In this document: positions 1 to 64,000 of the stretch, in pieces | How positions within the stretch are numbered: the first letter of the stretch is position 1 | How the letters are laid out: each line of letters begins with the position of its first letter | Assembly (NCBI GenBank): GCA_950097015.1 | Contig: CATNEN010000011.1 | Location: 4,340,001 to 4,404,000 of the forward strand | DNA from: Macrostomum hystrix | Lineage: Eukaryota; Animalia; Platyhelminthes | Direction of reading: 5' to 3' | DNA: 64,000 nt | Made by a program: the position numbers and the translations under genes | Notes under the pieces: generated by a model | Told to the model about the DNA's origin: nothing | Databases searched by the model: none | The model's input: the letters and a program-made list of their open reading frames with translations, nothing else

Positions 1-1646
1 AAAACACAAAAAATGTGCGAACTTGTAAACTGTGATTAAATGCGGGTTGATCAGTGGCTCAAAAGTGTAGTAAGAACTTTTAAAAAACACTTTAAGCGCT
101 TTTTGTAGTAATAAACAGTAAAATTCGTGTTGAAAAACACTATCTAGACTACTACTCACAGTAGGACAATAAAGTATGAGAAGTTACTGAGACTGAAATA
201 GATTAAATGACTCCGTAAAAGCAGAAATTAAAATTCGTGCACAAACAGATAATGAGATAAAATTTGATAAGCTTTACTGCGAGGCAAATGAAGAACAATA
301 TCCTGGATTAAAGTGCGATGAAATTCATCCTCTCTCATATCAGTGACATATCAAACGTCATGCACAGATCTCCGCCGATGACAGCAAAACCTGCTAGACC
401 AAAAGCTCAGGTGCTGTGAATTGTACAGCTGAGAGCATCTATAATTAGAAGTCGATTATTTTCAGTCAGTCACCAGTTTTCGGCTCCGCCCAGGTAAAAC
501 CACTCGTGAGTTCTATTGCACTCCAGTCGTAGATACTCATGAATGTCAGTTAAGCCAGGAAGCACTGTGGCTTTAGGAAGGGTTTGAGGTGAGCTTCCCG
601 GCACATTGTTGGTGGCAGAGTCTCTATTGAATGCAAATGTTTGACTTCGATATGCGAAACACTGGGCACTGCTCTGTGTGGTTTTATGGACCAACAGAGT
701 TTGTCTGCATGGTTTAATTCAACTCTAGCAGAGTGGATGGGTGGAGCAGGAGCTGGAGACTTAATTCGGGACAAGTTCCGGGCAAAATACTTTGCAAATG
801 TTTGCTCCCCACAGCTGTCTAAGCTAAATTTGTATTCATAAATTTTTGTTTAGTTATTGCTTGCTTGATGATGTTCAGGTTGTAAATTTGTACTAGAAAA
901 TGTTGCACGCGCACTCTATGTATACATAAGCTTATAGACAGAGCTTGTATAGGCCTCGCAATATTGATTTTTGGATGAAATGAAACTGGTAGGAATTCTT
1001 GCCAATTGTGCGAGTAATAAACTTGTCGAGTTCCTCGAGCCAAAGAATTCGGATCTACTCGCAAAAAAACTTCTAGAATTTCTAAGTAAATTAGGGAATA
1101 ACAGTGCGAGAATCTGTAGCAGAAACTCAAGACAACACACCACTCTAGAACCAGGTAGTTTCTTTACCACAAGAATGAGAACTAAACCAGTTTGCAATTA
1201 TTACACGCCATGCATTTGTACCGACATGTAGGGATATCTTCTCATTATTTTTAATGGGAGTAAAAAGTCAAACGATGAAAAAATGGCCTTAAAAACTATC
1301 TGGGTATGAAACTTGAACTCTAGGAATTCAGCCAAAAGTACATTCAGATAAAATAACGAGCAATGAGAGTCGACCCAGACACAGGTTGTGATAGTACATA
1401 AAACAATCGTGTAATACATGCAGGAAACATTCTGAAATGGCATGAATTATTTAGAGACAAACTGAATAAGCCTGCTAGGCCCACCGACTCTGGACGAGTC
1501 GCGCAAGTTATTCCAGAAACCAGGCGCCAACTAAACTAGGATGCCCTTCTCCCTGCCCTGCAGGTCCGCCTCCATTGGCTGAGTAGCTGAGGGCCAGTCC
1601 CAGACGCCCGCCCGGCTTTGCCAGCCTCAACCGCCGTCAACTGCTA

Positions 1647-2888
1647 ATGCCAGCAGAGAGGAGCATGGCTCAGAGCGTTGACCTAACGACTGGACAGGCT
1701 GCTTCCGAACCGTCACCTTCCAGCGACTGGAATCAGCAGCAGCAGCAGACGCAGCAGCAGCATTTCCAACTAGTGACAGTCCAGATTGAAAAGCAGCCGG
1801 GTCAGGCTTTGGGATTCTACATCCGAGAGGGCGCGGAACAGAGCGGCTCAACCAGCGGCGACTCCCCAGGGATCTACGTCTCGCGACTTAACGAGGCCGG
1901 CGGGGGCAGCGACTGCGGCCTAGTTGTTGGCGATCGTCTGCTGAGCGTGAACGGCGTCGACTTAAGCGCCGCCACCATCGACGACGCCGTCTTGCTGATG
2001 TCAATTCCACGCACACTGCGGCTTCAAGTGGCCAGGCGGAGAGAACCTCAGCAGGGTGAGCTTCAAAATCATCGACTACAGCAGCAAGACCAAGATCAGC
2101 AGCAGTTAAATTCGTCTTATCAAGCCAGGCGGCCTCTATTCGTGCTGCACCCGGCAGCGCAAAGAAATATCGGCGGTGGGAACAACGAAGACGACGAGGA
2201 TAATAACGAAGACTCGGACGAGGAGGACTTGGAAGAGGCTGGGATGCAGCGACAGTTCCGTCGACTCAATCTGCTAGCCGAACAGCAACAGCAGCAGCAA
2301 CAGCAGCACCAACAAAATTTGCTTCAGCACCAGCATCATCATCAGCACCAGCTTCACCAGCATTTGATGGGCTCCGCGGAGGACTCAAACGACAGCGGGC
2401 TGAGCTCGGAAAATTCAGCAAATTCCAGAGAGCCGCTGCAGCCCGAGCAGCAGCATGGAGCGGGGGCCGCTGCGGCGGCCGCACCACCGCAGCAGAGAGC
2501 CGTCCACTTTGCCCCTGACCAGCGACTGGTTCAGGTCCTGCCAACCAGTGAAGTCGCTGCCGCCTCCTCATCGTCCGGATTTTTAAGACGCATGGTCCAA
2601 TCGAGATCACCTTCGATTGAGTTGCGTGACACCGGTGTGCAATGTGACGACACAATTCAGCAGCAGCAGCTACTGCAGCAGCAGCAGCAGCAGCGGCTAC
2701 AACTTCAGATGCAGATTCAGCAACAACAGCAGCAGCATCAGCAGCAGCATCAGTTCTTACACTATCAACAGCTTGAAGCAGCGCGGAGATGGTACTGGGA
2801 TGCCAACTCGCAGTCCCATCCGCAGCCGCAGCCGCCGCCTCTTCTGTTGGACCCAGCAGCATATGGACCGGCAGCTTCTGCGTCTCTT

Positions 2889-2924
<36 letters not shown>

Positions 2925-2937
2925 TTAAGACATTACG
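1647..2937 (+). CDS. syd-1: Syd-1/RhoGAP100F-like protein, exon 1 (PDZ domain plus poly-Gln/acidic low-complexity region)
   Basis: PDZ motif LGFYIREG...GIYVSRL...VGDRLLSVNGVD...DDAVLLMSIPRTLRL, typical of invertebrate Syd-1. Donor G|GTGAGT at 2937/2938 is phase 1 and matches the phase-1 acceptor at 8679. Upstream acceptor-like tract ttctccctgccctgcag near 1546-1564. Confidence 0.9.
2080..2925 (+). repeat. Coding CAG/CAA (poly-Gln) and CAT/CAC (poly-His) microsatellite tracts
   Basis: Several (CAG)n runs, e.g. 2680-2750 and 2889-2923, inside exon 1. Confidence 0.9.
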
Positions 2938-3166
2938 GTGAGTTGACTGATTCAATAAGACCTCATTGGGTGTCCTAATTAGTTAAGAGCATCCTTAAAT
3001 GACAAGCACTTAGAAACAATAACTTCGCGTGACTAAAGTACTAATTAACCAAATGATTCACCGGAACACGCCTTTTTGTTCCCTATTGAGTCACTGATTT
3101 TACAACGCATTCAAGCTTTAGAGAGAATGCCATAGAGAGAGTGATATGAGATTACACAACTGCGTG

Positions 3167-3246
3167 CACAGATTCTATATTACCTGTGATATAGAATATA
3201 GAATCTGTAATATAGAATATATTCTATAGGTAATATACAATCTGTG
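3167..3246. mobile_element. 80-bp mini-MITE with 19-bp TIRs and 8-bp TSD (P- or hAT-type)
   Basis: TIR cacagattctatattacct (3167-3185) versus aggtaatatacaatctgtg (3228-3246), 18/19 match. Direct repeat actgcgtg at 3159-3166 and 3247-3254. Confidence 0.8.
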
Positions 3247-4994
3247 ACTGCGTGAGTGTAATAGGTCAAGGTCAAGGACTATGAAAGTATTGATGTGTTA
3301 TTGCCCACAGCCGCCTTGAAAGTAATTTTGAATTTTGTTTATATTTTCGAACTACGACACTAGCGTTTCTCAATGTTCGGTGTTCGGTTTTATATTTTCG
3401 TATCACTAATTTAAGGTTTCTAAAGTTTAGTAAAACATCGAGACAAGATAAACACGGCGCAGTGCTATTTTTAAGACATGAAAAATTGCTAGCGAAAGCC
3501 TTGCGGGCCTTTGAAACGTGACAATTAATGCCCAGATTGGCAAAATTTATCTTATGCTTCGTTGAGTCCTCTGAAATTCGCCCGCAGGCTGCGGGAAAAA
3601 AAGTGGAACTTCGAGTTTGTCTCATCGGGTATGGGATATTGATAGACACTGGGAGGACAGAACAGAGGATAGGATTTAGAGGGCCACCGCCTCACTGCCT
3701 GCCTCTTTGAATTATCCCTGTCAAAGCCTTAGCCGCACCAGGTCTGAAAATGGAATTGAGAAACGCGGTAGGGGCTTGAGCTGAGTAAGCAGATCCTCAT
3801 TCGCCCTTATTAGCGACGACGGCTGAAGCGAGTTGGCTCGGCTAGACAATCTACTTAGACGGCGAAAGGGCATTGGGGGAGGTCTCTGGGCCCTTGTGTT
3901 TTGATGAAGGAAGATAACTCGGCGTAGAAACATACAGTACTGGCAACAAACTGCTCAAGAGAGAGAGGCGGGTCTGTGCGAGTGCACTAAGCCGTGTCAA
4001 ATGAGCCAAGGTGCTTGAGAAGCCTAGCTTCACCTATAGGCCAGCTGAGCAATATTTGAGCAGAGGCTCACCCAGCCATCTGCAACTTAGTGCCAGCTTC
4101 TCGCTCCCATTTTATGCCTGTTATTTTCCCAGAGGGGATTCAGCATCTTACAGTCTCCCTCTTCTTCTGCGACAAAAAAGTAGAGAAAAAGCTGGCACTT
4201 TCCAGTTTTTTTCCTGCCACTGTTCCAGTGTGCAGGCCTGAGTGGAGGAAGAAATCATATTAGGGCCTGCGGACTGCGACCTCGAGTCAAGTCGAGCACT
4301 GGAGACTGATGAAGAGAGGCGAAGAGAGACGGAAGGGTAGAGAGGGCAGATTTGGAAAGCTGAGTGGGTGCAGCTCGCCCCTACTTTATGAGGCCTGCCA
4401 ATCCTTTCACGTTAGTTTTATAACTCGCACGCGTCGAAACGGGCTGCAGCTACTGACTATTTTTGGTAGAGCCGCATTGCATAAGACGGAGTATAGGGTG
4501 CTAATGGATGCTGTCTGTCCATCTCCCTAGTGGGTTCGCGATTCTAAATAGCTCAGCTAGACTGAAGTCCGTATGGAGATGAAGGATGTGTACTTTAGTT
4601 CATTGGAGAACACTCGATTTGCATTTTTATCTAGAGAACCGGATTTTATTCAGGATCAATGTGTGCACCGAATTCTGATGAATAGTCAACTCAACTGGTT
4701 TTTTTCAGGCTTATGTAAAATGCGACGATAATCAAAGTGACTCAAAGTGAATGCACAATTTTAAGGGACGAAGCTGCGTTCTGGGTGACAAACTACAAGT
4801 ACATTCTGAATTACAAAGTATCAGTCTAAATGAAAAAGTAACAGTCTAACGATAAAGTGTCATTCTCAATAACAAATTGTCATTCTGTATCATTCTGTAT
4901 ACATACGCTGATATAGAGCATTAGTCGACACCATGTACTCAATCCTATTTTTTCAAGATCAAAATTTCCGAGCGAATCGAAAAACGTGTTTTTC

Positions 4995-5008
4995 GTTGCC
5001 ATGGCAAC
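4995..5008. promoter_or_regulatory. Perfect RFX X-box palindrome GTTGCCATGGCAAC in syd-1 intron 1
   Basis: Exact 14-bp consensus seen; function not shown. Confidence 0.4.
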
Positions 5009-7463
5009 CAAACAACGCGTCATTGACAACGAAACATACCTGTCCTGAAAGGCCTAGGTGTTTGACACCTTTTAGCGAATACCGCGTCCCTTTGCTGCGC
5101 AGCGTTTTGAAATGGCGACAGTGAGAATTTGAAAAAGGTAGTTTTTACTGTGCGTAGAATTGATACTTAATCTTATCAAGGATGGGTTAATTCACCTTCG
5201 CTTCGCTCGGCTTCCCCTTGGTCCTTGCTGGCTCACCCATCCCGCAACTAGTTCACGGACTGAGATACCAAATACTAGAAGGGGACTACATTATTTTAAT
5301 CTAGAAGTGGGCACATTATTCCCGCATTATCGATCGATTAAACTGCGATGCGTCGTTTCAAAGTGGGTTTTTAAAAAAAGCTGAACTAAAAACGAAGTGT
5401 CCATTAAAAAGGAGAAAAAATATGCGCATATTTTTATATAGACAGAAAACTAGACAAACTATACCTAGCCCGGATAGGCCAAATCTACAGCTTGTGGTAC
5501 AGTCGCAGCAGTTAACAAACGCAGCTGTGTACAGATATTCAGTCCATGGACTGAGGCGAGTCGCCACACCAATCCAAAATTCTGCTAAATAAATTTCAGA
5601 GCAAATCGTTTCTATTGATCTTAGATTCAAACGTCCGACGATTATCCTACTGCGTAGAAAAATTAATCACTTCCCATTCTGAGAAGAGCTCCATAGTACT
5701 TTTATAATCCTGCACTAGTAATTTAATAAAGTAATTAGCTTGAAAAGATCATTCTGAAAAAATATATTGTTTAGCATTTCAATCAGCTATAGGAGCTATA
5801 TAGGCATTATAAAATATACACTAGATAGTGGAGCAGTGGCAAACAGATAAGACCTTATCTCATCTGCCAGAGGCGGGGCACCCTGCACTGGATGGAATAC
5901 CGATGTGCGCAGAGCAGACCACGGGGCTGAGCAAGGGATTTACGACTCAGTGACCCCTGACGGAATCCGAGATGCGACAGAGGCGATAGGGGACTAAGTC
6001 TGGCTCCAATTCTCCCATCCTTTCCGTCTCTCAAGTTAGTTTTTTTCTTCCTTCAACTCACCATCGAGCTCATTTTCTTCAATCTCATTTTTTCTTATTT
6101 GTATTGGCCTGACTATAAAATACGCCACAGCAGCATCAGCAGCAGCAGCAGCTGCCTTAGTTTTATTAGCTGACAGATCGAATTTATATAGAGGCTCAAG
6201 CTAAAATAAACAAAGTTGAGGGGGACTTTTGTCCATCATCATTAGGGAGTGTGAATCGAACGTCTATTTATCGATCGACAGATCAATATTGCAAAGCAGT
6301 GAGCAGTGGCTAGCATTTGACACCTCTAGAGTTTGACACCATCTGTGCTTATAAAACCAGACGCGACGAAAGAACCAAAAAGAAATCTTGCTAACCATAT
6401 TTACTGTTTCATTGTCTATAGACGTGGATTCACTTTGTTCGTAGATGCAAAGTATAGATTCACATGTTTGTTCTCCTTCGCCTCAACCAACAAAACTCCC
6501 AGTACAATCGTTACTAAAGCTCCTTCATAAATTATTCAAACCTTTGTAGCTCGTACTTTATAATTTATAGTCTACTTAATTATGGATACAATAGCTATTG
6601 GTGCTGTTAAGTTGATCATCCTCTACCAGTTCTCTTCTGACATCGTTAATTAGACCTGTATACAACTGCAACTTTAGCATCACAGGCAGTAACTGTCCAG
6701 TGTGTTTTTTCTACCGAAGACCCAATAATAATTGTAGCATTGCGCGTGTTAGATATAATACAAGCTCACAATGTCAACCTTGTCTGCATACAAACTTTTT
6801 GCAAAGCCACTGATAGCTCAAACAAGGATTATCCTAGACTTCGAAGGCCTACGAGCAATAATCGTGAATAGAAAAAACGATCGACTTTGAAAAAATAAAA
6901 GTCATAGAACAAACAAAATCTCATGTGGTGAAATATTAATTAGTTCTGAAATTGTTTAAAGGTGCTTATTGAAATAGCACAAAAAGCAGTAGTCAGGTTG
7001 GAACGAGTATAGTAAGTCAGACACTGTCTTTAAGAAGTATTTGACAAAGTCATCATTTGCTTCTCCTGAAAATCTGAGAGCTATTAAGTTGAACCAGTTA
7101 GTTAAAAGGAGATTAAAACTAGAATTATTGAACAGCAAGAAGCCTGCAGGGGCACTTCAAGTTGACCACTTGAAATATGCATTCTCTTCTAAAATCAGCA
7201 GTACGTGGGCCGCCAACGGTCTCTAGACAGCTTTAGTGTTGCAGGAAACTGCTCAGAGTCCATTGAGCAGCCGCACTTACAGCGATCTGACAGCAGCTGA
7301 CAAAGTGCTCCACCTTCCACACCACCCTGACCTCCGAGCTACAATTGGTACTCTAGTCAGAATTCCAGACTGCCGGCCCGGCATTGTAATGCGGATTCCG
7401 GCCCAGAACCAAGGATTAGGGCTTCTATGAATATCTGCTGAGTTCTACTATATTGGCTGTAAG

Positions 7464-7858
7464 TAAGGTGAAATCAGTCAGTAAGGTGTCGGACTCTGGA
7501 TCAGATGGTCCTGGGTTCGACTCCCGACCTAGTCTAGAACTATTCGTGCAGCCTTTGGCAAGCTGCTTTGCCCTGATGTGCACACAGTCTACTCAGCTGC
7601 AAATGAGTACCGACATTTCGTCGGGTAATAATAATTCCGGCTGGCGTGGAATAAAGCAGTTCTGTGCGGCAATTCTGTGGGGTTTGGATGCTGCCGATAT
7701 GTTTGGAAAAATAAATTCCATTGCTGACACGCGGCTGTCAACCGGTGTCCGAGAGAGCCGGGGAGTACAATAGGTGTGCAGTCCCCACCTGCTAGTGTGC
7801 CTGACACACAACACCTGCACTGGCCCTTGAGTCTAGTGTCAATTATTATTATTATTAT
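7464..7858 (+). mobile_element. tRNA-derived SINE
   Basis: tRNA-like head with A-box-like tcagtcagtaagg and B box gggttcgactccc; central cctttggcaag...cagtctactcagctgcaaatgagtacc block; (ATT)n tail at 7841-7858. Confidence 0.75.
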
Positions 7859-8678
7859 ATACTAGCTGCGAAGGATGGCTTTGAGTGTTAAGAAAACAAG
7901 CTTCTTTTGTTGGCTATGTTTTATGTTTTCCTCTTTGATCGAATCATATTTTTATAATTTAATGTTAAACGAGAAGCTTGGAACAAGTGTCCTAAAGCTC
8001 GGTGGAACAGAGCTCTGTACTCGTTGTGTCCAGAATTCTGCCCATGTTACAGAAAATCTGGTTCAGGCTAAGGCTTAGACATGCTGTGGACTGGCCCTAA
8101 GGCACAAGACAGGACAAGAATTAATGCTTCCTGTAATCCTGATCAAACAGAAGGATTAGCATACTGTATTGTTTATTCATCTGCTTCTCATTTGTAAGGC
8201 CTCTTTGTAGCCGCCTTAGTTACCAACTCTTTTGTTGCGAATCGATCCAACGAAACAATCTAGTACTAGAAGCCCTCATTAAGCATTGTGTCCAAATAGG
8301 AAAAAAGTATATATATTTTCAAATGAATGCTGCGCGGATAGGAAAGGCTTACTGCAGGTCGATGGTAAACTGGAATATTGCAAAGTCAAATATGACAAAT
8401 TTGATAATATAAAAAACACCATCAGACTGTTATTTAATTTAAGCAACCATAAGCTCCGTCCAATTTCTTCGTGCGATTGCGGCACTAAAAAACTCTCTCG
8501 AGAGACGGCATGTTTTTGCACCCTAAAGTATTGAAACATGCGAACTTAACAGGAAATTAGCATAAGAAAATTCAAGCTATATCTGCTGAAAAAAATCTAT
8601 TTCAAGGCCACGATATATGAGTAAGAAATAGCCTAAGGAAAAACTAACTACAGAAATAATTGTCTCCTCCAATTTCAG

Positions 8679-9701
8679 CGTTAGCAGCCGCCGCCACAGA
8701 GCGGCACCAGGACTTCTGGCCGCAGCTGGACTTTCTCTACGACGACTGCGGCCCCTCAGTGGAGCCGGCTGTTGCCGCTGCTGCCACCGCGACAAACGCA
8801 GCAGTCCCGCCGCCTCTGCCGGCGCACAGACGAATGATATCCACAGCAGCGGCGTCCTCCCAACAGGGCCAGCCGCAGCTGCAGCGCTCGTCGTCGGCGA
8901 AGCTGCGCGTCAAGGACTGGGAACTGGCTCGGCTGTCGGCTCGGCTCAGTCAGCTCGATTTCAGAGCTTGCTCATCGGAGCGAAGCAGTGCCGCGGCTGC
9001 TGCGACTGCTGCCGGAAGCAGCGCCAGCGGCGGCATCGTCGGCTTTGACGGCCTGATTCGACTGCACCTGATCGCCGGCGCGGGTCTCCAATCGTCGCAG
9101 TCGCTGCTGCGCGATCTTTACTGCCAGGTCGAGCTGGACGCAGCGAGAGTTGGTCGTTCGATGATTCGCACCGGCACGGACTGCTTCGAATGGGACGAGC
9201 AGTTTGACCTGCTCTGCACTGGAGCGCTAAGCCTTGGACTGCTGCTGTACCAGTGGGACCCGCGATCTCAGCACAGGCTGTGTTTCTATGGCAACCTGAG
9301 CTTGGCCGGCCTGCTGGCCGCATGCCGGCAACGCGGCTCTCGCACTGATCGCCTGGCATTGGCGATGGAGCCGCGGGGGCAGCTCTACCTGCAGGCCTCA
9401 TTTCTCACCCTACCGGAGGCGATGGCGCGCAATCCGGTTTCCATCTCCGGAGCCGGTTGTGGTGGTGGCGCTGTTTTCGGCGTCGCCTTGGAAACCTTAG
9501 CCAGGCGCGAGCGATGCCACGTACCAATCCTGGTGCGTCGATGCATCGCCGAGATCGATAGGCGGGGCCTGGACTGTCCGGGCATCTACCGGGTGTGCGC
9601 GTCTGCGTCAGTCAAGGCTCCCCTGCGGCTGGCTTTCGAGAGAAATCCGCGCGAGGCGGACCTTTCACAAGAGATAGTGCCTGACATTCACGCCATCACT
9701 G
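8679..9701 (+). CDS. syd-1: Syd-1-like protein, exon 2 (C2 domain and N-terminal RhoGAP)
   Basis: Acceptor tttcag|CG at 8678/8679. C2: GLIRLHLIAGAGL...LYCQVELD...FEWDEQF. RhoGAP: VFGVALETL...VPILVRRCIAEIDRRGL..PGIYRV. Donor G|GTGAGA at 9701/9702, phase 1. Confidence 0.93.
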
Positions 9702-10444
9702 GTGAGACTTTGGGGAAAGTAGAACTACGCTCGTACTACTGGGGGAATGAATTCTCCCCTGACAATTTTTTGCTGCACCCGAACGGAGCAAAGCAAGCAC
9801 AAGAAACTCAAGAGCTTGGGTCAACTTTTCATTGCGCATCTCTTAAAACAATAATAAAGTCGCCAGCTCTTCAGACCGTCGAGATATTCAATGGTTATGA
9901 CCGAAGGTCCGCTTTTTCCAATAAGCGATGGTGTATTTCATACACCCCTATACACAAATTAGCACTGCGCCCCAGTGCGAACTTGCCAGGCCTTCAAAAT
10001 TTATCAGCATGTCACCTGAATGTGCCTGCATCATCTCCGTCTTCGGTGGTCACCTACATTTTGTTCTAGACGGACTGCTGGACCTTTAAGGGCTACAACA
10101 ATCGACACCCTGACGCGAATTTCTCCAATGTCACAAATCAAGCTACTTAACCACAGGACACCATCGCCTAGTCTGCCGACCAATCAGTCATCACCCAACG
10201 CTGACAGCATTTATGCGCTATCAAAAACATTGTCAGGGGCAGGAAATGTCCTACTTGTTGTCCTAAATGGCTTGGTAGTCCTACTATTAAAGAAGAAGTT
10301 TTAGACGGCAAAATGTGTGGCATATATGATTTTTTTATCTATACTTTTTCATAGCTATAATTATTCTAAAAATAATTTTCAAGTCCGAATCTTAAACAAC
10401 AGGGCAAACAGAACGAGTAAAAAATAAACTTAAATCGCATTCAG

Positions 10445-10605
10445 GTGTTCTGAAGGACTTCCTGTGCGAGCTGCCGGAACCTGTTTGCACGAATGCGCTT
10501 TACCGGATGCTACTGGACGCTGCTCACGTGCGGATGCCGGGCGATCCGCAGGGCAGTGTGCGACTCATGCTCAGCATTCTCGATTGCTTGCCTGCGCCAA
10601 ATCAG
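10445..10605 (+). CDS. syd-1: Syd-1-like protein, exon 3 (RhoGAP core; not in the ORF track)
   Basis: attcag|GT GTT CTG AAG GAC... translates (G)VLKDFLCELPEPVCTNALYRMLLDAAHVRMPGDPQGSVRLMLSILDCLPAPNQ. Donor CAG|GTAATT, phase 0. Confidence 0.93.
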
Positions 10606-12439
10606 GTAATTATATAACTGATTAGGTAAACGACAATTTTAATTATTTGTGTAGTCTAAGAGCTAAATCGTATAAGCCACTTACTCTCTATGGATTTAGT
10701 TAACAAGCAGAACCCAATTGAATTAGCAGAGTGAAATAAAAGGTTCACGTGAATACTGAGCCTAATCTTCTCGATTAAGAAGCCACAAAAATGTTTAGAA
10801 GTTTGTTTTTAGTAGGATTTCAATCTTGCAGAGGAAGTAATTAGTTAAGTTGGAACGAGTTCGACTGGAAGATGTAGGTCTTTGGCAGGCTGAGTTGCTT
10901 TGAAAAAGAACGCCGCAAACCCAATGTAGGTTTTTTTCAGAGCAGGAAATCCGGTCCAGAAGAGCATGCGCAGTCTTGGCGCCTGAGGCTCAGACAGCTG
11001 GGCCTCTAGCTGTAATTATTGTATTTGCAACCGCAGCTCTGGTTAAGTCACAGTGCCAGTAACAGGCCAACTTATCAGAGCCGATTCTCCCGACTTCACG
11101 TCGCGGCTAAAGAGTGCGCTTAGGAGGAAAATCCGATCAATTTGTCCTAAATCTGTTCCAGCTCATCTGGGATCCTATCAATTAACTTCCCTTTTTTAGT
11201 AGGCTGCCCGGACTGAGAAAGGCACTTAATACCCGCCTTCTTTTCTGCCTTTGACGGGAGCTCAATGATGCGTGTGTCAGTCACCGCTACAAAACGCACA
11301 GCCTTCTCTCTTAGAAGCCGCATATATGGCTACACGGATGATAATAAGATGAAAGCAGACAGCAATGCCAGCCGGTTGTGACTCAAGCTCAACGCAAAGT
11401 TTATCTATCGGAGGCGGGGCTAAACAGAACGGCCGGGCGACAAATTTGATGAGGTACCGGGGCTATGACCAGCTGAGGTTGGAAAATGAAGTAAAGAAAG
11501 AAAGAAGCTGCACTTCTCGCTAAAGAGAGAGCTGGAGAGAGAAAAAGGGGGAAATTCTCAATCACGCGAGCAAGCCCCCGGTTGTCTCATCCCGCGGTGT
11601 TCCGGTGGCCCTGCAGAGAGCCTTTACCCCCTCCCACTACCCCACGGACTGCTCTAGTGGGAGGTGCAGCATCAAATCGATGCAGCTCTCACATCGGGCG
11701 GGTGGGCCTGAGCTACCACTGCGCGCGTGGGTACACAGGCAGGCAGTCCTCAGCGGAGAAGCCACGAACAATCGATGAGATTCGTACCAGCTGAGGCGGA
11801 TGGGAGTAGGGCAAGCGGTTGGAGGAGTATTAAAGGCAGCTGAGAAGGATGGGGAAGGGGATCTCGTTAATCTTAGCGGTGGCCGCAGCACCTGAGGATG
11901 AGCTGCTTGGGTGAGTAAAAGCCGGAGCAGCTTTGGGAGTCGGACTGCTGAAGTCCGATGGGATCCTATTTGTGACGAGCCTTCAAAAATATACTTAGAC
12001 CAGTGCGAGTCGTGTTGGGGTAAAGGCAGAAAGACAAAAACACATGGATTAAATCTTGAGTAGATATCTTCGCACTGGTCAGTTCTTTTACCCCCAATAT
12101 ATCACTTGGATTTTGTTCGATTTGAAATCGAACAAAATCAACGGCAAATACTGAAGGCTAAAGTGTAGTATCGACAGCCGCTGCCTGTTGAACAAACGAA
12201 TCGCTCTAACGGACAGGGAAAGTTTGGGCCTTGAGCCTGTATCGAGTCCCAGATGGCTCAGAATGATTGATGAATCTTGGGTGGGCTTCTAGATAGAAAT
12301 TCTCGACACGAAGAGCTTTTCACATGCGCAGTGCTTCCGTATGCACAGAACAGAAGTTACTGTTTTGAGCAGATTTACTCAAAGAGGGATTCGACGAGAC
12401 TTGAAAGCTAGAAAAAAGCAATTCTGCCCATTCCGCTGA

Positions 12440-12704
12440 TATTGAGCACACAGGCACACAGATACCGTACGTAGACACACGCTCACACAGGTTTGTACAT
12501 CTGCCCTGACTTACTGATCATCAGGAAGTGTAAACTTTCACTGCGCCTTGGAGAATGGCCCGACAAAAGGGCTTAAATTGCATGACAAGCCCTCAAGCCT
12601 TTGCGGCTGCGCCCCAAATGAATGTTGCCTCGCCGTGGAATCGAGCTTAGAGAAATTTGTGCGAGAGGCAAACGCCTTAACCGCGCTCCAATCCTCAACA
12701 CCTC
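12440..12704 (-). mobile_element. tRNA-derived SINE, family also present at 16285-16500
   Basis: Minus strand: A-box-like tggagcgcggttaagg, B-box-like gctcgattcc. Body (…gggcagatgta…ctgtgtgagcgtgtg…tatctgtgtg) is clearly homologous to 16285-16500. Confidence 0.65.
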
Positions 12705-12812
12705 GCGGAACATTTTACAAAGAAGTTTATCTATCAGAAACTTAGCTTGTGCCAATCCAAAGACTTCGAGAAGCATGCAAGCCAGGCACCCAAATTTTCT
12801 TGTAACCCGCAG

Positions 12813-13406
12813 GCTACTCTCCTGGACCTACTTGATCACTTGAAACGCGTTGCGCAGCATTCCGAAGCGAACAAGATGACACCAGCCGAACTGGCGGCTT
12901 GCCTGGCTGCGCCCTGCCTGCACCCCTCGGCTGAGGCCTCGGCCAGGCTAGAGCCGGGACTGCTGCAGGCGAACCGCATGGCACTGGTGCTGCAGCGAGT
13001 CATACAGATTTGGACCGACTCGGACGCGGCAGCTCAAGCTGCAACCGCAGCAGCGACCTCGACAGCAGCAGCAGCAGCATCCTCGGCATCAACGTCAGCT
13101 GCCATTGGGGAGCTACAGTTGCAACAGCAGCAGACCAGGCACAGCAGGCCTGTCTCGGCACCGACGGCGAACGCAGGTCAGCATCGCCGTCACTGCAACA
13201 GTCAGCAGCGAAGCAGTTCGGCAAATCGCGCAGCCGCTGGTAGCGGCGGAACTCTACCGCTACGCGGCAGGCGAGGCGGCAGCGGCGGCGACTACGCCAG
13301 AGCCGGTGCACTGGCACGCCGAATCAGTTACCATGGTGACGATGACAGATTAGACACTTTTGAAGGCGGCGAACGAACCAATTTTAGCTTGTATCGCCGG
13401 TACTGA
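12813..13406 (+). CDS. syd-1: Syd-1-like protein, exon 4 (RhoGAP end, C-terminal tail, stop)
   Basis: ccgcag|GCT, phase 0; ATLLDLLDHLKRVAQHSEANKM. The four exons sum to 3069 nt = 1022 aa plus stop. Confidence 0.92.
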   Translation, partial: ATLLDLLDHLKRVAQHSEANKMTPAELAACLAAPCLHPSAEASARLEPGLLQANRMALVLQRVIQIWTDSDAAAQAATAAATSTAAAAASSASTSAAIGELQLQQQQTRHSRPVSAPTANAGQHRRHCNSQQRSSSANRAAAGSGGTLPLRGRRGGSGGDYARAGALARRISYHGDDDRLDTFEGGERTNFSLYRRY

Positions 13407-13513
13407 CCAGTGTGTACAGAATCCATCTGTTTCCGATGTCCAAAGTCCCCACCAACAGAATCCCCGCATATTTATTTAGTTACGACTCATACTGTGCTGG
13501 GCAAGTGCGTGAA

Positions 13514-13669
13514 CAGTGGTCGTGGCGGGTCTCCTTCAAAAGCTTCTTAATGAAAAAATAGCGCAAAAATGGGGGAATATTTTTCATATTTTCGCGCCAT
13601 GGTCACAGAATTCGCGTATTCGCGCCATTTTCGCGCAGGCGCGAATTCGCGCCACCGCCACGACCACTG
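13514..13669. mobile_element. hAT-type MITE in the syd-1 3' region
   Basis: 15-bp perfect TIR cagtggtcgtggcgg / ccgccacgaccactg; internal ttcgcgc repeats. Left flank tgcgtgaa; right flank t[ca]gcgtgaa (8-bp TSD with a 2-nt insertion). Confidence 0.75.
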
Positions 13670-15277
13670 TCAGCGTGAAATCATTTCTATCAAAATGATT
13701 AGCCCTCACCTTGGGATCTTAACAGTAAAAAGACCACCGGGTCTATAAAAGTACTTACTGCCCACTTCGCGATGGCTCAAAAACAGAATGACTCATTTGA
13801 ACAACGACCCAGGTGACAAGGACACTAAATTGCTCTGTTTAAACTCTGGCGAGTCCATATTGGTAAATAAAGTTACTATTTCATCAATCCAAAATAATTC
13901 GCAATGATAGCCAACATGATTACATAAAGAAATGTAGTAAGCCGAAAATTATTGCCTCTATGGTGGTTTTTGCCACAAGACACCCCCGACAAATATCGTT
14001 GATAATCTTGACGATGCCGGTGTTTGGTGATTACGGAAGTTCTTTTATCGAATAGAGCGGAAAATTTAAACTCGTTTTAAGCGATTGGTTGAATATTTTA
14101 AGAGATACATAAAAAAATAAATAATTTGGGCATTTGAAATACCCACCTGTGGTCTTTCTTCTGTTAATGAGAGCACAAATATATTTCTGAGTATCATTTT
14201 GCCACATGCCCAATGCAGAAATATTCCCGTTTTAGTCGCACACAGTCTGGTCGGTCGTTATTTCCATCATCCATGCACGTCTGTTTCGCTGAGACAGCTC
14301 ACATTTTTCTTGGCAGTTTAAGGCTTTGTATGAGCTCATCTTGAATTGACTTATCTAATTCAATCAGCAGACCATGCACTTACCCTGATATAGCATAGAA
14401 TAGATTCCTCATGTAATTTCTAGCGCCTGCGCCTAACACAAGAATGTGAACATTTATTTTCATTACTATTTTTATGTGTCGCGGACAAGAAAGTATTACA
14501 AATTTGATTTGTCTCACTAGTTGTCATTCTTTATGCATAATTTTTTGTACTCGTATGAGTATACTAACGATTGAATCAGTTTGCTTGTTCAGAAGACAAA
14601 TTACAAACACAACCTTCCTACATTGGCCAGCTGGTATACAAGTATTGTTGGCAGCTCAGACTGTTGGATTTCAAATTATTTATGAGACATGCTTATCTGT
14701 GACTAAAAGTCGATGGACTTCAGTCAAAGGAAACATTTTTCGAGCTGCCTTGAATAAAAAATTAATTTCCCATAGCTCTAGTTCATCCAGTGTACCAACA
14801 TTGATACCAGCGTAAGTGGGAGGAACTGGGGCGGGTGTGAAGACCCGATCATGCAGTCCATGGACTGAACAGCTGTACGCAGACTTTAGATTCTCAGTAC
14901 AATAGCTGCGGCTGGCTGTACCATTCGACACCATACTTCAAGAAACAAACAACAAGAGGTAAAAAATGATGGACAGGAAAAAATACAAATAACAATTTTA
15001 TTTTTTCTTTTTTGTCGACTAAACTACGTCTAGCAGTAACATATAGTAAATAAACAAGTCAAACAACTACAATACAAAGGGAATCTATAATTTTGAACAC
15101 GTGATTCAATGTAGAAAATGCAGGTTAATTCAATTTAAACAGTCTATTTGTTATGCTTTATTGTTAAAGTACGTGAATTTATCTGTAAATGTTAATTATA
15201 ATAAAACATCCACACCAGACGCTGATTAAGTAGTATCTTGAAGATGTCTCATGGCTTACGCCTAAAGAAGAAGTCAA

Positions 15278-15877
15278 TCAAGCTTTTGACCCACTAACAG
15301 ACGATGTGGAACTGCTCTTAATCCTAGAAGCGGTTAAGTACAGTCCCATGTTAGTTGCCAACGCAACGAAACCAGTGGCGCCAAAGTAGAACAACAATAT
15401 GGATGGGCAATTCAACAGGAAGGTAAAAAACACTACGGGACCCAGCGTGGCAATGACGGGCCTAGCTGATTCCAGCACTGAGCCAAACCCGCTGATGTCG
15501 CTGTTGTTCGCCGACGGCGTCTGAGCCTTCGACGAGTTGTTTATGATAGACGACGTAGCAGCGTCCAGGCGAACATTGGCCAGCAGCATCAGGGAGATGA
15601 CAAGGGCAGCGGCACCGCTGGGATCAGCACAGGTGAGATCCATCAGCCAGTCGGTGGGGCCGCCACACTGAATGCCCGGCACTGGCACAGCGGCAGCCAC
15701 CGACATGGCGCGAAGGCAAGAAATGTGCAGCAATAGCCAGACCGCCTGGGACCCGACGCCGAGTGCGAGGTTGGACATTGCTCCGGGCGGTGCGGACTCT
15801 CTGGCTGCCTCCGATAGAGTGGCGGTTGCGCGCAGCTTGCGAGCCAGCCGATGGGATTCGGCCACGTTGTTGGCCGC
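15278..15877 (-). CDS. Oxa1/Cox18/YidC-family insertase, exon 2
   Basis: Acceptor ctctcatcag|GCG, phase 0. GGPTDWLMDLTCADP matches the family GG.xWFxDLT..DP motif, followed by hydrophobic TM segments. Total 350 aa. Confidence 0.8.
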   Translation of the reverse strand, partial: AANNVAESHRLARKLRATATLSEAARESAPPGAMSNLALGVGSQAVWLLLHISCLRAMSVAAAVPVPGIQCGGPTDWLMDLTCADPSGAAALVISLMLLANVRLDAATSSIINNSSKAQTPSANNSDISGFGSVLESARPVIATLGPVVFFTFLLNCPSILLFYFGATGFVALATNMGLYLTASRIKSSSTSSVSGSKA

Positions 15878-15915
15878 CTGATGAGAGGATATGGCCGGTA
15901 CATTAAAATAATAAT

Positions 15916-16203
15916 GAGGTTGTAGCCAAGTAAGACAGTCGGACAAACGACTTAAAGGTCGGGGGTTCGATTCCCGACTCCATTGGAACAATTTGTGTCC
16001 TTTACGAGGAAGCAAGACACTTAAAACTTCAGTTCACCCCACTGTTAAATGGGTACCAGCATTAGCTGGGCTAATTGATGGTGGGTGTGGCGGCCCCCAG
16101 TCCATGGGGGGACGCCATCGCAGCTATTGCGGCTGTGCTGTCGCCTGCACATCTGGCTTAATTGGGCAGGTGTAATCAATAATTATTACTATTATTATTA
16201 ATA
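15916..16203 (+). mobile_element. tRNA-derived SINE, antisense in the Oxa1-like intron
   Basis: gtagccaagt A-box-like, B box gggttcgattccc, central cagttcacccactgttaaatgggtacc block, (ATT)n tail. Confidence 0.75.
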
Positions 16204-16284
16204 ATTGCAGGCAAGCAGGGGGTATGGAGGGTTCATTAGAAGTCAGAGTTTAAGGCAATGGCATTTTTCGCTGACTCCTGAGCT

Positions 16285-16500
16285 CACATGCACACAGATA
16301 CTATGCGTAGGCACACGCTCACACAGGAGTATACATCTGCCCCTCACTTTCTCATTGTCAAACAGTGTAGACAAATTTCACTTTGTCTTGGAGGTTGGCC
16401 CTCAACTTCCTTAAGGGCGTAAATTTCACGACAAGTCACCACTTCTCTCCACGACCGCGCCCTAAATAAATGTGACCTCGCCGCGGAATCGAGCACAGGG
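16285..16500 (-). mobile_element. 5'-truncated copy of the SINE at 12440-12704
   Basis: Shared gctcgattcc(g/a)cggcgagg start and shared body. Confidence 0.6.
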
Positions 16501-16533
16501 ACTTTAGATAAACTTGAAGGTAAATCCGCACAC

Positions 16534-16986
16534 CTGAGCAGCTCTTAGCTGAGCGGTGAGGCTGGCTATCCGTCCAGCACTTTGATTATCCTGCTGGCCG
16601 CGTTGCAGTTGAAGCTGCTGATTGAATCGAAAGAATGTCAGGCCAGAATGAATGGCAACTGCTCGAACAGCGGCGCCCATGACAAGAGCGCTGGCCCACC
16701 AGGGCAGGCAGGCATCGGTGTGAAGCAGGTCCATGATGGTCAGAGCCCAATCGCTGGGCCACCAAGTCTGAGCTAGGCCCAGATCAGCCAATGAGACTGT
16801 GCACTCCCCCGGTGCAAACTGGGACATTGGGCCAACCAGTAGCCTATCTGCTGCTTCTGCTGGCACATAGAAAGATGCGCCATCGCTACCAATGCCAGAA
16901 CTGGCAGCAGTTGCTAAGCAACGATGAACACGCGAAAGGGACTTAAAATTAAAGCGTCGACAAATTTGTTGAGTTGCTCGAAACAT
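16534..16986 (-). CDS. Oxa1/Cox18/YidC-family mitochondrial insertase, exon 1
   Basis: Arg-rich presequence MFRATQQICRRFNFKSLSRVHRCLA. LGLAQTWWPSDWALTIMDLLHTDACLPWWASALVMGAAVR resembles the Oxa1 'H...GLPWW' TM1 region. Acceptor tttgcag|c ATG upstream; donor CAG|GTGTGC, phase 0. Confidence 0.8.
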
Positions 16987-19900
16987 GCTGCAAATTTGAG
17001 TGCTGCAATTAGTTGCTTCTCTAAACATAGTTTCCATGTAGTGTTGCATCTATGCACGTCTACATGGAAACTATGCATGTCTTCAATTCATCACATATTT
17101 ATCTAATACTGTGTGAATATTTCCTTCCTTGATTTGCAACAATGCAAAATTGAAATATGCTACCTTTAATAATTAACATTAACATTCCAGAAAATTTCTG
17201 GAATTCTGACTTCTGCGGAACAGTAAAGTGCAATTTTACTGGAAAATGTAGCCAGGCATTTATACCTATTACATAAAATTATTCTAGTAGAAATTGCCAG
17301 AATTCATGGATGCATGGATCCATTGCATGGATGGGCCAGGTCCAAAAACTAATTTTATAGATTTTAAAGAACTAGAATTGTTATAGCCTGCAGGTATTGG
17401 TCCTCTGATATGGGGGCTAATTGCAGGCTTCAGTCAATTGGGGTACTGCTTAAAACCAAAAAAGACTGAAATTAAAGCATATAGTGCTATTGATAGCTAT
17501 AGGCTCTATAGGGCTATTGATAGCCCTCCATGTGTTCTTTTTGTTTAAAATTGGAGCAATTTTTGTCATATAGTAATTATAATAGTCTAGTGTGTGCTCT
17601 TTTCACCATTTGGAACTTTTGCCTTGGGCCACTTTATAGTGTGCCTATTTTGTTTGTGACCAATTTGATGGTACTGTAGTCTTAGTAACACATTTGATAT
17701 ACTTTTGAATGCACACCATACTTGCCAACAAAAAGCACATTAAATATATACTAAACCATGATATGTACTTACACCCAAGGTAACCTTACCCAGACTATTT
17801 TTATAGCTATAATAAACAAAAAAATTGTTTCGATGCATTGTAAAAATCATTGAACCATGACATTGTGGTGGCCAGACGAAAACATACACTTAGCAACAGT
17901 CAAAAATTTCACCCTTAAAGCAAGATGAGTTTTTATCACTTATTGCAAGTGAGGCAACTTAGGGCACCCACATAGCTTAATGACACTACAATCTAGGTGT
18001 AGCTTAGGTCTGCTTAATGGTATAAACTATGTACTGTCAGTATATGTAACTGCTAAGTATATGTTACACACATGATTGCAAAATGGCCTGGCAAATGACT
18101 AATGCTGCCCATTGATGGCATGCTGTTGGAATGCTAGAAGTCAGTGCCTATATCAGCAAAGTTGCTCATAGATTTGGAACAGCACAAGTGGCAGTTCAAA
18201 AGATGCTGGCAAAGTCCTGCAAAACTGGCAGCATGAAGCACGCTGCAAAAGTGCTACAGGGTTGCAAGCAGCCTCAACTGAGTCTTGCCCACATTATGAG
18301 CCAAGAGCAGTTAGCAATGTAGCACATTCACTGGAGACAGTAGCAATGAATTTATTATTTTCACTAACAAAAGCCAGTTCCAAATCTTCTAAGCAGAGGG
18401 ATGCACCTAAGTCTGGCAAGAATCACAGGAAGAGATGCTGTAACAGCATGTGTCATATGCTAAGAAGCCAGGCTACCTCAGTGCATGTTAAGGCGCCTTC
18501 AGCTGGTGGGCCACCTCATCCACACAAAAGCGTATTGCCCACAGCCTGTGCAGGAGGTGCTGCTGCTCATGCTGCAGGCACCCTACTGGCGAGGGCAAGC
18601 ATGCAACCGGCACTTCGTCGACTGCCTACTAGCAGACGCCAGCGCCCTAGACACTGCCAGTGGCCCCGCACACATTCACGCCCAGGCCCTGAAGCATGCC
18701 TCCTGACACTGCAATTTGATCTTGACAGCATACTTTGTTGTTGTTGTTGTTAAGGTGAGTATTTTTTGCTATGTTCAAAGTTTTTTTAAGATACCAATTT
18801 GAATTTCAATAGCTATATATAGTCATAATCTGTAGAATTAACATAGGCTCATACAGCCTTCAGTGCAGTCACTTACAAAAAGTGGGAAATTTTCATGTTG
18901 CTTGAGGGGTGAAACATTAGGACTGTTGTAAGTACATAAACATGTTGGGCATTTTTAATAAATTTAGCATAGATATTAAAATAATCATGAATAGGGCCTA
19001 AAATAGGCAAATATATAGGCATAAATGGTACTAATGACATGGTTCCTCTACACTTTGTCATCTGGATGACAAAGTGACATAGTGACCAAGACTTATAGAC
19101 ACTTTGTCATCTCTATGATTTAGACAGGGTGCTAGCAATTGTTGTTTAATTTGCAGTCTTTATGCTTCAAGCAAATATAGAATTTTCAAATCTGAGTTTT
19201 AAATTGACTATCTCACTGATTAGTTAGTTTTTTTTTTGTTAGTTTTCCTCTTCTTTGTTAGTTTTTCTTTTCTTAGTTTTCTTAGTTATTTACTTGATTA
19301 TTTAGGTTAGGCCTACTTAGATTTCCACAAGTCTGTCTACATATGTGCGGTTTCCGCGCATTTCGGTGCCTGTGCTTTTTGGTGCCGAGCGTTTTGGTGC
19401 CCAGTCTTGCTTTTCGGTGCCCAGTCTTGCTTATCCAGAAGAGCCAATCAGAGCATAGCAGTGAGCATTTTTTGCGCTGCACATTTACAAGAAGTATCTG
19501 CCTAGGCCTGTTACTGAGGGCAGCCTGCTTGGTAATTTTGTGCTGCTTCCTGCTTGTGACATGGTGCATGTGTTATGCGAGTTTGCCCTATCCAATCATC
19601 CAGGTCTATGAAATTTGCCTGCCGAGGATTGCCGAAAAAAGTTGTACACCCTTTTATGGCAAGTTTGATCAATGTGTATCGATAGACGTGTATGATCTAA
19701 CAATATTATGATCTTGTGTGGCATAAAAATATGAGAACATACTACAATAATTACTACAATAATGTCAGAAATAAAATGAATAGTGTGCTTATGCATATCA
19801 AGTTTCTTGCTATCAAAAGACCATTTTACAAATTTGCAAACTTGATTATATTGTTTAGCTATTTTTGCTACTGATGGCTGGTCCTAAGAGTAGTGTGAGA

Positions 19901-20431
19901 AAAAACTTAACTGAGTGACCAATCTAGTTAGGCCTATATATTATCTGTGCATGCAATCAGCCATGTCCTGCATTGAAATTGTGAGTGACAAGCCTCGCCA
20001 TCAAGGAAATGATCATTTTAGTCTAGCGATTTATTCTTATCGAAGAGCCATCGACAAGCACAAGCATTATTGGGCATCATTGGATATCTACAAGGCCACA
20101 TTGGCCGCCTCCTGGTTGCCCAAAGACTGCAGTCTCTGTCACAAAAATAGCACTGTGCTGCACAAAGCAATGTGCCAATTGGAATGGTCCGAGAATCATT
20201 GCAGCCGTGCATGGGGCCACATGAGTACTGGAGCTGTTACAAAACTGTTTTCTGACGTCAAGGAACATTCCTTAAAACTGACAGTTGCCCAACATTAAGA
20301 AAGCATTGATAAACTTGCTTCCAATACCAAACCTGTTCACATTCTTTTGTGTCCCCATGTGTCGCCAAGAGAAATAGGCTTTTTAGACAAATAGCTTGAT
20401 TTCCAAAAATTTAGCTATAGCTAGGAGCTTA

Positions 20432-20518
20432 TTAAATGTCAACTTTAGTTCGCTGAAAAATGCCAACGCACGAGTAGGTCTTGTCAAGATCAACACCGAT
20501 TGCTGGAGTTTTAGACAT
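20432..20518 (-). pseudogene. hsp70: Hsp70 N-terminal stub (28 aa then stop)
   Basis: MSKTPAIGVDLDKTYSCVGIFQRTKVDI* is a degenerate form of the Hsp70 signature [21 protein letters not shown]. No continuation follows. Confidence 0.8.
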
Positions 20519-20976
20519 TCGTAAATCGTAAATATAGGTTACACTGGTGCTGCTGAAGTAGATTCGATGGCGTAAGTACTGAGTGCGACCTATTAACATA
20601 GCGGGGTAAATCTCACAAGGAGCATCGGAATTTGTCCTCTTAAAAAAATCTCGAAAATGACACATGTAATAGCTCTAAAATATTTATTTCCACCAACAGA
20701 ATATAGTTTGCATACTAAAAGCACAAAATAATAAAGTCTTATGCTTGAAAATTACACTTTTGTTTTTCTGGAGAAACGTACATCACGACTGTTACAAATA
20801 AATTATAAATCGTACTTTTAGCAGATATTATCGAATAATATAACTAATTTGCACTTAAAAAAAGACTAACTAAACCTTTTTGTTGCTGAAGTATTTTCTG
20901 ATTACTAGTTTTTTGTTTTTCTCCTTGCTCTATGGACTCAAATTTATTTAACGTGGGTAGTTCGCACAAGCTAATT

Positions 20977-22297
20977 GGGTCATTCTCAAATTAATGCTCG
21001 GAAATAGTGTGTTGTAAAAAAAGTTTTTGACAATTGCAAAAAACTTTATTTATTCTAATCTGTGTCTCTAGTAGAGTGCAAAATAGAAACCAGAACCACA
21101 AAATAACATTAATATGGACCAGCATTTACATTTGTTTATTGCCTTCAAAAACACCGTAAATTATTTTGCTTTCTGACGTACATTTTGCTATTAGATAAGG
21201 TCATACAAAAAGTGCATATTTTTTTTTAGTTTTCGTATATTAAACATAGTTGTCTTATTTTAGAAAAATCATTTATTATTGTTTTTTGTTATATCTAATA
21301 AAATTAAGATAGTTAATGTACATTTTTTCTGAAAAAAATTCAAAATTTTCCAAGGTCCAGAAGCTTCGAACAATTGGAATGTATACATATAGCACAATTT
21401 TTATTTAATTGGCCGTCAAGGAAATTCTTGTAATAAAATGAAGCAATGATGATATGAAATTCAGAGGTGCGTGTCTTGTCAATAAAAATTCACATTTTTA
21501 CACTATTTTGGCATTTCTTATGTCATGAAATCTCCTTTCCAGACACAAAAAATGTTACAATAAGCAAATTATGGTGTATCTTTCATTTTCTATAATAATT
21601 AGAAATATTCAAAACACGTAGATTTATTCCTTAGGAAGGTGGCATCATATCTGTAATATTTCCATGTATTAAGGTACCAGTATATGCGAGAAATCTTTTT
21701 TCTTGACAGTGTTGTTGTGCATAAGCATTCGAGTCGATTTTTATATTTTTTATGTTTGCTGTTTTTAAATACAATTAGTATATTGCTAATAATTACGAAT
21801 TAATTCAGATACAGTATCGTGATATAAATATTTATAAGAGAATGCGAATTGCTTCTGTCTTTTTATTTTATTCGCTTTCAAAAATGGAGCTTCAATACCT
21901 CACAGAATTTATTTACCTTTTAGTTTTCAAATGAAATACTTCGAAAAAGCTGAGTCACAGCACTTAGTGGCATAAATTTAATAGTCATTTTAGCTTAGAT
22001 TACTTTTAAATTCATTAGATGGGAGTAGTACTTAATATTTTATCATAATTAAGCTTGCAGTCGTGAACTTTTATGGCAAATGCGCATGCGCGGAAAATTT
22101 AAAACTTCGCAAATAATTTATTTGTGATTTTAAACAACGTAAGAATGCAGTAAAAACGCTATTTTTTCATTTTTTCAAATGTTTAGAAAACTTTCAAAAG
22201 TATTGAATCCTCGCAGCACACTTTAAAACGATAAAAATAGTGAAAAAAATATTTTTTTTGTTAATGCCTTCTCGGTACATAATTTTGAGAATGACCC
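20977..22297. mobile_element. Non-autonomous TIR element, 4-bp AATT TSD (Sola1-like by TSD)
   Basis: TIR gggtcattctcaaa at 20977 and tttgagaatgaccc ending 22297; aatt on both sides (20973-20976, 22298-22301). Superfamily assignment is inference. Confidence 0.7.
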
Positions 22298-23728
22298 AAT
22301 TATAGCTTACATCTTAATTATAGCTATTAAGATGAAAGCAGATATGTCAGCACAAAGCCGAACAGAAGTCTTTTACCTTAATGAAATACATTTTACCTCT
22401 GTTAGTTTAAATAGATTAAATGTTTCGAGAGAATATTATTGTTTGCTCTATCTGCAGAAAAAGATAAAAATCGATTATTAAAAGAAAGCAACCATCCTAG
22501 ATCCTATACTATAGGCTATAGATGGAAGACTTTAGATTTTTCTGTTCTAAAGTGTAAAGCTGAAGCATAAGCTTTGCAAATGAATGATTGAAATTATTTT
22601 ATAGAAATTTTAATGGTATTGAACAAAAGCGGGACAGAGTGATTAGAAAAATTATTAATTACATACCAAAATCGCAAAAGCAGCTCAGCATATATATCAG
22701 TAGAACAAATTGTTGGAGGGCTCTTTCTTATTATTTATGCTTATCAGTATTTAACCAGTAGGCCTATAACACATATAATTAAAGTATTTCTATGGTAGCA
22801 TATGAGTGTCCAAGTGGTAAGAAACTTTATTAATATGAATAACTCATATATGTGTATTAGTGACATAGTCTTATTTAATTCTCCAGTCCCAATGCAGGGC
22901 TACCAATGGATTGGAGGGTATCAGTTACCCACTCACTATGGAAACACTCGTTCTCTCCTCACCCTGTACAGGCTTGTTTATTTATTGCAATCCCCTTATG
23001 GGTTATGTCTTTATCACGCCCTTTATTGGCTTATATATACAGTTATTTCGGATCCAACCCTTTTTCTTACTATTCAATATGTTGTAGTGCTTCTTCTAAT
23101 CTGCACTTTCCTAGTAATTCAAATACATACTGTAAGTGGTTGGCCTAAATTCCTTATTTATTGCCTTCAGTCACTTAAAGTGACATATACATTATACCAC
23201 ACCCCTGCTCGGGTGGACTGATACAAACTACGAATAGTTTGGGTAGCGTGGCTCTTTGTCAAGATATTTCTGGCCTTCTGCCAGTAGTATTCTGGATACT
23301 AAATCTAGTTAGTTCTGGAGACAATACTCTCAGGTGATTCAGACAAGTTTTGTCAGGTAATCCAGGCTCTCTGGCCAGTCTGTACTCGGGCTTCCCCGGA
23401 TCGGTTTTAATGGCTTCCACTTACTTTAGAAATAAGTAAAGCTTTTTGAATATGCTCACAAAGAGAATGAACCGTTTAAGCTCCAATTTAATGGCAGACC
23501 AAATGGTTAACTCCCTCTATGAAAACCCCTCTGTATTTATACCAAAGTTCCTAATGAATGTTCCCAGTGTATTTCAGTAAAGTAAAACAACGTTTATGTA
23601 TAGATATTCGTAGCATATAAAAATATATAAAAGAATATTTCGCGCGCCAATTTAGTTTGGCCAATGAGGGCCCTTAACAAATATGACTTCTGTTGTCTGA
23701 GATTATAGCTTTCCAGCTTATTAAAGAA

Positions 23729-24305
23729 TTAACAAGTTTTTGGAAACTTTGCCTTTAACTTTGAAAATGTCCATGGCACCTCTTCAAGCACGGACAAAAC
23801 ACGCGATTCGCACACAGATGACTCTGTGCAGCTTACTCCGAAACTGGTACATAGCGCATTGTAAAGACAGTTTCCATCAGCAGGTGTGAAAATTGGCAAA
23901 AAGGTGCCTCTTAGAGAATCACTGAAGTTAAGAGTTGTAAGAGAAAAACGCTCGACACCCATAGTCGATAGGAGAATATTTGGATCGCATTCAAGTCCTG
24001 CTTCCCGAAAATGAAAATTTGCTCGAAAGCGAACAACAAGTTTTTCCATAACGAACACTTTACGCCGCAGAACTAGTGAACCGCTAGTAAGAGACTCTGA
24101 TAGCCTGTTTAAACAAAGTCTCCATTCAAAGCTGTCAGCCGTGCCTGTGCATGCACAGCACAGAAATGTGTTTCCAGTGACGCATCGTTCAACCCACAAA
24201 CGTGGGCTCCGAGAGCATCGCACTGAGAATGCCAGCCAAAGCGACATTCGCGACAAACCAAAAATAAGTCCGCCGGTAGTATAGCCTTACAACAGAACGC
24301 ACAGT
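23729..24305 (-). pseudogene. Frameshifted PHD-finger plus OTU-like (vertnin-type) protein fragment, probably transposon-borne
   Basis: Acceptor ttttttag|actgtgcg. PHD-like CAFC...CREC RFGWHSQC...FCAVH in one frame, then PADGNCLYNALC...ESRVLSVLE in another frame. Confidence 0.55.
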
Positions 24306-24559
24306 CTAAAAAAGAGATGGCAGACAAAAGTTAGGAACACGATTAGTCAGATCGGAAAACTCAAAATCGCTGTATAGACATCGGAAAGGGACAATCACAG
24401 CACAAATTAAAACAAACCTTTCGTCCCAGTGCAACGAGATCTTCTGTTCATCGTGCAGCTGAAACGAGCAATCGAAAGGTAAATAGCGAAAAGCATAGCA
24501 CACTATCATACGAATCATCATCACGAAGCTCGAAAAAATACTAGAAAAACGACAGACAC

Positions 24560-24921
24560 GCTGTCAAACAGATGCCAGACACATGCCAGAGAGATGCCAA
24601 TGCCAGACACAATGCCAAACAGATGCCAGACATGCCAATGCCAGACACCATGCCAAAACAGATGCCAGACACATGCCAGAGAGATGCCAATGCCAGACAC
24701 AATGCCAAACTGATCCCAGACAGACGCCAGACAGATGCCAGACACATGCCAATGCCAGACACAATGTCAAACAGATGCCAGACACATACCAATGCCAGAC
24801 ACTATGCCAAAGAGATGCCAGATAGATACTAATGCCAGTCACTATGCCAAACAGATGCAAAATAGCCAGAGAAATATGCCAATACCAGATAACATTCGAG
24901 CCATATTTTAAGGACATAGGT
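24560..24921. repeat. ATGCCA-based degenerate tandem array ending in a GGG terminus (possible CMC-type element end)
   Basis: Repeated atgccagac/atgccaaac units, then ...ggacataggg at 24921. No partner end found. Confidence 0.6.
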
Positions 24922-25130
24922 ATATCCAATGCTAGCTAGACACACTAGACCAAAGTTTGAAAAATGCTAGACACATGCTAAACCAATATGTGATACAAGT
25001 GTATTCTATATCAAGACCAAATAGTTGCTTAACATTTTTAAGACCTATTTTTGTACATTCTAATTGGACCTATACCAGAAATATACTTAAGATTTTGTTA
25101 TATACTGAAAATAAGAATTCCTATATCCTT

Positions 25131-25569
25131 CCCGAGAAAAAATATTATGATAAACTTGACAAGCAACTTTGAAAGTAAACATGACATACTTGAATAATTA
25201 CTGCAAAGTATTGTTACAAGCTTGGCAAGTTTGGGATGTTGATTTTGAATTTAAAGTTACTTTCAAGTCAGATACCAAACTATATCAGATAATAACTTCC
25301 AAGTACTTTCCAAGTATTCAATGTTTAAACAACATGTTGACCGACCTACTTCCAAGTACTTTCCAAGTATTCAATGTTTGAACCACATATCGACCGACCT
25401 ACTTCCAAGTATTCAATGTTTGAACCACATATCGACCGACCTACTTCCAAGTACTTTCCAAGTATTCAATGTTTGAACCACATATCGACCGACCTACTTC
25501 CAAGTATTCAATGTTTGAACTACATGTTGACCGACCTACTTCCAAGTACTTACAATTATCGTAGACTTA
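25131..25569. mobile_element. CMC/EnSpm element E1: left end and subterminal array, interrupted by Gypsy G1 (continues at 57965)
   Basis: Starts cccgagaaaaaa, like the other CCCnnGAAAAA ends. Array of 42/53-bp units with acttccaagt/actttccaagt at 25290-25550. Confidence 0.7.
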
Positions 25570-26151
25570 TGTCGTAGGCCCTCTCTCTTTACTTTTATTT
25601 CTTATCTGCAAAAACTGTACTTATTATAAATTTAGCTTTTCTTACTATTATTTATCTCTGCCTTCACTATATGATATGGTTATTCTATAGCTATCTAACT
25701 CAGAACGATATTATTATCTACCTATGATAGCGATTTTGTGTCCGAGCGGCAAGACACCTTATAATACTGCACTGATTTTAACCAACCCTATTGAGCATCC
25801 AATGGATTAAAGTTGTCTAATTCAACACGAATATTATTATTATATCTATAACCTTCCATATTCAGAACGTTTTTCCTTATATTATTCTAAAGCAATAATT
25901 AACACAAGAACAACTCCAATTTATTTCACTCAGTTCTCTCTTCCTAAGATCTATTTCCCTAGTCTCCTCTTTTGTATTTCGGGACAAAAACGTCAAGTCA
26001 CTATAGGCAAAAATCGCATGATATATATAGTATTTTGGGCGGGGGCTGGTAAGCGCATTTAAACAACTGAAATTGTTTGCAAAATAATGTTGGACAATTT
26101 GGCGTAAATTCAACTTTAGGTTTTACGGGAATATTTCATGGGCCTGCCTCA
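25570..26151 (-). repeat. G1 3' LTR
   Basis: About 99% identical to 57383-57964 (about six substitutions by eye). Confidence 0.95.
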
Positions 26152-29100
26152 ACTGGCTTCCCTTAATGCAATTTTGGAAAAATGAGATAAAATGTATGAC
26201 AAAATTGCAGAAAATTATACAGTACAAGGTGCACAAAGAAAACAGGGAGCATTGGCATAAAATGACATGGCCAAATAAAAGCACATATGACAAATCGCAT
26301 GAGTACAAATGACAGGAATAAAGTTCGCATGAAAATAGAGAATGAATTAAAATATAGCACAATTTGAGTAGAAAAATTACAAACATGACAATATTTGCAT
26401 AAACTAAAGATAATAAGCATTAGCGCGGATTGAGTATTAAAATTGCGCGCGACGAAATAGCAATCGCAAAGAAAATTGAAGAATCAAAACTTCATACTAG
26501 GTGGGAACAGAACATTGCGGGGCCAGCGAAGGTAAGTGCCTAGCCACCTAATTTCGATATTGAGTAGTACATTATTAAATGGGTAAGGGTTCGCATTAAG
26601 AGAGTGTCTAGCGTATTTAATAGCCTGTTTAAATGCAACAATCACCTTTTCGTGGTTGTAGAATTCAAGCAGGGTGTCAAGGGCCCACCGTACCAATTCA
26701 CGCTGCGGCAGTTAGGTACCGTTTTATTGGCATCAGATGCAGACGATAATGGTCTCGCTGTTTCGGCGCGAGGCTGTCCAGCACCACCTTGAACGGGTCC
26801 CCCTCGTCCGATTCCAGAGGCTCCGGTTGTCCGTCCGCTCCGTCGGCATACATCAGCTCCATCTCTTCTGGCTGGTGCTGTTGTGGCGGCAGCTGTGCTT
26901 GTAGCGGCTGTGATGTCCTCGGCGGCTGTAACTGCGACTTCGGCACCGTCGATGGCATCACCGAGGATGCGTTCACAGGCACCGTCGGGCAGGATATCGA
27001 CTCCCTGGCTGCCGCTTGTTTCGGCTGAATCTGCCGATTCCTCCATGATTGTGGGTCCATGCCTCTGGAGGGTCGGCGACCTCTTGGCTTTCCAGTAGGC
27101 TGCGGCTGGCTAGGTAGTAGCACACAGGACCTAACTTCGACCTCCGGCTGTCTTCCTTCCACGACTGCGGTCGGGGCCTGTGCTTTCATGTGCTTTACGC
27201 GTTCTTCTGGAATCGGTATTCTTGATGCAGGACGCTTCCGCGAATTTGCCACGTTCTGCTGTTCTGATGAGCCAGGCATAACGACTACTGATTGTAACTT
27301 CGGCTTGCTAGCGACTCCAATTGGCTTAGGTGCAGTACGCATTCTGGATGGGGCTGCCAACTCACATTCATTGCTCTCGTTTTCCTTCTCTTGAACTTTC
27401 TACTGGTGATAAATCTATGGTAATACTTTCTATTAATCTGTCGAATTCATCTACATCTATGACATCCTCAATCTCCTCTCTTTGGTTCATTTGCAACACG
27501 CTTACTAATTCTCCTAGACCTATAAAATCTTTCAGATTAAGATTTATTTCGATGAGCTATTAAAACATTACCTTCTAAGATGCCTTCTTTCTCCTTCTGA
27601 ATCCTAAATACTACATCTGAAATTTTCTCTAGCACTCTATAAGCTGATCGCTGCTTCCTATGGAACTTACGCGATTCTTCAGCATCAAGCTGTGGATTGT
27701 TTAATAAAACTAGACTTCCTACTTAAATCTCCTTTGGCGATGCATTGACTTTCGCTCCTTCCTCTCGGTGCTTTGCTACTCCTTCTAACTTTCTTTTCAC
27801 TATTTCATTAGCTGTTCTTAATCTTTCTGCATGATCTGCTACATAGGATGGATAGCTTGCATAAATTTTAGGCTTTATAATTTGTGTGTCAATCGGTAGA
27901 ACAGGTTCTCTTCCGAATAGTAGGAAGTGTGGAGAATATCCGGTAGTTTGATTATTGCTGGTACGCATAGCAACTAAGGCTGCTGGAATCATTAAATCCC
28001 AGTCATTATGATCTTTCTCTATTAAGCAAGTAATTATTGCTTTAACCTGTTTATTAAATCTTTCGACAAGTCCATTACTCTGAGCATGATACGGGGTAGT
28101 GCAAGTATGCTTTACATTGTACAACTCACAGAACGCTTTAAACTGCCTGCTTGTAAATGTCTTCCCGTTATCTGTGTGAATCCAGTGGCATTGGCCATAC
28201 TCAGAAAATATTCTTTCATGTAGGATTTTAATAACAGTATCGGACTTTTGATTTCGAACATGGAACGCGAAAGGGTACTTTGTGGTACTGTCCACCACAG
28301 TGAGTATATAGCGATGCCCTCTTATACTCTCTTTGGATATGGGACCAATCAAATCACAGTGTAAGCGGAAAAATGGTTCGCAAACTGGGAATGATTGTAT
28401 TGGAGCTTGGATTCTATGTCCTCTCTTGCTCTCTAGGCAATCGATACACTCAGCAATGTACCTTTCCACTGAAGTGACTAAACCTGGTCTCCAGAATCTT
28501 TGCTTGACCTTATGGATAGTTTTGTCTCTTCCGAGGTGTCCGGCTAGCGGGTTTTTATGTAAATCGCAAAACACTAGCATGTCCAAGGACTTAGGTAAGA
28601 CAACTTTCCAGTCTCCTTCATCTTCTATGATTAATATTCCATTCTCGACTTCCATTTTCTCATAGAACTTACTCATCTGTCTAAAACTAGCATTATAAAC
28701 TTCGTTAGATAATACAACAGGATATGTAATCTTTCTCTCCTTCCATTCAATCAGCTGTTTAATTTCAGGGTCCTCCTGCGGAGTTGTTATTATCTGTTCA
28801 CGCTTCAATGGGATAGGTAAGTAATCTGTCAACAACTTTTCACATTTATAACTATCTAATTCCGGCGTATCAATTCGTTTGATAAGATCTGGCTCATCTA
28901 TGCATGGACTCTGACGCATAAAGCTGGAGTCGGCTTTTGCACTTTTGGCCTTTTCTTCTCCCTTTCCTGAGATAATAGACTCGATCCGGGTAACTGCAAT
29001 AGTTGGATTCGTAGTCAAGCTCTCTCCTTCTACTGAAACAATTGGCGACTGGGTTCAGCACATGGGCTCTACCTTTGTCTCTGCCTTCTGTTCTACTTTC

Positions 29101-30356
29101 GCACTTACGCCTTCTGTACTTTCCTTAACAGTTTCCATAGGTCTCCGGGATAAACTATCTGCATTCTGGTGCAACGCACCCTTACGATGCTCTACATAAA
29201 ACTGGAACTCATTCAGGCGTTCTATCCACCTGCCTAAAATTCCTTGGGCTTCGGTCTGCCTAAGCAACCAGATTATGGCCTTATGATCAGTACGAGCTAA
29301 AAAATTTTTACCTAGTAAATAAAAACGGAAATGCTTCATAGCATCTACTAAAGCTAACAATTCCTTCTTTGTAATGAGATAACGCTTTTCTGATTCCTTC
29401 ATTGCTCGACTGAAGTATGCTATGGGTCGTTCGACACCATCGGACTGAATCTGGCCTAAGCATGCGCCAATCCTTCCGTCACTGGCGTCCGTATCCAACA
29501 CCATGATAACCTTTTCATCTTCTACGAATTCAGGATATGCTAAGACCTCTGTTGACATCATTCTAGTCTTTAATTGCTCAAACGCTTCATTATGCACTGA
29601 TTTCCATTTCTCTTGAAAATTCTGTACTCCCTTCCGAGTTAACTGGAATAATGGGTGCGCTACTTCAGCATAGTTTTTCACGAAACGGCTATAATAATTG
29701 CACAGGCCTAAAAAGCTTCGTAATTCATTCACATCCTTTGGCGTCGGCCAAGTTCGAATAGCTTCTATTTTATCCCCATCTGTAAGAATGCCTTCTGTGC
29801 TAATCACGTGCCCTAAGTATTTCAATTCCCTATGGAACAAATTGCACTTTTTCGGGCGTAGCTTTAAACCTGCTGTTATCAGCCTTTGAAAAACCTCTCT
29901 TAGATGTGACAAATGATCTTCAAAAGTTTTGGAATAAGTAACTATGTCAACGATATAGGACATTGCAAATTTATGTTGGATTCCTAGGAGCACTAAATTC
30001 ATTAGCCTCTGGAAAGTTCCTGGGGCATTGGAAAGTCCTTGCGCCATTACCTCATACTCAAACTGTCCACGAGTAAGGGTAGAAACTCGGTCATAAATTT
30101 ATGTTCCTCTTTAATCGGGACCTGCCAATAGCCAGAATTGAGGTCCAGACTGCTAAAGAATTGACTTCCTGACAAATACGAAAATGTCTGATGGATGTTG
30201 GGAAGCGGATAAGGAACATAATTCACTCGAGAATTAAAAACTCTAAAATCACTGACTATGCGTATTGATCCATCTTTCTTAGGCACAATCACCAATGGAG
30301 TGGAATAAGTAGAATCCCGGGAAAAAAAACAAGCCAAACTTGCCAAGTTTTGGCTT

Positions 30357-30957
30357 GCAAACTTACGCGTACATTGATGTAAACTAAATGCATAATGTCC
30401 AACGGAGCATCCTCAGGAACTCTAATTAATTGGGAAAGGATACTTGGACCTTTCACTCCTTTACAAGGCCTCTCCGGGACGGCGTCGATAACGTGCATCT
30501 GGTGACTGTGAAAGTCACGGAGAACGCTTCGATCTTGTTGAAAAGGAAATGTCATCTTTCGAAATTCATGTGAGTACTCTGTCATGTACTCACATGACCT
30601 AACTCACTCTGTCAGGCAAATGGTGCATCCGAATTTAGCATTGAAACTCTGCATGTTGAGAAATTCTGCTTTAGCAGGAAAGTCCGCTATAAATGCTACA
30701 ACACGTAGTATAACGGTGAAAGACTCAGTTTCGAATTTTAAATTAGACGTACTCTCTAGCACTGAGCGCAGAAACTTGCACTGCAAATTGGACTGCATCA
30801 TGTGGTACTTGCAATTCTATATGCTCATGAGTAGAATCCACAGCTGCATCGACTGATATATCTGATTTAGAACCAGAGGCTGAAGAAATCCGCTCTTCTC
30901 TGCGGCGTTTGGCTTTCCGCTTTGCAGAATAGGCCAGACTTTGGTTTTTTTTGGCAT
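30357..30957 (-). pseudogene. E2 transposase remnant with internal deletions
   Basis: Start MPKK.QSLAYSAKRK; fragments VAFIADFPAKAEFLNMQSFNAKFGCTIC and GVKGPS...APLDIMHLVYINV match the E4/E5 transposases; C-terminal half absent. Confidence 0.85.
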
Positions 30958-31536
30958 GGCAAACTTTTCTGAGGTGGCTGAAAAATTTAAATCTAATGAG
31001 TGGTTCTAAATTTTAAATTCTAAATTTCAATTCTAAATTCAAAATAAATAGCTTCTTTTAATTTATGTTTTAACATTGTAAGGACATAGGGTAAAATAGG
31101 AAAATCTTTAAGATTTATTAAAACCTCGATTTGCATAAATAAATATGCAGCTTTATAAGATTCATACCAAAAAGGTTTATGCAAAAAGGTGGTATACAAA
31201 GCACGAGGTGCTTTATAATTTGAAAAAAGAAAAGTATTGTATGCACTGTTAAAAGCAAAGCTGGCTGGCATAGCTTAGAATACATATTATAAATTGCAAC
31301 TCACTACTTGGGAAGTAAAGTTAGTTAGTCAGTTTCTAGTTACTTTTATTCACAGCTTCACTTAACAAAAAAAGTTTATTAATTCAAAGTAAATTTATTT
31401 GAAGCACTTTAGAAGATAACTTTTGTCTTAATCTGATAATTTGAATACAATAATGTGAAGTGCTGTGATGAAAAGCAGCAAGGAAATTGTCCATAAAAGT
31501 ATTACAAATGAAATAGTTAATAGTTTTGCGAAATAA

Positions 31537-32560
31537 TCAATTAGCTGCTTCTGGTTGCCTCTTGCGGAAGCCTCTCTTTAGGTCATTACCAAGTTGGTTG
31601 GCAGCTTCTCTGGCTTGCTGAACAGACACATCATCCTTGTGAAATCTGCTGTTGCATGCACGAAAAAATAGCTGGCTACGAGTTGGTGAAGCTGGCGCCC
31701 GTGAGCCAGTAGTCTTTTTCTTGGCCCCAATCAAGCACTTCTCTAGTTCTTCATCACTCCATAGATAGCGGGCTAAAAAATTCCGAATTCTGTTGATGAC
31801 AGGTTGGCATCATCAAGTCGTGTTAGATCAACTTCGTTCCACAGAACAGGTGGAACATTTTCCAACTGAATTGGAGCTGTAGAGGCCCCAAGGCCAGGAC
31901 GCCTAGATTCTAGAGCCTTTCGAAGTTTCCGAAGTTCTCGGACATGAGCTTCTTGAAATGTTACCTGCTTGACTTGGTAGTTCAACATTTTGGCAATTTT
32001 CTTGTTTAACTCTTTTAGCTCGTATACAACAGCATCTGAGACACCTGTTGTTGATCCAATGGCAGTAGAATTTTCATCTACATCATTGTTTTCATTGTTT
32101 GCTTCTAGACTATCTGCATCTTGATCTTCTTCATTTTCCACACTAGCTGACAGGACATTGTCTTTTGACTTGTTGTTTCTGATTCTACTTGACAACTGGC
32201 TGTAGACATGATACTAGCATTGAGCAAACCTGAAAGATTGGCAGATGACATATCACATCTCTTTTCAATGCCTCTCTCTAGCCTTGACCTTGAATCTAGC
32301 AAATCACGCTCCTTGTTGCTTGTGGCCACAACCTGCCCAACAATTCCATTCTTCAGAGTCAACCTACTTTTAATTTCTAGTTTTTGTAGGTCAGTGTTTT
32401 GAAGATTAGATGGTAACAATGTTGATGAAGAAGCTAGAGTTGAATAGGATCGGTCTTGCTCAAAATATATAAGAACATAGGATACCATTGACTTTTCAAC
32501 TTCTCTTGAGATTGCTTGCATTCGTGGCTCTCTTGATGACTTTTTTGTTGTAGTTGACAT
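31537..32560 (-). pseudogene. E2 accessory BEN-domain gene (two frameshifts)
   Basis: Collinear homologue of 48612-49631: SMVSYVLIYFEQDRSY..., coiled coil ELKELNKKIAK, then FGIFLARYLWSDEEL...FFRACNSRF...AANQLGNDLKRG. Confidence 0.8.
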
Positions 32561-34386
32561 ATTTTAGCTAGAAATGATTTGGTTCATGTTAATAAAATTA
32601 GTTAATAATGTAGCTTAAAATGGATATAAAAAATATTTAGAATAATTGAATAAGGTAGGCCTAGTCACCTAGTCAAAATTCTAAGGCCAAGGGCTAGGGG
32701 GCCTACTATTGCTAGGCTAGGCCAAATAAAATTATATAGCCATAGGCCTAAAGATGACAATTAACAGAACTCAAAAGTAGGTCCTACTCTGCATATTATG
32801 TCAAAGGCTAAGCTAAGACAATACTTATTCCCACTGTCACATGCTAGGCCTAATACTATAATATAATATATGCTGTGCCCTGCTTATCCACAGAACTGTG
32901 CTAATTGTGCCCCATGTATTCTGATTGCAGTTTGTGCTAATAGGGCCACTGCTTATAGAATGTACCATGCCTAAATGTTCGAAGGGTGTATAGAGATAAC
33001 GAAAAGAGCCAAGTATTTAGTCTAGGCCTTGGCACAGTAGGCCCCTAGTGAAAAATTCATAGCTCAGAATTTTTTAATTAAAAACTGCTTTCAAATTTAG
33101 AATCAGGACCCCTCCAATCCATATGGCCACAAAATTATTGTCAAAAGCCATCTAGAACTTTTTATATATAGGCCCCTACCTAAACTTCAAGAAGCCCAAC
33201 TAGGCCCCCCTAACAACATAAATATAATTATTCTAGGCCTACTCAGTTAGCTAGAGTTGTAAATATATGATCAATCTTCTTTTCTAGCTATCTTTTTAAA
33301 ATTATATGCTAGGTCTTCAGATTTTAGCAAAAATCTTAATTCCTTTATCTAAATTCTTAAGTAGCCTAGCCTAACATTGAAAGTAAAGTCTAATTGTAAG
33401 CAATTTATAATAAACTCTATAGTTAGGCCATATACAACAGTGACTTGGTAAGTTGATATTATGTCAATGATAGGCCTAGCTAAATAAATTATGAAACATA
33501 GCATTAGGCCTAGCATAGGGATTGGGCTTGGGGTCAGCAGTGTAATCGGTATAGCCTATACAATTTCGTATTTATATTTTTTACGTGCTTAACTTTGGTA
33601 AGATGCATGCGAAGCGCGAGCGAAAGACAATTAAAAAAAGCAATGGCGGCCATCTTGTTTTTTTAATATTAACAAATTAAAATACTTTTTTTTGCAAATC
33701 TGAATAATAAAAACAATATATAAATATCAATATATATAGTAGAAACAGATTTTAACTCAGAGAAAATTACAAACTGCTTTTATCTGTTGGTATGTAGGTT
33801 TTTACGCTTTTGCAGTGCTATATTAGTCGATTTAAAAAATGTCTCTAAAAACCATAGAAGAACAATTTTTAGTATTAAAAACTTTTTTTCATGTCCTATT
33901 CCTTAAAAATTGTTTGTTTATTCATTAATTACTTAAAAAATCAAAAGCGATTTTGCGAAAGCTATTCGTAAGAGAATCGCTGGTGGTGATTGCGGTAGCG
34001 AATTTTCGCTAATTATTCGTTGCCTCGTCCACAATTTGATTTCTTGGTTGCAGAACCAAATTGTGTGATTTTTTTGGAAATCAACGTCAAATAAATCAGT
34101 TTTAGGCAAAATCACAACAGTTTTTTTTCGCCACCTATTCGCACGTCTGATGGCGACTCACCGGCGATTCGACAGCGCCTTTCCCAGAGGGTATGAATAG
34201 ATAATCTTCAATATATAAATTCCAGCAATAGAAATAAAATTTAAAAAGTTCTTTAAAATGCCGCGATCAGCAGCAGAATTGCAAAAGCATACTCTTATGC
34301 TTATGCTGATCATATTCTTATTATATAACATTGAATAAATAAATAATTATTTATTTATTATCGAATATATATGATTCGCAGTTTAA

Positions 34387-34835
34387 AAACTTTCGAAGTC
34401 AACCATGTGACTCCTACTTTGGATACTTTCCAAGTACTTGAATGCAGATGAGGTCAACGCACTTTGTAAACTTTCGAAGTCAACCATGTGACTCCTACTT
34501 TGGATACTTTCCAAGTACTTGAATGCAGATGAGGTCAACGCACTTTGTAAACTTTCGAAGTCAACCATGTGACTCCTACTTTGGATACTTTCCAAGTACT
34601 TGAATGCAGATGAGGTCAACGCACTTTGTAAACTTTCGAAGTCAACCATGTGAACTTCTACTTTGGATACTTTCCAAGTTACTTTGAAAGTCTAGAGGCG
34701 CGGGTACATAGTAAACTTTGTAAGTCGAATCCAGTCAGGTAAAAACAAACCAAACTTTACAAGTTACCAGACACGTACTTTGAAAACTTGATAAGTCAAC
34801 CAAGTCATTTAAGTACAGTCTTGACTTGCCAAGTT
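34387..34835. repeat. E2 right subterminal array (81-bp unit, about 3.5 copies, plus dispersed motifs)
   Basis: Unit carries actttcgaagt and actttccaagt. Confidence 0.9.
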
Positions 34836-36451
34836 TGGCTTGTTTTTTTTCCCGGGATAGCATGGTCTAATCAGGTTCTTTGCCAACATATCATCTAATT
34901 GAGCATCGACCTGCTTTTGAAGATGAGGTGGAATCCGTCTAGTCGGGATTCTCACCGGAGTTTCATCTTTCAATAAGATCTCATGCGTTACTAAATGGGT
35001 AAGTCCCATATCTAACTCATGCTGCGAAAACGCCTCTCGATATTCCTTCATCAAATCAATAACTGCCTTCATTTACTCTTCTGACAATTCTGATCCAATA
35101 CGGACTTCATCTATCCATGAATTCTCTTCTATCTGGGTCTGATTGACTCGTGCGGTGGGTGAATTTTCCTTCTCAGTCTGAGTAGAAAAATAAGCTAATT
35201 CCTTGGCCTTCATTGGCTTGGCCAATCCTACTAGTGCGGATTTCGACAAATTCACATCGACTGAATGTCGATTCACAATCTCTACAACAGCTTCACCTTC
35301 ACGCATGGTGACTAAAGTTGGGATCATTTCTAGCACTACTTCTTTAGCTCTAATTCCTTCCCCAATTACATCAATAGTCATAGGAGTACCATGATTGCTT
35401 TCTGCTCCTTTGGCAAGTCTCACTGGTATCCTTAATGCACTATTAGCAGGGATGGTGACTCGTTCTCTCGCATAAACGCGGCAAACTTTTACAGGCAAAT
35501 GTGTGAACTGCATAGGGATATAGGTCCCTTCCTTCATGACTAACATGCCTTTAGCTAGGTTAATACTTTCGCAATTCTCTAAGAAAAACTCCATACCTAG
35601 GATATTATCGCACTCATGACTACACAAGAGAAATTCGATCTTTACTTGAATGTCTCCAAATCTAACAGGAATGCTCACTTCACCTACTAATTGTACTCTT
35701 GTTCCATCAAAAGTAGAGATACGCTTTTCTGTCTGTTGAATTTGATCTGCTCTGACTAACTTAGTCCACACTGATTTGCTTAAGAAACTATTCCTTGCTC
35801 CTGTATCTAGAATAAAATTGACTTCCTTCTTTCTAACTTCTCCAATAATTACAGCTTCATAACCTTCAGGTTTTACTAGATCTACCTTAGATTGGATAAT
35901 AAAAGGTTTGAAGTGCCCGCTGGGAAAAAAGTAGGCGGCCCGACAGCGACGTCGCTGGCGGCATAGCGGCGGAACCGCCGGCGGCATGCGCCAAGGAAAG
36001 ATGGCGGCTCGCAGGCGATTTGTAGCAGCGACACCGCCGGCTTGCCGCCAGCCTTTCGGCATGTAGCGCTCGGGCCGCTGTCCTGCCGCCCGATACCCCG
36101 TACACGTAGCTCATTTGCCGCCGACTATCCGACTGCGATTCAGCAGACTGCATTTGCTTCCCATATACTTGTACACATACGTGCATTGCATATTAGGTTA
36201 TGCAAACTAGCGGCTAGATGTTTTCATAAGATCATGTGTAGTGTAGTTCAGACATGATTAAAATCTTACATCAGTGATGTGCGATTGAAAGATAGCAAAT
36301 GTAAAACTGCAAAAAAGGCGAACGAAAAGCAGCACAAATATTTTTTTAAGCCAAAAGTTAAGATTTTCACTGTAACAACCTTTTTGCAGATCATTTATAT
36401 TTCTGAAAAGAAGTAAGCGAAATAAAATATGCTAAGTCAATGGCCAGCTAC

Positions 36452-36978
36452 TAGGGTTGGCAGTCGGGGACTGGAATTCCCCGAAAAGTCGGGGATCCCC
36501 GATTTTTCCAGGTCCCCGATTCCCCGACTCCCCGATTTTTCCAGGTCCCCGATTCCCCGACTCCCCGATTTTGCCAAGTCCCCGATTCCCTGATTCCCCG
36601 ACTCCCCGATTTTTCCAGGTCCCCGATTCCCTGATTCCCCGACTCCCCGATTTTTCCAGGTCCCCGATTCCCCGACTCCCCGATTTTTCCAGGTCCCCGA
36701 TTCCCCGACTCCCCGATTTTGCCAAGTCCCCGATTCCCTGATTCCCCGACTCCCCGATTTTTCCAGGTCCCCGATTCCCTGATTCCCCGACTCCCCGATT
36801 TTTCAGGTCCCCGATTCCCTGATTCCCCGACTCCCCGATTTTTCCAGGTCCCCGATTCCCCGACTCCCCGATTTTGCCAAGTCCCCGATTCCCTGATTCC
36901 CCGACTCCCCGATTTCTCCAGGTTCCTGATACCCCGATTCCCCGAACCCCGAAAAAAATTCCCCGATTGCCAACCGTA
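36452..36978. mobile_element. hAT-type MITE filled with CCCCGA(T/C) tandem repeats
   Basis: TIR tagggttggcagtcgggga versus tacggttggcaatcgggga (17/19); 8-bp TSD ccagctac at 36444-36451 and 36979-36986. Confidence 0.9.
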
Positions 36979-39076
36979 CCAGCTACCAGTCTACCTAACA
37001 TGCGTTTATAGAGGAAATATAACAAACTCTGTTTCCTTAGGAAATGCGATAGCTTTACCTTCTGGTAAACCAGAAACAATAGTTCGAGAAACTGCATAAA
37101 TTCCTATATTAAGCAAACGCGAGGAATATGGATAACCATCTAACTTTTCTCTGAATATAAGTTGAGAACCAGTAAGTGCCATCTTTATGAATGGATTTAA
37201 TAAATATGTACTTATTATCAACAATCGCACAGTTATCAGGATAAGTGGTTTTGTAGGTGAAACGAGAGCAGCTTCGATTTGACAGAACATGTAAATCCCG
37301 CAGTAAAAGGGCTTGTCTACTAACATGGGAAAAACTACCACGGACCTGTCTCACTCGACGTTTTAGTGCACCCAAATAGTTTTCAAATGGAAAGGCGGAA
37401 AAAGAATCTAAGGGACCATATTGCTTAACAAAGTCAAATATATGCAAAATAGTATGAAAATTATATGAGACAGAATAGGAGCCAAACAACTCGGGAAGGT
37501 CGTAAACAAAAAGCCGAATAGAAGCTGCAGCTTGCTCATACAAATGCACCAGATTTTTTTAAGTAAAAGCATATATCGAAAAGCTTAAAAGCATAAAATG
37601 ACGAAAGTACCGTTCGGGCAGATAACTTTTAAATAAAAGAGGCCCTTAGTAAAGCAAAAGTGATCGAAACTTGGTGGCTTTGTAATGACCCAAGTCTTTG
37701 TCTAACCTCCTTGGAGGGCGGTGAAATTCGCATGGAAAGCACTTTCTATAAAATGAAATACTATCCGACAGTTTTAGAAGGTTGGCTACGGAAACCCTAC
37801 AGCGTAGACGAAAGGACTTTACTTTCTGAAAATACCACTGACACAATCGTTTTACAATTCCCAGGCAAATACAATGCATATAGTCAACAGGAAAATGAAG
37901 CAAAAGTGACACAATCTTAGCAATTGGTGATAACCTAGCCTGATTGTTCTCTTTACCCTCTGAGTATAAGCGGTCGTCGCGTGGGGTAGAAGCAGAGACA
38001 GGAAAAACCTTACGATCGTTCTCACGTTGAACTATACATCGATAATAACCACAACCATGAGCAGAAGTGTGACCGGAAATGCACTGTACAAATGCACGAG
38101 CTTGTGCGTCACAAATAAAAGTAAGATTTCCTAGTTTTACTAACTTACCCTCATACTGTATGCCGGTATCTCTCAATTGAATCATCTCATTGACAAAAGG
38201 TTCGAGATATTCATTTACATTAGGCTTCGTAAACCCATAGAACAACGCAACGGGCAGTATTACATTAGTACCATTAAAACGGACTAAAATGGGCCAAAGA
38301 GACGCATTACTGCTTTTATAAAGTGGTAAACCATCAATATTTATAGAACTATCAACAACAAAAACATTTGATTCCAAGCGACAGGAGTTAAGACTGAGGA
38401 GCCCCTTTTCAAAACAAAAAAATTGAATTCTCACGAATAGTCAAATAAGAAAATGTGCCTCCACACGTTAGTGTCGATGAGGGAGCCACCATTTTTGAAA
38501 CTCCCTTCATAAAAAGATAGTATGACTTCGGAACAGCAACTCCAACAAGACGCAACAGAAACTCAACGGCTGCGCGAGAAAGGTTAAACATGAGAAAAAA
38601 CATAATTAGCTCATTTACAAAATCGAACAGGGGCTCAGTAGCTGCTTCGTCAGCACCTTCGGCAGCATCAGGTTTGGCAGTCTCTTCGCCATCGGCCGAA
38701 CTATCCAATGAGTAGTAGCTGCAGCTAGAAGTCGCATTTGAATTTTCATCTGAGGAGATTGTCAAGACTCAAAGGAAGCTTCTTATAGCGAATATAACGA
38801 GTGTATTTGGGTTAAAGCCGCGCGTGCGAATAAGCCGTGTAGTCACTCTTACGTTTAGCTTGGGGGGGTAAAAGGGGTGCAACAGTTGAGGCGAAGCTTA
38901 GCTTAACGGGACCATAGACAGAAGAAGAAGAGAGAAGGCCGTTAGGGCCGGGCTGCTTTGACACTGCACAACATGTCTCCCTCCAGTCAAATGAAACAAA
39001 ACAACGAGCGCATGTGGCTATTTTTTTGTGGCTATGTTAGTCTTATCGGGAGGGCAACATATCAACCGTCACAGTG

Positions 39077-41010
39077 TCAGGGTGTGTATCGGTCTGGCTG
39101 TCGCCGATTTCGGTTACCCCTGCGCGGAACTTGATCTGCCACCGGAGCCGGTGGTGTCGGGGTTTCATTGGGAGGCATGTCTGCCGGCGGCTCCAGACTT
39201 TCGTCCTCGTCGTCCTCAGAAGTGCGTGAAAGCATCGGGGCAATCTGATTGTTGCTTGCCAGACGCAGTTTGTCGTCCGTCAGCAACCAGGATGTGTTGC
39301 GCCCTTGGGTCATGAGGAACTCTGCGCCTCGGGACGGGGTGTGGTCGGTGGCCTTGTATACGACCTGGTCACCTTGTTGGAAAGCCGAGACAACAGGTAC
39401 GCGAAGTCGTCGACCGAACACGAGCTCAGCCGGTGTCTTTGACCTTGCACCTGACGAGTTGCGGTGGTGAAGCAGAACCTTCTGCAAAAACGCAATGAAG
39501 TCAGAGTGGGTCAGTCTCTGTGTCCAGGCCTGCAGGGCCCTCTTGACAGTTTGGACTGCTCGCTCGGCCGCACCATTAGATTGTGGCGAGTAGGGAGGGG
39601 TTTCCATCTTTCGGGCGCCGTTGGCATGCAGCCAGGACAGCAGGGCATCAGACGTGAATTCCGGTCCGTTGTCGGAGACCACCACCTCTGGGACTCCAAA
39701 TCTCGTGAATACAGTACGTAACGAGCAAATAACCCTGTCTGCCGTCCTGTCGCGGGATGGAAAGGCTTCAATCCATCCGGAATAGGAATCCACTACAATG
39801 AGAATGTTGCCCACCTCGGGCACGAAGGCCCAGTCCATGTGGATGCGCTGAAATGGAGCATCAGCAGGTGGCCAAGCATCTCGGGACTTCTGCAGTCGGG
39901 GCCGCAGGCTGCTGCATGCAGCACACTGCCGCACGAATCGTTCCACGTCGCGCTGCATGCCGGGCCACCAGCAGGACAGCTCCAGGAGGTGGTAGCTGGC
40001 AGAAGTACCGCTATGAGTGTCGTGAATCGCATCGAAGGCCTCTTTCCGGAGACGCGGAGGTATGAATGCGCGCCGGTGCATGTAGAGGAGGCCGTTCTCG
40101 ATTGTTAGAGCTGCTGCGTTTCTCTTGAAAGCGGCCTCTGCTTGTGTGCAGTTATGCCAGTCGCCATTGCGTACGCGACGTATGATGCGCTGTAGCAGTG
40201 GATCAGAATCAAGTTCGCTAGCGATCCGTCGAGGATTGATAGTAGGGGATTCAAAGGCAACTGAGTTGATTGCCTCGAATGCGTCGGCCGGGTCTTGACT
40301 GTCATTATCAAACGGCAGACGAGAAAGCGCATCGGCATGCGGAATGCGCGATCCGGGAACGTAGACCACGCTAAAGTCTAATTGCATCAGGTAAAGGGCC
40401 CAACGACTGATTCTTGCCGATGAACTCATTGGTATGCTGCCACCGAAAAGCCGTAGAAGAGGCTGATGATCCGTCTGTACCGTAAATCGTCGGCCTTGGA
40501 GGTAGTGTTTCAGGCGACAGACGGCCCAGAAGATGGCGAGTGCTTCCCGTTCAATGTTGGAATAGTTAGTCTCGGCCTTGGACAGTGTCCTAGAGATAAA
40601 GATTACAGGGCGTCCTTCCTGGGTAACAACGCCTGCCAACGCTCCTTTAGAGGCATCTGTTGTGAGGGTCACCTCCTTCTCCAGGCTGTACGGTTGTACT
40701 ATTGGTCGTGATGAGATCTCCTTCTTGAGATTCTCGAAAGCGCGAGCACATGCTTCAGACCAGACAAACGGCGTGGATGCCTTGCGCAGTTCGTTCAATG
40801 GGGCGACCTTGGCGGAATAGTCAGGAATCAAGCGGCCGAAGAAATTCACCAGACCGAGAAATTGCTCGATCTCCTTCTTGGTCTTCGGTGTCGAGATGTG
40901 GCGAACTTTGTCCACGAGCTTATCATCGGGCCGAATTCCAGCGGCAGAAATTTCGAATCCAAGGAATGAAATCGAATCGCAAATGCCTGTACATTTGTCT
41001 TCATTAACCG
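39077..41010 (-). CDS. pol: G2 RT end, RNaseH and integrase (continuation after a 1-nt frameshift)
   Basis: FLGFEI, QFLGLVNFF, TDAS, IEREAL, TDH.PL, H..H...C..C, HMDW, VVDSYS, SDNG, SNGAAERAV. Confidence 0.9.
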
Positions 41011-42858
41011 TTACCTTTTTTCGGCCAGGCGCGTTTTGACTGCTTTCAGACGCTTCTGGAGTGCTTCAACGTTCTCAGCATAGACCATGATGTCGTCTTG
41101 ATAGATCAGTAGTCCCTTCAAGTCGGAGAGGATGCTCTCCATTGTGCGTTGAAAAATGAATGAAGCGTTTTTCATGCCCATCTGAAGGCGTTTGACGCGG
41201 TATAAGCCTCGCGAGGTATTGATGATAGAGATGCCTTGGGCGGATTCGTCCAGCTCGATCTGCCAGTAAGCCGACCTCAGATCAATCTTGGCAAACTTCT
41301 TGGCATTCTTTAACTTGCCAAAGAGGTGCTCGATGCTTGGAATAGGGTATGACTCTGGCTTTATTTTGTCGTTCACATGGACCTTGTAATCGGCGCACAT
41401 GCGCAACGTCCCGTCCTTCTTCTTGATCCAGACGACCGGAGAAGCGTTGCTCACAGGACCCTCCACAGGCTCGATGATGCCAAGCTGCTGCAGCCGGTCC
41501 AACTCTGCGTTGACTTGCTTCTCTAGTGCGATTGGAACCGGACGAGCACGGCAGAACTGGGATCGAGCGCCTTCAACCAGCTCCATCTGTGCCTTGATGC
41601 CCTTGATGGTGGGCAGCGTTGTAGCTGCAACTGTGGGGCTCGGAGCTTGAGAGTTGGTGTGAAAGAGAGAGTCGGAATCTAAAAGATCACGGCCAAGGAG
41701 GCCGAACGGCTTCAAAGACGAAACCACGACGAATTCGGCGGGGTGTAATCTACCCCGCATCTCGACGGTAGAGCACAGCTTGCCGAGAGTCTTTAGGGTG
41801 TGGCCGTCGTAGGCCTCGAGGCGTCGGTGACTCTTTTGCAGTGGGGGCCTGCCCAGAGACTCCCAGATTGTGCTAGAAAGCACGGAGACGGATGCACCGG
41901 TATCCACTTGCATTGGTACCTTGGCGCCGTCTACAAGAAGTGTCTCAGATGCAACTTCGATTGCGTTGACCAGATCAACGTCCATAAGATGCAGGATCTT
42001 CGAGGGCTCGGGCGTCATCGATGCATCGGATGGAACATCCGCGTGATGTACGGATTTGCTAGTCAGAGCAGAGCGGCATACGGCAGCAAAGTGGTTGCGC
42101 TTGGAGCACTTGGAACAGGTCTTGCCATATGCCGGGCACTTGCCTGCGTGATGGGATCCGCCACAGTACTTGCAGCCCTCGATGCGCTGACCATTGGAAG
42201 TTGGCCGTCCACCTTTGGAGTAGTGCACCGATTCGTCAGTGGCCGCATTATGTTGGGCTGGCGGCGACAATGGGCCAGCCGGGCCTACCGGGGGCACCGA
42301 GTTACAGGTTTGAACAAACGTGTTGATCTGTTCACAACTTCGAATGAGGTCAACAATCTCCGAGATTGTCTGATCCTTGGTTTGCATTGCACCGAGAATG
42401 CGCCGTTGATGCTCAGGGTTGTACAGTCCAGAAATGAGAGTAAGCCGCACCAGCTCCTCTGCGGGACTGGCGCAGTCCTTCAGAGAGTCAAAGGCGCAGT
42501 GCGTTGCTGCTTTCCTCAGGCGAGCTAAATAGTCTGCTATCGGCTCAGCAGCTTTCTGACGAATTGAGAAAAAGTCGGTTCTTTCGGCGACAATGAGGCG
42601 CTTCTGAGGTTGTAAGTAGGACACCAGGGCTGTCTCGATCTCTTGGAAGGTCAGCTTGTCGATCTCCTTCGGAGCGACGAGATGAGTCAGCTTCTCCAAA
42701 GCAGGCAGTCCGCAGGATGCCAAAAAATTGTCTGCGACTTGTCGGGATTCGGTCGAGTCGGTCCACTTCTTGGCGCGGGCCAGAGCATTGAAGGCCTTGA
42801 GCCACATCAGTGCACGGTCGGCATCGCCGAGAAAAAGGTCGCCAAGCCGCGACGCCAT
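41011..42858 (-). CDS. gag-pol: G2 Gag-protease-RT (N-terminal part of gag-pol)
   Basis: Tandem Cys/His knuckles CKYCGGSHHAGKC...CSKCSKRNHFAAVC, protease VDTGA, RT IDLRSAYWQ and YQDD. ATG at 42858. Confidence 0.9.
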   Translation of the reverse strand: MASRLGDLFLGDADRALMWLKAFNALARAKKWTDSTESRQVADNFLASCGLPALEKLTHLVAPKEIDKLTFQEIETALVSYLQPQKRLIVAERTDFFSIRQKAAEPIADYLARLRKAATHCAFDSLKDCASPAEELVRLTLISGLYNPEHQRRILGAMQTKDQTISEIVDLIRSCEQINTFVQTCNSVPPVGPAGPLSPPAQHNAATDESVHYSKGGRPTSNGQRIEGCKYCGGSHHAGKCPAYGKTCSKCSKRNHFAAVCRSALTSKSVHHADVPSDASMTPEPSKILHLMDVDLVNAIEVASETLLVDGAKVPMQVDTGASVSVLSSTIWESLGRPPLQKSHRRLEAYDGHTLKTLGKLCSTVEMRGRLHPAEFVVVSSLKPFGLLGRDLLDSDSLFHTNSQAPSPTVAATTLPTIKGIKAQMELVEGARSQFCRARPVPIALEKQVNAELDRLQQLGIIEPVEGPVSNASPVVWIKKKDGTLRMCADYKVHVNDKIKPESYPIPSIEHLFGKLKNAKKFAKIDLRSAYWQIELDESAQGISIINTSRGLYRVKRLQMGMKNASFIFQRTMESILSDLKGLLIYQDDIMVYAENVEALQKRLKAVKTRLAEKR

Positions 42859-43872
42859 TGTCAAGACTCAAAGGAAGCTTCTTATAGCGAATATAACGAG
42901 TGTATTTGGGTCAAAGCCGCGCGTGCGAATAAGCCGTGTAGTCACTCTTACGTTTAGCTTGGGGGGGTAAAAGGGGTGCAACAGTTGAGGCGAAGCTTAG
43001 CTTAACGGGACCATAGACAGAAGAAGAAGAGAGAAAGCCGTTAGGGCCGGGCTGCTTTGACACTGCACAACAGAGATATTGTCCTCCAAGTCAGATGCTC
43101 CTTGTTGATCAGCAACTCGATTAGCAGATGCTCCCTCTGGTGGAGAAGGCGTAGATTCCAATGAAGCACCTGAGTTAGCACCGATGGACACCAAGTTAGC
43201 GCCTGATTCATCAGCTGCAGCCTTGAGCAGTGCACTTCGCCTTTTTCGTTTAATTTGACTATATGGAAGACATCTGAAATTGTATGTACATGGCAGGTAA
43301 ATAATAAAACCTGGAAGCCCTATGTACTCCATAAAGGCTAAGAAACGTCCACGATGAGTTACAATTTAGGCATAGATGAACAGCACAAAATTACACAAAT
43401 GTGCTTATGCTCCTTACTGCTACATATGATAAATTTCATAACTTATAAAATGATTTGTCAACAAGTTTACATGACAGCAATGAACTTACACTAAGAATTA
43501 GATTGAACCCTTTAATTTTTTGCATTTTTAACAAAAAGCTGCACCCTTGAGCAGTGCATTTTTGCTTTATTAGACAATAGGAAAACGTCTACAATTGTTG
43601 TACATTGCAGATAAATAAAGAAAAACAATGAAGTCATATGTACTCCAGAAGGGCTTAAAACGTCCACTCCCTAGAAAAAAAAACAAGCTAAACTTTGTAA
43701 GTACTTACAAAGTAAACAATCAAAAGTCGTGACAAGTACCACCCAAGTGTACTAGGATGTTTTCATGGTTGACTTAGAAAGTAACCAAAGTTTGTTGCCA
43801 TGACTTACAAAGTTTACCATGTTTGACTGCCATGTACTTAGGTTGACTTGTAAAGTATATATTGTTTTCGTA

Positions 43873-44186
43873 AGACGACTTACAAAGTATGCAAAGTAGA
43901 CGTTGCATATACCTAGATGACTTACAAAGTATGCAAAGTAGACGATGCATATACCTAGATGACTTACAAAGTATGCAAAGTAGACGTTGCATATACCTAG
44001 ATGACTTACAAAGTATGCAAAGTAGACGTTGCATGTACCTAGTTGACTTACAAAGTATGCAAAGTAGACGATGCATGTACCTAGATGACTTACAAAGTAT
44101 GCAAAGTAGACGTTGCATGTTACCTAGTTGACTTACAAAGTATGCAAAGTAGACGATGTATATACCTAGATGACTTACAAAGTATT
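43873..44186. repeat. E4 left subterminal array, 42-bp unit, about 7.5 copies
   Basis: gacttacaaagtatgcaaagtagacgttgcatatacctagat. Confidence 0.92.
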
Positions 44187-44760
44187 CGTTACATTAGTTG
44201 GCTTACATTTGGCACATCACTGACGGAGCCCAGTAAAACTGCATTACAAGCAATTCTAAATAAAATAAGAAAATGTAGACCGGATAATTTTTCTGCTAGA
44301 AACGCAAAAGCTCGTGTTATCGAGAATGGAAGCAAAAAATACTTTATAACACATGATCGTCCTTATTCCAAAACTGTGTAACCTTTATTGAAAAAATTAT
44401 GTTCAGAATGTGGCAGAAGTTCTGCGGACAACTATCTATCTATCCAGGCACAAGCTAACAGCTGCTGTTGACAAGTTGACAACTGACAACGCCAGGGACA
44501 CCCAATTGCACAGGAAGCGAATAAGCAAAGAAAAGAAAATTGATATGAAGCATGTTGCACAGCATTTAATAAGAAAAGTAGCACAAACACTAGCTGCTAG
44601 CATATAGTTCAAAGGCATCTTTCTGTACAGGTCAAAGTCATTATCTACACGATATAAATCATCTACTACAACTCAATCAAAATTGTACAATTGCTAGCCT
44701 TCTTGTGGCCTGAAAAGATCGAAAGCCGCACAAAAGAATACCACTAAATGTGCAATTAAG

Positions 44761-44932
44761 GGGGGGATTCGCCGAATCCCGATTGGCCGAAGTCCCGACT
44801 CGCCGAAATCCCGATTTGCCTCCACACAACTCATCGGATTTCGGCTCCATACAACTCATCGGATTCGGCGAATCGGGATTTCGGCGAGTCGGGACTTCGG
44901 CCAATCGGGATTCGGCGAATTGGGATACACCC
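44761..44932. mobile_element. Palindromic MITE with 9-bp TSD (MULE-like)
   Basis: About 50-bp perfect inverted arms attcgccgaatcccgattggccgaagtcccgactcgccgaaatcccgat; gcaattaag at 44752-44760 and 44933-44941. Confidence 0.85.
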
Positions 44933-44944
44933 GCAATTAAGAAA

Positions 44945-47188
44945 CTAATCATGTTCGAAATCGTTTATCACGGGAATAGCAAAAGAGACGTCAGATAACC
45001 TTGTAGAAACTAAAACAAAGTGCTTTTGTAGGAGATCAACATTTACAGTGATGAAAAACCCAGAAGTTGATAACGAATAAATGGGACACATCTTTGTTAA
45101 AACGCCAACGACATCTTGGAATGGGACTTGCATTTCGCCAAAGCCAGCACGCAAACAAAAATCAATAGCACTTCGGTAAGCAAAGCACTCACAAAAATAT
45201 TTGTCATTGTGACGCAGGATTTTCTCGATCCGCAAAAGCATCTTCTTACAAGAGATGTCAGCCACCGCAAAGCAGCTAGCAGTTTGTCGATTGCTCTCAG
45301 CTCGTGCTGTTGTGAATGTTTTTCCGTTAACCGTGATTCGATTGCCTCGATGGTGCATCGAAGGAGCGGTCGGCTTGATGGCAGGACGCATTCGGCCAGC
45401 CAGCTTCCGTCTCAAGAAATTACGGATCATTATTTCAGCTTCGTTTCGCGTTCCGTGAATCTGCGAAACCAAACGGCCGAAGAAGCTTTCAAACAAAGCT
45501 GCAGAAGTACACCAGAGAGGCCCGTAAAGCTCTACTTGGGATGCGAGGTGTCGCAGTGCATGAATTGACATCGTACACGACTCTGTACCAAACCAGGCAG
45601 CAAGGCTAGCTTGAAAGCACTCAATCATACGTTCTGCCAAATTGAGATGTTCATAGGCAACACAGTCTGATGAAAGCAAATAGGTTGAGGTCGAAATGAG
45701 ACAGAATAAGAACATCAATCGCTTGGAAGCACCCGTAACCAACAGTAGCGGAAGAATGAAGTACAGAAGAGCATTCTTGAGCTCACTTGCTTTCCATCGA
45801 TTAAGATCTTCGAGCTTTCTTGGCTTTCTAGTGAAGCTTCGTGGCACCTTCACTTTCACGAGTTCTTCAGATACAGCTGTCTTATCTAGCAGCTTGTGCT
45901 TTATGCCGTAGTTAAGCAGTCGGCTTGTGACATTTATGTACACCAAATGCATCGCATCAAGTGGAGCCCCCTCAGGTACTCTGATCAACTCGGAAAGCAG
46001 TGTCGGACCTTTGACGCCTAGATGGGGCTTCTTTGGTTCCGCAATGATGGAATGCAGCTGATGAGTATGTGAATTCCGTAGAGGGCTTGGCTGCTCTAGG
46101 AACGGAAACGTCATCTTCCGGTACTCAAGCGAGTATACGCCTTCAATCTCACAGATAGTGCAGCCACGCTTGCCGTTAAAGTTTTGCATATTTAAAAATT
46201 CGGCCTTGGCAGGAAAATCTGCTACTAAAGCCAGAACACAAAATTGAACACTAAACGACTGGAGTTGGAATTGCAGCTTTGATGTATTTTCTATCAATAC
46301 CTGCAGAATCTCCTGGCCATCAGGCTTACATTCACCATAGTACACGGCAAGCAGAATAATGTTCTGCCATCGAAGACGGTCTCCTGGTGGAAGGTTGAGC
46401 ACTGCGAATGATACTGGCCATAGTTGACAACCTTTCGACTTTTGTGGAGTTGCAACACCATCAACATTCAACAGCACGTATAAAAACTTCGTGTCAGCTG
46501 TGTTCTCGTGCAAGCGAAATGCAGAGCCGCAAGTGATGTCTCGAAATTCCCCGTGTTGACGAACAGGCGCGAATTCGAACAATCTTGGGTATGTTTCGAG
46601 CAAAGTCTCTATCTGCAGCCTTGCATCTAACACGTAACAGGTCCCACCTGACACAGGCACCTCGATGGTTAGTTTGGCTTCTGCATTGCTTTCCTTGTTA
46701 AGGTCGTACAGTGTTGGACAACGATTGGGAATTGGCAGCACATCAGCAAACAACTGCAAAAACGTTTCTGCGGTGGCATCATCGACGCGGTGATCGGCTA
46801 CAGTGGAAATAAATCGCCTGCCAAATTCACCCACAGTAATCGCAGCGCTAGGATACAGGCTTTCAGACGACGAAAAGCTGGACTCTTGTGTAGAAACAGT
46901 TGCCTGCGGCTCGTCGAACGGAATGGGACTAGAACATCGGGCTTCCGACTGCAGTTGCTGTTCAAACTCAGATTCTGTTAGCAGAAACGGCGGATTTTGC
47001 TCCAATTCAGGTCCAGCAATGGTTGCAAGGCTCACTTCAGGTTCCTGCACTTCACTGGGACTGGGAGTCTTCCAAACGAGCGAATCTTCTGACAAAGGTG
47101 ACTCATGCGCAGAGCTGGGAGAAGCAGTCCTTTGTCGCTTTGAAGCTCGCTTTGCCGAATACGTGAGGCGCTGCTTCTTCTTTGGCAT
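44945..47188 (-). CDS. E4 CMC/EnSpm-type DDE transposase (747 aa from MPKKKQ)
   Basis: Uninterrupted ORF with LNVDG, LVADFPAK, C..C (GCTIC), PLDAMH, R.PR.L..L.RWKASE, H...HL..QV..YGPLW..SA..FES. The extra 105 codons upstream in the ORF track look like intron sequence. Confidence 0.9.
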   Translation of the reverse strand: MPKKKQRLTYSAKRASKRQRTASPSSAHESPLSEDSLVWKTPSPSEVQEPEVSLATIAGPELEQNPPFLLTESEFEQQLQSEARCSSPIPFDEPQATVSTQESSFSSSESLYPSAAITVGEFGRRFISTVADHRVDDATAETFLQLFADVLPIPNRCPTLYDLNKESNAEAKLTIEVPVSGGTCYVLDARLQIETLLETYPRLFEFAPVRQHGEFRDITCGSAFRLHENTADTKFLYVLLNVDGVATPQKSKGCQLWPVSFAVLNLPPGDRLRWQNIILLAVYYGECKPDGQEILQVLIENTSKLQFQLQSFSVQFCVLALVADFPAKAEFLNMQNFNGKRGCTICEIEGVYSLEYRKMTFPFLEQPSPLRNSHTHQLHSIIAEPKKPHLGVKGPTLLSELIRVPEGAPLDAMHLVYINVTSRLLNYGIKHKLLDKTAVSEELVKVKVPRSFTRKPRKLEDLNRWKASELKNALLYFILPLLLVTGASKRLMFLFCLISTSTYLLSSDCVAYEHLNLAERMIECFQASLAAWFGTESCTMSIHALRHLASQVELYGPLWCTSAALFESFFGRLVSQIHGTRNEAEIMIRNFLRRKLAGRMRPAIKPTAPSMHHRGNRITVNGKTFTTARAESNRQTASCFAVADISCKKMLLRIEKILRHNDKYFCECFAYRSAIDFCLRAGFGEMQVPFQDVVGVLTKMCPIYSLSTSGFFITVNVDLLQKHFVLVSTRLSDVSFAIPVINDFEHD

Positions 47189-47824
47189 AATTTGATGGGC
47201 TGGAAGTTCGGGGATAAAGCAGGAAAATTTTAGAATTAAAAGAAAAGAAACATAAAAGAAACTCCCACTCCCAATTAAATATTCATAGACTGTCAGGCTC
47301 CCATAGATTATACTTTGCATAAATGATTTTAGATTTTGACAATTATATAATGTCACCACTTTTACAAAAGGTGGAAAAGGAGTACAAATCCAAGTGAAAT
47401 CCAAGGGACAAGCTGCTGCACTCCTTCTGGCAACAAGCAGACAATCAATGCACAAAAAGATGGAAAATTGGCATGCTACTCTCCTGGTAACAAGCAGAGA
47501 CAAAATACATTTGACTACTATATACTAAAATATTTGAGCAGCTATTTAAAACATTACCCTTTAAATGTTGTAGAAAGAAATTTGCATGGCAGCTAGAATA
47601 TTTCTTTATTCAGAAAATATTATATAAATATATTAGTAAAGGTCTTTATATCACCTTTTTATTCCTACAGCTTTAAAGAAGCCACATTTAACTGTGCAAT
47701 ACAACCAAAAGACATCATAATATTCCCCCCATATTAAATTTGTGCCAAAATTCGCACTTAAGTCCAGCAAGCTATGCTAAAAGCTCCCATAAAAATGACA
47801 TGGAAATTTTTAAGGTCTTTCTAT

Positions 47825-48406
47825 GGGGCGAGGGGGGTCAGCGGCTAACGTCGCTGCCTCGCACTCCAAAGGACGCTAGTTCGATTCACCCTTCAGGTCA
47901 CGATTAATTTCGGTACTTGTTGGGGGGGGTTTGGACAGTAGCGACCGGCGGAGGTGCACCATATTTCGTGCAATCAAAGCTTGAAAAATAGCTTCGCTCC
48001 TACCTTCTGTGTGCCTGTTCTGCGTTGTTTGAGTTTGTGCGTTGGCGCTGGGGCGTTAGACCTTGCGGGGGGGTGGCTGGGGGGCGGGTGTACACCGCCG
48101 CGCGCTCATCTGGATTTCCGTCAGCGCGATTGGATAAAGTGTACACTCGTCACCCGCCCCCCCCTGAGGACTGATTTCTATCAGCCTTCCGCCCCGGCTT
48201 GGTCTGCTCTGTGCGTGTGCGGGCCTGGGGTGAGAGGCACTCCGGCTGCCGCCCCCTTCCCCGCTTGGCTTGCTGCTGTGTGTGTGAGGTGCCTGCTCAG
48301 GGGAGGCGGCGCGATGGGCGGCTTTCGCCTAGTTCGCCGGCCTGGGGGCATGCCGTTCCTGTGTTTGTGCGTCAAGTGCCCCAGGCCCCCCTGCAAAGTA
48401 AGTAAG
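47825..48406 (+). mobile_element. tRNA-derived SINE with (AAGT)n tail and 14-bp TSD
   Basis: taaggtctttctat at 47811-47824 and 48407-48420; head ggggtcagcggctaacg...tagttcgattc. Confidence 0.85.
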
Positions 48407-48611
48407 TAAGGTCTTTCTATTCTATTAAATGTTATTTTAGATCATATAGACTACAGAAAGGTCAATAAAAAGTAGTTGCCACACTAAGTTTTATACACAA
48501 AAGTAAGACACTTGATATCATTGTTGCATTGTCATTTAAATTACCATGGGAGTTGGTAAAATTGCATCAGTCTAATAGCAAAGCATGACAATAAGTCCGA
48601 AAATCAATTCT

Positions 48612-49631
48612 TCAAGTTCCAATGTTCTTGCGGCACCGAATTCCTCTGCGAATGTCGTTGCCAAGCTGATTGGCTGCATCTCGGGCAATGCTAACAGAAA
48701 CATCATCCTTGAGGAAGCGGCTGTTGACAGCTTTGAAAAACAAATTGCCTCGATTTGGTGACACCGAAGGGCGTGCTGTAGGCGTTTGCCTTTTGGTACC
48801 TACTCGGCAACTTTTAAGCTCATCATCTGTCCACAGATGGCGAGCTAGCAGAATTCCATATTCAGAAGGTGTAAGGTTGTTGTCCCCTAGCCTAGCTAGG
48901 TCAATATCATTGGCAAGCACTGGCACAATGTTCTCATTAGTTGCAACTTGGTGCTGGTTGGCAATTCCAGAGTGTCTACCAATTTCAGCAGACTTTCTTA
49001 GCCTTCTAGTTTCTCGCACTTGGGCCTCTAGAAGCTTCACAATTTGGCCATTCAAAAGGTTGGTCTTAGCAAGCCTTTTGTTGAGTTCCTTTAGCTGAAC
49101 AATTACTGGCACCTGAGCCTCAGACTGCATGCTTGACTCAACAACCGATACATTCCGATCTAGGTCCTCAGGGTCCTCATCCCCAGAATCATCAGCATGG
49201 GCTTCTTGTTCATCTTCACTGCTACTTGAAGATTTCTCAGCAGTTATAGCAGCAGAACCATTGGCAGCAGAATTTGCAATAGCATCAACATCACCAGTGC
49301 TATTTAGCAAAGATGAAAGATTAACACTTGATGTGTCCTGTCTACAACTAAGCTTGGACTCCAGTTGCCTCTTTGCTTGATCCAGGTCTCGTTCATTCGT
49401 GCTAGCAGCAACAACAGAACCAACATAATTGTTAGTTAGCTTGATAGTCGATTTCACATCAAGATTTCTAAGGTCGCAATTGCGCAAGCTAGCTGGCAAC
49501 AGATGGGATACAGATGACAATGTTGAGTAGGACTTATCTTCTTGAAAATATAATAAAACATATGAAACCATTGATGATTGCACTTCTGGTCTTCGGTCAA
49601 GAACCTTCTTGGTTCTTTTTGGCTCTTGCAT
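48612..49631 (-). CDS. E4 accessory protein, 339 aa: small N-terminal domain, acidic linker, coiled coil, C-terminal BEN domain
   Basis: C-terminal YGILLARHLWTDDELKSCRVG...PSVSPNRGNLFFKAVNSRF...SIARDAANQLGNDIRR fits the BEN pattern (L...LFT.EEL...LDP.....I...V...F......IN.KCR). Assigned by eye. Confidence 0.75.
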   Translation of the reverse strand: MQEPKRTKKVLDRRPEVQSSMVSYVLLYFQEDKSYSTLSSVSHLLPASLRNCDLRNLDVKSTIKLTNNYVGSVVAASTNERDLDQAKRQLESKLSCRQDTSSVNLSSLLNSTGDVDAIANSAANGSAAITAEKSSSSSEDEQEAHADDSGDEDPEDLDRNVSVVESSMQSEAQVPVIVQLKELNKRLAKTNLLNGQIVKLLEAQVRETRRLRKSAEIGRHSGIANQHQVATNENIVPVLANDIDLARLGDNNLTPSEYGILLARHLWTDDELKSCRVGTKRQTPTARPSVSPNRGNLFFKAVNSRFLKDDVSVSIARDAANQLGNDIRRGIRCRKNIGT

Positions 49632-51894
49632 TTCCTCAGAGACACTGAAATATAAGAAAATTAATTAGCCTGTTAAAATAAGTCCCATAACAAAGTAAAC
49701 AAAATATTTGCATTACTCATTAGCTAAACATGAAATATATATAACAAATTCATTGCCCTTGGCCTAACTTTGAATTGTTTCTGCATACCAAAATTTGTTT
49801 TTATGCTATAATTGTAATAGGAAAATAGAGTTAGGACCTACATTCTATTATGGATATAGTTTGATAATTAATATATGTAATAATAAACAGATTAAACAAT
49901 TAAACAATTATACATAGCACTGAAGCCTCGTGTTTCAATATAATAGGTAGTAATGAGCAATCCAATATAATATAGCACCAAACATGTTATTGTGGATATA
50001 GATGCCACTAGAGGAATTCCTCCAGATGACTCTCAAAGAGATCTGGGTAGGTCCCATGCATCTGGCAAAACTTGGCCTTTACATGTGCCCAGGTTCATTC
50101 TATAGGTTTCATTTAGGCCCCCTTGAGGCTTCATTATCTAACTCTTTAATTTGGTGTCTATCCAGCACAACTTCTAGAACCAAAATATACTTTATAGTTT
50201 GCACAAGTTACATAAATAACTTATGAATTTAGTGTTGTCTCTGGCACAACTTCAGGAACCAAAGAAAGACTTTTAAAGTTGCTACTTTTCATCTAAGAGT
50301 CATTAGAATTATTTAAAAATGAAAAAATATTAATGCAAATGAAACTTCACAATTGCCTAAAGTAGATATGACATTTATATCAAGGATAGATTTAAAGAGG
50401 GAGATACAAATGGTATCATCTTCCTAGCTAAGTTTTAATATTTTATAAAAAAGTATTTAATGACAATATAATACATTATACTAAGACAAAGCATCATCAT
50501 AAATATAAACATTATAATTTATAATTTATTTCTAATTGAGAAACTTATGAATTATACTATAGGGCTTCTATCTACCAAAGAAATTTTTAGACCCCAAGAA
50601 AAATTTACTGGATCTACACCTATGTGACATTTATCATTTGCAATTTACATTATGTAATATAATATAGGCCTAGGTCTATCCAATTTCAGAATGTGAATTT
50701 CAATGTCCAAATCACCAAATGCATTTTCCCAGTAATAAGCAAGCTAAAATCACAAAATCAGGTTGTGCATTTGCATCATAGGTTCAATTCCAGGATGCAT
50801 AAGCTCTATTCCATAGTTGTATTAGTTGGCATATAAGCACTGAGCACTCTAGACTAATCACACAAAAAGCACTGACTGGCTGACAACTAGGCCTAATTAT
50901 TTAAAGACTGAGGCAAAACTTAGAACTTAGACTTAGAGACATAGGGCGAACCATTATGAAAAAAATCATTGGGGTCTAACGAATTATCGCATGTCACACA
51001 ATTCTTAGTACGCTGGACAGCCGGCGTTGACATTGACATGCACCTAGCTCTCACAGGTCATACAAAACTAAAAGCGACAACACAACATGGCAATTCAGGC
51101 AATAGAGCAAGTAGACTTTGAAAGTAGAATTTGGCTCGTGCAAAAGGAGGCCATCAAAGGACTCAAGGAGTCAGTGCCAGTAAACCGGTAGTAGGCATTA
51201 GCAAGCCATTGAGGTATTGTTATTGTTATTGGCATCTATCAAGGAAGGAATCAACTTATAGTTATAAATCAAGACTTCACTTGGTCTTGGTTGTGAAAGC
51301 GAAAACTTTTTTAAAAAGGGAAGAGGAACAAGTAACACGCGAATTAACAAACTCCTATCTACGTTTTCTAAATTGCAGTCGCTACAAATGGAAAAAAACT
51401 GTTCCAAAACAAAGCACGTTTTGTTCTTTGTAAAACCTTATAGCTTAAAAAAGCATTTAACAATTTGATTTATTGTCGCTATGTCAACCGAAAGTTCGTC
51501 ATTTTAAGCGTAACTTTTTGCCAAATAAATTGCTTAACTAAAATGTAACTATAAAATTATACGTCAAGCCAGAAGAATGAGAATACTTGTTCTGGAACTT
51601 TTTAGTGCAATGATTGTGTTCATTCATATCTAACTATGGCTTCAAATCATTTTCTGAACATAAAAAGAGCATTTCGAATTTTTTGACGTATCTGTGACCC
51701 TATTTGCCTAAATGTTATGCGAGAAAATGCATGTAGTGACTTTTAGGTACAAAATTTTGTTATAATTCATGCAACAATGTGGGAAATTATATGGTAACAA
51801 TGTGGTATTGCCATTGTACGTATACAGTACATGTTCCAGTAAGCTGTTTATGGTATGGTCCACCTGTTTTAACTTTCAAAGTACATGTACATGT

Positions 51895-52810
51895 AGTAGA
51901 CGTAGACACCGACATTGTATGCTCTGTAAGCACTACAAAGTAGATGGCATGCGTCTACTTTGGATACTCTGAAAGTCAATCAAGTAGACACCGACATTTA
52001 CTTTGTAAGTGCTACAAAGTATATGACATGCATCTACTTTGGATACTTTGAAAGTCAAACCAAGTATAGTATAGTAGACACACCGAAATTATATATTTTG
52101 TAAGTACTACAAAGTAGATGGCATGCGTCTACTTTGGATACTTTGAAAGTCAAACCAAGTATAGTATAGTAGACACACCGACATTGTATATTTTGTAAGT
52201 ACTACAAAGTAGATGGCATGCGTCTACTTTGGATACTTTGAAAGTCAACCAAGTATAGTATAGTAGACACCGACATTGTATACTTTGTAAGTACTACAAA
52301 GTAGATGGCATGCGTCTACTTTGGATACTTTGAAAGTCAACCAAGTAGACACCAACATTTACTTTGTAAGTACTACAAAGTATATGACATGCATCTACTT
52401 TGGATACTTTGAAAGTCAAACCAAGTATAGTATAGTAGACACACCGACATTGTATATTTTGTAAGTACTACAAAGTAGATGACATGCGTCTACTTTGGAT
52501 ACTTTGAAAGTCAACCAAGTATAGTATAGTAGACACCGACATTGTATACTTTGTAAGTACTACAAAGTAGATGGCATGCGTCTACTTTGGATACTTTGAA
52601 AGTCAACCAAGTAGACACCAACATTGTATACTTGGCAAGTAACTTTAAAAGTACGCATGGAAGTCTACTTTGTAAACTTTGCAAGTCAAAGTAAGTAGGG
52701 CAGAAACATTGCATACTTTATAAGTACTTGATTGCAACATGCTATGTACTTGGTAAACTTTATAAGTCAACTATGTCATGAAAGTACCATGATTGACTTA
52801 CAAAGTTTAG
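51895..52810. repeat. E4 right subterminal array (82/92-bp dyad-symmetric units)
   Basis: actttgtaagt-actacaaagtaga-tggcatgcg-tctactttgg-atactttgaaagt; optional 10-bp gtatagtata insert. Confidence 0.92.
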
Positions 52811-53386
52811 CATGTTTTTTTTTCTAGGGCTATGAGTTACAATTTATGCATAGATGAACAGCACAAAAATATACAAATGTGTGTAAGCGCATTTTACTCA
52901 TCACTGCTAAGTAATGTGATGTGACTTCAGTTATTTAATAAGTTGCATAACTGAAGTGACAGCTTTAAGTTGCATATCTTATAAAATACTTTCTCAACAA
53001 GATTAACATGTCAGAAAGGTACACTAAGAATTGCATTGATACATTTTTATTAGTATTTAAAAAAAATAAACTAAAAAATACAGATTTAAGTTAAAACGTA
53101 GAGGTTGACTTGCTTTTGCCTTACCTTGTAAAATGAAATAGTTTCCTTAAATATATTAGTTCTTTGGAAGCAAACTATGAGCCTGTAAGTACACTTATAT
53201 ACATGATATTAGTATTCATGGATTTTGATTGTAATAAAATCACAACTAAGAAAATGCATTCCAAAAAACTTTTGAAGAAATGTAGCATAGTCAACCACTA
53301 CTAAAAATTGGTAAATGCTACACTCCCTGAAGATCAGTCAATTAAAAAGGTTGTAGCATTTCACAAGAAGAAACATTAACCATAGT

Positions 53387-54638
53387 CTATGATACAAGTT
53401 CGTCCAAACTGCGCTTTTGCCTCCGTTGCCGTCCTCCTTCCCTGTCTGAAGCATTCTTAAGAGCAGCCATGATACAGTTAGTAACTTCTTGATCTGTTGC
53501 TAAAGGGAAGGCTTTGCGTGCAGCTTGACGAACAACATCTTCAAGGGGACCCAAAAACCGACGTTTCTTATCTTTACCATGGCGATTGAATTGACATTGT
53601 AAGTCATTGGTCATCAAAGCAGAAATAGCTCCTTTAATAAAATTGCGAATGCTTTCACCACCAATAAGTGCAATTCTGTTGACAACCTTTTCTTGGTATG
53701 ATGCATCCTTCAGCTGGTCAATAAAACTGTCAAGACTTGGAACTGTCTTCTTTGGTGAAAAATCCATGCTATTGACTGCAGTCCTCGGCACAGAGTTAGA
53801 AGAAAAGCCTACAATTGAATTTTGGATGGCAACCAGGCGCTTGTAGCTCAATGCAGCAATATAGTATGCACCTTCAGCAGTAAAGGGCTCAAGGCCCTTT
53901 CTTCTGACTAAAGAATGAATTGGTTGGAGCTCTTCTTCACTAAGAGCTTGAAGCTCCTTTCTTGGCCTCTTGGGAACATAGCTTGCACTTGGAGAAGGCA
54001 TATCAATAATGGCAGTGCTCAACATAGGTGAGCTCAATGATTGGTATATATTTGCTTCTTGGCTTATGGACACTGATGACAGTTGCAGATGATGATTTAG
54101 TAGCAACTAAAGTAGGTTTAGAAAAAGTTGTAGGTTCAGAATTAGTAGGTTCAGAAAAAGTAATTGGAGTTGGAGGCAAAGTTGGCCTTGAAATAGGAAC
54201 ATGTTGTGTTGATAGATTATTTATTCCTGACTCACTATCACCATCCTCACTTGACTCAATTTCAGTTGTTTCATCTGCAGCAGAGTGGTACACATTCTCA
54301 CATGGCAATTGAATTCTTTTACCAGTACTAAAACGTGGAATACGCATTAGAATTTGTTGGATTGGAACATTTCTCCTTTTTACAGTAGTACAATGCTTGA
54401 ATGAAGCTTCTAGGGTCTCTTGACAAGTACCAAGTTGTACAACAATAGCTTTCAAAATAGATGAATCCCACTCAGTATCAAGAATAAGCTTTGCTGATGG
54501 ATCTCGAAGCAGTTGCTTAAACTTTTCTTCATTCCAATTTGTGTCTTTAAGGTTGTAAATACCAAAAGGTTGAAACTGACTCTCTTTATCAGATGGAAAA
54601 TAGAAGAGGCCAAACTTTACTTCACCATATTGCAACAT
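53387..54638 (-). pseudogene. E3 accessory DUF4806-type (BEN-like) gene with one frameshift near 54100
   Basis: C-terminal ...IGGESIRNFIKGAISALMTNDL...FN.HG...K..F...L..VV....A....I...LKNASDREGGRQRR is the DUF4806 pattern. N-terminus KFGLFYFPSDKE. Confidence 0.75.
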
Positions 54639-56178
54639 GACAACCTGCAATATGGAAACAATAGTTCATGAATATGATAAAATTATCAGATTTAAAAGTA
54701 GAACATAATTGTGTAGGTAGAAGCCAATAATAATTAAGACATTAATATGTATTACCAAATAGCACAGTTTTTAGACAGAAGTAAATCTATTAAAATGAAT
54801 ACTTCAAATGCATATTTTTAGTTCACATATCAATTATATACGAGCGTATAATAGTTTATATGACCAGCCGTCAAGAAGTAGACACATTATAGAAGTTGTT
54901 ATAACCAGAATTTTATCCAAATGCAAGAACTTCATGCGAGAATTTTTCAAGGCTTTGATGTTGCAATGCCTAATAGTATTATAGAATATAGTTTTGCCTA
55001 GACCAGTCTAGGGATTTAAGACTTTGCTATAGTGCAAGATTTGGACTAGGACCTATAAAGAAACTTGAATCTCCATTGCAACCAGGCATGCATTAAATAA
55101 CCATACATATAAAGCATAGTAAGCTACAAATAAAAACTAGGAACATGCTAGACTTCCACATCTGGCAAAACAGCACTCAGCATAGGCCCTATAACCATAA
55201 AAAAATGTGTAAACCATAATTCAATTAAGATGCTATGCTACAATCAGAAACCAAGAATAATAGAACCTCCAACAGCAGAAAGTATCAAATCGGCCAAATC
55301 GCATATGGCATAAGCTAGGGCCTAGGCCTTACCGCCTTACTAATTCCGTACAAAAGTAGATTGCTGAGACTTAGTAAGCTATTGTATTAACAGCCCAGTA
55401 AATAGTTCCACATAACACTCCATATCTTCAAAAGTTTAGTTTCACCCACCCTCAAGTCTTTCAAAAACGGTAGTACCACACGCTGTTTAAGGTAATAAAC
55501 TGGTAAAATAAAATGCAAAAATGCAGACAAAACGAACTCATGTATACGTTAATGACACGCGCAGACGCGAAAAGTCATTTAAAAATATACATTTTACACG
55601 ATTAAAAGTATCCAAATTTAATTTACATCAACAGAAAAGTAAAATGACTTAATACAAGATCAATCGATTATCAGTTCTCGCAAAATTAATTTTAAGCAAT
55701 TTTATTTTGTTAGTTTCGTTAGCTGCGGCAATCGGGCTAAAAGTAGCGGGACTGCCGCCACGGACTGCTACGCTCGCTGACAATAGTAGTAGTCAGCTAT
55801 CGCCGCAGTTTTGCCGAAAAAATTATTATTGATTTATTGGCTTAGAACGATCATAAATGCATCGATCATTTGTTCTTGAAGCTTAAATCGATTTTAAATT
55901 GCGATTTTGCAAGGTTAAAATTGAAATCGCAGAAGCAGCGACGGTAGCATTCGGCCCGCTGTCGGGCCGCCGAAACTTTTCCCAGCGGGTGTTTCTTTCC
56001 TGTCTTCGGCTTCGTGACTTCCGATGCTGCTTCCTCAGATGCTGTTTCTTCGGACTCGGACTCCTCAGGCTCGGACTCTTCAGATGCTGCTTCAGCCGTT
56101 GTCGCTAGTGTTGACACTGGTGCTGACATCTCAGCTGCTGATTCTGACACAACTGGAGTATTGACACTAACTAGTGCT

Positions 56179-56311
56179 GACGCATTTCTAGCATAGGGTG
56201 CAGACGCATTTCTAGCATAGGGTGCAGACGCATTTCTATCATAGGGTGCAGACGTATTTCTAGCATAGGGTGCAGACGCATTTCTAGCATAGGGTGCAGA
56301 CGCATTTCTAG
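56179..56311 (-). repeat. 24-bp coding tandem repeat (about 5.5 copies, RNASAPYA) in the G1 gag-protease linker
   Basis: gacgcatttctagcatagggtgca repeated. Confidence 0.85.
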
Positions 56312-56420
56312 ACTTATGCAAACGCGAATTATAAAAGTTTTGAGTATGAACATTGGGGCATTGTCTAGCTGAGGCTTGATATTCGTACATGGTTTTCCTA
56401 GAGGGGCGGGGCCTCGAATC

Positions 56421-57326
56421 TCAGTTTCCCTGATTTTTAGCCGGGTACTGACTCTGTTGACCAAACTTCGGCTTGTAGGGTCGGTAATTGCCATGCTGTT
56501 GCTTATGGCCCTGATACGGATTCTGCGGCTTATGATAAGGCTGCTGAAAACGCACTTGATGCTGCATTAGCGGCTGAGGCTGCGGATGCTGCTTCTGGGC
56601 TTCCACCATTCTCTTCTCCTGAATCAGGTTCTGATTTAGTCTTTTCTGCTTCTCTAGATCTTGTCTCTGCTGTTTAATCACTTCTTCTAACTTACTCTTC
56701 TGTTCCTCACTGTCTTCATCCTTCATCATTCTAACTCCATTCTTGTGCGACATGTTCCAGGCTGCCTCAATTCTTCTTAGCATTCGCCTCGCCTCTTGCA
56801 GGCTGGCTGGCTGAGCAAAAATAAGCTTTTCCCTTGTGTCAGAGGGAATCCTAGCTCCTTTAATAAATTGTTCTACCACTTCTTCTTCTCTTTGCTCAGC
56901 GTTCATGTTCGGGAACGCTCTTGCTGATAATTCTATTAGCGCGTCGGCATACGAGTCGGTTGGCTCATTCTTGCCCTGATGCCTACCTCTGAACTCATCT
57001 CTGAACTCAGCAGAGCTGCCTAGTCTACCAAAACGTTCAATCAGCCTATCCTTAAATTCCTCATAAGTTAACTCTTCAGGCAGATTGAGTCTTTGAACAG
57101 CTGCAAACGCAGTTGATAAATCTAAATTGGCTAAAAGTTCTCTCTTCCTGTGGTCATCCTGCTCTAGACCTTCGGTATCACACCTCTGGTCGAACGCGGT
57201 TAACCAGATCCTAATGTCTTGGCTAGGAGTATATTTTTGTATCTTAATATGTCTCATTGGCCCTAACTCTAATCTGTTCCTTAATTCTTCTGCTAACAAT
57301 CCAATAGCATCATTGATTCCGGCCAT
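56421..57326 (-). CDS. gag: G1 Gag (capsid-like)
   Basis: WL..FD.RC...L...Y.E.K..L.ERF....S.EFRDEF..R.Q...E..D.Y...L.EL..RAFP...V.EQFIKG retrotransposon capsid pattern, with a Gln-rich tail. Confidence 0.85.
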   Translation of the reverse strand: MAGINDAIGLLAEELRNRLELGPMRHIKIQKYTPSQDIRIWLTAFDQRCDTEGLEQDDHRKRELLANLDLSTAFAAVQRLNLPEELTYEEFKDRLIERFGRLGSSAEFRDEFRGRHQGKNEPTDSYADALIELSARAFPNMNAEQREEEVVEQFIKGARIPSDTREKLIFAQPASLQEARRMLRRIEAAWNMSHKNGVRMMKDEDSEEQKSKLEEVIKQQRQDLEKQKRLNQNLIQEKRMVEAQKQHPQPQPLMQHQVRFQQPYHKPQNPYQGHKQQHGNYRPYKPKFGQQSQYPAKNQGN

Positions 57327-57382
57327 GACTGTTTGATAAGTGTGTTGAACTAGATTTTAATCCTTTTCCGCTGCCACCAAGT

Positions 57383-57964
57383 TGTCGTAGGCCCTCTCTC
57401 TTTACTTTTATTTCCTATCTGCAAAAACTGTACTTATTATAAATTTAGCTTTTCTTACTATTATTTATCTCTGCCTTCACTATATAATATGGTTATTCTA
57501 TAGCTATCTAACTCAGAACGATATTATTATCTACCTATGATAGCGATTTTGTGTCCGAGCGGCAAGACACCTTATAATACTGCACTGATTTTAACCAACC
57601 CTATTGAGCATCCAATGGATTAAAGTTGTCTAATTCAACACGAATATTATTATTATATCTATAACCTTCCCTATTCAGAACGTTTTTCCTTATATTATTC
57701 TAAAGCAATAATTAACACAAGAACAACTCCAATTTATTTCACTCAGTTCTCTCTTCCTAAGATCTATTTCCCTAGTCTCCTCTTTTGTATTTCGGGACAA
57801 AAACGTCAAGTCACTTTAGGCAAAAATCGCATGATATATATAGTATTTTGGGCGGGGGTTGGTAAGCGCGTTTAAACAACTGAAATTGTTTGCAAAATAA
57901 TGTTGGACAATTTGGCGTAAATTCAACTTTAGGTTTTACGGGAATATTTCATGGGCCTGCCTCA
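57383..57964 (-). repeat. G1 5' LTR
   Basis: Followed on the minus strand by the PBS and gag. Confidence 0.95.
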
Positions 57965-58320
57965 CTTAAATCACTGAAACAAAGAACAAGAAGCAATGTT
58001 ACTGTGAAACAATATTTAAGGGATTCGTACATTGGTGAAGACGTCTTTTTGGTACGAATATTTTTGTCAGAGTATAGATTATACTTACAGTAAATTCGAC
58101 TCAGTTATATAACAGCATTAATAGTACACTAAAAAGAAGTAATTTAATAGATAACCCGGGAAAAAAAAACATTGTAAACTTTTAAAGTACTTGAAAAGTC
58201 GACATTGAAAAAGAATGGCAAGTATCAGTACTCATACTTTCCAAGTTTACAATGTTGTCGATCGTGGTAACTTTTGAAGTCATAAGAAATATTAGAAATA
58301 GGAATGAATGTTTCTTTCTC

Positions 58321-58957
58321 AGACTTTAAAAGTATGCTCTGCATGTATCCAAGTAACAGTGCTGACTTTCAAAGTATGCTCTACATGTATCCAAGTAACA
58401 GTGCTGACTTTCAAAGTATGCTCTACATGTATCCAAGTAACAGTGCTGACTTTCAAAGTATGCTCTACATGTATCCAAGTAACAGTGCTGACTTTCAAAG
58501 TATGCTCTACATGTATCCAAGTAACAGTGCTGACTTTCAAAGTATGCTCTACATGTATCCAAGTAACAGTGCTGACTTTCAAAGTATGCTCTACATGTAT
58601 CCAAGTAACAGTGCTGACTTTCAAAGTATGCTCTACATGTATCCAAGTAACAGTGCTGACTTTCAAAGTATGCTCTACATGTATCCAAGTAACAGTGCTG
58701 ACTTTCAAAGTATGCTCTACATGTATCTAAGTAACAGTGCTGACTTTCAAAGTATGCTCTACATGTATCCAAGTAACAGTGCTTACTTTCAAAGTATGCT
58801 CTACATGTATCCAAGTAACAGTGCTGACTTTCAAAGTATGCTCTACATGTATCCAAGTAACAGTGCTGACTTTCAAAGTATGCTCTACATGTATCCAAGT
58901 AACAGTGCTGACTTTCAAAGTATGCTCTACATGTATCCAAGTAACAGTGCTGACTTT
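58321..58957. repeat. E5 left subterminal array, 42-bp unit, about 15 near-identical copies
   Basis: actttcaaagtatgctctacatgtatccaagtaacagtgctg. Confidence 0.95.
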
Positions 58958-58960
58958 TAC

Positions 58961-61900
58961 TACACTATGTAATGAGAAAAACAAAAAAGCAAAGGACACA
59001 AAAAAGCAACATGCATTAGAAAAGCTGAATTATTGAAAATGAAATGCTTTATTCCTACATACAAAACAAAGTTAATTAATCAAGCTTTATTAAAGAGTAC
59101 ACATTCTGCATGAATGCACTTTATATTGACATTTTTGTGAGAAACAAGGTTGAATTAAAAATACTATTACATTAATGCAAATTTTAAATGAGCAAAGAAC
59201 TTAGTAAAATGGTCATGAGAGGATGTCAAGAGGCTATAGCTATTGCATTGAAGAGTATAATTGAAAAGTAAATTTGAAACACATTTCATAGATTCTATAT
59301 ATTAGATGGCACTTATTAGAAGTCAATGACATTTTTTATTTTAAAGTGCTTTAAAATAATGATTTTATTGAAAATTGATATTTTGCATTGCAGTTTCGCT
59401 ATGGATATAAGACAAAAGCATAGTTGCAACTTTTAAATTGAAAAAAATGAATAGCGCAAGTTCTATTGAAAACAAAATAGCATAAAAACTGCTGCACATG
59501 GCAGCATGGGATAAACCATTCCAACAAGCACTTAACTTGAAGAGCATTGCAAATAAAAATGGAAAAAATGAATAAAAATGTATTTGTTTAGCAAATGTGC
59601 ACAATATGCACTAAATATGCACAATAATCTATAGACAAACCCAATCCCTACAACTAAGCATATGTAAATATGCACAGCAATATAGATTGAGTCTATCATA
59701 TTGCTATTATGGCATACATTTTTATAATAGACCAGAGTCTAGTGCAACAAAACATGCTTCAATATCAAGTCTGTGCACTTCATAAAATGTTATAATGTTA
59801 TAATGAAAAATGTTATAATTCAAAGACAGCTTCAAGTATGATAAAACATTTTATATAGGCCATAGTGATTAAAAGTCTTGAAGAATCAGCAGTTGTTGAA
59901 AATGTAGACAATGCTAGACAATTAGCCAATGCTTGGAATTTGGAAGTCATCCTTCCTAGAACGAATTCCTCGTCGTAGATCATTGCCTAGCTGCACGTAT
60001 AGAGCAAGAAAGAGATTAAAAAAATCTAATCGTGCTCAAAATTATTAATGACGGGAACAGCGAAAATATGTCTCCGAGAACGAGAACGGCACACAGCAAT
60101 GAAATGTGTCACAGCACATTCAGACTTAACAGCAATAGCGCAGCCGCCAAAAAGTGAAAAAAATTGCAAATGCTTTTCAAGCAGAGGCATTGCATTGCGA
60201 TGCAGCATGTCGAGAGAAGCGAATTTGCCTCGCAAAATGAGATCCCTACGATAATAAAATAGGTGGCAGAGAAAGAAGAAAGTGCAACCACGGCGTACTA
60301 TCTCATTAATGCGCAAAAAGTAAAATTCACCTGCGATTTTACAGACAGCCAGGTGTGACACAGTTCTTCGATCCTTGTCGGCGGCTGCAGTTGTGAAAAC
60401 GTTCCCATTCACACAAAGACTGCGAATTCCTCCAAGCTGTATAGAATCCCGAGAAGGCTGAAGGGGTTGAGCATCCGCTCCGGCACCAGATCTGGCGACA
60501 TCATCAGAAAGTTTTCTTCTGATGAATTTTTTGATGAGCATAGTCGCTTCGTTGCCAGTACCACGAACTTGTGACATAAGTTGACCGAAAAAACTTTCAA
60601 ACAGGGCTGCTGAAGTCGCCCAAAGTGGTCCATAGAGCGATACCTGGTCTGCCAGATGCGAAAGAGCGTGCACAGTCATAGTACATGAAGCTGTGCCAAA
60701 CCAAGATCGGAGATTATATTGAAAACATTGAATTAGCAGTTTTACATCCGATAGGTGCGAATTCGGAATGCATGCGCCGGACAAAACATATACTGAAGTT
60801 GAAATGAGAGCTAGTAAGAAAGCAAACTTGCTGCAGCTTGCTTTCATCACCAGCAGGGGAACAATGAAGTAGAGCAGAGCGCTTTTTAGTTCATTTGCTT
60901 TCCATCTTTTCAGAACGTCTAGGCGTCTGGGCTGGCGAGTAAACTGTCGCGGCATCCTAATGTTTATCAGAGCATCTGAGATGTCGATGGGATCGAAAAG
61001 CTTATGCTTCTCTCCAAATACCAGCATCTTCCTAGTAACATTGAGATATGCCAGGTGCATTATGTCCAGTGGCGCTCCAGTCGGCACAGGAACGAATTTT
61101 CTTAGAAGCGTCAGCCCCTTCACACCGAATACTGGCTTGCGAGGAGTAGCAGCATGAGCATGGATACGATGGATCCTACTTGATCGAAGAGTACCACACT
61201 GTGCTTCGGGTGGATACGTCATTTTTTTATAAGCTTGATTATATTGGCCTTCGACAGGACAAATTGTGCAACCTGTTCGCGAGTTAAATTGCTGCATATT
61301 CAAGAAATCTGCTTTTGCCGGAAAGTCAGCAATGAATGCCAGAAACGACAGCCTTACATTCACAGTGTCAAGCTGAATGCTAAAGTCGCCTAAGTGGGTT
61401 TTGACAACTTCTAGAAATTTCTGGGCATCCGGCTTAGTTTCACCATAATAGACAGCCAGTAGAATGATATTTTCAAATCGTCTTCTTTCTCTCGGTTCGA
61501 GATTCACAACAGCAAGAGACATTGGCCATAGATGAAATCCCTTCGAAATCTGTCGCGTTGCAACGCCATCAACGTTGAGAAGCAAATAAAGCCACTTAGC
61601 TGAAGTGGTATTTTGCTTGAGAGAAAACATGCTTCCTGAAGTGATGTCGTAATAATTGCCATCATTGTGCACAATCGGAGGCTCCAAGACTGTTGGATGC
61701 TTGTCAATCAGATTTTGCAGTTGTGAAGCCAAATCAAGTAGATAGCAGACACCTCCCACAAGCTGAACCTCACTAACATTACGAATTTCAAGTGTGCTGT
61801 CTGAATTAATTTCGTACATAGTTGGGCAGCGATTAGGCCTTGGGAGGATTTGTGCAATTAAAGTCAACATGGAGCTTGTACCAGCATCAGAAATACAGTG

Positions 61901-63979
61901 TCTAGTAACAACAGAAAAAAACTGCCTTTTGAAGTCAGTCACACTACACTCTGCTCCATTGTACAAAGTCTCCGAGGATGACACACTATCTTCATTGGAC
62001 CCCGAAACGTCAGCAGATGCATCTTCATAACCATCAAAGCAGATAGGGCTGCTTACTCTCGGAACATGTGCACATTGCGCAGCTTCAGTCTGAAGTCCTT
62101 CTTGAAACTGTTCTAGTGTCAAGGGCACTTGAAAATCTTCATTTGGCCCAGAAGCAGGGTGGACAAACAGTTTGTCCTCTTCACTAGAGCTTGACAATGA
62201 TGCGTCTCGCTTGCAACGCTTTGATTTTCTGGCGATAGAATATGTGTGCCTTGTGCCACGAAGGGATTGCTTTTTCTTCCGCGGCTGAAAAAAGAAGGGA
62301 GATATTTAAAGTTTGATTTATTAATACATAATACATTCATGATTTCCCCAGGATGTGCATAGTAATGCAAATGCATAGCATTTACCTGACATAAAATTTT
62401 TTATTAGCACATAGTTGTAAACCTATATGCCCATTGCCCACTTAGAAACCCAAAATCATCTTAGCATTCAATGTACCCTAAAATTTTAATATACAATTTT
62501 AATTAAAACCTCTATCTGTTACTTGCCTAAACCCTATATGTAAGCAACTTACAATCTGCATGCCCAGCAGCCCTGCAATAAAATGTTATGCACTTATAAT
62601 TTTGAGATTAAATGTGCTTCTAAATGTAAAGCTTATTGTAGTCAACTGATAAGCATACAAGGCATATTATTATACCCCTCTAAAGTTAAAGATTAGTACT
62701 AACTACATTTGACTCAAACGTATAAACATGGAATAGGCTACTCTATCATCATTGCATATGAAATAAGTAGTCAAAAGCAACTGCTTATATATGACAAGCA
62801 TAGAAGAATTGAAATTGTCATTACAAAGGGCTGTACGATTTACACTCTGTAATGAGAAAAACAAAAAAGCAAAGGACACAAAAAAGCAACATACATTAGA
62901 AAAGCTGAATTATTGAAAATGAAATGCTTTATTCCTACATACAAAACAAAGTTAATTAATCAAGCTTTATTAAAGAGTACACATTCTGCATGAATGCACT
63001 TTATATTGACATTTTTGTGAGAAACAAGGTTGAATTAAAAATACTATTACATTAATGCAAATTTTAAATGAGCAAAGAACTTAGTAAAATGGTCATGAGA
63101 GGATGTCAAGAGGCTATAGCTATTGCATTGAAGAGTATAATTGAAAAGTAAATTTGAAACACATTTCATAGATTCTATATATTAGATGGCACTTATTAGA
63201 AGTCAATGACATTTTTTATTTTAAAGTGCTTTAAAATAATGATTTTATTGAAAATTGATATTTTGCATTGCAGTTTCGCTATGGATATAAGACAAAAGCA
63301 TAGTTGCAACTTTTAAATTGAAAAAAATGAATAGCGCAAGTTCTATTGAAAACAAAATAGCATAAAAACTGCTGCACATGGCAGCATGTGGTAAACCATT
63401 CCAACAAGCACTTAACTTGAAGAGCATTGCAAATAAAAATGGAAAAGTGAATAAAAATGTACTTGTTTAGCAAATGTGCACAATATGCACTAAATTGAAA
63501 AAAACTTGTAAGTCATCATGAAATATTTCTTATTAGGGATTTCACATGTTTTAAATGTCAAATAAAATTTTAAAAGACAATTTGGCAAGCACTAAATATA
63601 AAACCCACAATAATCTATAGACAAACCCAATCCCTACAACTAAGCATATGTAAATATGCACAGCAATATAGATTGAGTCTATCATATTGCTATTATGGTA
63701 TACATTTTTATAATAGACCAGAGCCTAGTGCAACAAAACATGCTCCAATATCAAGTCTGTGCACTTCATAAAATGTTATAATGTTATAATGAAAAATGTT
63801 ATAATTCAAAGACAGCTTCAAGTATGATAAAACATTTTATATAGGCCATAGTGATTAAAAGTCTTGAAGAATCAGCAGTTGTTGAAAATGTAGACAATGC
63901 TAGACAATTAGCCAATGCTTGGAATTTGGAAGTCATCCTTCCTAGAACGAATTCCTCGTCGTAGATCATTGCCAAGCTG
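58961..63979. repeat. About 1-kb direct repeats (58961-59993 and 62841-63979) flanking the E5 transposase
   Basis: Near-identical. The second copy has about 106 extra bp between gcactaaat microhomologies near 63486-63597. Confidence 0.92.
60026..62284 (-). CDS. E5 CMC/EnSpm-type DDE transposase (752 codons, no ATG of its own at the homologous start)
   Basis: LNVDG, FIADFPAK, GCTIC, PLDIMH, RWKANE, YGPLWATSAALFES; collinear with E4. Frame stays open up to the acceptor at 62285 and reads PRKKKQSL. Confidence 0.9.
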   Translation of the reverse strand, partial: PRKKKQSLRGTRHTYSIARKSKRCKRDASLSSSSEEDKLFVHPASGPNEDFQVPLTLEQFQEGLQTEAAQCAHVPRVSSPICFDGYEDASADVSGSNEDSVSSSETLYNGAECSVTDFKRQFFSVVTRHCISDAGTSSMLTLIAQILPRPNRCPTMYEINSDSTLEIRNVSEVQLVGGVCYLLDLASQLQNLIDKHPTVLEPPIVHNDGNYYDITSGSMFSLKQNTTSAKWLYLLLNVDGVATRQISKGFHLWPMSLAVVNLEPRERRRFENIILLAVYYGETKPDAQKFLEVVKTHLGDFSIQLDTVNVRLSFLAFIADFPAKADFLNMQQFNSRTGCTICPVEGQYNQAYKKMTYPPEAQCGTLRSSRIHRIHAHAATPRKPVFGVKGLTLLRKFVPVPTGAPLDIMHLAYLNVTRKMLVFGEKHKLFDPIDISDALINIRMPRQFTRQPRRLDVLKRWKANELKSALLYFIVPLLVMKASCSKFAFLLALISTSVYVLSGACIPNSHLSDVKLLIQCFQYNLRSWFGTASCTMTVHALSHLADQVSLYGPLWATSAALFESFFGQLMSQVRGTGNEATMLIKKFIRRKLSDDVARSGAGADAQPLQPSRDSIQLGGIRSLCVNGNVFTTAAADKDRRTVSHLAVCKIAGEFYFLRINEIVRRGCTFFFLCHLFYYRRDLILRGKFASLDMLHRNAMPLLEKHLQFFSLFGGCAIAVKSECAVTHFIAVCRSRSRRHIFAVPVINNFEHD

Positions 63980-64000
63980 GTTTATAGCATCCCGAGCAGC
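63908..64000 (-). CDS. C-terminal end of the E5 BEN accessory gene
   Basis: AARDAINQLGNDLRRGIRSRKDDFQIPSIG* matches the E4 and E2 endings (IARDAANQLGNDIRRG, AREAANQLGNDLKRG). Confidence 0.85.
   Translation of the reverse strand, partial: AARDAINQLGNDLRRGIRSRKDDFQIPSIG

Follow-up and report, generated by a model that had tools for sequence, protein, structure and literature searches.

It was found that E4, an element of 9.2 kb, belongs to the Mirage branch of the CMC (CACTA-Mirage-Chapaev) superfamily of cut-and-paste transposons and is complete in structure, that it encodes two proteins, a transposase and, upstream of it, a protein (ORF2) with a predicted C-terminal BEN domain, and that the palindrome ACTT-N3-AAGT is a conserved end feature of its element family, standing at a fixed position. 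With slightly better than even confidence we consider this BEN protein to be the end-binding factor of the element, which would occupy the dyads, pair the ends and recruit the transposase. The features located in the window (the whole stretch of 64,000 nucleotides that was analysed) are collected in Table 1.

Table 1. Positions of E4, its parts and its relatives in the window
Feature	Position	Strand	Remarks
E4, complete two-gene Mirage-like CMC transposon	43669..52829	- (both genes)	inverted ends, 2-bp CT flanks, both ORFs intact
E4 target-site duplication CT	left copy 43667..43668, right copy 52830-52831	.
E4 left terminal inverted repeat	43669..43702	+	CCCTAG-A9-CAAGCTAA, then first ACTT-N3-AAGT dyad at nt 24-34
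E4 left subterminal region	43703..44185	.	four dispersed dyads, then 42-bp array
E4 transposase	44945..47188 (ORF 44945-47503)	-	747 aa from first Met
Nested tRNA-like SINE in E4	47826..48409	+	in spacer between ORF2 and transposase gene
ORF2	48612..49631	-	339 aa, intact, upstream of transposase gene
BEN domain of ORF2 (predicted)	48624..48953	-	about residues 227-336; structure model and family HMM match
ORF2 long helix directly before BEN domain	48978..49076	-	about residues 186-218; candidate dimerising coiled coil
E4 right subterminal region	51872..52795	.	array, then five dispersed dyads spaced 34-42 bp
E4 right terminal inverted repeat	52796..52829	-	dyad at nt 24-34 counted from terminus
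E1, isolated left end	25131..25551	+	CCCGAG terminus, dyads, 42/53-bp array
E2, internally deleted E4 relative	30316..34856	-	inverted ends, AT duplication
E5, running past window edge	58155..64000	-	left end, 42-bp dyad array 58322-58957

The ends of E4 are inverted over 34 nt, with 97% complementarity. The left array (43873-44185) holds 7.4 copies of a 42-bp unit, each of which includes a single dyad plus an additional AAAGTA half-site, and the right array (51902-52728) is built of 79-95-bp units with two to three dyads in each. No third conserved coding region was detected in the spacers of E4 by tblastx against E5, E2 and the public contig L002. The first-pass annotation had named E4 as a complete example of its kind; this holds for both reading frames and both ends, with the caveat that the spacer between the genes has received a high-copy SINE (contig depth up to 510 versus about 4.5 elsewhere), recognizable in the sequence by its (GTAA)n tail and an 11-bp duplication (GGTCTTTCTAT). 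Among the runs on record as RNA none holds the E4 stretch, and two runs labelled 'RNA?' cover only scraps of it and the SINE.

Motifs NVDG, ADFPAKA, C(2)C (GCTIC), H(3)H (HALRH) and LFESFF are retained in the E4 transposase, as seen in an alignment with E5 and the contigs L002 and L004, and their conservation in E4, E5 and L002 places these proteins in the CMC superfamily as delimited in PMC12730594. The Pfam family DUF1258 (PF06869) is matched by the E4 transposase at 4.8e-10 with 39.8 bits and by that of E5 with 44.8 bits, above the curated cut-off of 33.1, whereas Transposase_21 (tnp2) is reached with 24.1 bits (2.3e-5) and 17.1 bits respectively, both under the cut-off of 28.6. The target duplications are 2 bp long in all three complete copies (CT in E4, AT in E2, TA in L002), a 3-bp duplication failing in each of them, and the termini read CCC...GGG, in the form CCC(G/T)(A/G)G. 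A 2-bp target-site duplication is part of the Mirage definition in Repbase. DUF1258 is the Pfam counterpart of the Mirage group (PMC3985635), and by its DUF1258 match above threshold, its 2-bp duplications and its CCC termini the E4 transposase is a Mirage-type CMC enzyme. The CMC/EnSpm label of the first-pass annotation was consequently kept in its first half and given up in its second: EnSpm/CACTA proper was ruled out by the CCC termini (not CACTA, 5'-CAC...GTG-3'), the 2-bp duplications and the Transposase_21 scores below threshold. Just one relative of ORF2 and four of the transposase were returned by a word-indexed protein search, and no relatives came from scanning metagenomes with the transposase alignment.

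ORF2 consists of a conserved N-terminal module, an acidic/Ser-rich linker, a long helix, the C-terminal BEN domain and a basic tail, a layout that was common to a hundred relatives in a profile search. Pfam gave no match of any family, BEN included, to the E4 protein itself at E up to 1, phmmer against the PDB returned nothing, the ORF2 family profiles found no BEN chain among the PDB sequences, and a family search with the N-terminal module gave no assignment. Nevertheless, the BEN-like identity proposed at first pass was borne out by the fold and by the family. The first structure model, made from four sequences (pLDDT 70), had weak Foldseek scores (best E 3.0), therefore the model was rebuilt from 55 sequences, and its C-terminus then reached a pLDDT of 90.8. 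When this model of the protein encoded at 48612-49631 was compared with known structures by Foldseek, as the first-pass annotation had suggested, the top 16 chains were all BEN (probabilities 0.41 to 1.00, TM 0.5-0.63), with the next match at 0.10. An independent scan of 48,161 PDB chains with VIA-align likewise had BEN entries in all of the top five places (Z 7.5, 7.5, 7.5, 7.1 and 5.2 over 79-100 aligned residues; next Z 4.6), and the BEN matches in VIA-align ranged from Z 6.1 to 7.9 over 84-100 residues, as compared with 3.6-4.6 for the first unrelated chain below them. The best fold matches include the structures of BEND6, Bsg25A and Insv, just 9-16% of the structurally aligned residues being identical. 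Concerning the family, its profile matched the member P0072 at 8.9e-7 in a search of 1.84 billion proteins, and P0072 scores 35.5 bits against Pfam BEN (PF10523; gathering cut-off 23.2). Pfam BEN was also matched weakly, at E up to 1, by 11 of the 55 family members, no other family being matched by more, and BEN clusters were among the returns of a language-model search with ORF2 (score 0.94). The modelling thus assigns a BEN fold to the C-terminus of ORF2. The long helix before it (helix 2-34 of the first model, pLDDT 74-84) lies in a region covered in most family hits, and ORF2 probably dimerises through it; BEN-solo proteins are known to bind palindromes as homodimers (PMC4281564).

The arrangement described at first pass, a BEN-like gene upstream of a co-oriented transposase or transposase fragment, was confirmed in E4, E2 and E5, although the BEN gene is frameshifted in E2 and represented by its last 21 codons in E5. 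The same gene pair, BEN followed by a DUF1258 transposase, was recognized on the independent public contigs L002/L003, L004 and L012, and also on a fourth, L007, where both proteins are distant. Within the four close-family pairs the identity between BEN proteins goes up and down with that between transposases, and comparison with L007 gives the minimum for both. The BEN gene has remained intact, with its place and orientation unchanged, across elements that share just 34-47% identity in their transposases. The distant DUF1258 loci fetched for comparison have neither a BEN gene nor ACTT-N3-AAGT end arrays. ORF2 and the transposase are partners of long standing that have been inherited together.

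The palindrome that the first-pass annotation had seen in the element ends was counted 72 times in the window, many of these matches being copies in tandem arrays, versus 1.89 expected and a maximum of 5 in any of 100 shuffles. It also occurs outside the arrays (43692-43856, 52630-52806, 34681-34834 and 58178-58280). Among all 2304 four-base dyads with spacers of 0-8 nt it ranks first, and only this dyad and the overlapping TACT-N5-AGTA (16 copies versus 71 in this test) are present in all seven ends tested. It was found in the ends of previously unseen contigs as well, with 4 copies versus 0.31 expected in L002 and 13 versus 0.35 in L012, nearly all within 300 nt of the termini. In 8 of 11 ends the first dyad occupies nt 24-34 from the terminus (23-33 in E2), and the remaining three have it as a one-mismatch version. 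Each end of E4 has one dyad 23 nt inside the terminus, followed by 12 to 17 more over the next 0.5-1 kb; dyads beyond the first are fewer in the ends of L002 and L012. The motif has no copy at three distant DUF1258 loci lacking BEN, and L007, with its distant BEN, has another repeated sequence; being phylogenetically distant, all of these would be expected to differ in motif whichever model holds.

Based on these features we propose that the DDE transposase would cut at the CCC...GGG termini, creating the 2-bp target duplications, and that ORF2, with its disordered acidic linker, helix and BEN domain, would be the sequence-specific end-binding factor of the element. It would dimerise through the long helix, with one dimer on each dyad and a half-site of about AAAGTA, and the bound protein would mark and pair both ends and recruit a transposase without a recognisable DNA-binding domain of its own. 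Its role might be that of TnpA in maize En/Spm and of the Myb-like protein in PIF/Harbinger. It is reasonable to infer that ORF2 dimerises, that BEN is the dyad-bound protein, and that its binding promotes transposition.

The dyads might instead be bound by the transposase itself, through its conserved N-proximal region, with the BEN protein serving targeting, chromatin interaction or host-factor recruitment, and we regard this explanation as somewhat unlikely. The first dyad belongs to the terminal inverted repeat and keeps a constant distance of 23 nt from the cut site, a position where most DDE transposases bind unaided, and in Ac, the P-element and Hermes it is the transposase that binds the subterminal repeats. 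Moreover, upstream of the catalytic core a block at about residues 85-170 is conserved in all four aligned transposases (E4, E5, L002, L004) and could be a DNA-binding domain. Against this, the same alignment shows no conservation over roughly the first 80 residues, a stretch of low complexity, the family search with the N-terminus yielded no DNA-binding family or other family assignment, and the conservation of a dedicated protein with a palindrome-binding fold would need another explanation. The co-occurrence data fit either protein as the dyad binder, since BEN and transposase are always inherited together, and they do not discriminate between the two.

It is decidedly improbable that the BEN protein binds the dyads as a brake, that is, as a repressor or copy-number regulator of promoters or ends and not as a needed cofactor. 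The BEN-solo proteins that have been characterised act in transcriptional repression and insulation (PMC4281564), and the repeated sequence of L007, a different one, is found directly before each gene on a single strand, a layout suggestive of promoter control more than of end binding. In E4, E2, E5, L002 and L012, however, the dyads cluster at both termini and in both orientations, not before the genes (just two lie within 2.3 kb upstream of ORF2). A pure repressor would also be less likely to stay intact across the divergence seen here, and the TnpA of En/Spm has both roles, so that brake and cofactor are not exclusive. DNA transposons do capture host genes, but passenger cargo of this kind, a host transcription-factor gene without a role in the element beside a palindrome that is just inherited end sequence, is very improbable given that the gene has kept its place and diverged in step with the transposases, that so many relatives share its domain layout, and that the dyad holds its position in ends otherwise too diverged for alignment (between E4 and L002 no end sequence apart from the dyad could be aligned).

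The reading of ORF2 as end-binding factor can be set beside known two-protein systems. In maize En/Spm the transposase TnpD is accompanied by TnpA, which binds the subterminal repeats and was proposed to pair the ends and to help the transposase. E4 is similar in its superfamily, its two proteins and its many short motifs, in both orientations, over several hundred bp of each end. It differs in its termini (CCC... versus CACTA), in its duplication (2 bp versus 3), in standing closer to DUF1258 than to Transposase_21, and in its accessory protein, which has a predicted BEN fold, is unrelated to TnpA and is encoded by a separate upstream ORF, no sign of alternative splicing of a single transcript having been found. 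A TnpA homologue as accessory protein was rejected on account of this fold, no other coding region being conserved between E4 and L002. E4 resembles the Mirage transposons, first described in nematodes, in the 2-bp duplications and in DUF1258 as the best Pfam match above threshold, also in E5; no report of a Mirage element with a BEN-type second gene or with ACTT-N3-AAGT end arrays was found in the searchable literature. In PIF/Harbinger a separate Myb/SANT-domain protein recognises subterminal sites and recruits a transposase which lacks an end-binding domain. This two-protein layout is mentioned in PMC12730594. By analogy, a DDE transposase with a separately encoded DNA-binding protein for end recognition and recruitment is proposed for E4, and its transposase superfamily, DNA-binding fold, target-site duplication and termini all differ from those of PIF/Harbinger. 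Like the BEN-solo factors (Drosophila Insensitive and Elba1/2, vertebrate BEND5/6), ORF2 has one predicted C-terminal BEN domain and no other known domain; those are host genes for transcription and insulation, whereas ORF2 sits beside a transposase in a mobile element, and its proposed site (4+3+4, AT-rich) differs from the CCAATTGG of the BEN-solo factors.

Two-protein DNA transposons are already known, namely En/Spm with TnpA and Harbinger with its Myb-like protein, and among about 8.4 million searchable papers none was found that connects a BEN-domain protein with a DNA transposon of eukaryotes. If BEN is the end-binding subunit, it would be a third, unrelated fold among the separately encoded DNA-binding partners of transposons, it would give a mechanistic footing to the poorly characterised Mirage group, and it would make a mobile element the plausible source of a family of animal transcription and insulator factors of unexplained ancestry. 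The candidate site would be written dozens of times beside its own gene, and the proposal is therefore directly testable. A wider extension, which we consider rather unlikely, is that animal Mirage-like transposons use BEN proteins for end recognition, that their subfamilies pair diverged BEN domains with different sites, and that the host BEN-solo factors descend from them. If true, the element subfamilies would together serve as a natural look-up table for the specificity of BEN domains, and Insensitive and BEND5/6, in which a helix is followed by a C-terminal BEN domain, would be transposon-derived, as are the THAP, BED, CENP-B and Harbinger-Myb factors.

Subterminal arrays with different units, which had been noted for E1, E2, E4 and E5, were located in all four. 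E2 contains a transposase fragment (30292-30816), an ORF2 relative spread over three frames (31555-32503) and an 81-bp dyad array (34387-34684). The transposase of E5 (60026-62278) is 47% identical to that of E4, and the final codons of its ORF2 relative lie at 63935-63997, at the window edge. In E1 the array (25295-25551) is made of 42/53/95-bp units, and the homology ends at 25551.

The protein encoded by ORF2, the gene upstream of the DDE transposase in the intact transposon E4, had no Pfam match itself, and phmmer against the PDB found nothing. In a language-model search BEN clusters were returned for its C-terminal 115 residues (score 0.94, 205/256 shared features), and a profile of the C-terminal half recovered 100 relatives among 1.84 billion representatives, mostly of 280-360 aa and matched at the C-terminus. 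P0072, one of these relatives, was matched by the profile at 8.9e-7 and scored 35.5 bits with Pfam BEN (cut-off 23.2); weak BEN matches occurred in 11/55 family members, the runner-up family having 3. When a structure model was built on the 55-sequence alignment (pLDDT 90.8, pTM 0.83), the first 16 PDB chains retrieved by Foldseek were all BEN (BEND6, BANP, Bsg25A, Insv, BEND3, NACC1), with probabilities of 0.41 to 1.00 (above 0.5 in the first 15) and TM 0.42-0.63, the next match standing at 0.10. A second aligner gave Z 6.1-7.9 for 12 BEN entries over 84-100 residues, the highest-scoring unrelated chain reaching 3.6, and a Foldseek-independent scan of 48,161 PDB representatives ranked five BEN entries at the top, the next chain having Z 4.6. 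Taken by themselves such Z values are moderate, but the top ranks hold BEN entries exclusively, the whole domain is covered and P0072 supplies a link at the sequence level; in combination these points settle the question in favour of a BEN fold in the modelled protein, which the first-pass annotation had called BEN-like. Residues invariant in the family include R, N, D and R of a ...RF...NQLG.D..RG.R.R segment. The first model also contains a 33-residue helix before the BEN domain (pLDDT 74-84), in a segment covered by most family matches, and ORF2 may dimerise through it. The layout of ORF2 matches that of BEN-solo proteins, which bind short palindromes as homodimers (PMC4281564).

A BEN-like gene, claimed earlier for E2, E4 and E5, was present in all three, although the copies in E2 and E5 are defective or partial (see the table). 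Outside the window further loci were found by exact-protein look-up. A 7.9-kb contig with a whole element (L002/L003) carries the ORF2 relative P0003 and then a 746-aa DUF1258 protein; the marine metagenome contig L004 has P0004 followed by a transposase fragment, and L012 has P0026 followed by a 762-aa DUF1258 protein. On L007 it is P0072 that precedes a distant Transposase_21-like gene. In the searchable full-text literature, which takes in neither subscription journals nor Repbase Reports, no paper was found in which a eukaryotic DNA transposon is described as coding for a BEN protein, and BEN-carrying DNA transposons are provisionally regarded here as not described before.

The E4 and E5 transposases both match DUF1258 above the curated Pfam cut-off and Transposase_21 below it. 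The term 'DUF1258' was met in one full-text paper, where it is equated with the Mirage group (PMC3985635). In an alignment of the E4, E5, L002 and L004 transposases NVDG, ADFPAKA, C(2)C (GCTIC), H(3)H (HALRH) and LFESFF are conserved, in the arrangement known from the CMC clade (PMC12730594). The target duplications are 2 bp long in all three complete copies (E4 CT, E2 AT, L002 TA), and a 3-bp duplication fails in each of them; the element termini read CCC(G/T)(A/G)G, not CACTA. The previous label 'CMC/EnSpm' is therefore right as to CMC and wrong as to EnSpm, and Mirage-like describes the E4 family better.

In the window 72 copies of the palindrome ACTT-N3-AAGT were counted, where 1.89 would be expected. 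When every four-base dyad with a 0- to 8-nt spacer was scanned in seven element ends with no prior assumption, it ranked first with 71 copies, the only other dyad present in 7/7 ends being the overlapping TACT-N5-AGTA (16 copies). The claim of a shared palindrome also extends to DNA on which it had not been based: L002 has 4 dyads (0.31 expected), none of them further than 150 nt from a terminus. In L012, whose contig ends coincide with those of the element, 13 dyads were counted (0.35 expected), and 12 of these lie no more than 280 nt from an end. As the hexamer AAAGTA/TACTTT is commoner still (97 copies in the seven ends), what is recognised is probably a half-site close to AAAGTA, which in many but not all cases is paired into the dyad. 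It should be emphasized that the most telling detail is the placement of the dyad. The first one lies at nt 24-34 from the terminal C in E4-left, E4-right, E5-left, L002-left, L012-left and L012-right and at nt 23-33 in both E2 ends, while the remaining three ends have a one-mismatch dyad in that position; between the first dyad and the CCC hexamer are 17 nt that vary among elements, and in several ends a second dyad follows exactly 11 bp further inward. Since blastn finds nothing alignable between the end DNA of E4 and that of L002, it is selection, not recency, that has kept both the dyad and its spacing from the cut site. Furthermore, the arrays differ in their units (42, 53, 81, 79-95 bp) and every one carries the dyad, as had been proposed; units containing the site seem to have been amplified several times independently.

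We give a slightly better than even chance to the simplest model, in which ORF2 dimers would coat the dyads, among them the dyad situated 23 nt away from either cut site, pair both element ends and bring in the transposase, itself without a recognisable DNA-binding domain. The first roughly 80 residues of the E4-family transposase are basic or acidic, of low complexity and unconserved, and a search of its first 200 residues for DNA-binding families detected none. A conserved block without family assignment does lie upstream of the catalytic core, and through it the transposase itself might bind the dyads. This main rival is rather unlikely in our judgement; it draws on the position of the first dyad within the terminal repeat, a location typical where a transposase binds its own ends.

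Distant DUF1258 transposases (28-32% identical) are found on L013, L014 and L015, and in these contigs (25.7 kb) there was no match to the family BEN profile and no ACTT-N3-AAGT. L015, Mirage-like with an 865-aa transposase, has TTGAGAA/TTCTCAA repeats at both contig ends (1-131 and 7511-7657); several small opposite-strand ORFs are also seen upstream of its transposase. L007, with its distant BEN, contains one internal ACTT-N3-AAGT match and 17 same-strand TGAAAGCAGGATNCCGAT copies, located in an upstream array of 200-bp units and directly before each gene, a promoter-like layout in contrast to the terminal dyads of E4. Motif absence in the BEN-less loci and a different motif in L007 are both in the direction predicted for a link between motif and BEN; since BEN and transposase alike are only distantly related at all these loci, they do not separate BEN from the transposase as the binder. 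That dyad-bound BEN serves as a brake or regulator is compatible with the L007 layout and with the role of BEN factors in hosts, and is considered improbable.

In the four close-family pairs (E4, L002, L004, L012) BEN identity tracks transposase identity (47 and 45% for L002-L004, 35 and 40% for E4-L002, 30 and 34% for E4-L012), and for either protein the divergence is greatest in comparisons with L007. The pairing of BEN and transposase is one of long co-inheritance rather than recent capture. No other conserved coding region shared by E4 and L002 was found. That the BEN gene is passenger cargo is very improbable, being a poor fit to this depth of co-divergence.

Transposon features in the window and on contig L007
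Feature	Position	Strand	Size	Remarks
E2	30316-34856			internally deleted relative; own inverted ends, transposase fragment, frameshifted ORF2
E4	43669-52829	genes minus		inverted ends, 2-bp CT flanking duplication
E4 left array	43873-44185		42-bp units	
Near-perfect hairpin	44767-44920		54-nt arms, 46-nt loop	arms 98% complementary; directly 3' of transposase stop codon
E4 transposase	44945-47188	minus	747 aa	counted from first Met
Nested insertion	47826-48409	plus		in spacer, opposite to E4 genes; tRNA-like head, (GTAA)n tail
Spacer, ORF2 to transposase			1.4 kb	
ORF2 of E4	48612-49631	minus	339 aa	
Stretch between right repeats and ORF2			2.3 kb	without conserved coding sequence
E4 right repeats	51872-52795		about 0.95 kb	dyad-rich; units 79-95 bp
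E5	58155 to window edge			transposase 47% identical to that of E4; last 21 codons of ORF2 relative at edge
Distant relative on L007	6590-14279			297-kb contig; two BEN-like ORFs and Transposase_21-like gene

The window is eukaryotic, with many mobile elements. The completeness ascribed to E4 holds for its structure, with neither reading frame interrupted and the two ends and the target duplication intact, but with the reservation that the spacer between the genes carries a SINE. Each end has an inverted repeat of 34 nt, CCCTAGAAAAAAAAACA(A/T)GCTAAACTTTGTAAGT, the two copies differing at a single position, and scattered dyads extend from the 42-bp array to the left end. The nested insertion is flanked by an 11-bp duplication, GGTCTTTCTAT, and contig depth reaches about 500 over it and is about 4.5 over the remaining E4, which identifies a high-copy SINE later than the arrival of E4; its family is very abundant in the genome. 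Among sequencing runs on record none recorded as RNA holds the E4 stretch, and two possible RNA runs hold scraps only. The hairpin consists of 16-nt CGGCGAATCCCGATT-type repeats similar to the CCCCGAT arrays at 36496-36952, and may act as a terminator, represent a small nested element or serve as the site of another element's protein.

Two LTR-retrotransposon pol regions with protease, RT, RNase H and integrase lie on the minus strand, one separating E3 from E4 (39077-42864) and the other separating the E1 end fragment from E2 (26698-30047). E3 (36432-38440), which stops close to the retroelement starting at 39077, is what is left of another, distantly related CMC element; its transposase pieces (37112-37558 and 37649-38440) are 25% identical to the E4 transposase and adjoin 33/41/74-bp arrays of TCCCCGATT-type units, and ACTT dyads and matches to the BEN family are both absent from the remnant. 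Between E4 and E5 two overlapping minus-strand ORFs of 239 and 215 aa (53387-54650) gave no Pfam family and no BEN family profile match; their C-terminal part has a basic tail, GGRQRRQKR. The E1 terminus CCCGAGAAAAAATATTATGATAAAC (25131-25160) is nearly identical to that of the metagenome contig L002 (58-82), whose sample probably contained DNA of Macrostomum hystrix or a close relative. Just outside E1, degenerate ATGCCAGACAC-type units with periods of 11 to 62 form an array (24553-24858). Finally, a plus-strand ORF at 1647-2978 is probably a host exon; it has a PDZ domain (2e-11) and, behind it, long CAG/glutamine repeats.

Follow-up and report, generated by a model that had tools for sequence, protein, structure and literature searches.

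Results

A two-exon gene model for the E5 transposase

The transposase gene of the transposon E5 is predicted to be a cis-spliced gene with two coding exons, whose product would start M-Q-I-P-R-K-K-K-Q; we put the probability of this reading at about 70%. E5 lies at one end of the window, which is the whole 64,000-nt stretch of M. hystrix DNA analysed herein. Its long reading frame has no ATG of its own, and the initiator methionine is almost certainly supplied by splicing, as judged from the features described below. The original prediction was that a host spliced leader (SL) would bring the start codon. One part of that claim stood, in that the acceptor looks real and the methionine splice-borne. 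The SL is less likely to be the source than a cis-spliced exon. Cis-splicing from an upstream ATG-bearing exon, which had been offered as the alternative, is the reading we favour, as a mini-exon with a GTAAGT donor was found 268 nt upstream. The sequence features of E5, their phase, their rarity by chance and the integrity of the ORF were read directly, and from these we infer the use of the splice sites in RNA.

The minus strand reads tctcccttcttttttcag followed by CCG CGG AAG AAA AAG CAA, with the acceptor G at 62285 and the CCG codon from 62284. This agrees with the junction and the PRKKKQ start that had been reported. As also reported, an in-frame TAA lies seven codons above the junction (62308-62306), and the frame then reads I S P F F F Q without an ATG. 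After the junction, the ORF begins PRKKKQSLRGTRHTYS and is intact over the 752 codons claimed for it (open 62284-60029), with the stop at 60028-60026 by translation. The predicted exon 2 (60026-62284, minus strand) contains these 752 sense codons plus the stop; it starts PRKKKQSL and has no ATG of its own. The N-terminal 145 codons ahead of the first internal methionine are open and similar to those of the sibling element E4, and the C-terminal FEHD is the same as in the relatives in the alignment. The phase-0 acceptor sits directly before the first sense codon, and no in-frame genomic ATG lies between it and the last stop, which is the arrangement of an slORF. A TTG start at 62197 in the ORF listing was rejected as an artefact of the bacterial code.

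The minus strand 268 nt upstream reads, in order, ttattgcag, GGCTGCTGGGC, ATG CAG ATT and GTAAGTtg. This is consistent with a first coding exon of 20 nt (GGCTGCTGGGC ATG CAG ATT; 62553-62572, minus strand), with the ATG at 62561-62559 and a G at position -3. The predicted 268-nt intron (62285-62552, minus strand; GC 0.30) runs from the GTAAGT donor at 62552-62547 to the acceptor ctcccttcttttttcag ending at 62285. The donor is in phase 0 with exon 2, the ATG stands 9 nt before the donor with no intervening stop, and the predicted join gives M-Q-I-P-R-K-K-K-Q-S-L. In the proposed mechanism, the mini-exon would contribute the ATG plus two codons (M-Q-I) up to its GTAAGT donor, the AT-rich intron would be removed, and the acceptor at 62285 would join the mini-exon in phase 0 to the 752-codon exon.

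The donor scan covered the 1,716 nt upstream (64000 to 62285). The only GT[AG]AG in this stretch was the mini-exon donor, which has the full GTAAGT consensus. As a control, 5,000 first-order Markov shuffles of the upstream stretch were scored for a GTAAGT with an in-frame ATG. Such a site was found 40-300 nt from the acceptor in 1.4% of trials and at any distance in 8.6%. Among the weaker upstream GT sites, an in-frame ATG was present at the chance level (25 of 85), and these sites were dropped as E5 donors on that account. In addition, the 99 nt ahead of the 62285 acceptor contain no other AG, a zone that is unusual for such a composition and typical of a working acceptor.

The splice sites were compared with those known from the genus. 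In M. lignano, GT[G/A]AG is the top donor motif (122,399 of 187,627 sites; PMC8629364), and the mean intron length in Macrostomum is 558-1,114 nt (PMC8629364, PMC10468722). The TTTCAG at 62285 agrees with [T/C]TNCAG, the acceptor motif of M. lignano. In E5, a consensus donor and a pyrimidine-tract acceptor with an AG-free zone occur in matching phase, and the predicted intron has a length and composition common in Macrostomum. As predicted, E5 resembles genes whose first coding exon is very short: its ATG is followed by two more codons and a consensus donor, and the short intron would end at a phase-0 acceptor ahead of the main ORF. E5 differs from such genes in being a transposase gene, and its closest siblings in the window lack an intron there.

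The acceptor-like sequence cataacattttattgcag (62573-62590, minus strand) adjoins the mini-exon, with its acceptor G at 62573; it is a candidate for the acceptor of a 5'UTR intron or of SL trans-splicing. Two points count against the mini-exon: the AG-free stretch at this site is just 18 nt, and the exon itself is small (20 nt). The -3 position holds a purine at the ATGs of the E5 mini-exon (G), E4 (A) and E2 (G), whereas it is a U at the SL AUG.

Comparison with the sibling elements E4 and E2

The absence of an ATG was not common to the two siblings in the window, since E4 and E2 each carry one. E4 starts ATG CCA AAG AAG AAG CAG, with the ATG at 47188-47186, and its product begins M-PKKKQRLTYS, as the original prediction had read it. 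E2 starts ATG CCA AAA AAA A, with the ATG at 30957-30955, and then continues QSLAYS after a one-base frameshift in the A run, in line with the M-PKK.QSLAYS given before. In this part of E2 (30940-30980, minus strand), ATG CCA is followed by a run of eight A, and the E4-homologous frame, NQSLAYSAKRKAKRRR, is off by one base there. The shift is either a frameshift of a decayed copy or a homopolymer error.

An acceptor-like site was found above the ATG in all three elements: cttccag at 11 nt in E4, tttttcag at 20 nt in E2 and ttattgcag at 11 nt in the E5 mini-exon. As a base rate, 2,325 ATGs across the window were scored, and a YTNCAG stood 5-25 nt upstream of just 4.65% of them. With an acceptor 11-20 nt above the ATG in E5, E4 and E2, the three elements seem to share one arrangement (an acceptor, then a short leader and the ATG), to which E5 would add a single intron. 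This intron would take the place of the ATG in E4 and E2, which encode M-P-K-K-K in one piece, and the E5 ATG would lie nine bases further up. Since the mini-exon and the ATGs of E4 and E2 all come after an acceptor-like site, the transposase 5' end in E5, E4 and E2 is probably joined by splicing to something further upstream. That partner could be a 5'UTR exon, or a host SL acting on a two-gene transcript.

The E5 mini-exon GGGCATGCAGATT and the E4 5'UTR GCCCAT-CAAATT show a short resemblance; homology between them is suggestive, the match being too short to count as evidence. In E2, a GTGAGT donor lies at 31304 (minus strand), 327 nt above the acceptor at 30978 and between the partner-gene end and the transposase ATG; this points to an intron in the E2 5'UTR, preceded by an exon of its own. 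In E4, no GT[AG]AG was found between the partner gene and the acceptor at 47200.

Architecture of the E5 element

E5 spans the sequence from near position 58160 to past 64000. Read along the minus strand, it comprises the partner-gene 3' end, repeat A, the mini-exon, the intron, the transposase, repeat A', a 42-bp array and an E4-like end, in that order. The 3' end of the upstream partner gene (63908-64000, minus strand) was identified by tblastn with the E4 partner protein and by translation; it reads AARDAINQLGNDLRRGIRSRKDDFQIPSIG / LGNDLRRGIRSRKDDFQIPSIG, followed by a stop at 63910-63908. The remainder of the partner gene is past the end of the window. The E4 partner protein (48612-49631, minus strand) matched no Pfam family at E <= 0.001.

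Self-comparison by blastn located repeat A (62841-63979, minus strand), which comprises the last ~22 codons of the partner gene and ~1.07 kb downstream, and its second copy, A' (58961-59993, minus strand), which begins 33 nt past the transposase stop. The two form a direct repeat of 1.0-1.1 kb, 97-99% identical, that flanks the transposase module, and A' includes the last 22 codons of the partner. The duplication shows that this copy of E5 is rearranged; it may represent an abortive gap repair or a duplicated 3'UTR. The A' copy of these 22 codons is preceded by a pyrimidine tract and CAG. A YTNCAG acceptor-like site is also present at 62847, 6 nt before the end of repeat A, and its CAG is CAT in A'. 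We considered whether A' marks the last exon of the partner gene, which would place the transposase in an intron as in En/Spm. This was rejected as unsupported, since the upstream copy reads through from AINQ into LGND with no GT donor there.

The 42-bp tandem array (58322-58957; 15.1 copies, 98% matching) has ACTT-N3-AAGT-type palindromes in each unit and probably serves E5 as its array of 3' subterminal binding sites. It is far more regular than expected of a decayed end. The sequence at 58160-58227 resembles the E4 end at 43674-43741.

Other parts of the window were annotated as well. A host gene for a SYDE-type Rho GAP (PDZ, C2_SYDE and RhoGAP domains) has exons at 1647-10069 on the plus strand. 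A Gypsy-type retrotransposon region (35073-42864, minus strand) carries ORFs for aspartyl protease, RT, RNase H and integrase with an H2C2 zinc finger, and includes a second protease ORF at 35073-36062. Pfam gave no match for two neighbouring ORFs (301 and 174 aa; 55866-57326, minus strand) that lie just beyond the end of E5.

The transposase belongs to the CMC group

The E5 product matches DUF1258 above threshold (1.5e-11, 44.7 bits vs. a cut-off of 33.1), and its match to Transposase_21 is weak, with 17 bits under the cut-off of 28.6. The E4 transposase (44948-47188), to which E5 is 48% identical, gives the same pair of Pfam matches. On these profile matches, we assign the E5 transposase to the CMC/EnSpm-Mirage kind. 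In a seven-protein alignment of relatives, E5 keeps all 90+ invariant columns, and the conserved core is kept as well, including the acidic residues of the NxDG, ADxPAKA and FE(S/N) motifs and the Cys/His motifs. The one notable departure is at residue 577 of E5 (60029-62284, minus strand), which is G in the GTRNEA motif, whereas it is R in six relatives including E4.

A search with the full-length protein returned relatives of at most 38% identity, on marine metagenome contigs only, each with its own ATG; all of these distant relatives have their own methionine and a basic N-terminus. The N-terminal 180 residues used as the query gave no match. No transcript-derived E5 protein was found in the full-length or N-terminal searches of this large collection.

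E5 is like the CMC superfamily (CACTA/EnSpm-Mirage-Chapaev) in its matches to DUF1258 and Transposase_21, and in having a second gene upstream together with arrays of short subterminal palindromes. In maize En/Spm, TnpA and TnpD are produced from one unit via alternative splicing. E5 would share with En/Spm a transposase coding exon reached by splicing, but the partner gene of E5 stands apart as a complete ORF that ends in a stop of its own, and no donor common to the two genes is visible within the window.

The spliced leader as a source of the start codon

The SL of M. lignano is 35 nt long with the 3' end TTGCATG, and its trans-acceptors fit [T/C]TNCAG (PMC8629364). Those of M. cliftonense and M. 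hystrix resemble it closely, likely with the final ATG included (PMC10468722). The statement that flatworm leaders end in AUG is correct for M. lignano and probably also for M. hystrix. Flatworms have been known to use the SL AUG as an initiator since the work of Cheng et al. 2006, as cited in PMC12582326 and PMC9851317. According to the passage in PMC8629364 that cites Conrad 1993, an acceptor is predominantly trans-spliced only where an upstream cis donor is lacking. With as many as 6 mismatches allowed against the M. lignano SL, the 64,000-nt window yielded no SL gene.

E5 resembles the slORFs of flatworms in that its ORF lacks its own ATG, a phase-0 acceptor lies directly before codon 2, and an ATG-ending SL is known from the host genus (M. 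lignano). It differs from them in having a cis donor and an in-frame ATG 268 nt upstream (ATG CAG ATT and GTAAGT; 62561-62547, phase 0), with which the SL is not required. In addition, the gene is that of a transposon and not of the host.

The SL could in principle act on this message, and we considered two sites at which it may be joined: the 62285 acceptor in part of the transcripts, or the acceptor above the ATG of E5, E4 or E2. We regard it as rather unlikely that either occurs. In the first variant, the leader AUG would start an M-P-R-K-K isoform alongside the cis-spliced M-Q-I-P form. In the second, at 62573-type acceptors, the SL would resolve an operon of the partner gene and the transposase. 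Joined at 62573, the leader AUG is computed to be out of frame and to open an overlapping uORF of 62 codons; the E4 equivalent is a uORF of 56 codons. Such uORFs of 56-62 codons would throttle transposase translation. If the leader is used at all, the 62573 acceptor is a better candidate site than 62285.

A stronger claim is that SL trans-splicing at 62285 is the main route and that the leader AUG initiates M-P-R-K-K-K-Q. We regard this as distinctly unlikely. The M. lignano SL ends in ATG, as that of M. hystrix likely does, the TTTCAG fits the trans-acceptor motif, and a leader AUG is an established initiator in flatworms in the work of Cheng et al. 2006 as cited above. The prediction that trans-splicing gives exactly M-PRKKKQ was reproduced, as the SL plus exon 2 forms a 753-codon ORF with an MPRKKKQ start, matching the M-PKKKQ of E4. 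However, a perfect in-phase cis donor with an ATG lies 268 nt upstream, and acceptors of that kind are normally cis-spliced; the SL may thus act here, yet the start is explained without it. Both siblings in the window carry an ATG of their own, and a search for RNA sequencing runs covering 61500-62700 listed no run. The last result also counts against the SL route, but it is weak evidence of low expression and does not separate the models.

The same absence of a listed RNA run would fit an inactive copy, in which an in-line ATG was mutated away, the splice look-alikes are accidental and the ORF is intact owing to youth. The A/A' rearrangement and the G in place of R (six relatives) in the GTRNEA motif point in the same direction. 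On the other hand, 752 codons are open to the native C-terminus, including the E4-like 145 codons before the first internal methionine. The 99-nt AG-free, pyrimidine-rich acceptor and the phase-0 GTAAGT with its ATG are also jointly improbable by chance. Overall, we find an inactive copy improbable.

The least probable of the readings joins the 62284 exon to a donor outside the window, within the partner gene or ahead of it, as an En/Spm TnpA/TnpD-style alternative product of one transcription unit, so that the transposase N-terminus would be shared with or fused to the partner protein; E5 is a two-gene CMC-type transposon whose 5' part lies outside the window, and En/Spm works by such logic, but no GT[AG]AG occurs from 64000 to 62573, which includes the visible 3' end of the partner gene, the visible partner ORF has its own stop, and the local mini-exon already accounts for the start.

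Discussion

On the present evidence, the start of the E5 transposase appears to be an ordinary gene structure, with a tiny ATG exon and an ordinary intron. The main value of the analysis is a corrected gene model, in which E5 is predicted to have two coding exons and a product starting M-Q-I-P. If it were true that the leader supplies the AUG, a cut-and-paste transposon would need host trans-splicing to make its enzyme, and this SL dependence would couple element and host in a new way. The cis-spliced model we prefer carries a caution for animals with trans-splicing: where an ATG-less ORF begins at an acceptor, a search for a micro-exon should come before the leader is invoked. Of remaining interest is that three diverged elements conserve an acceptor-like site only a few bases upstream of the transposase ATG.
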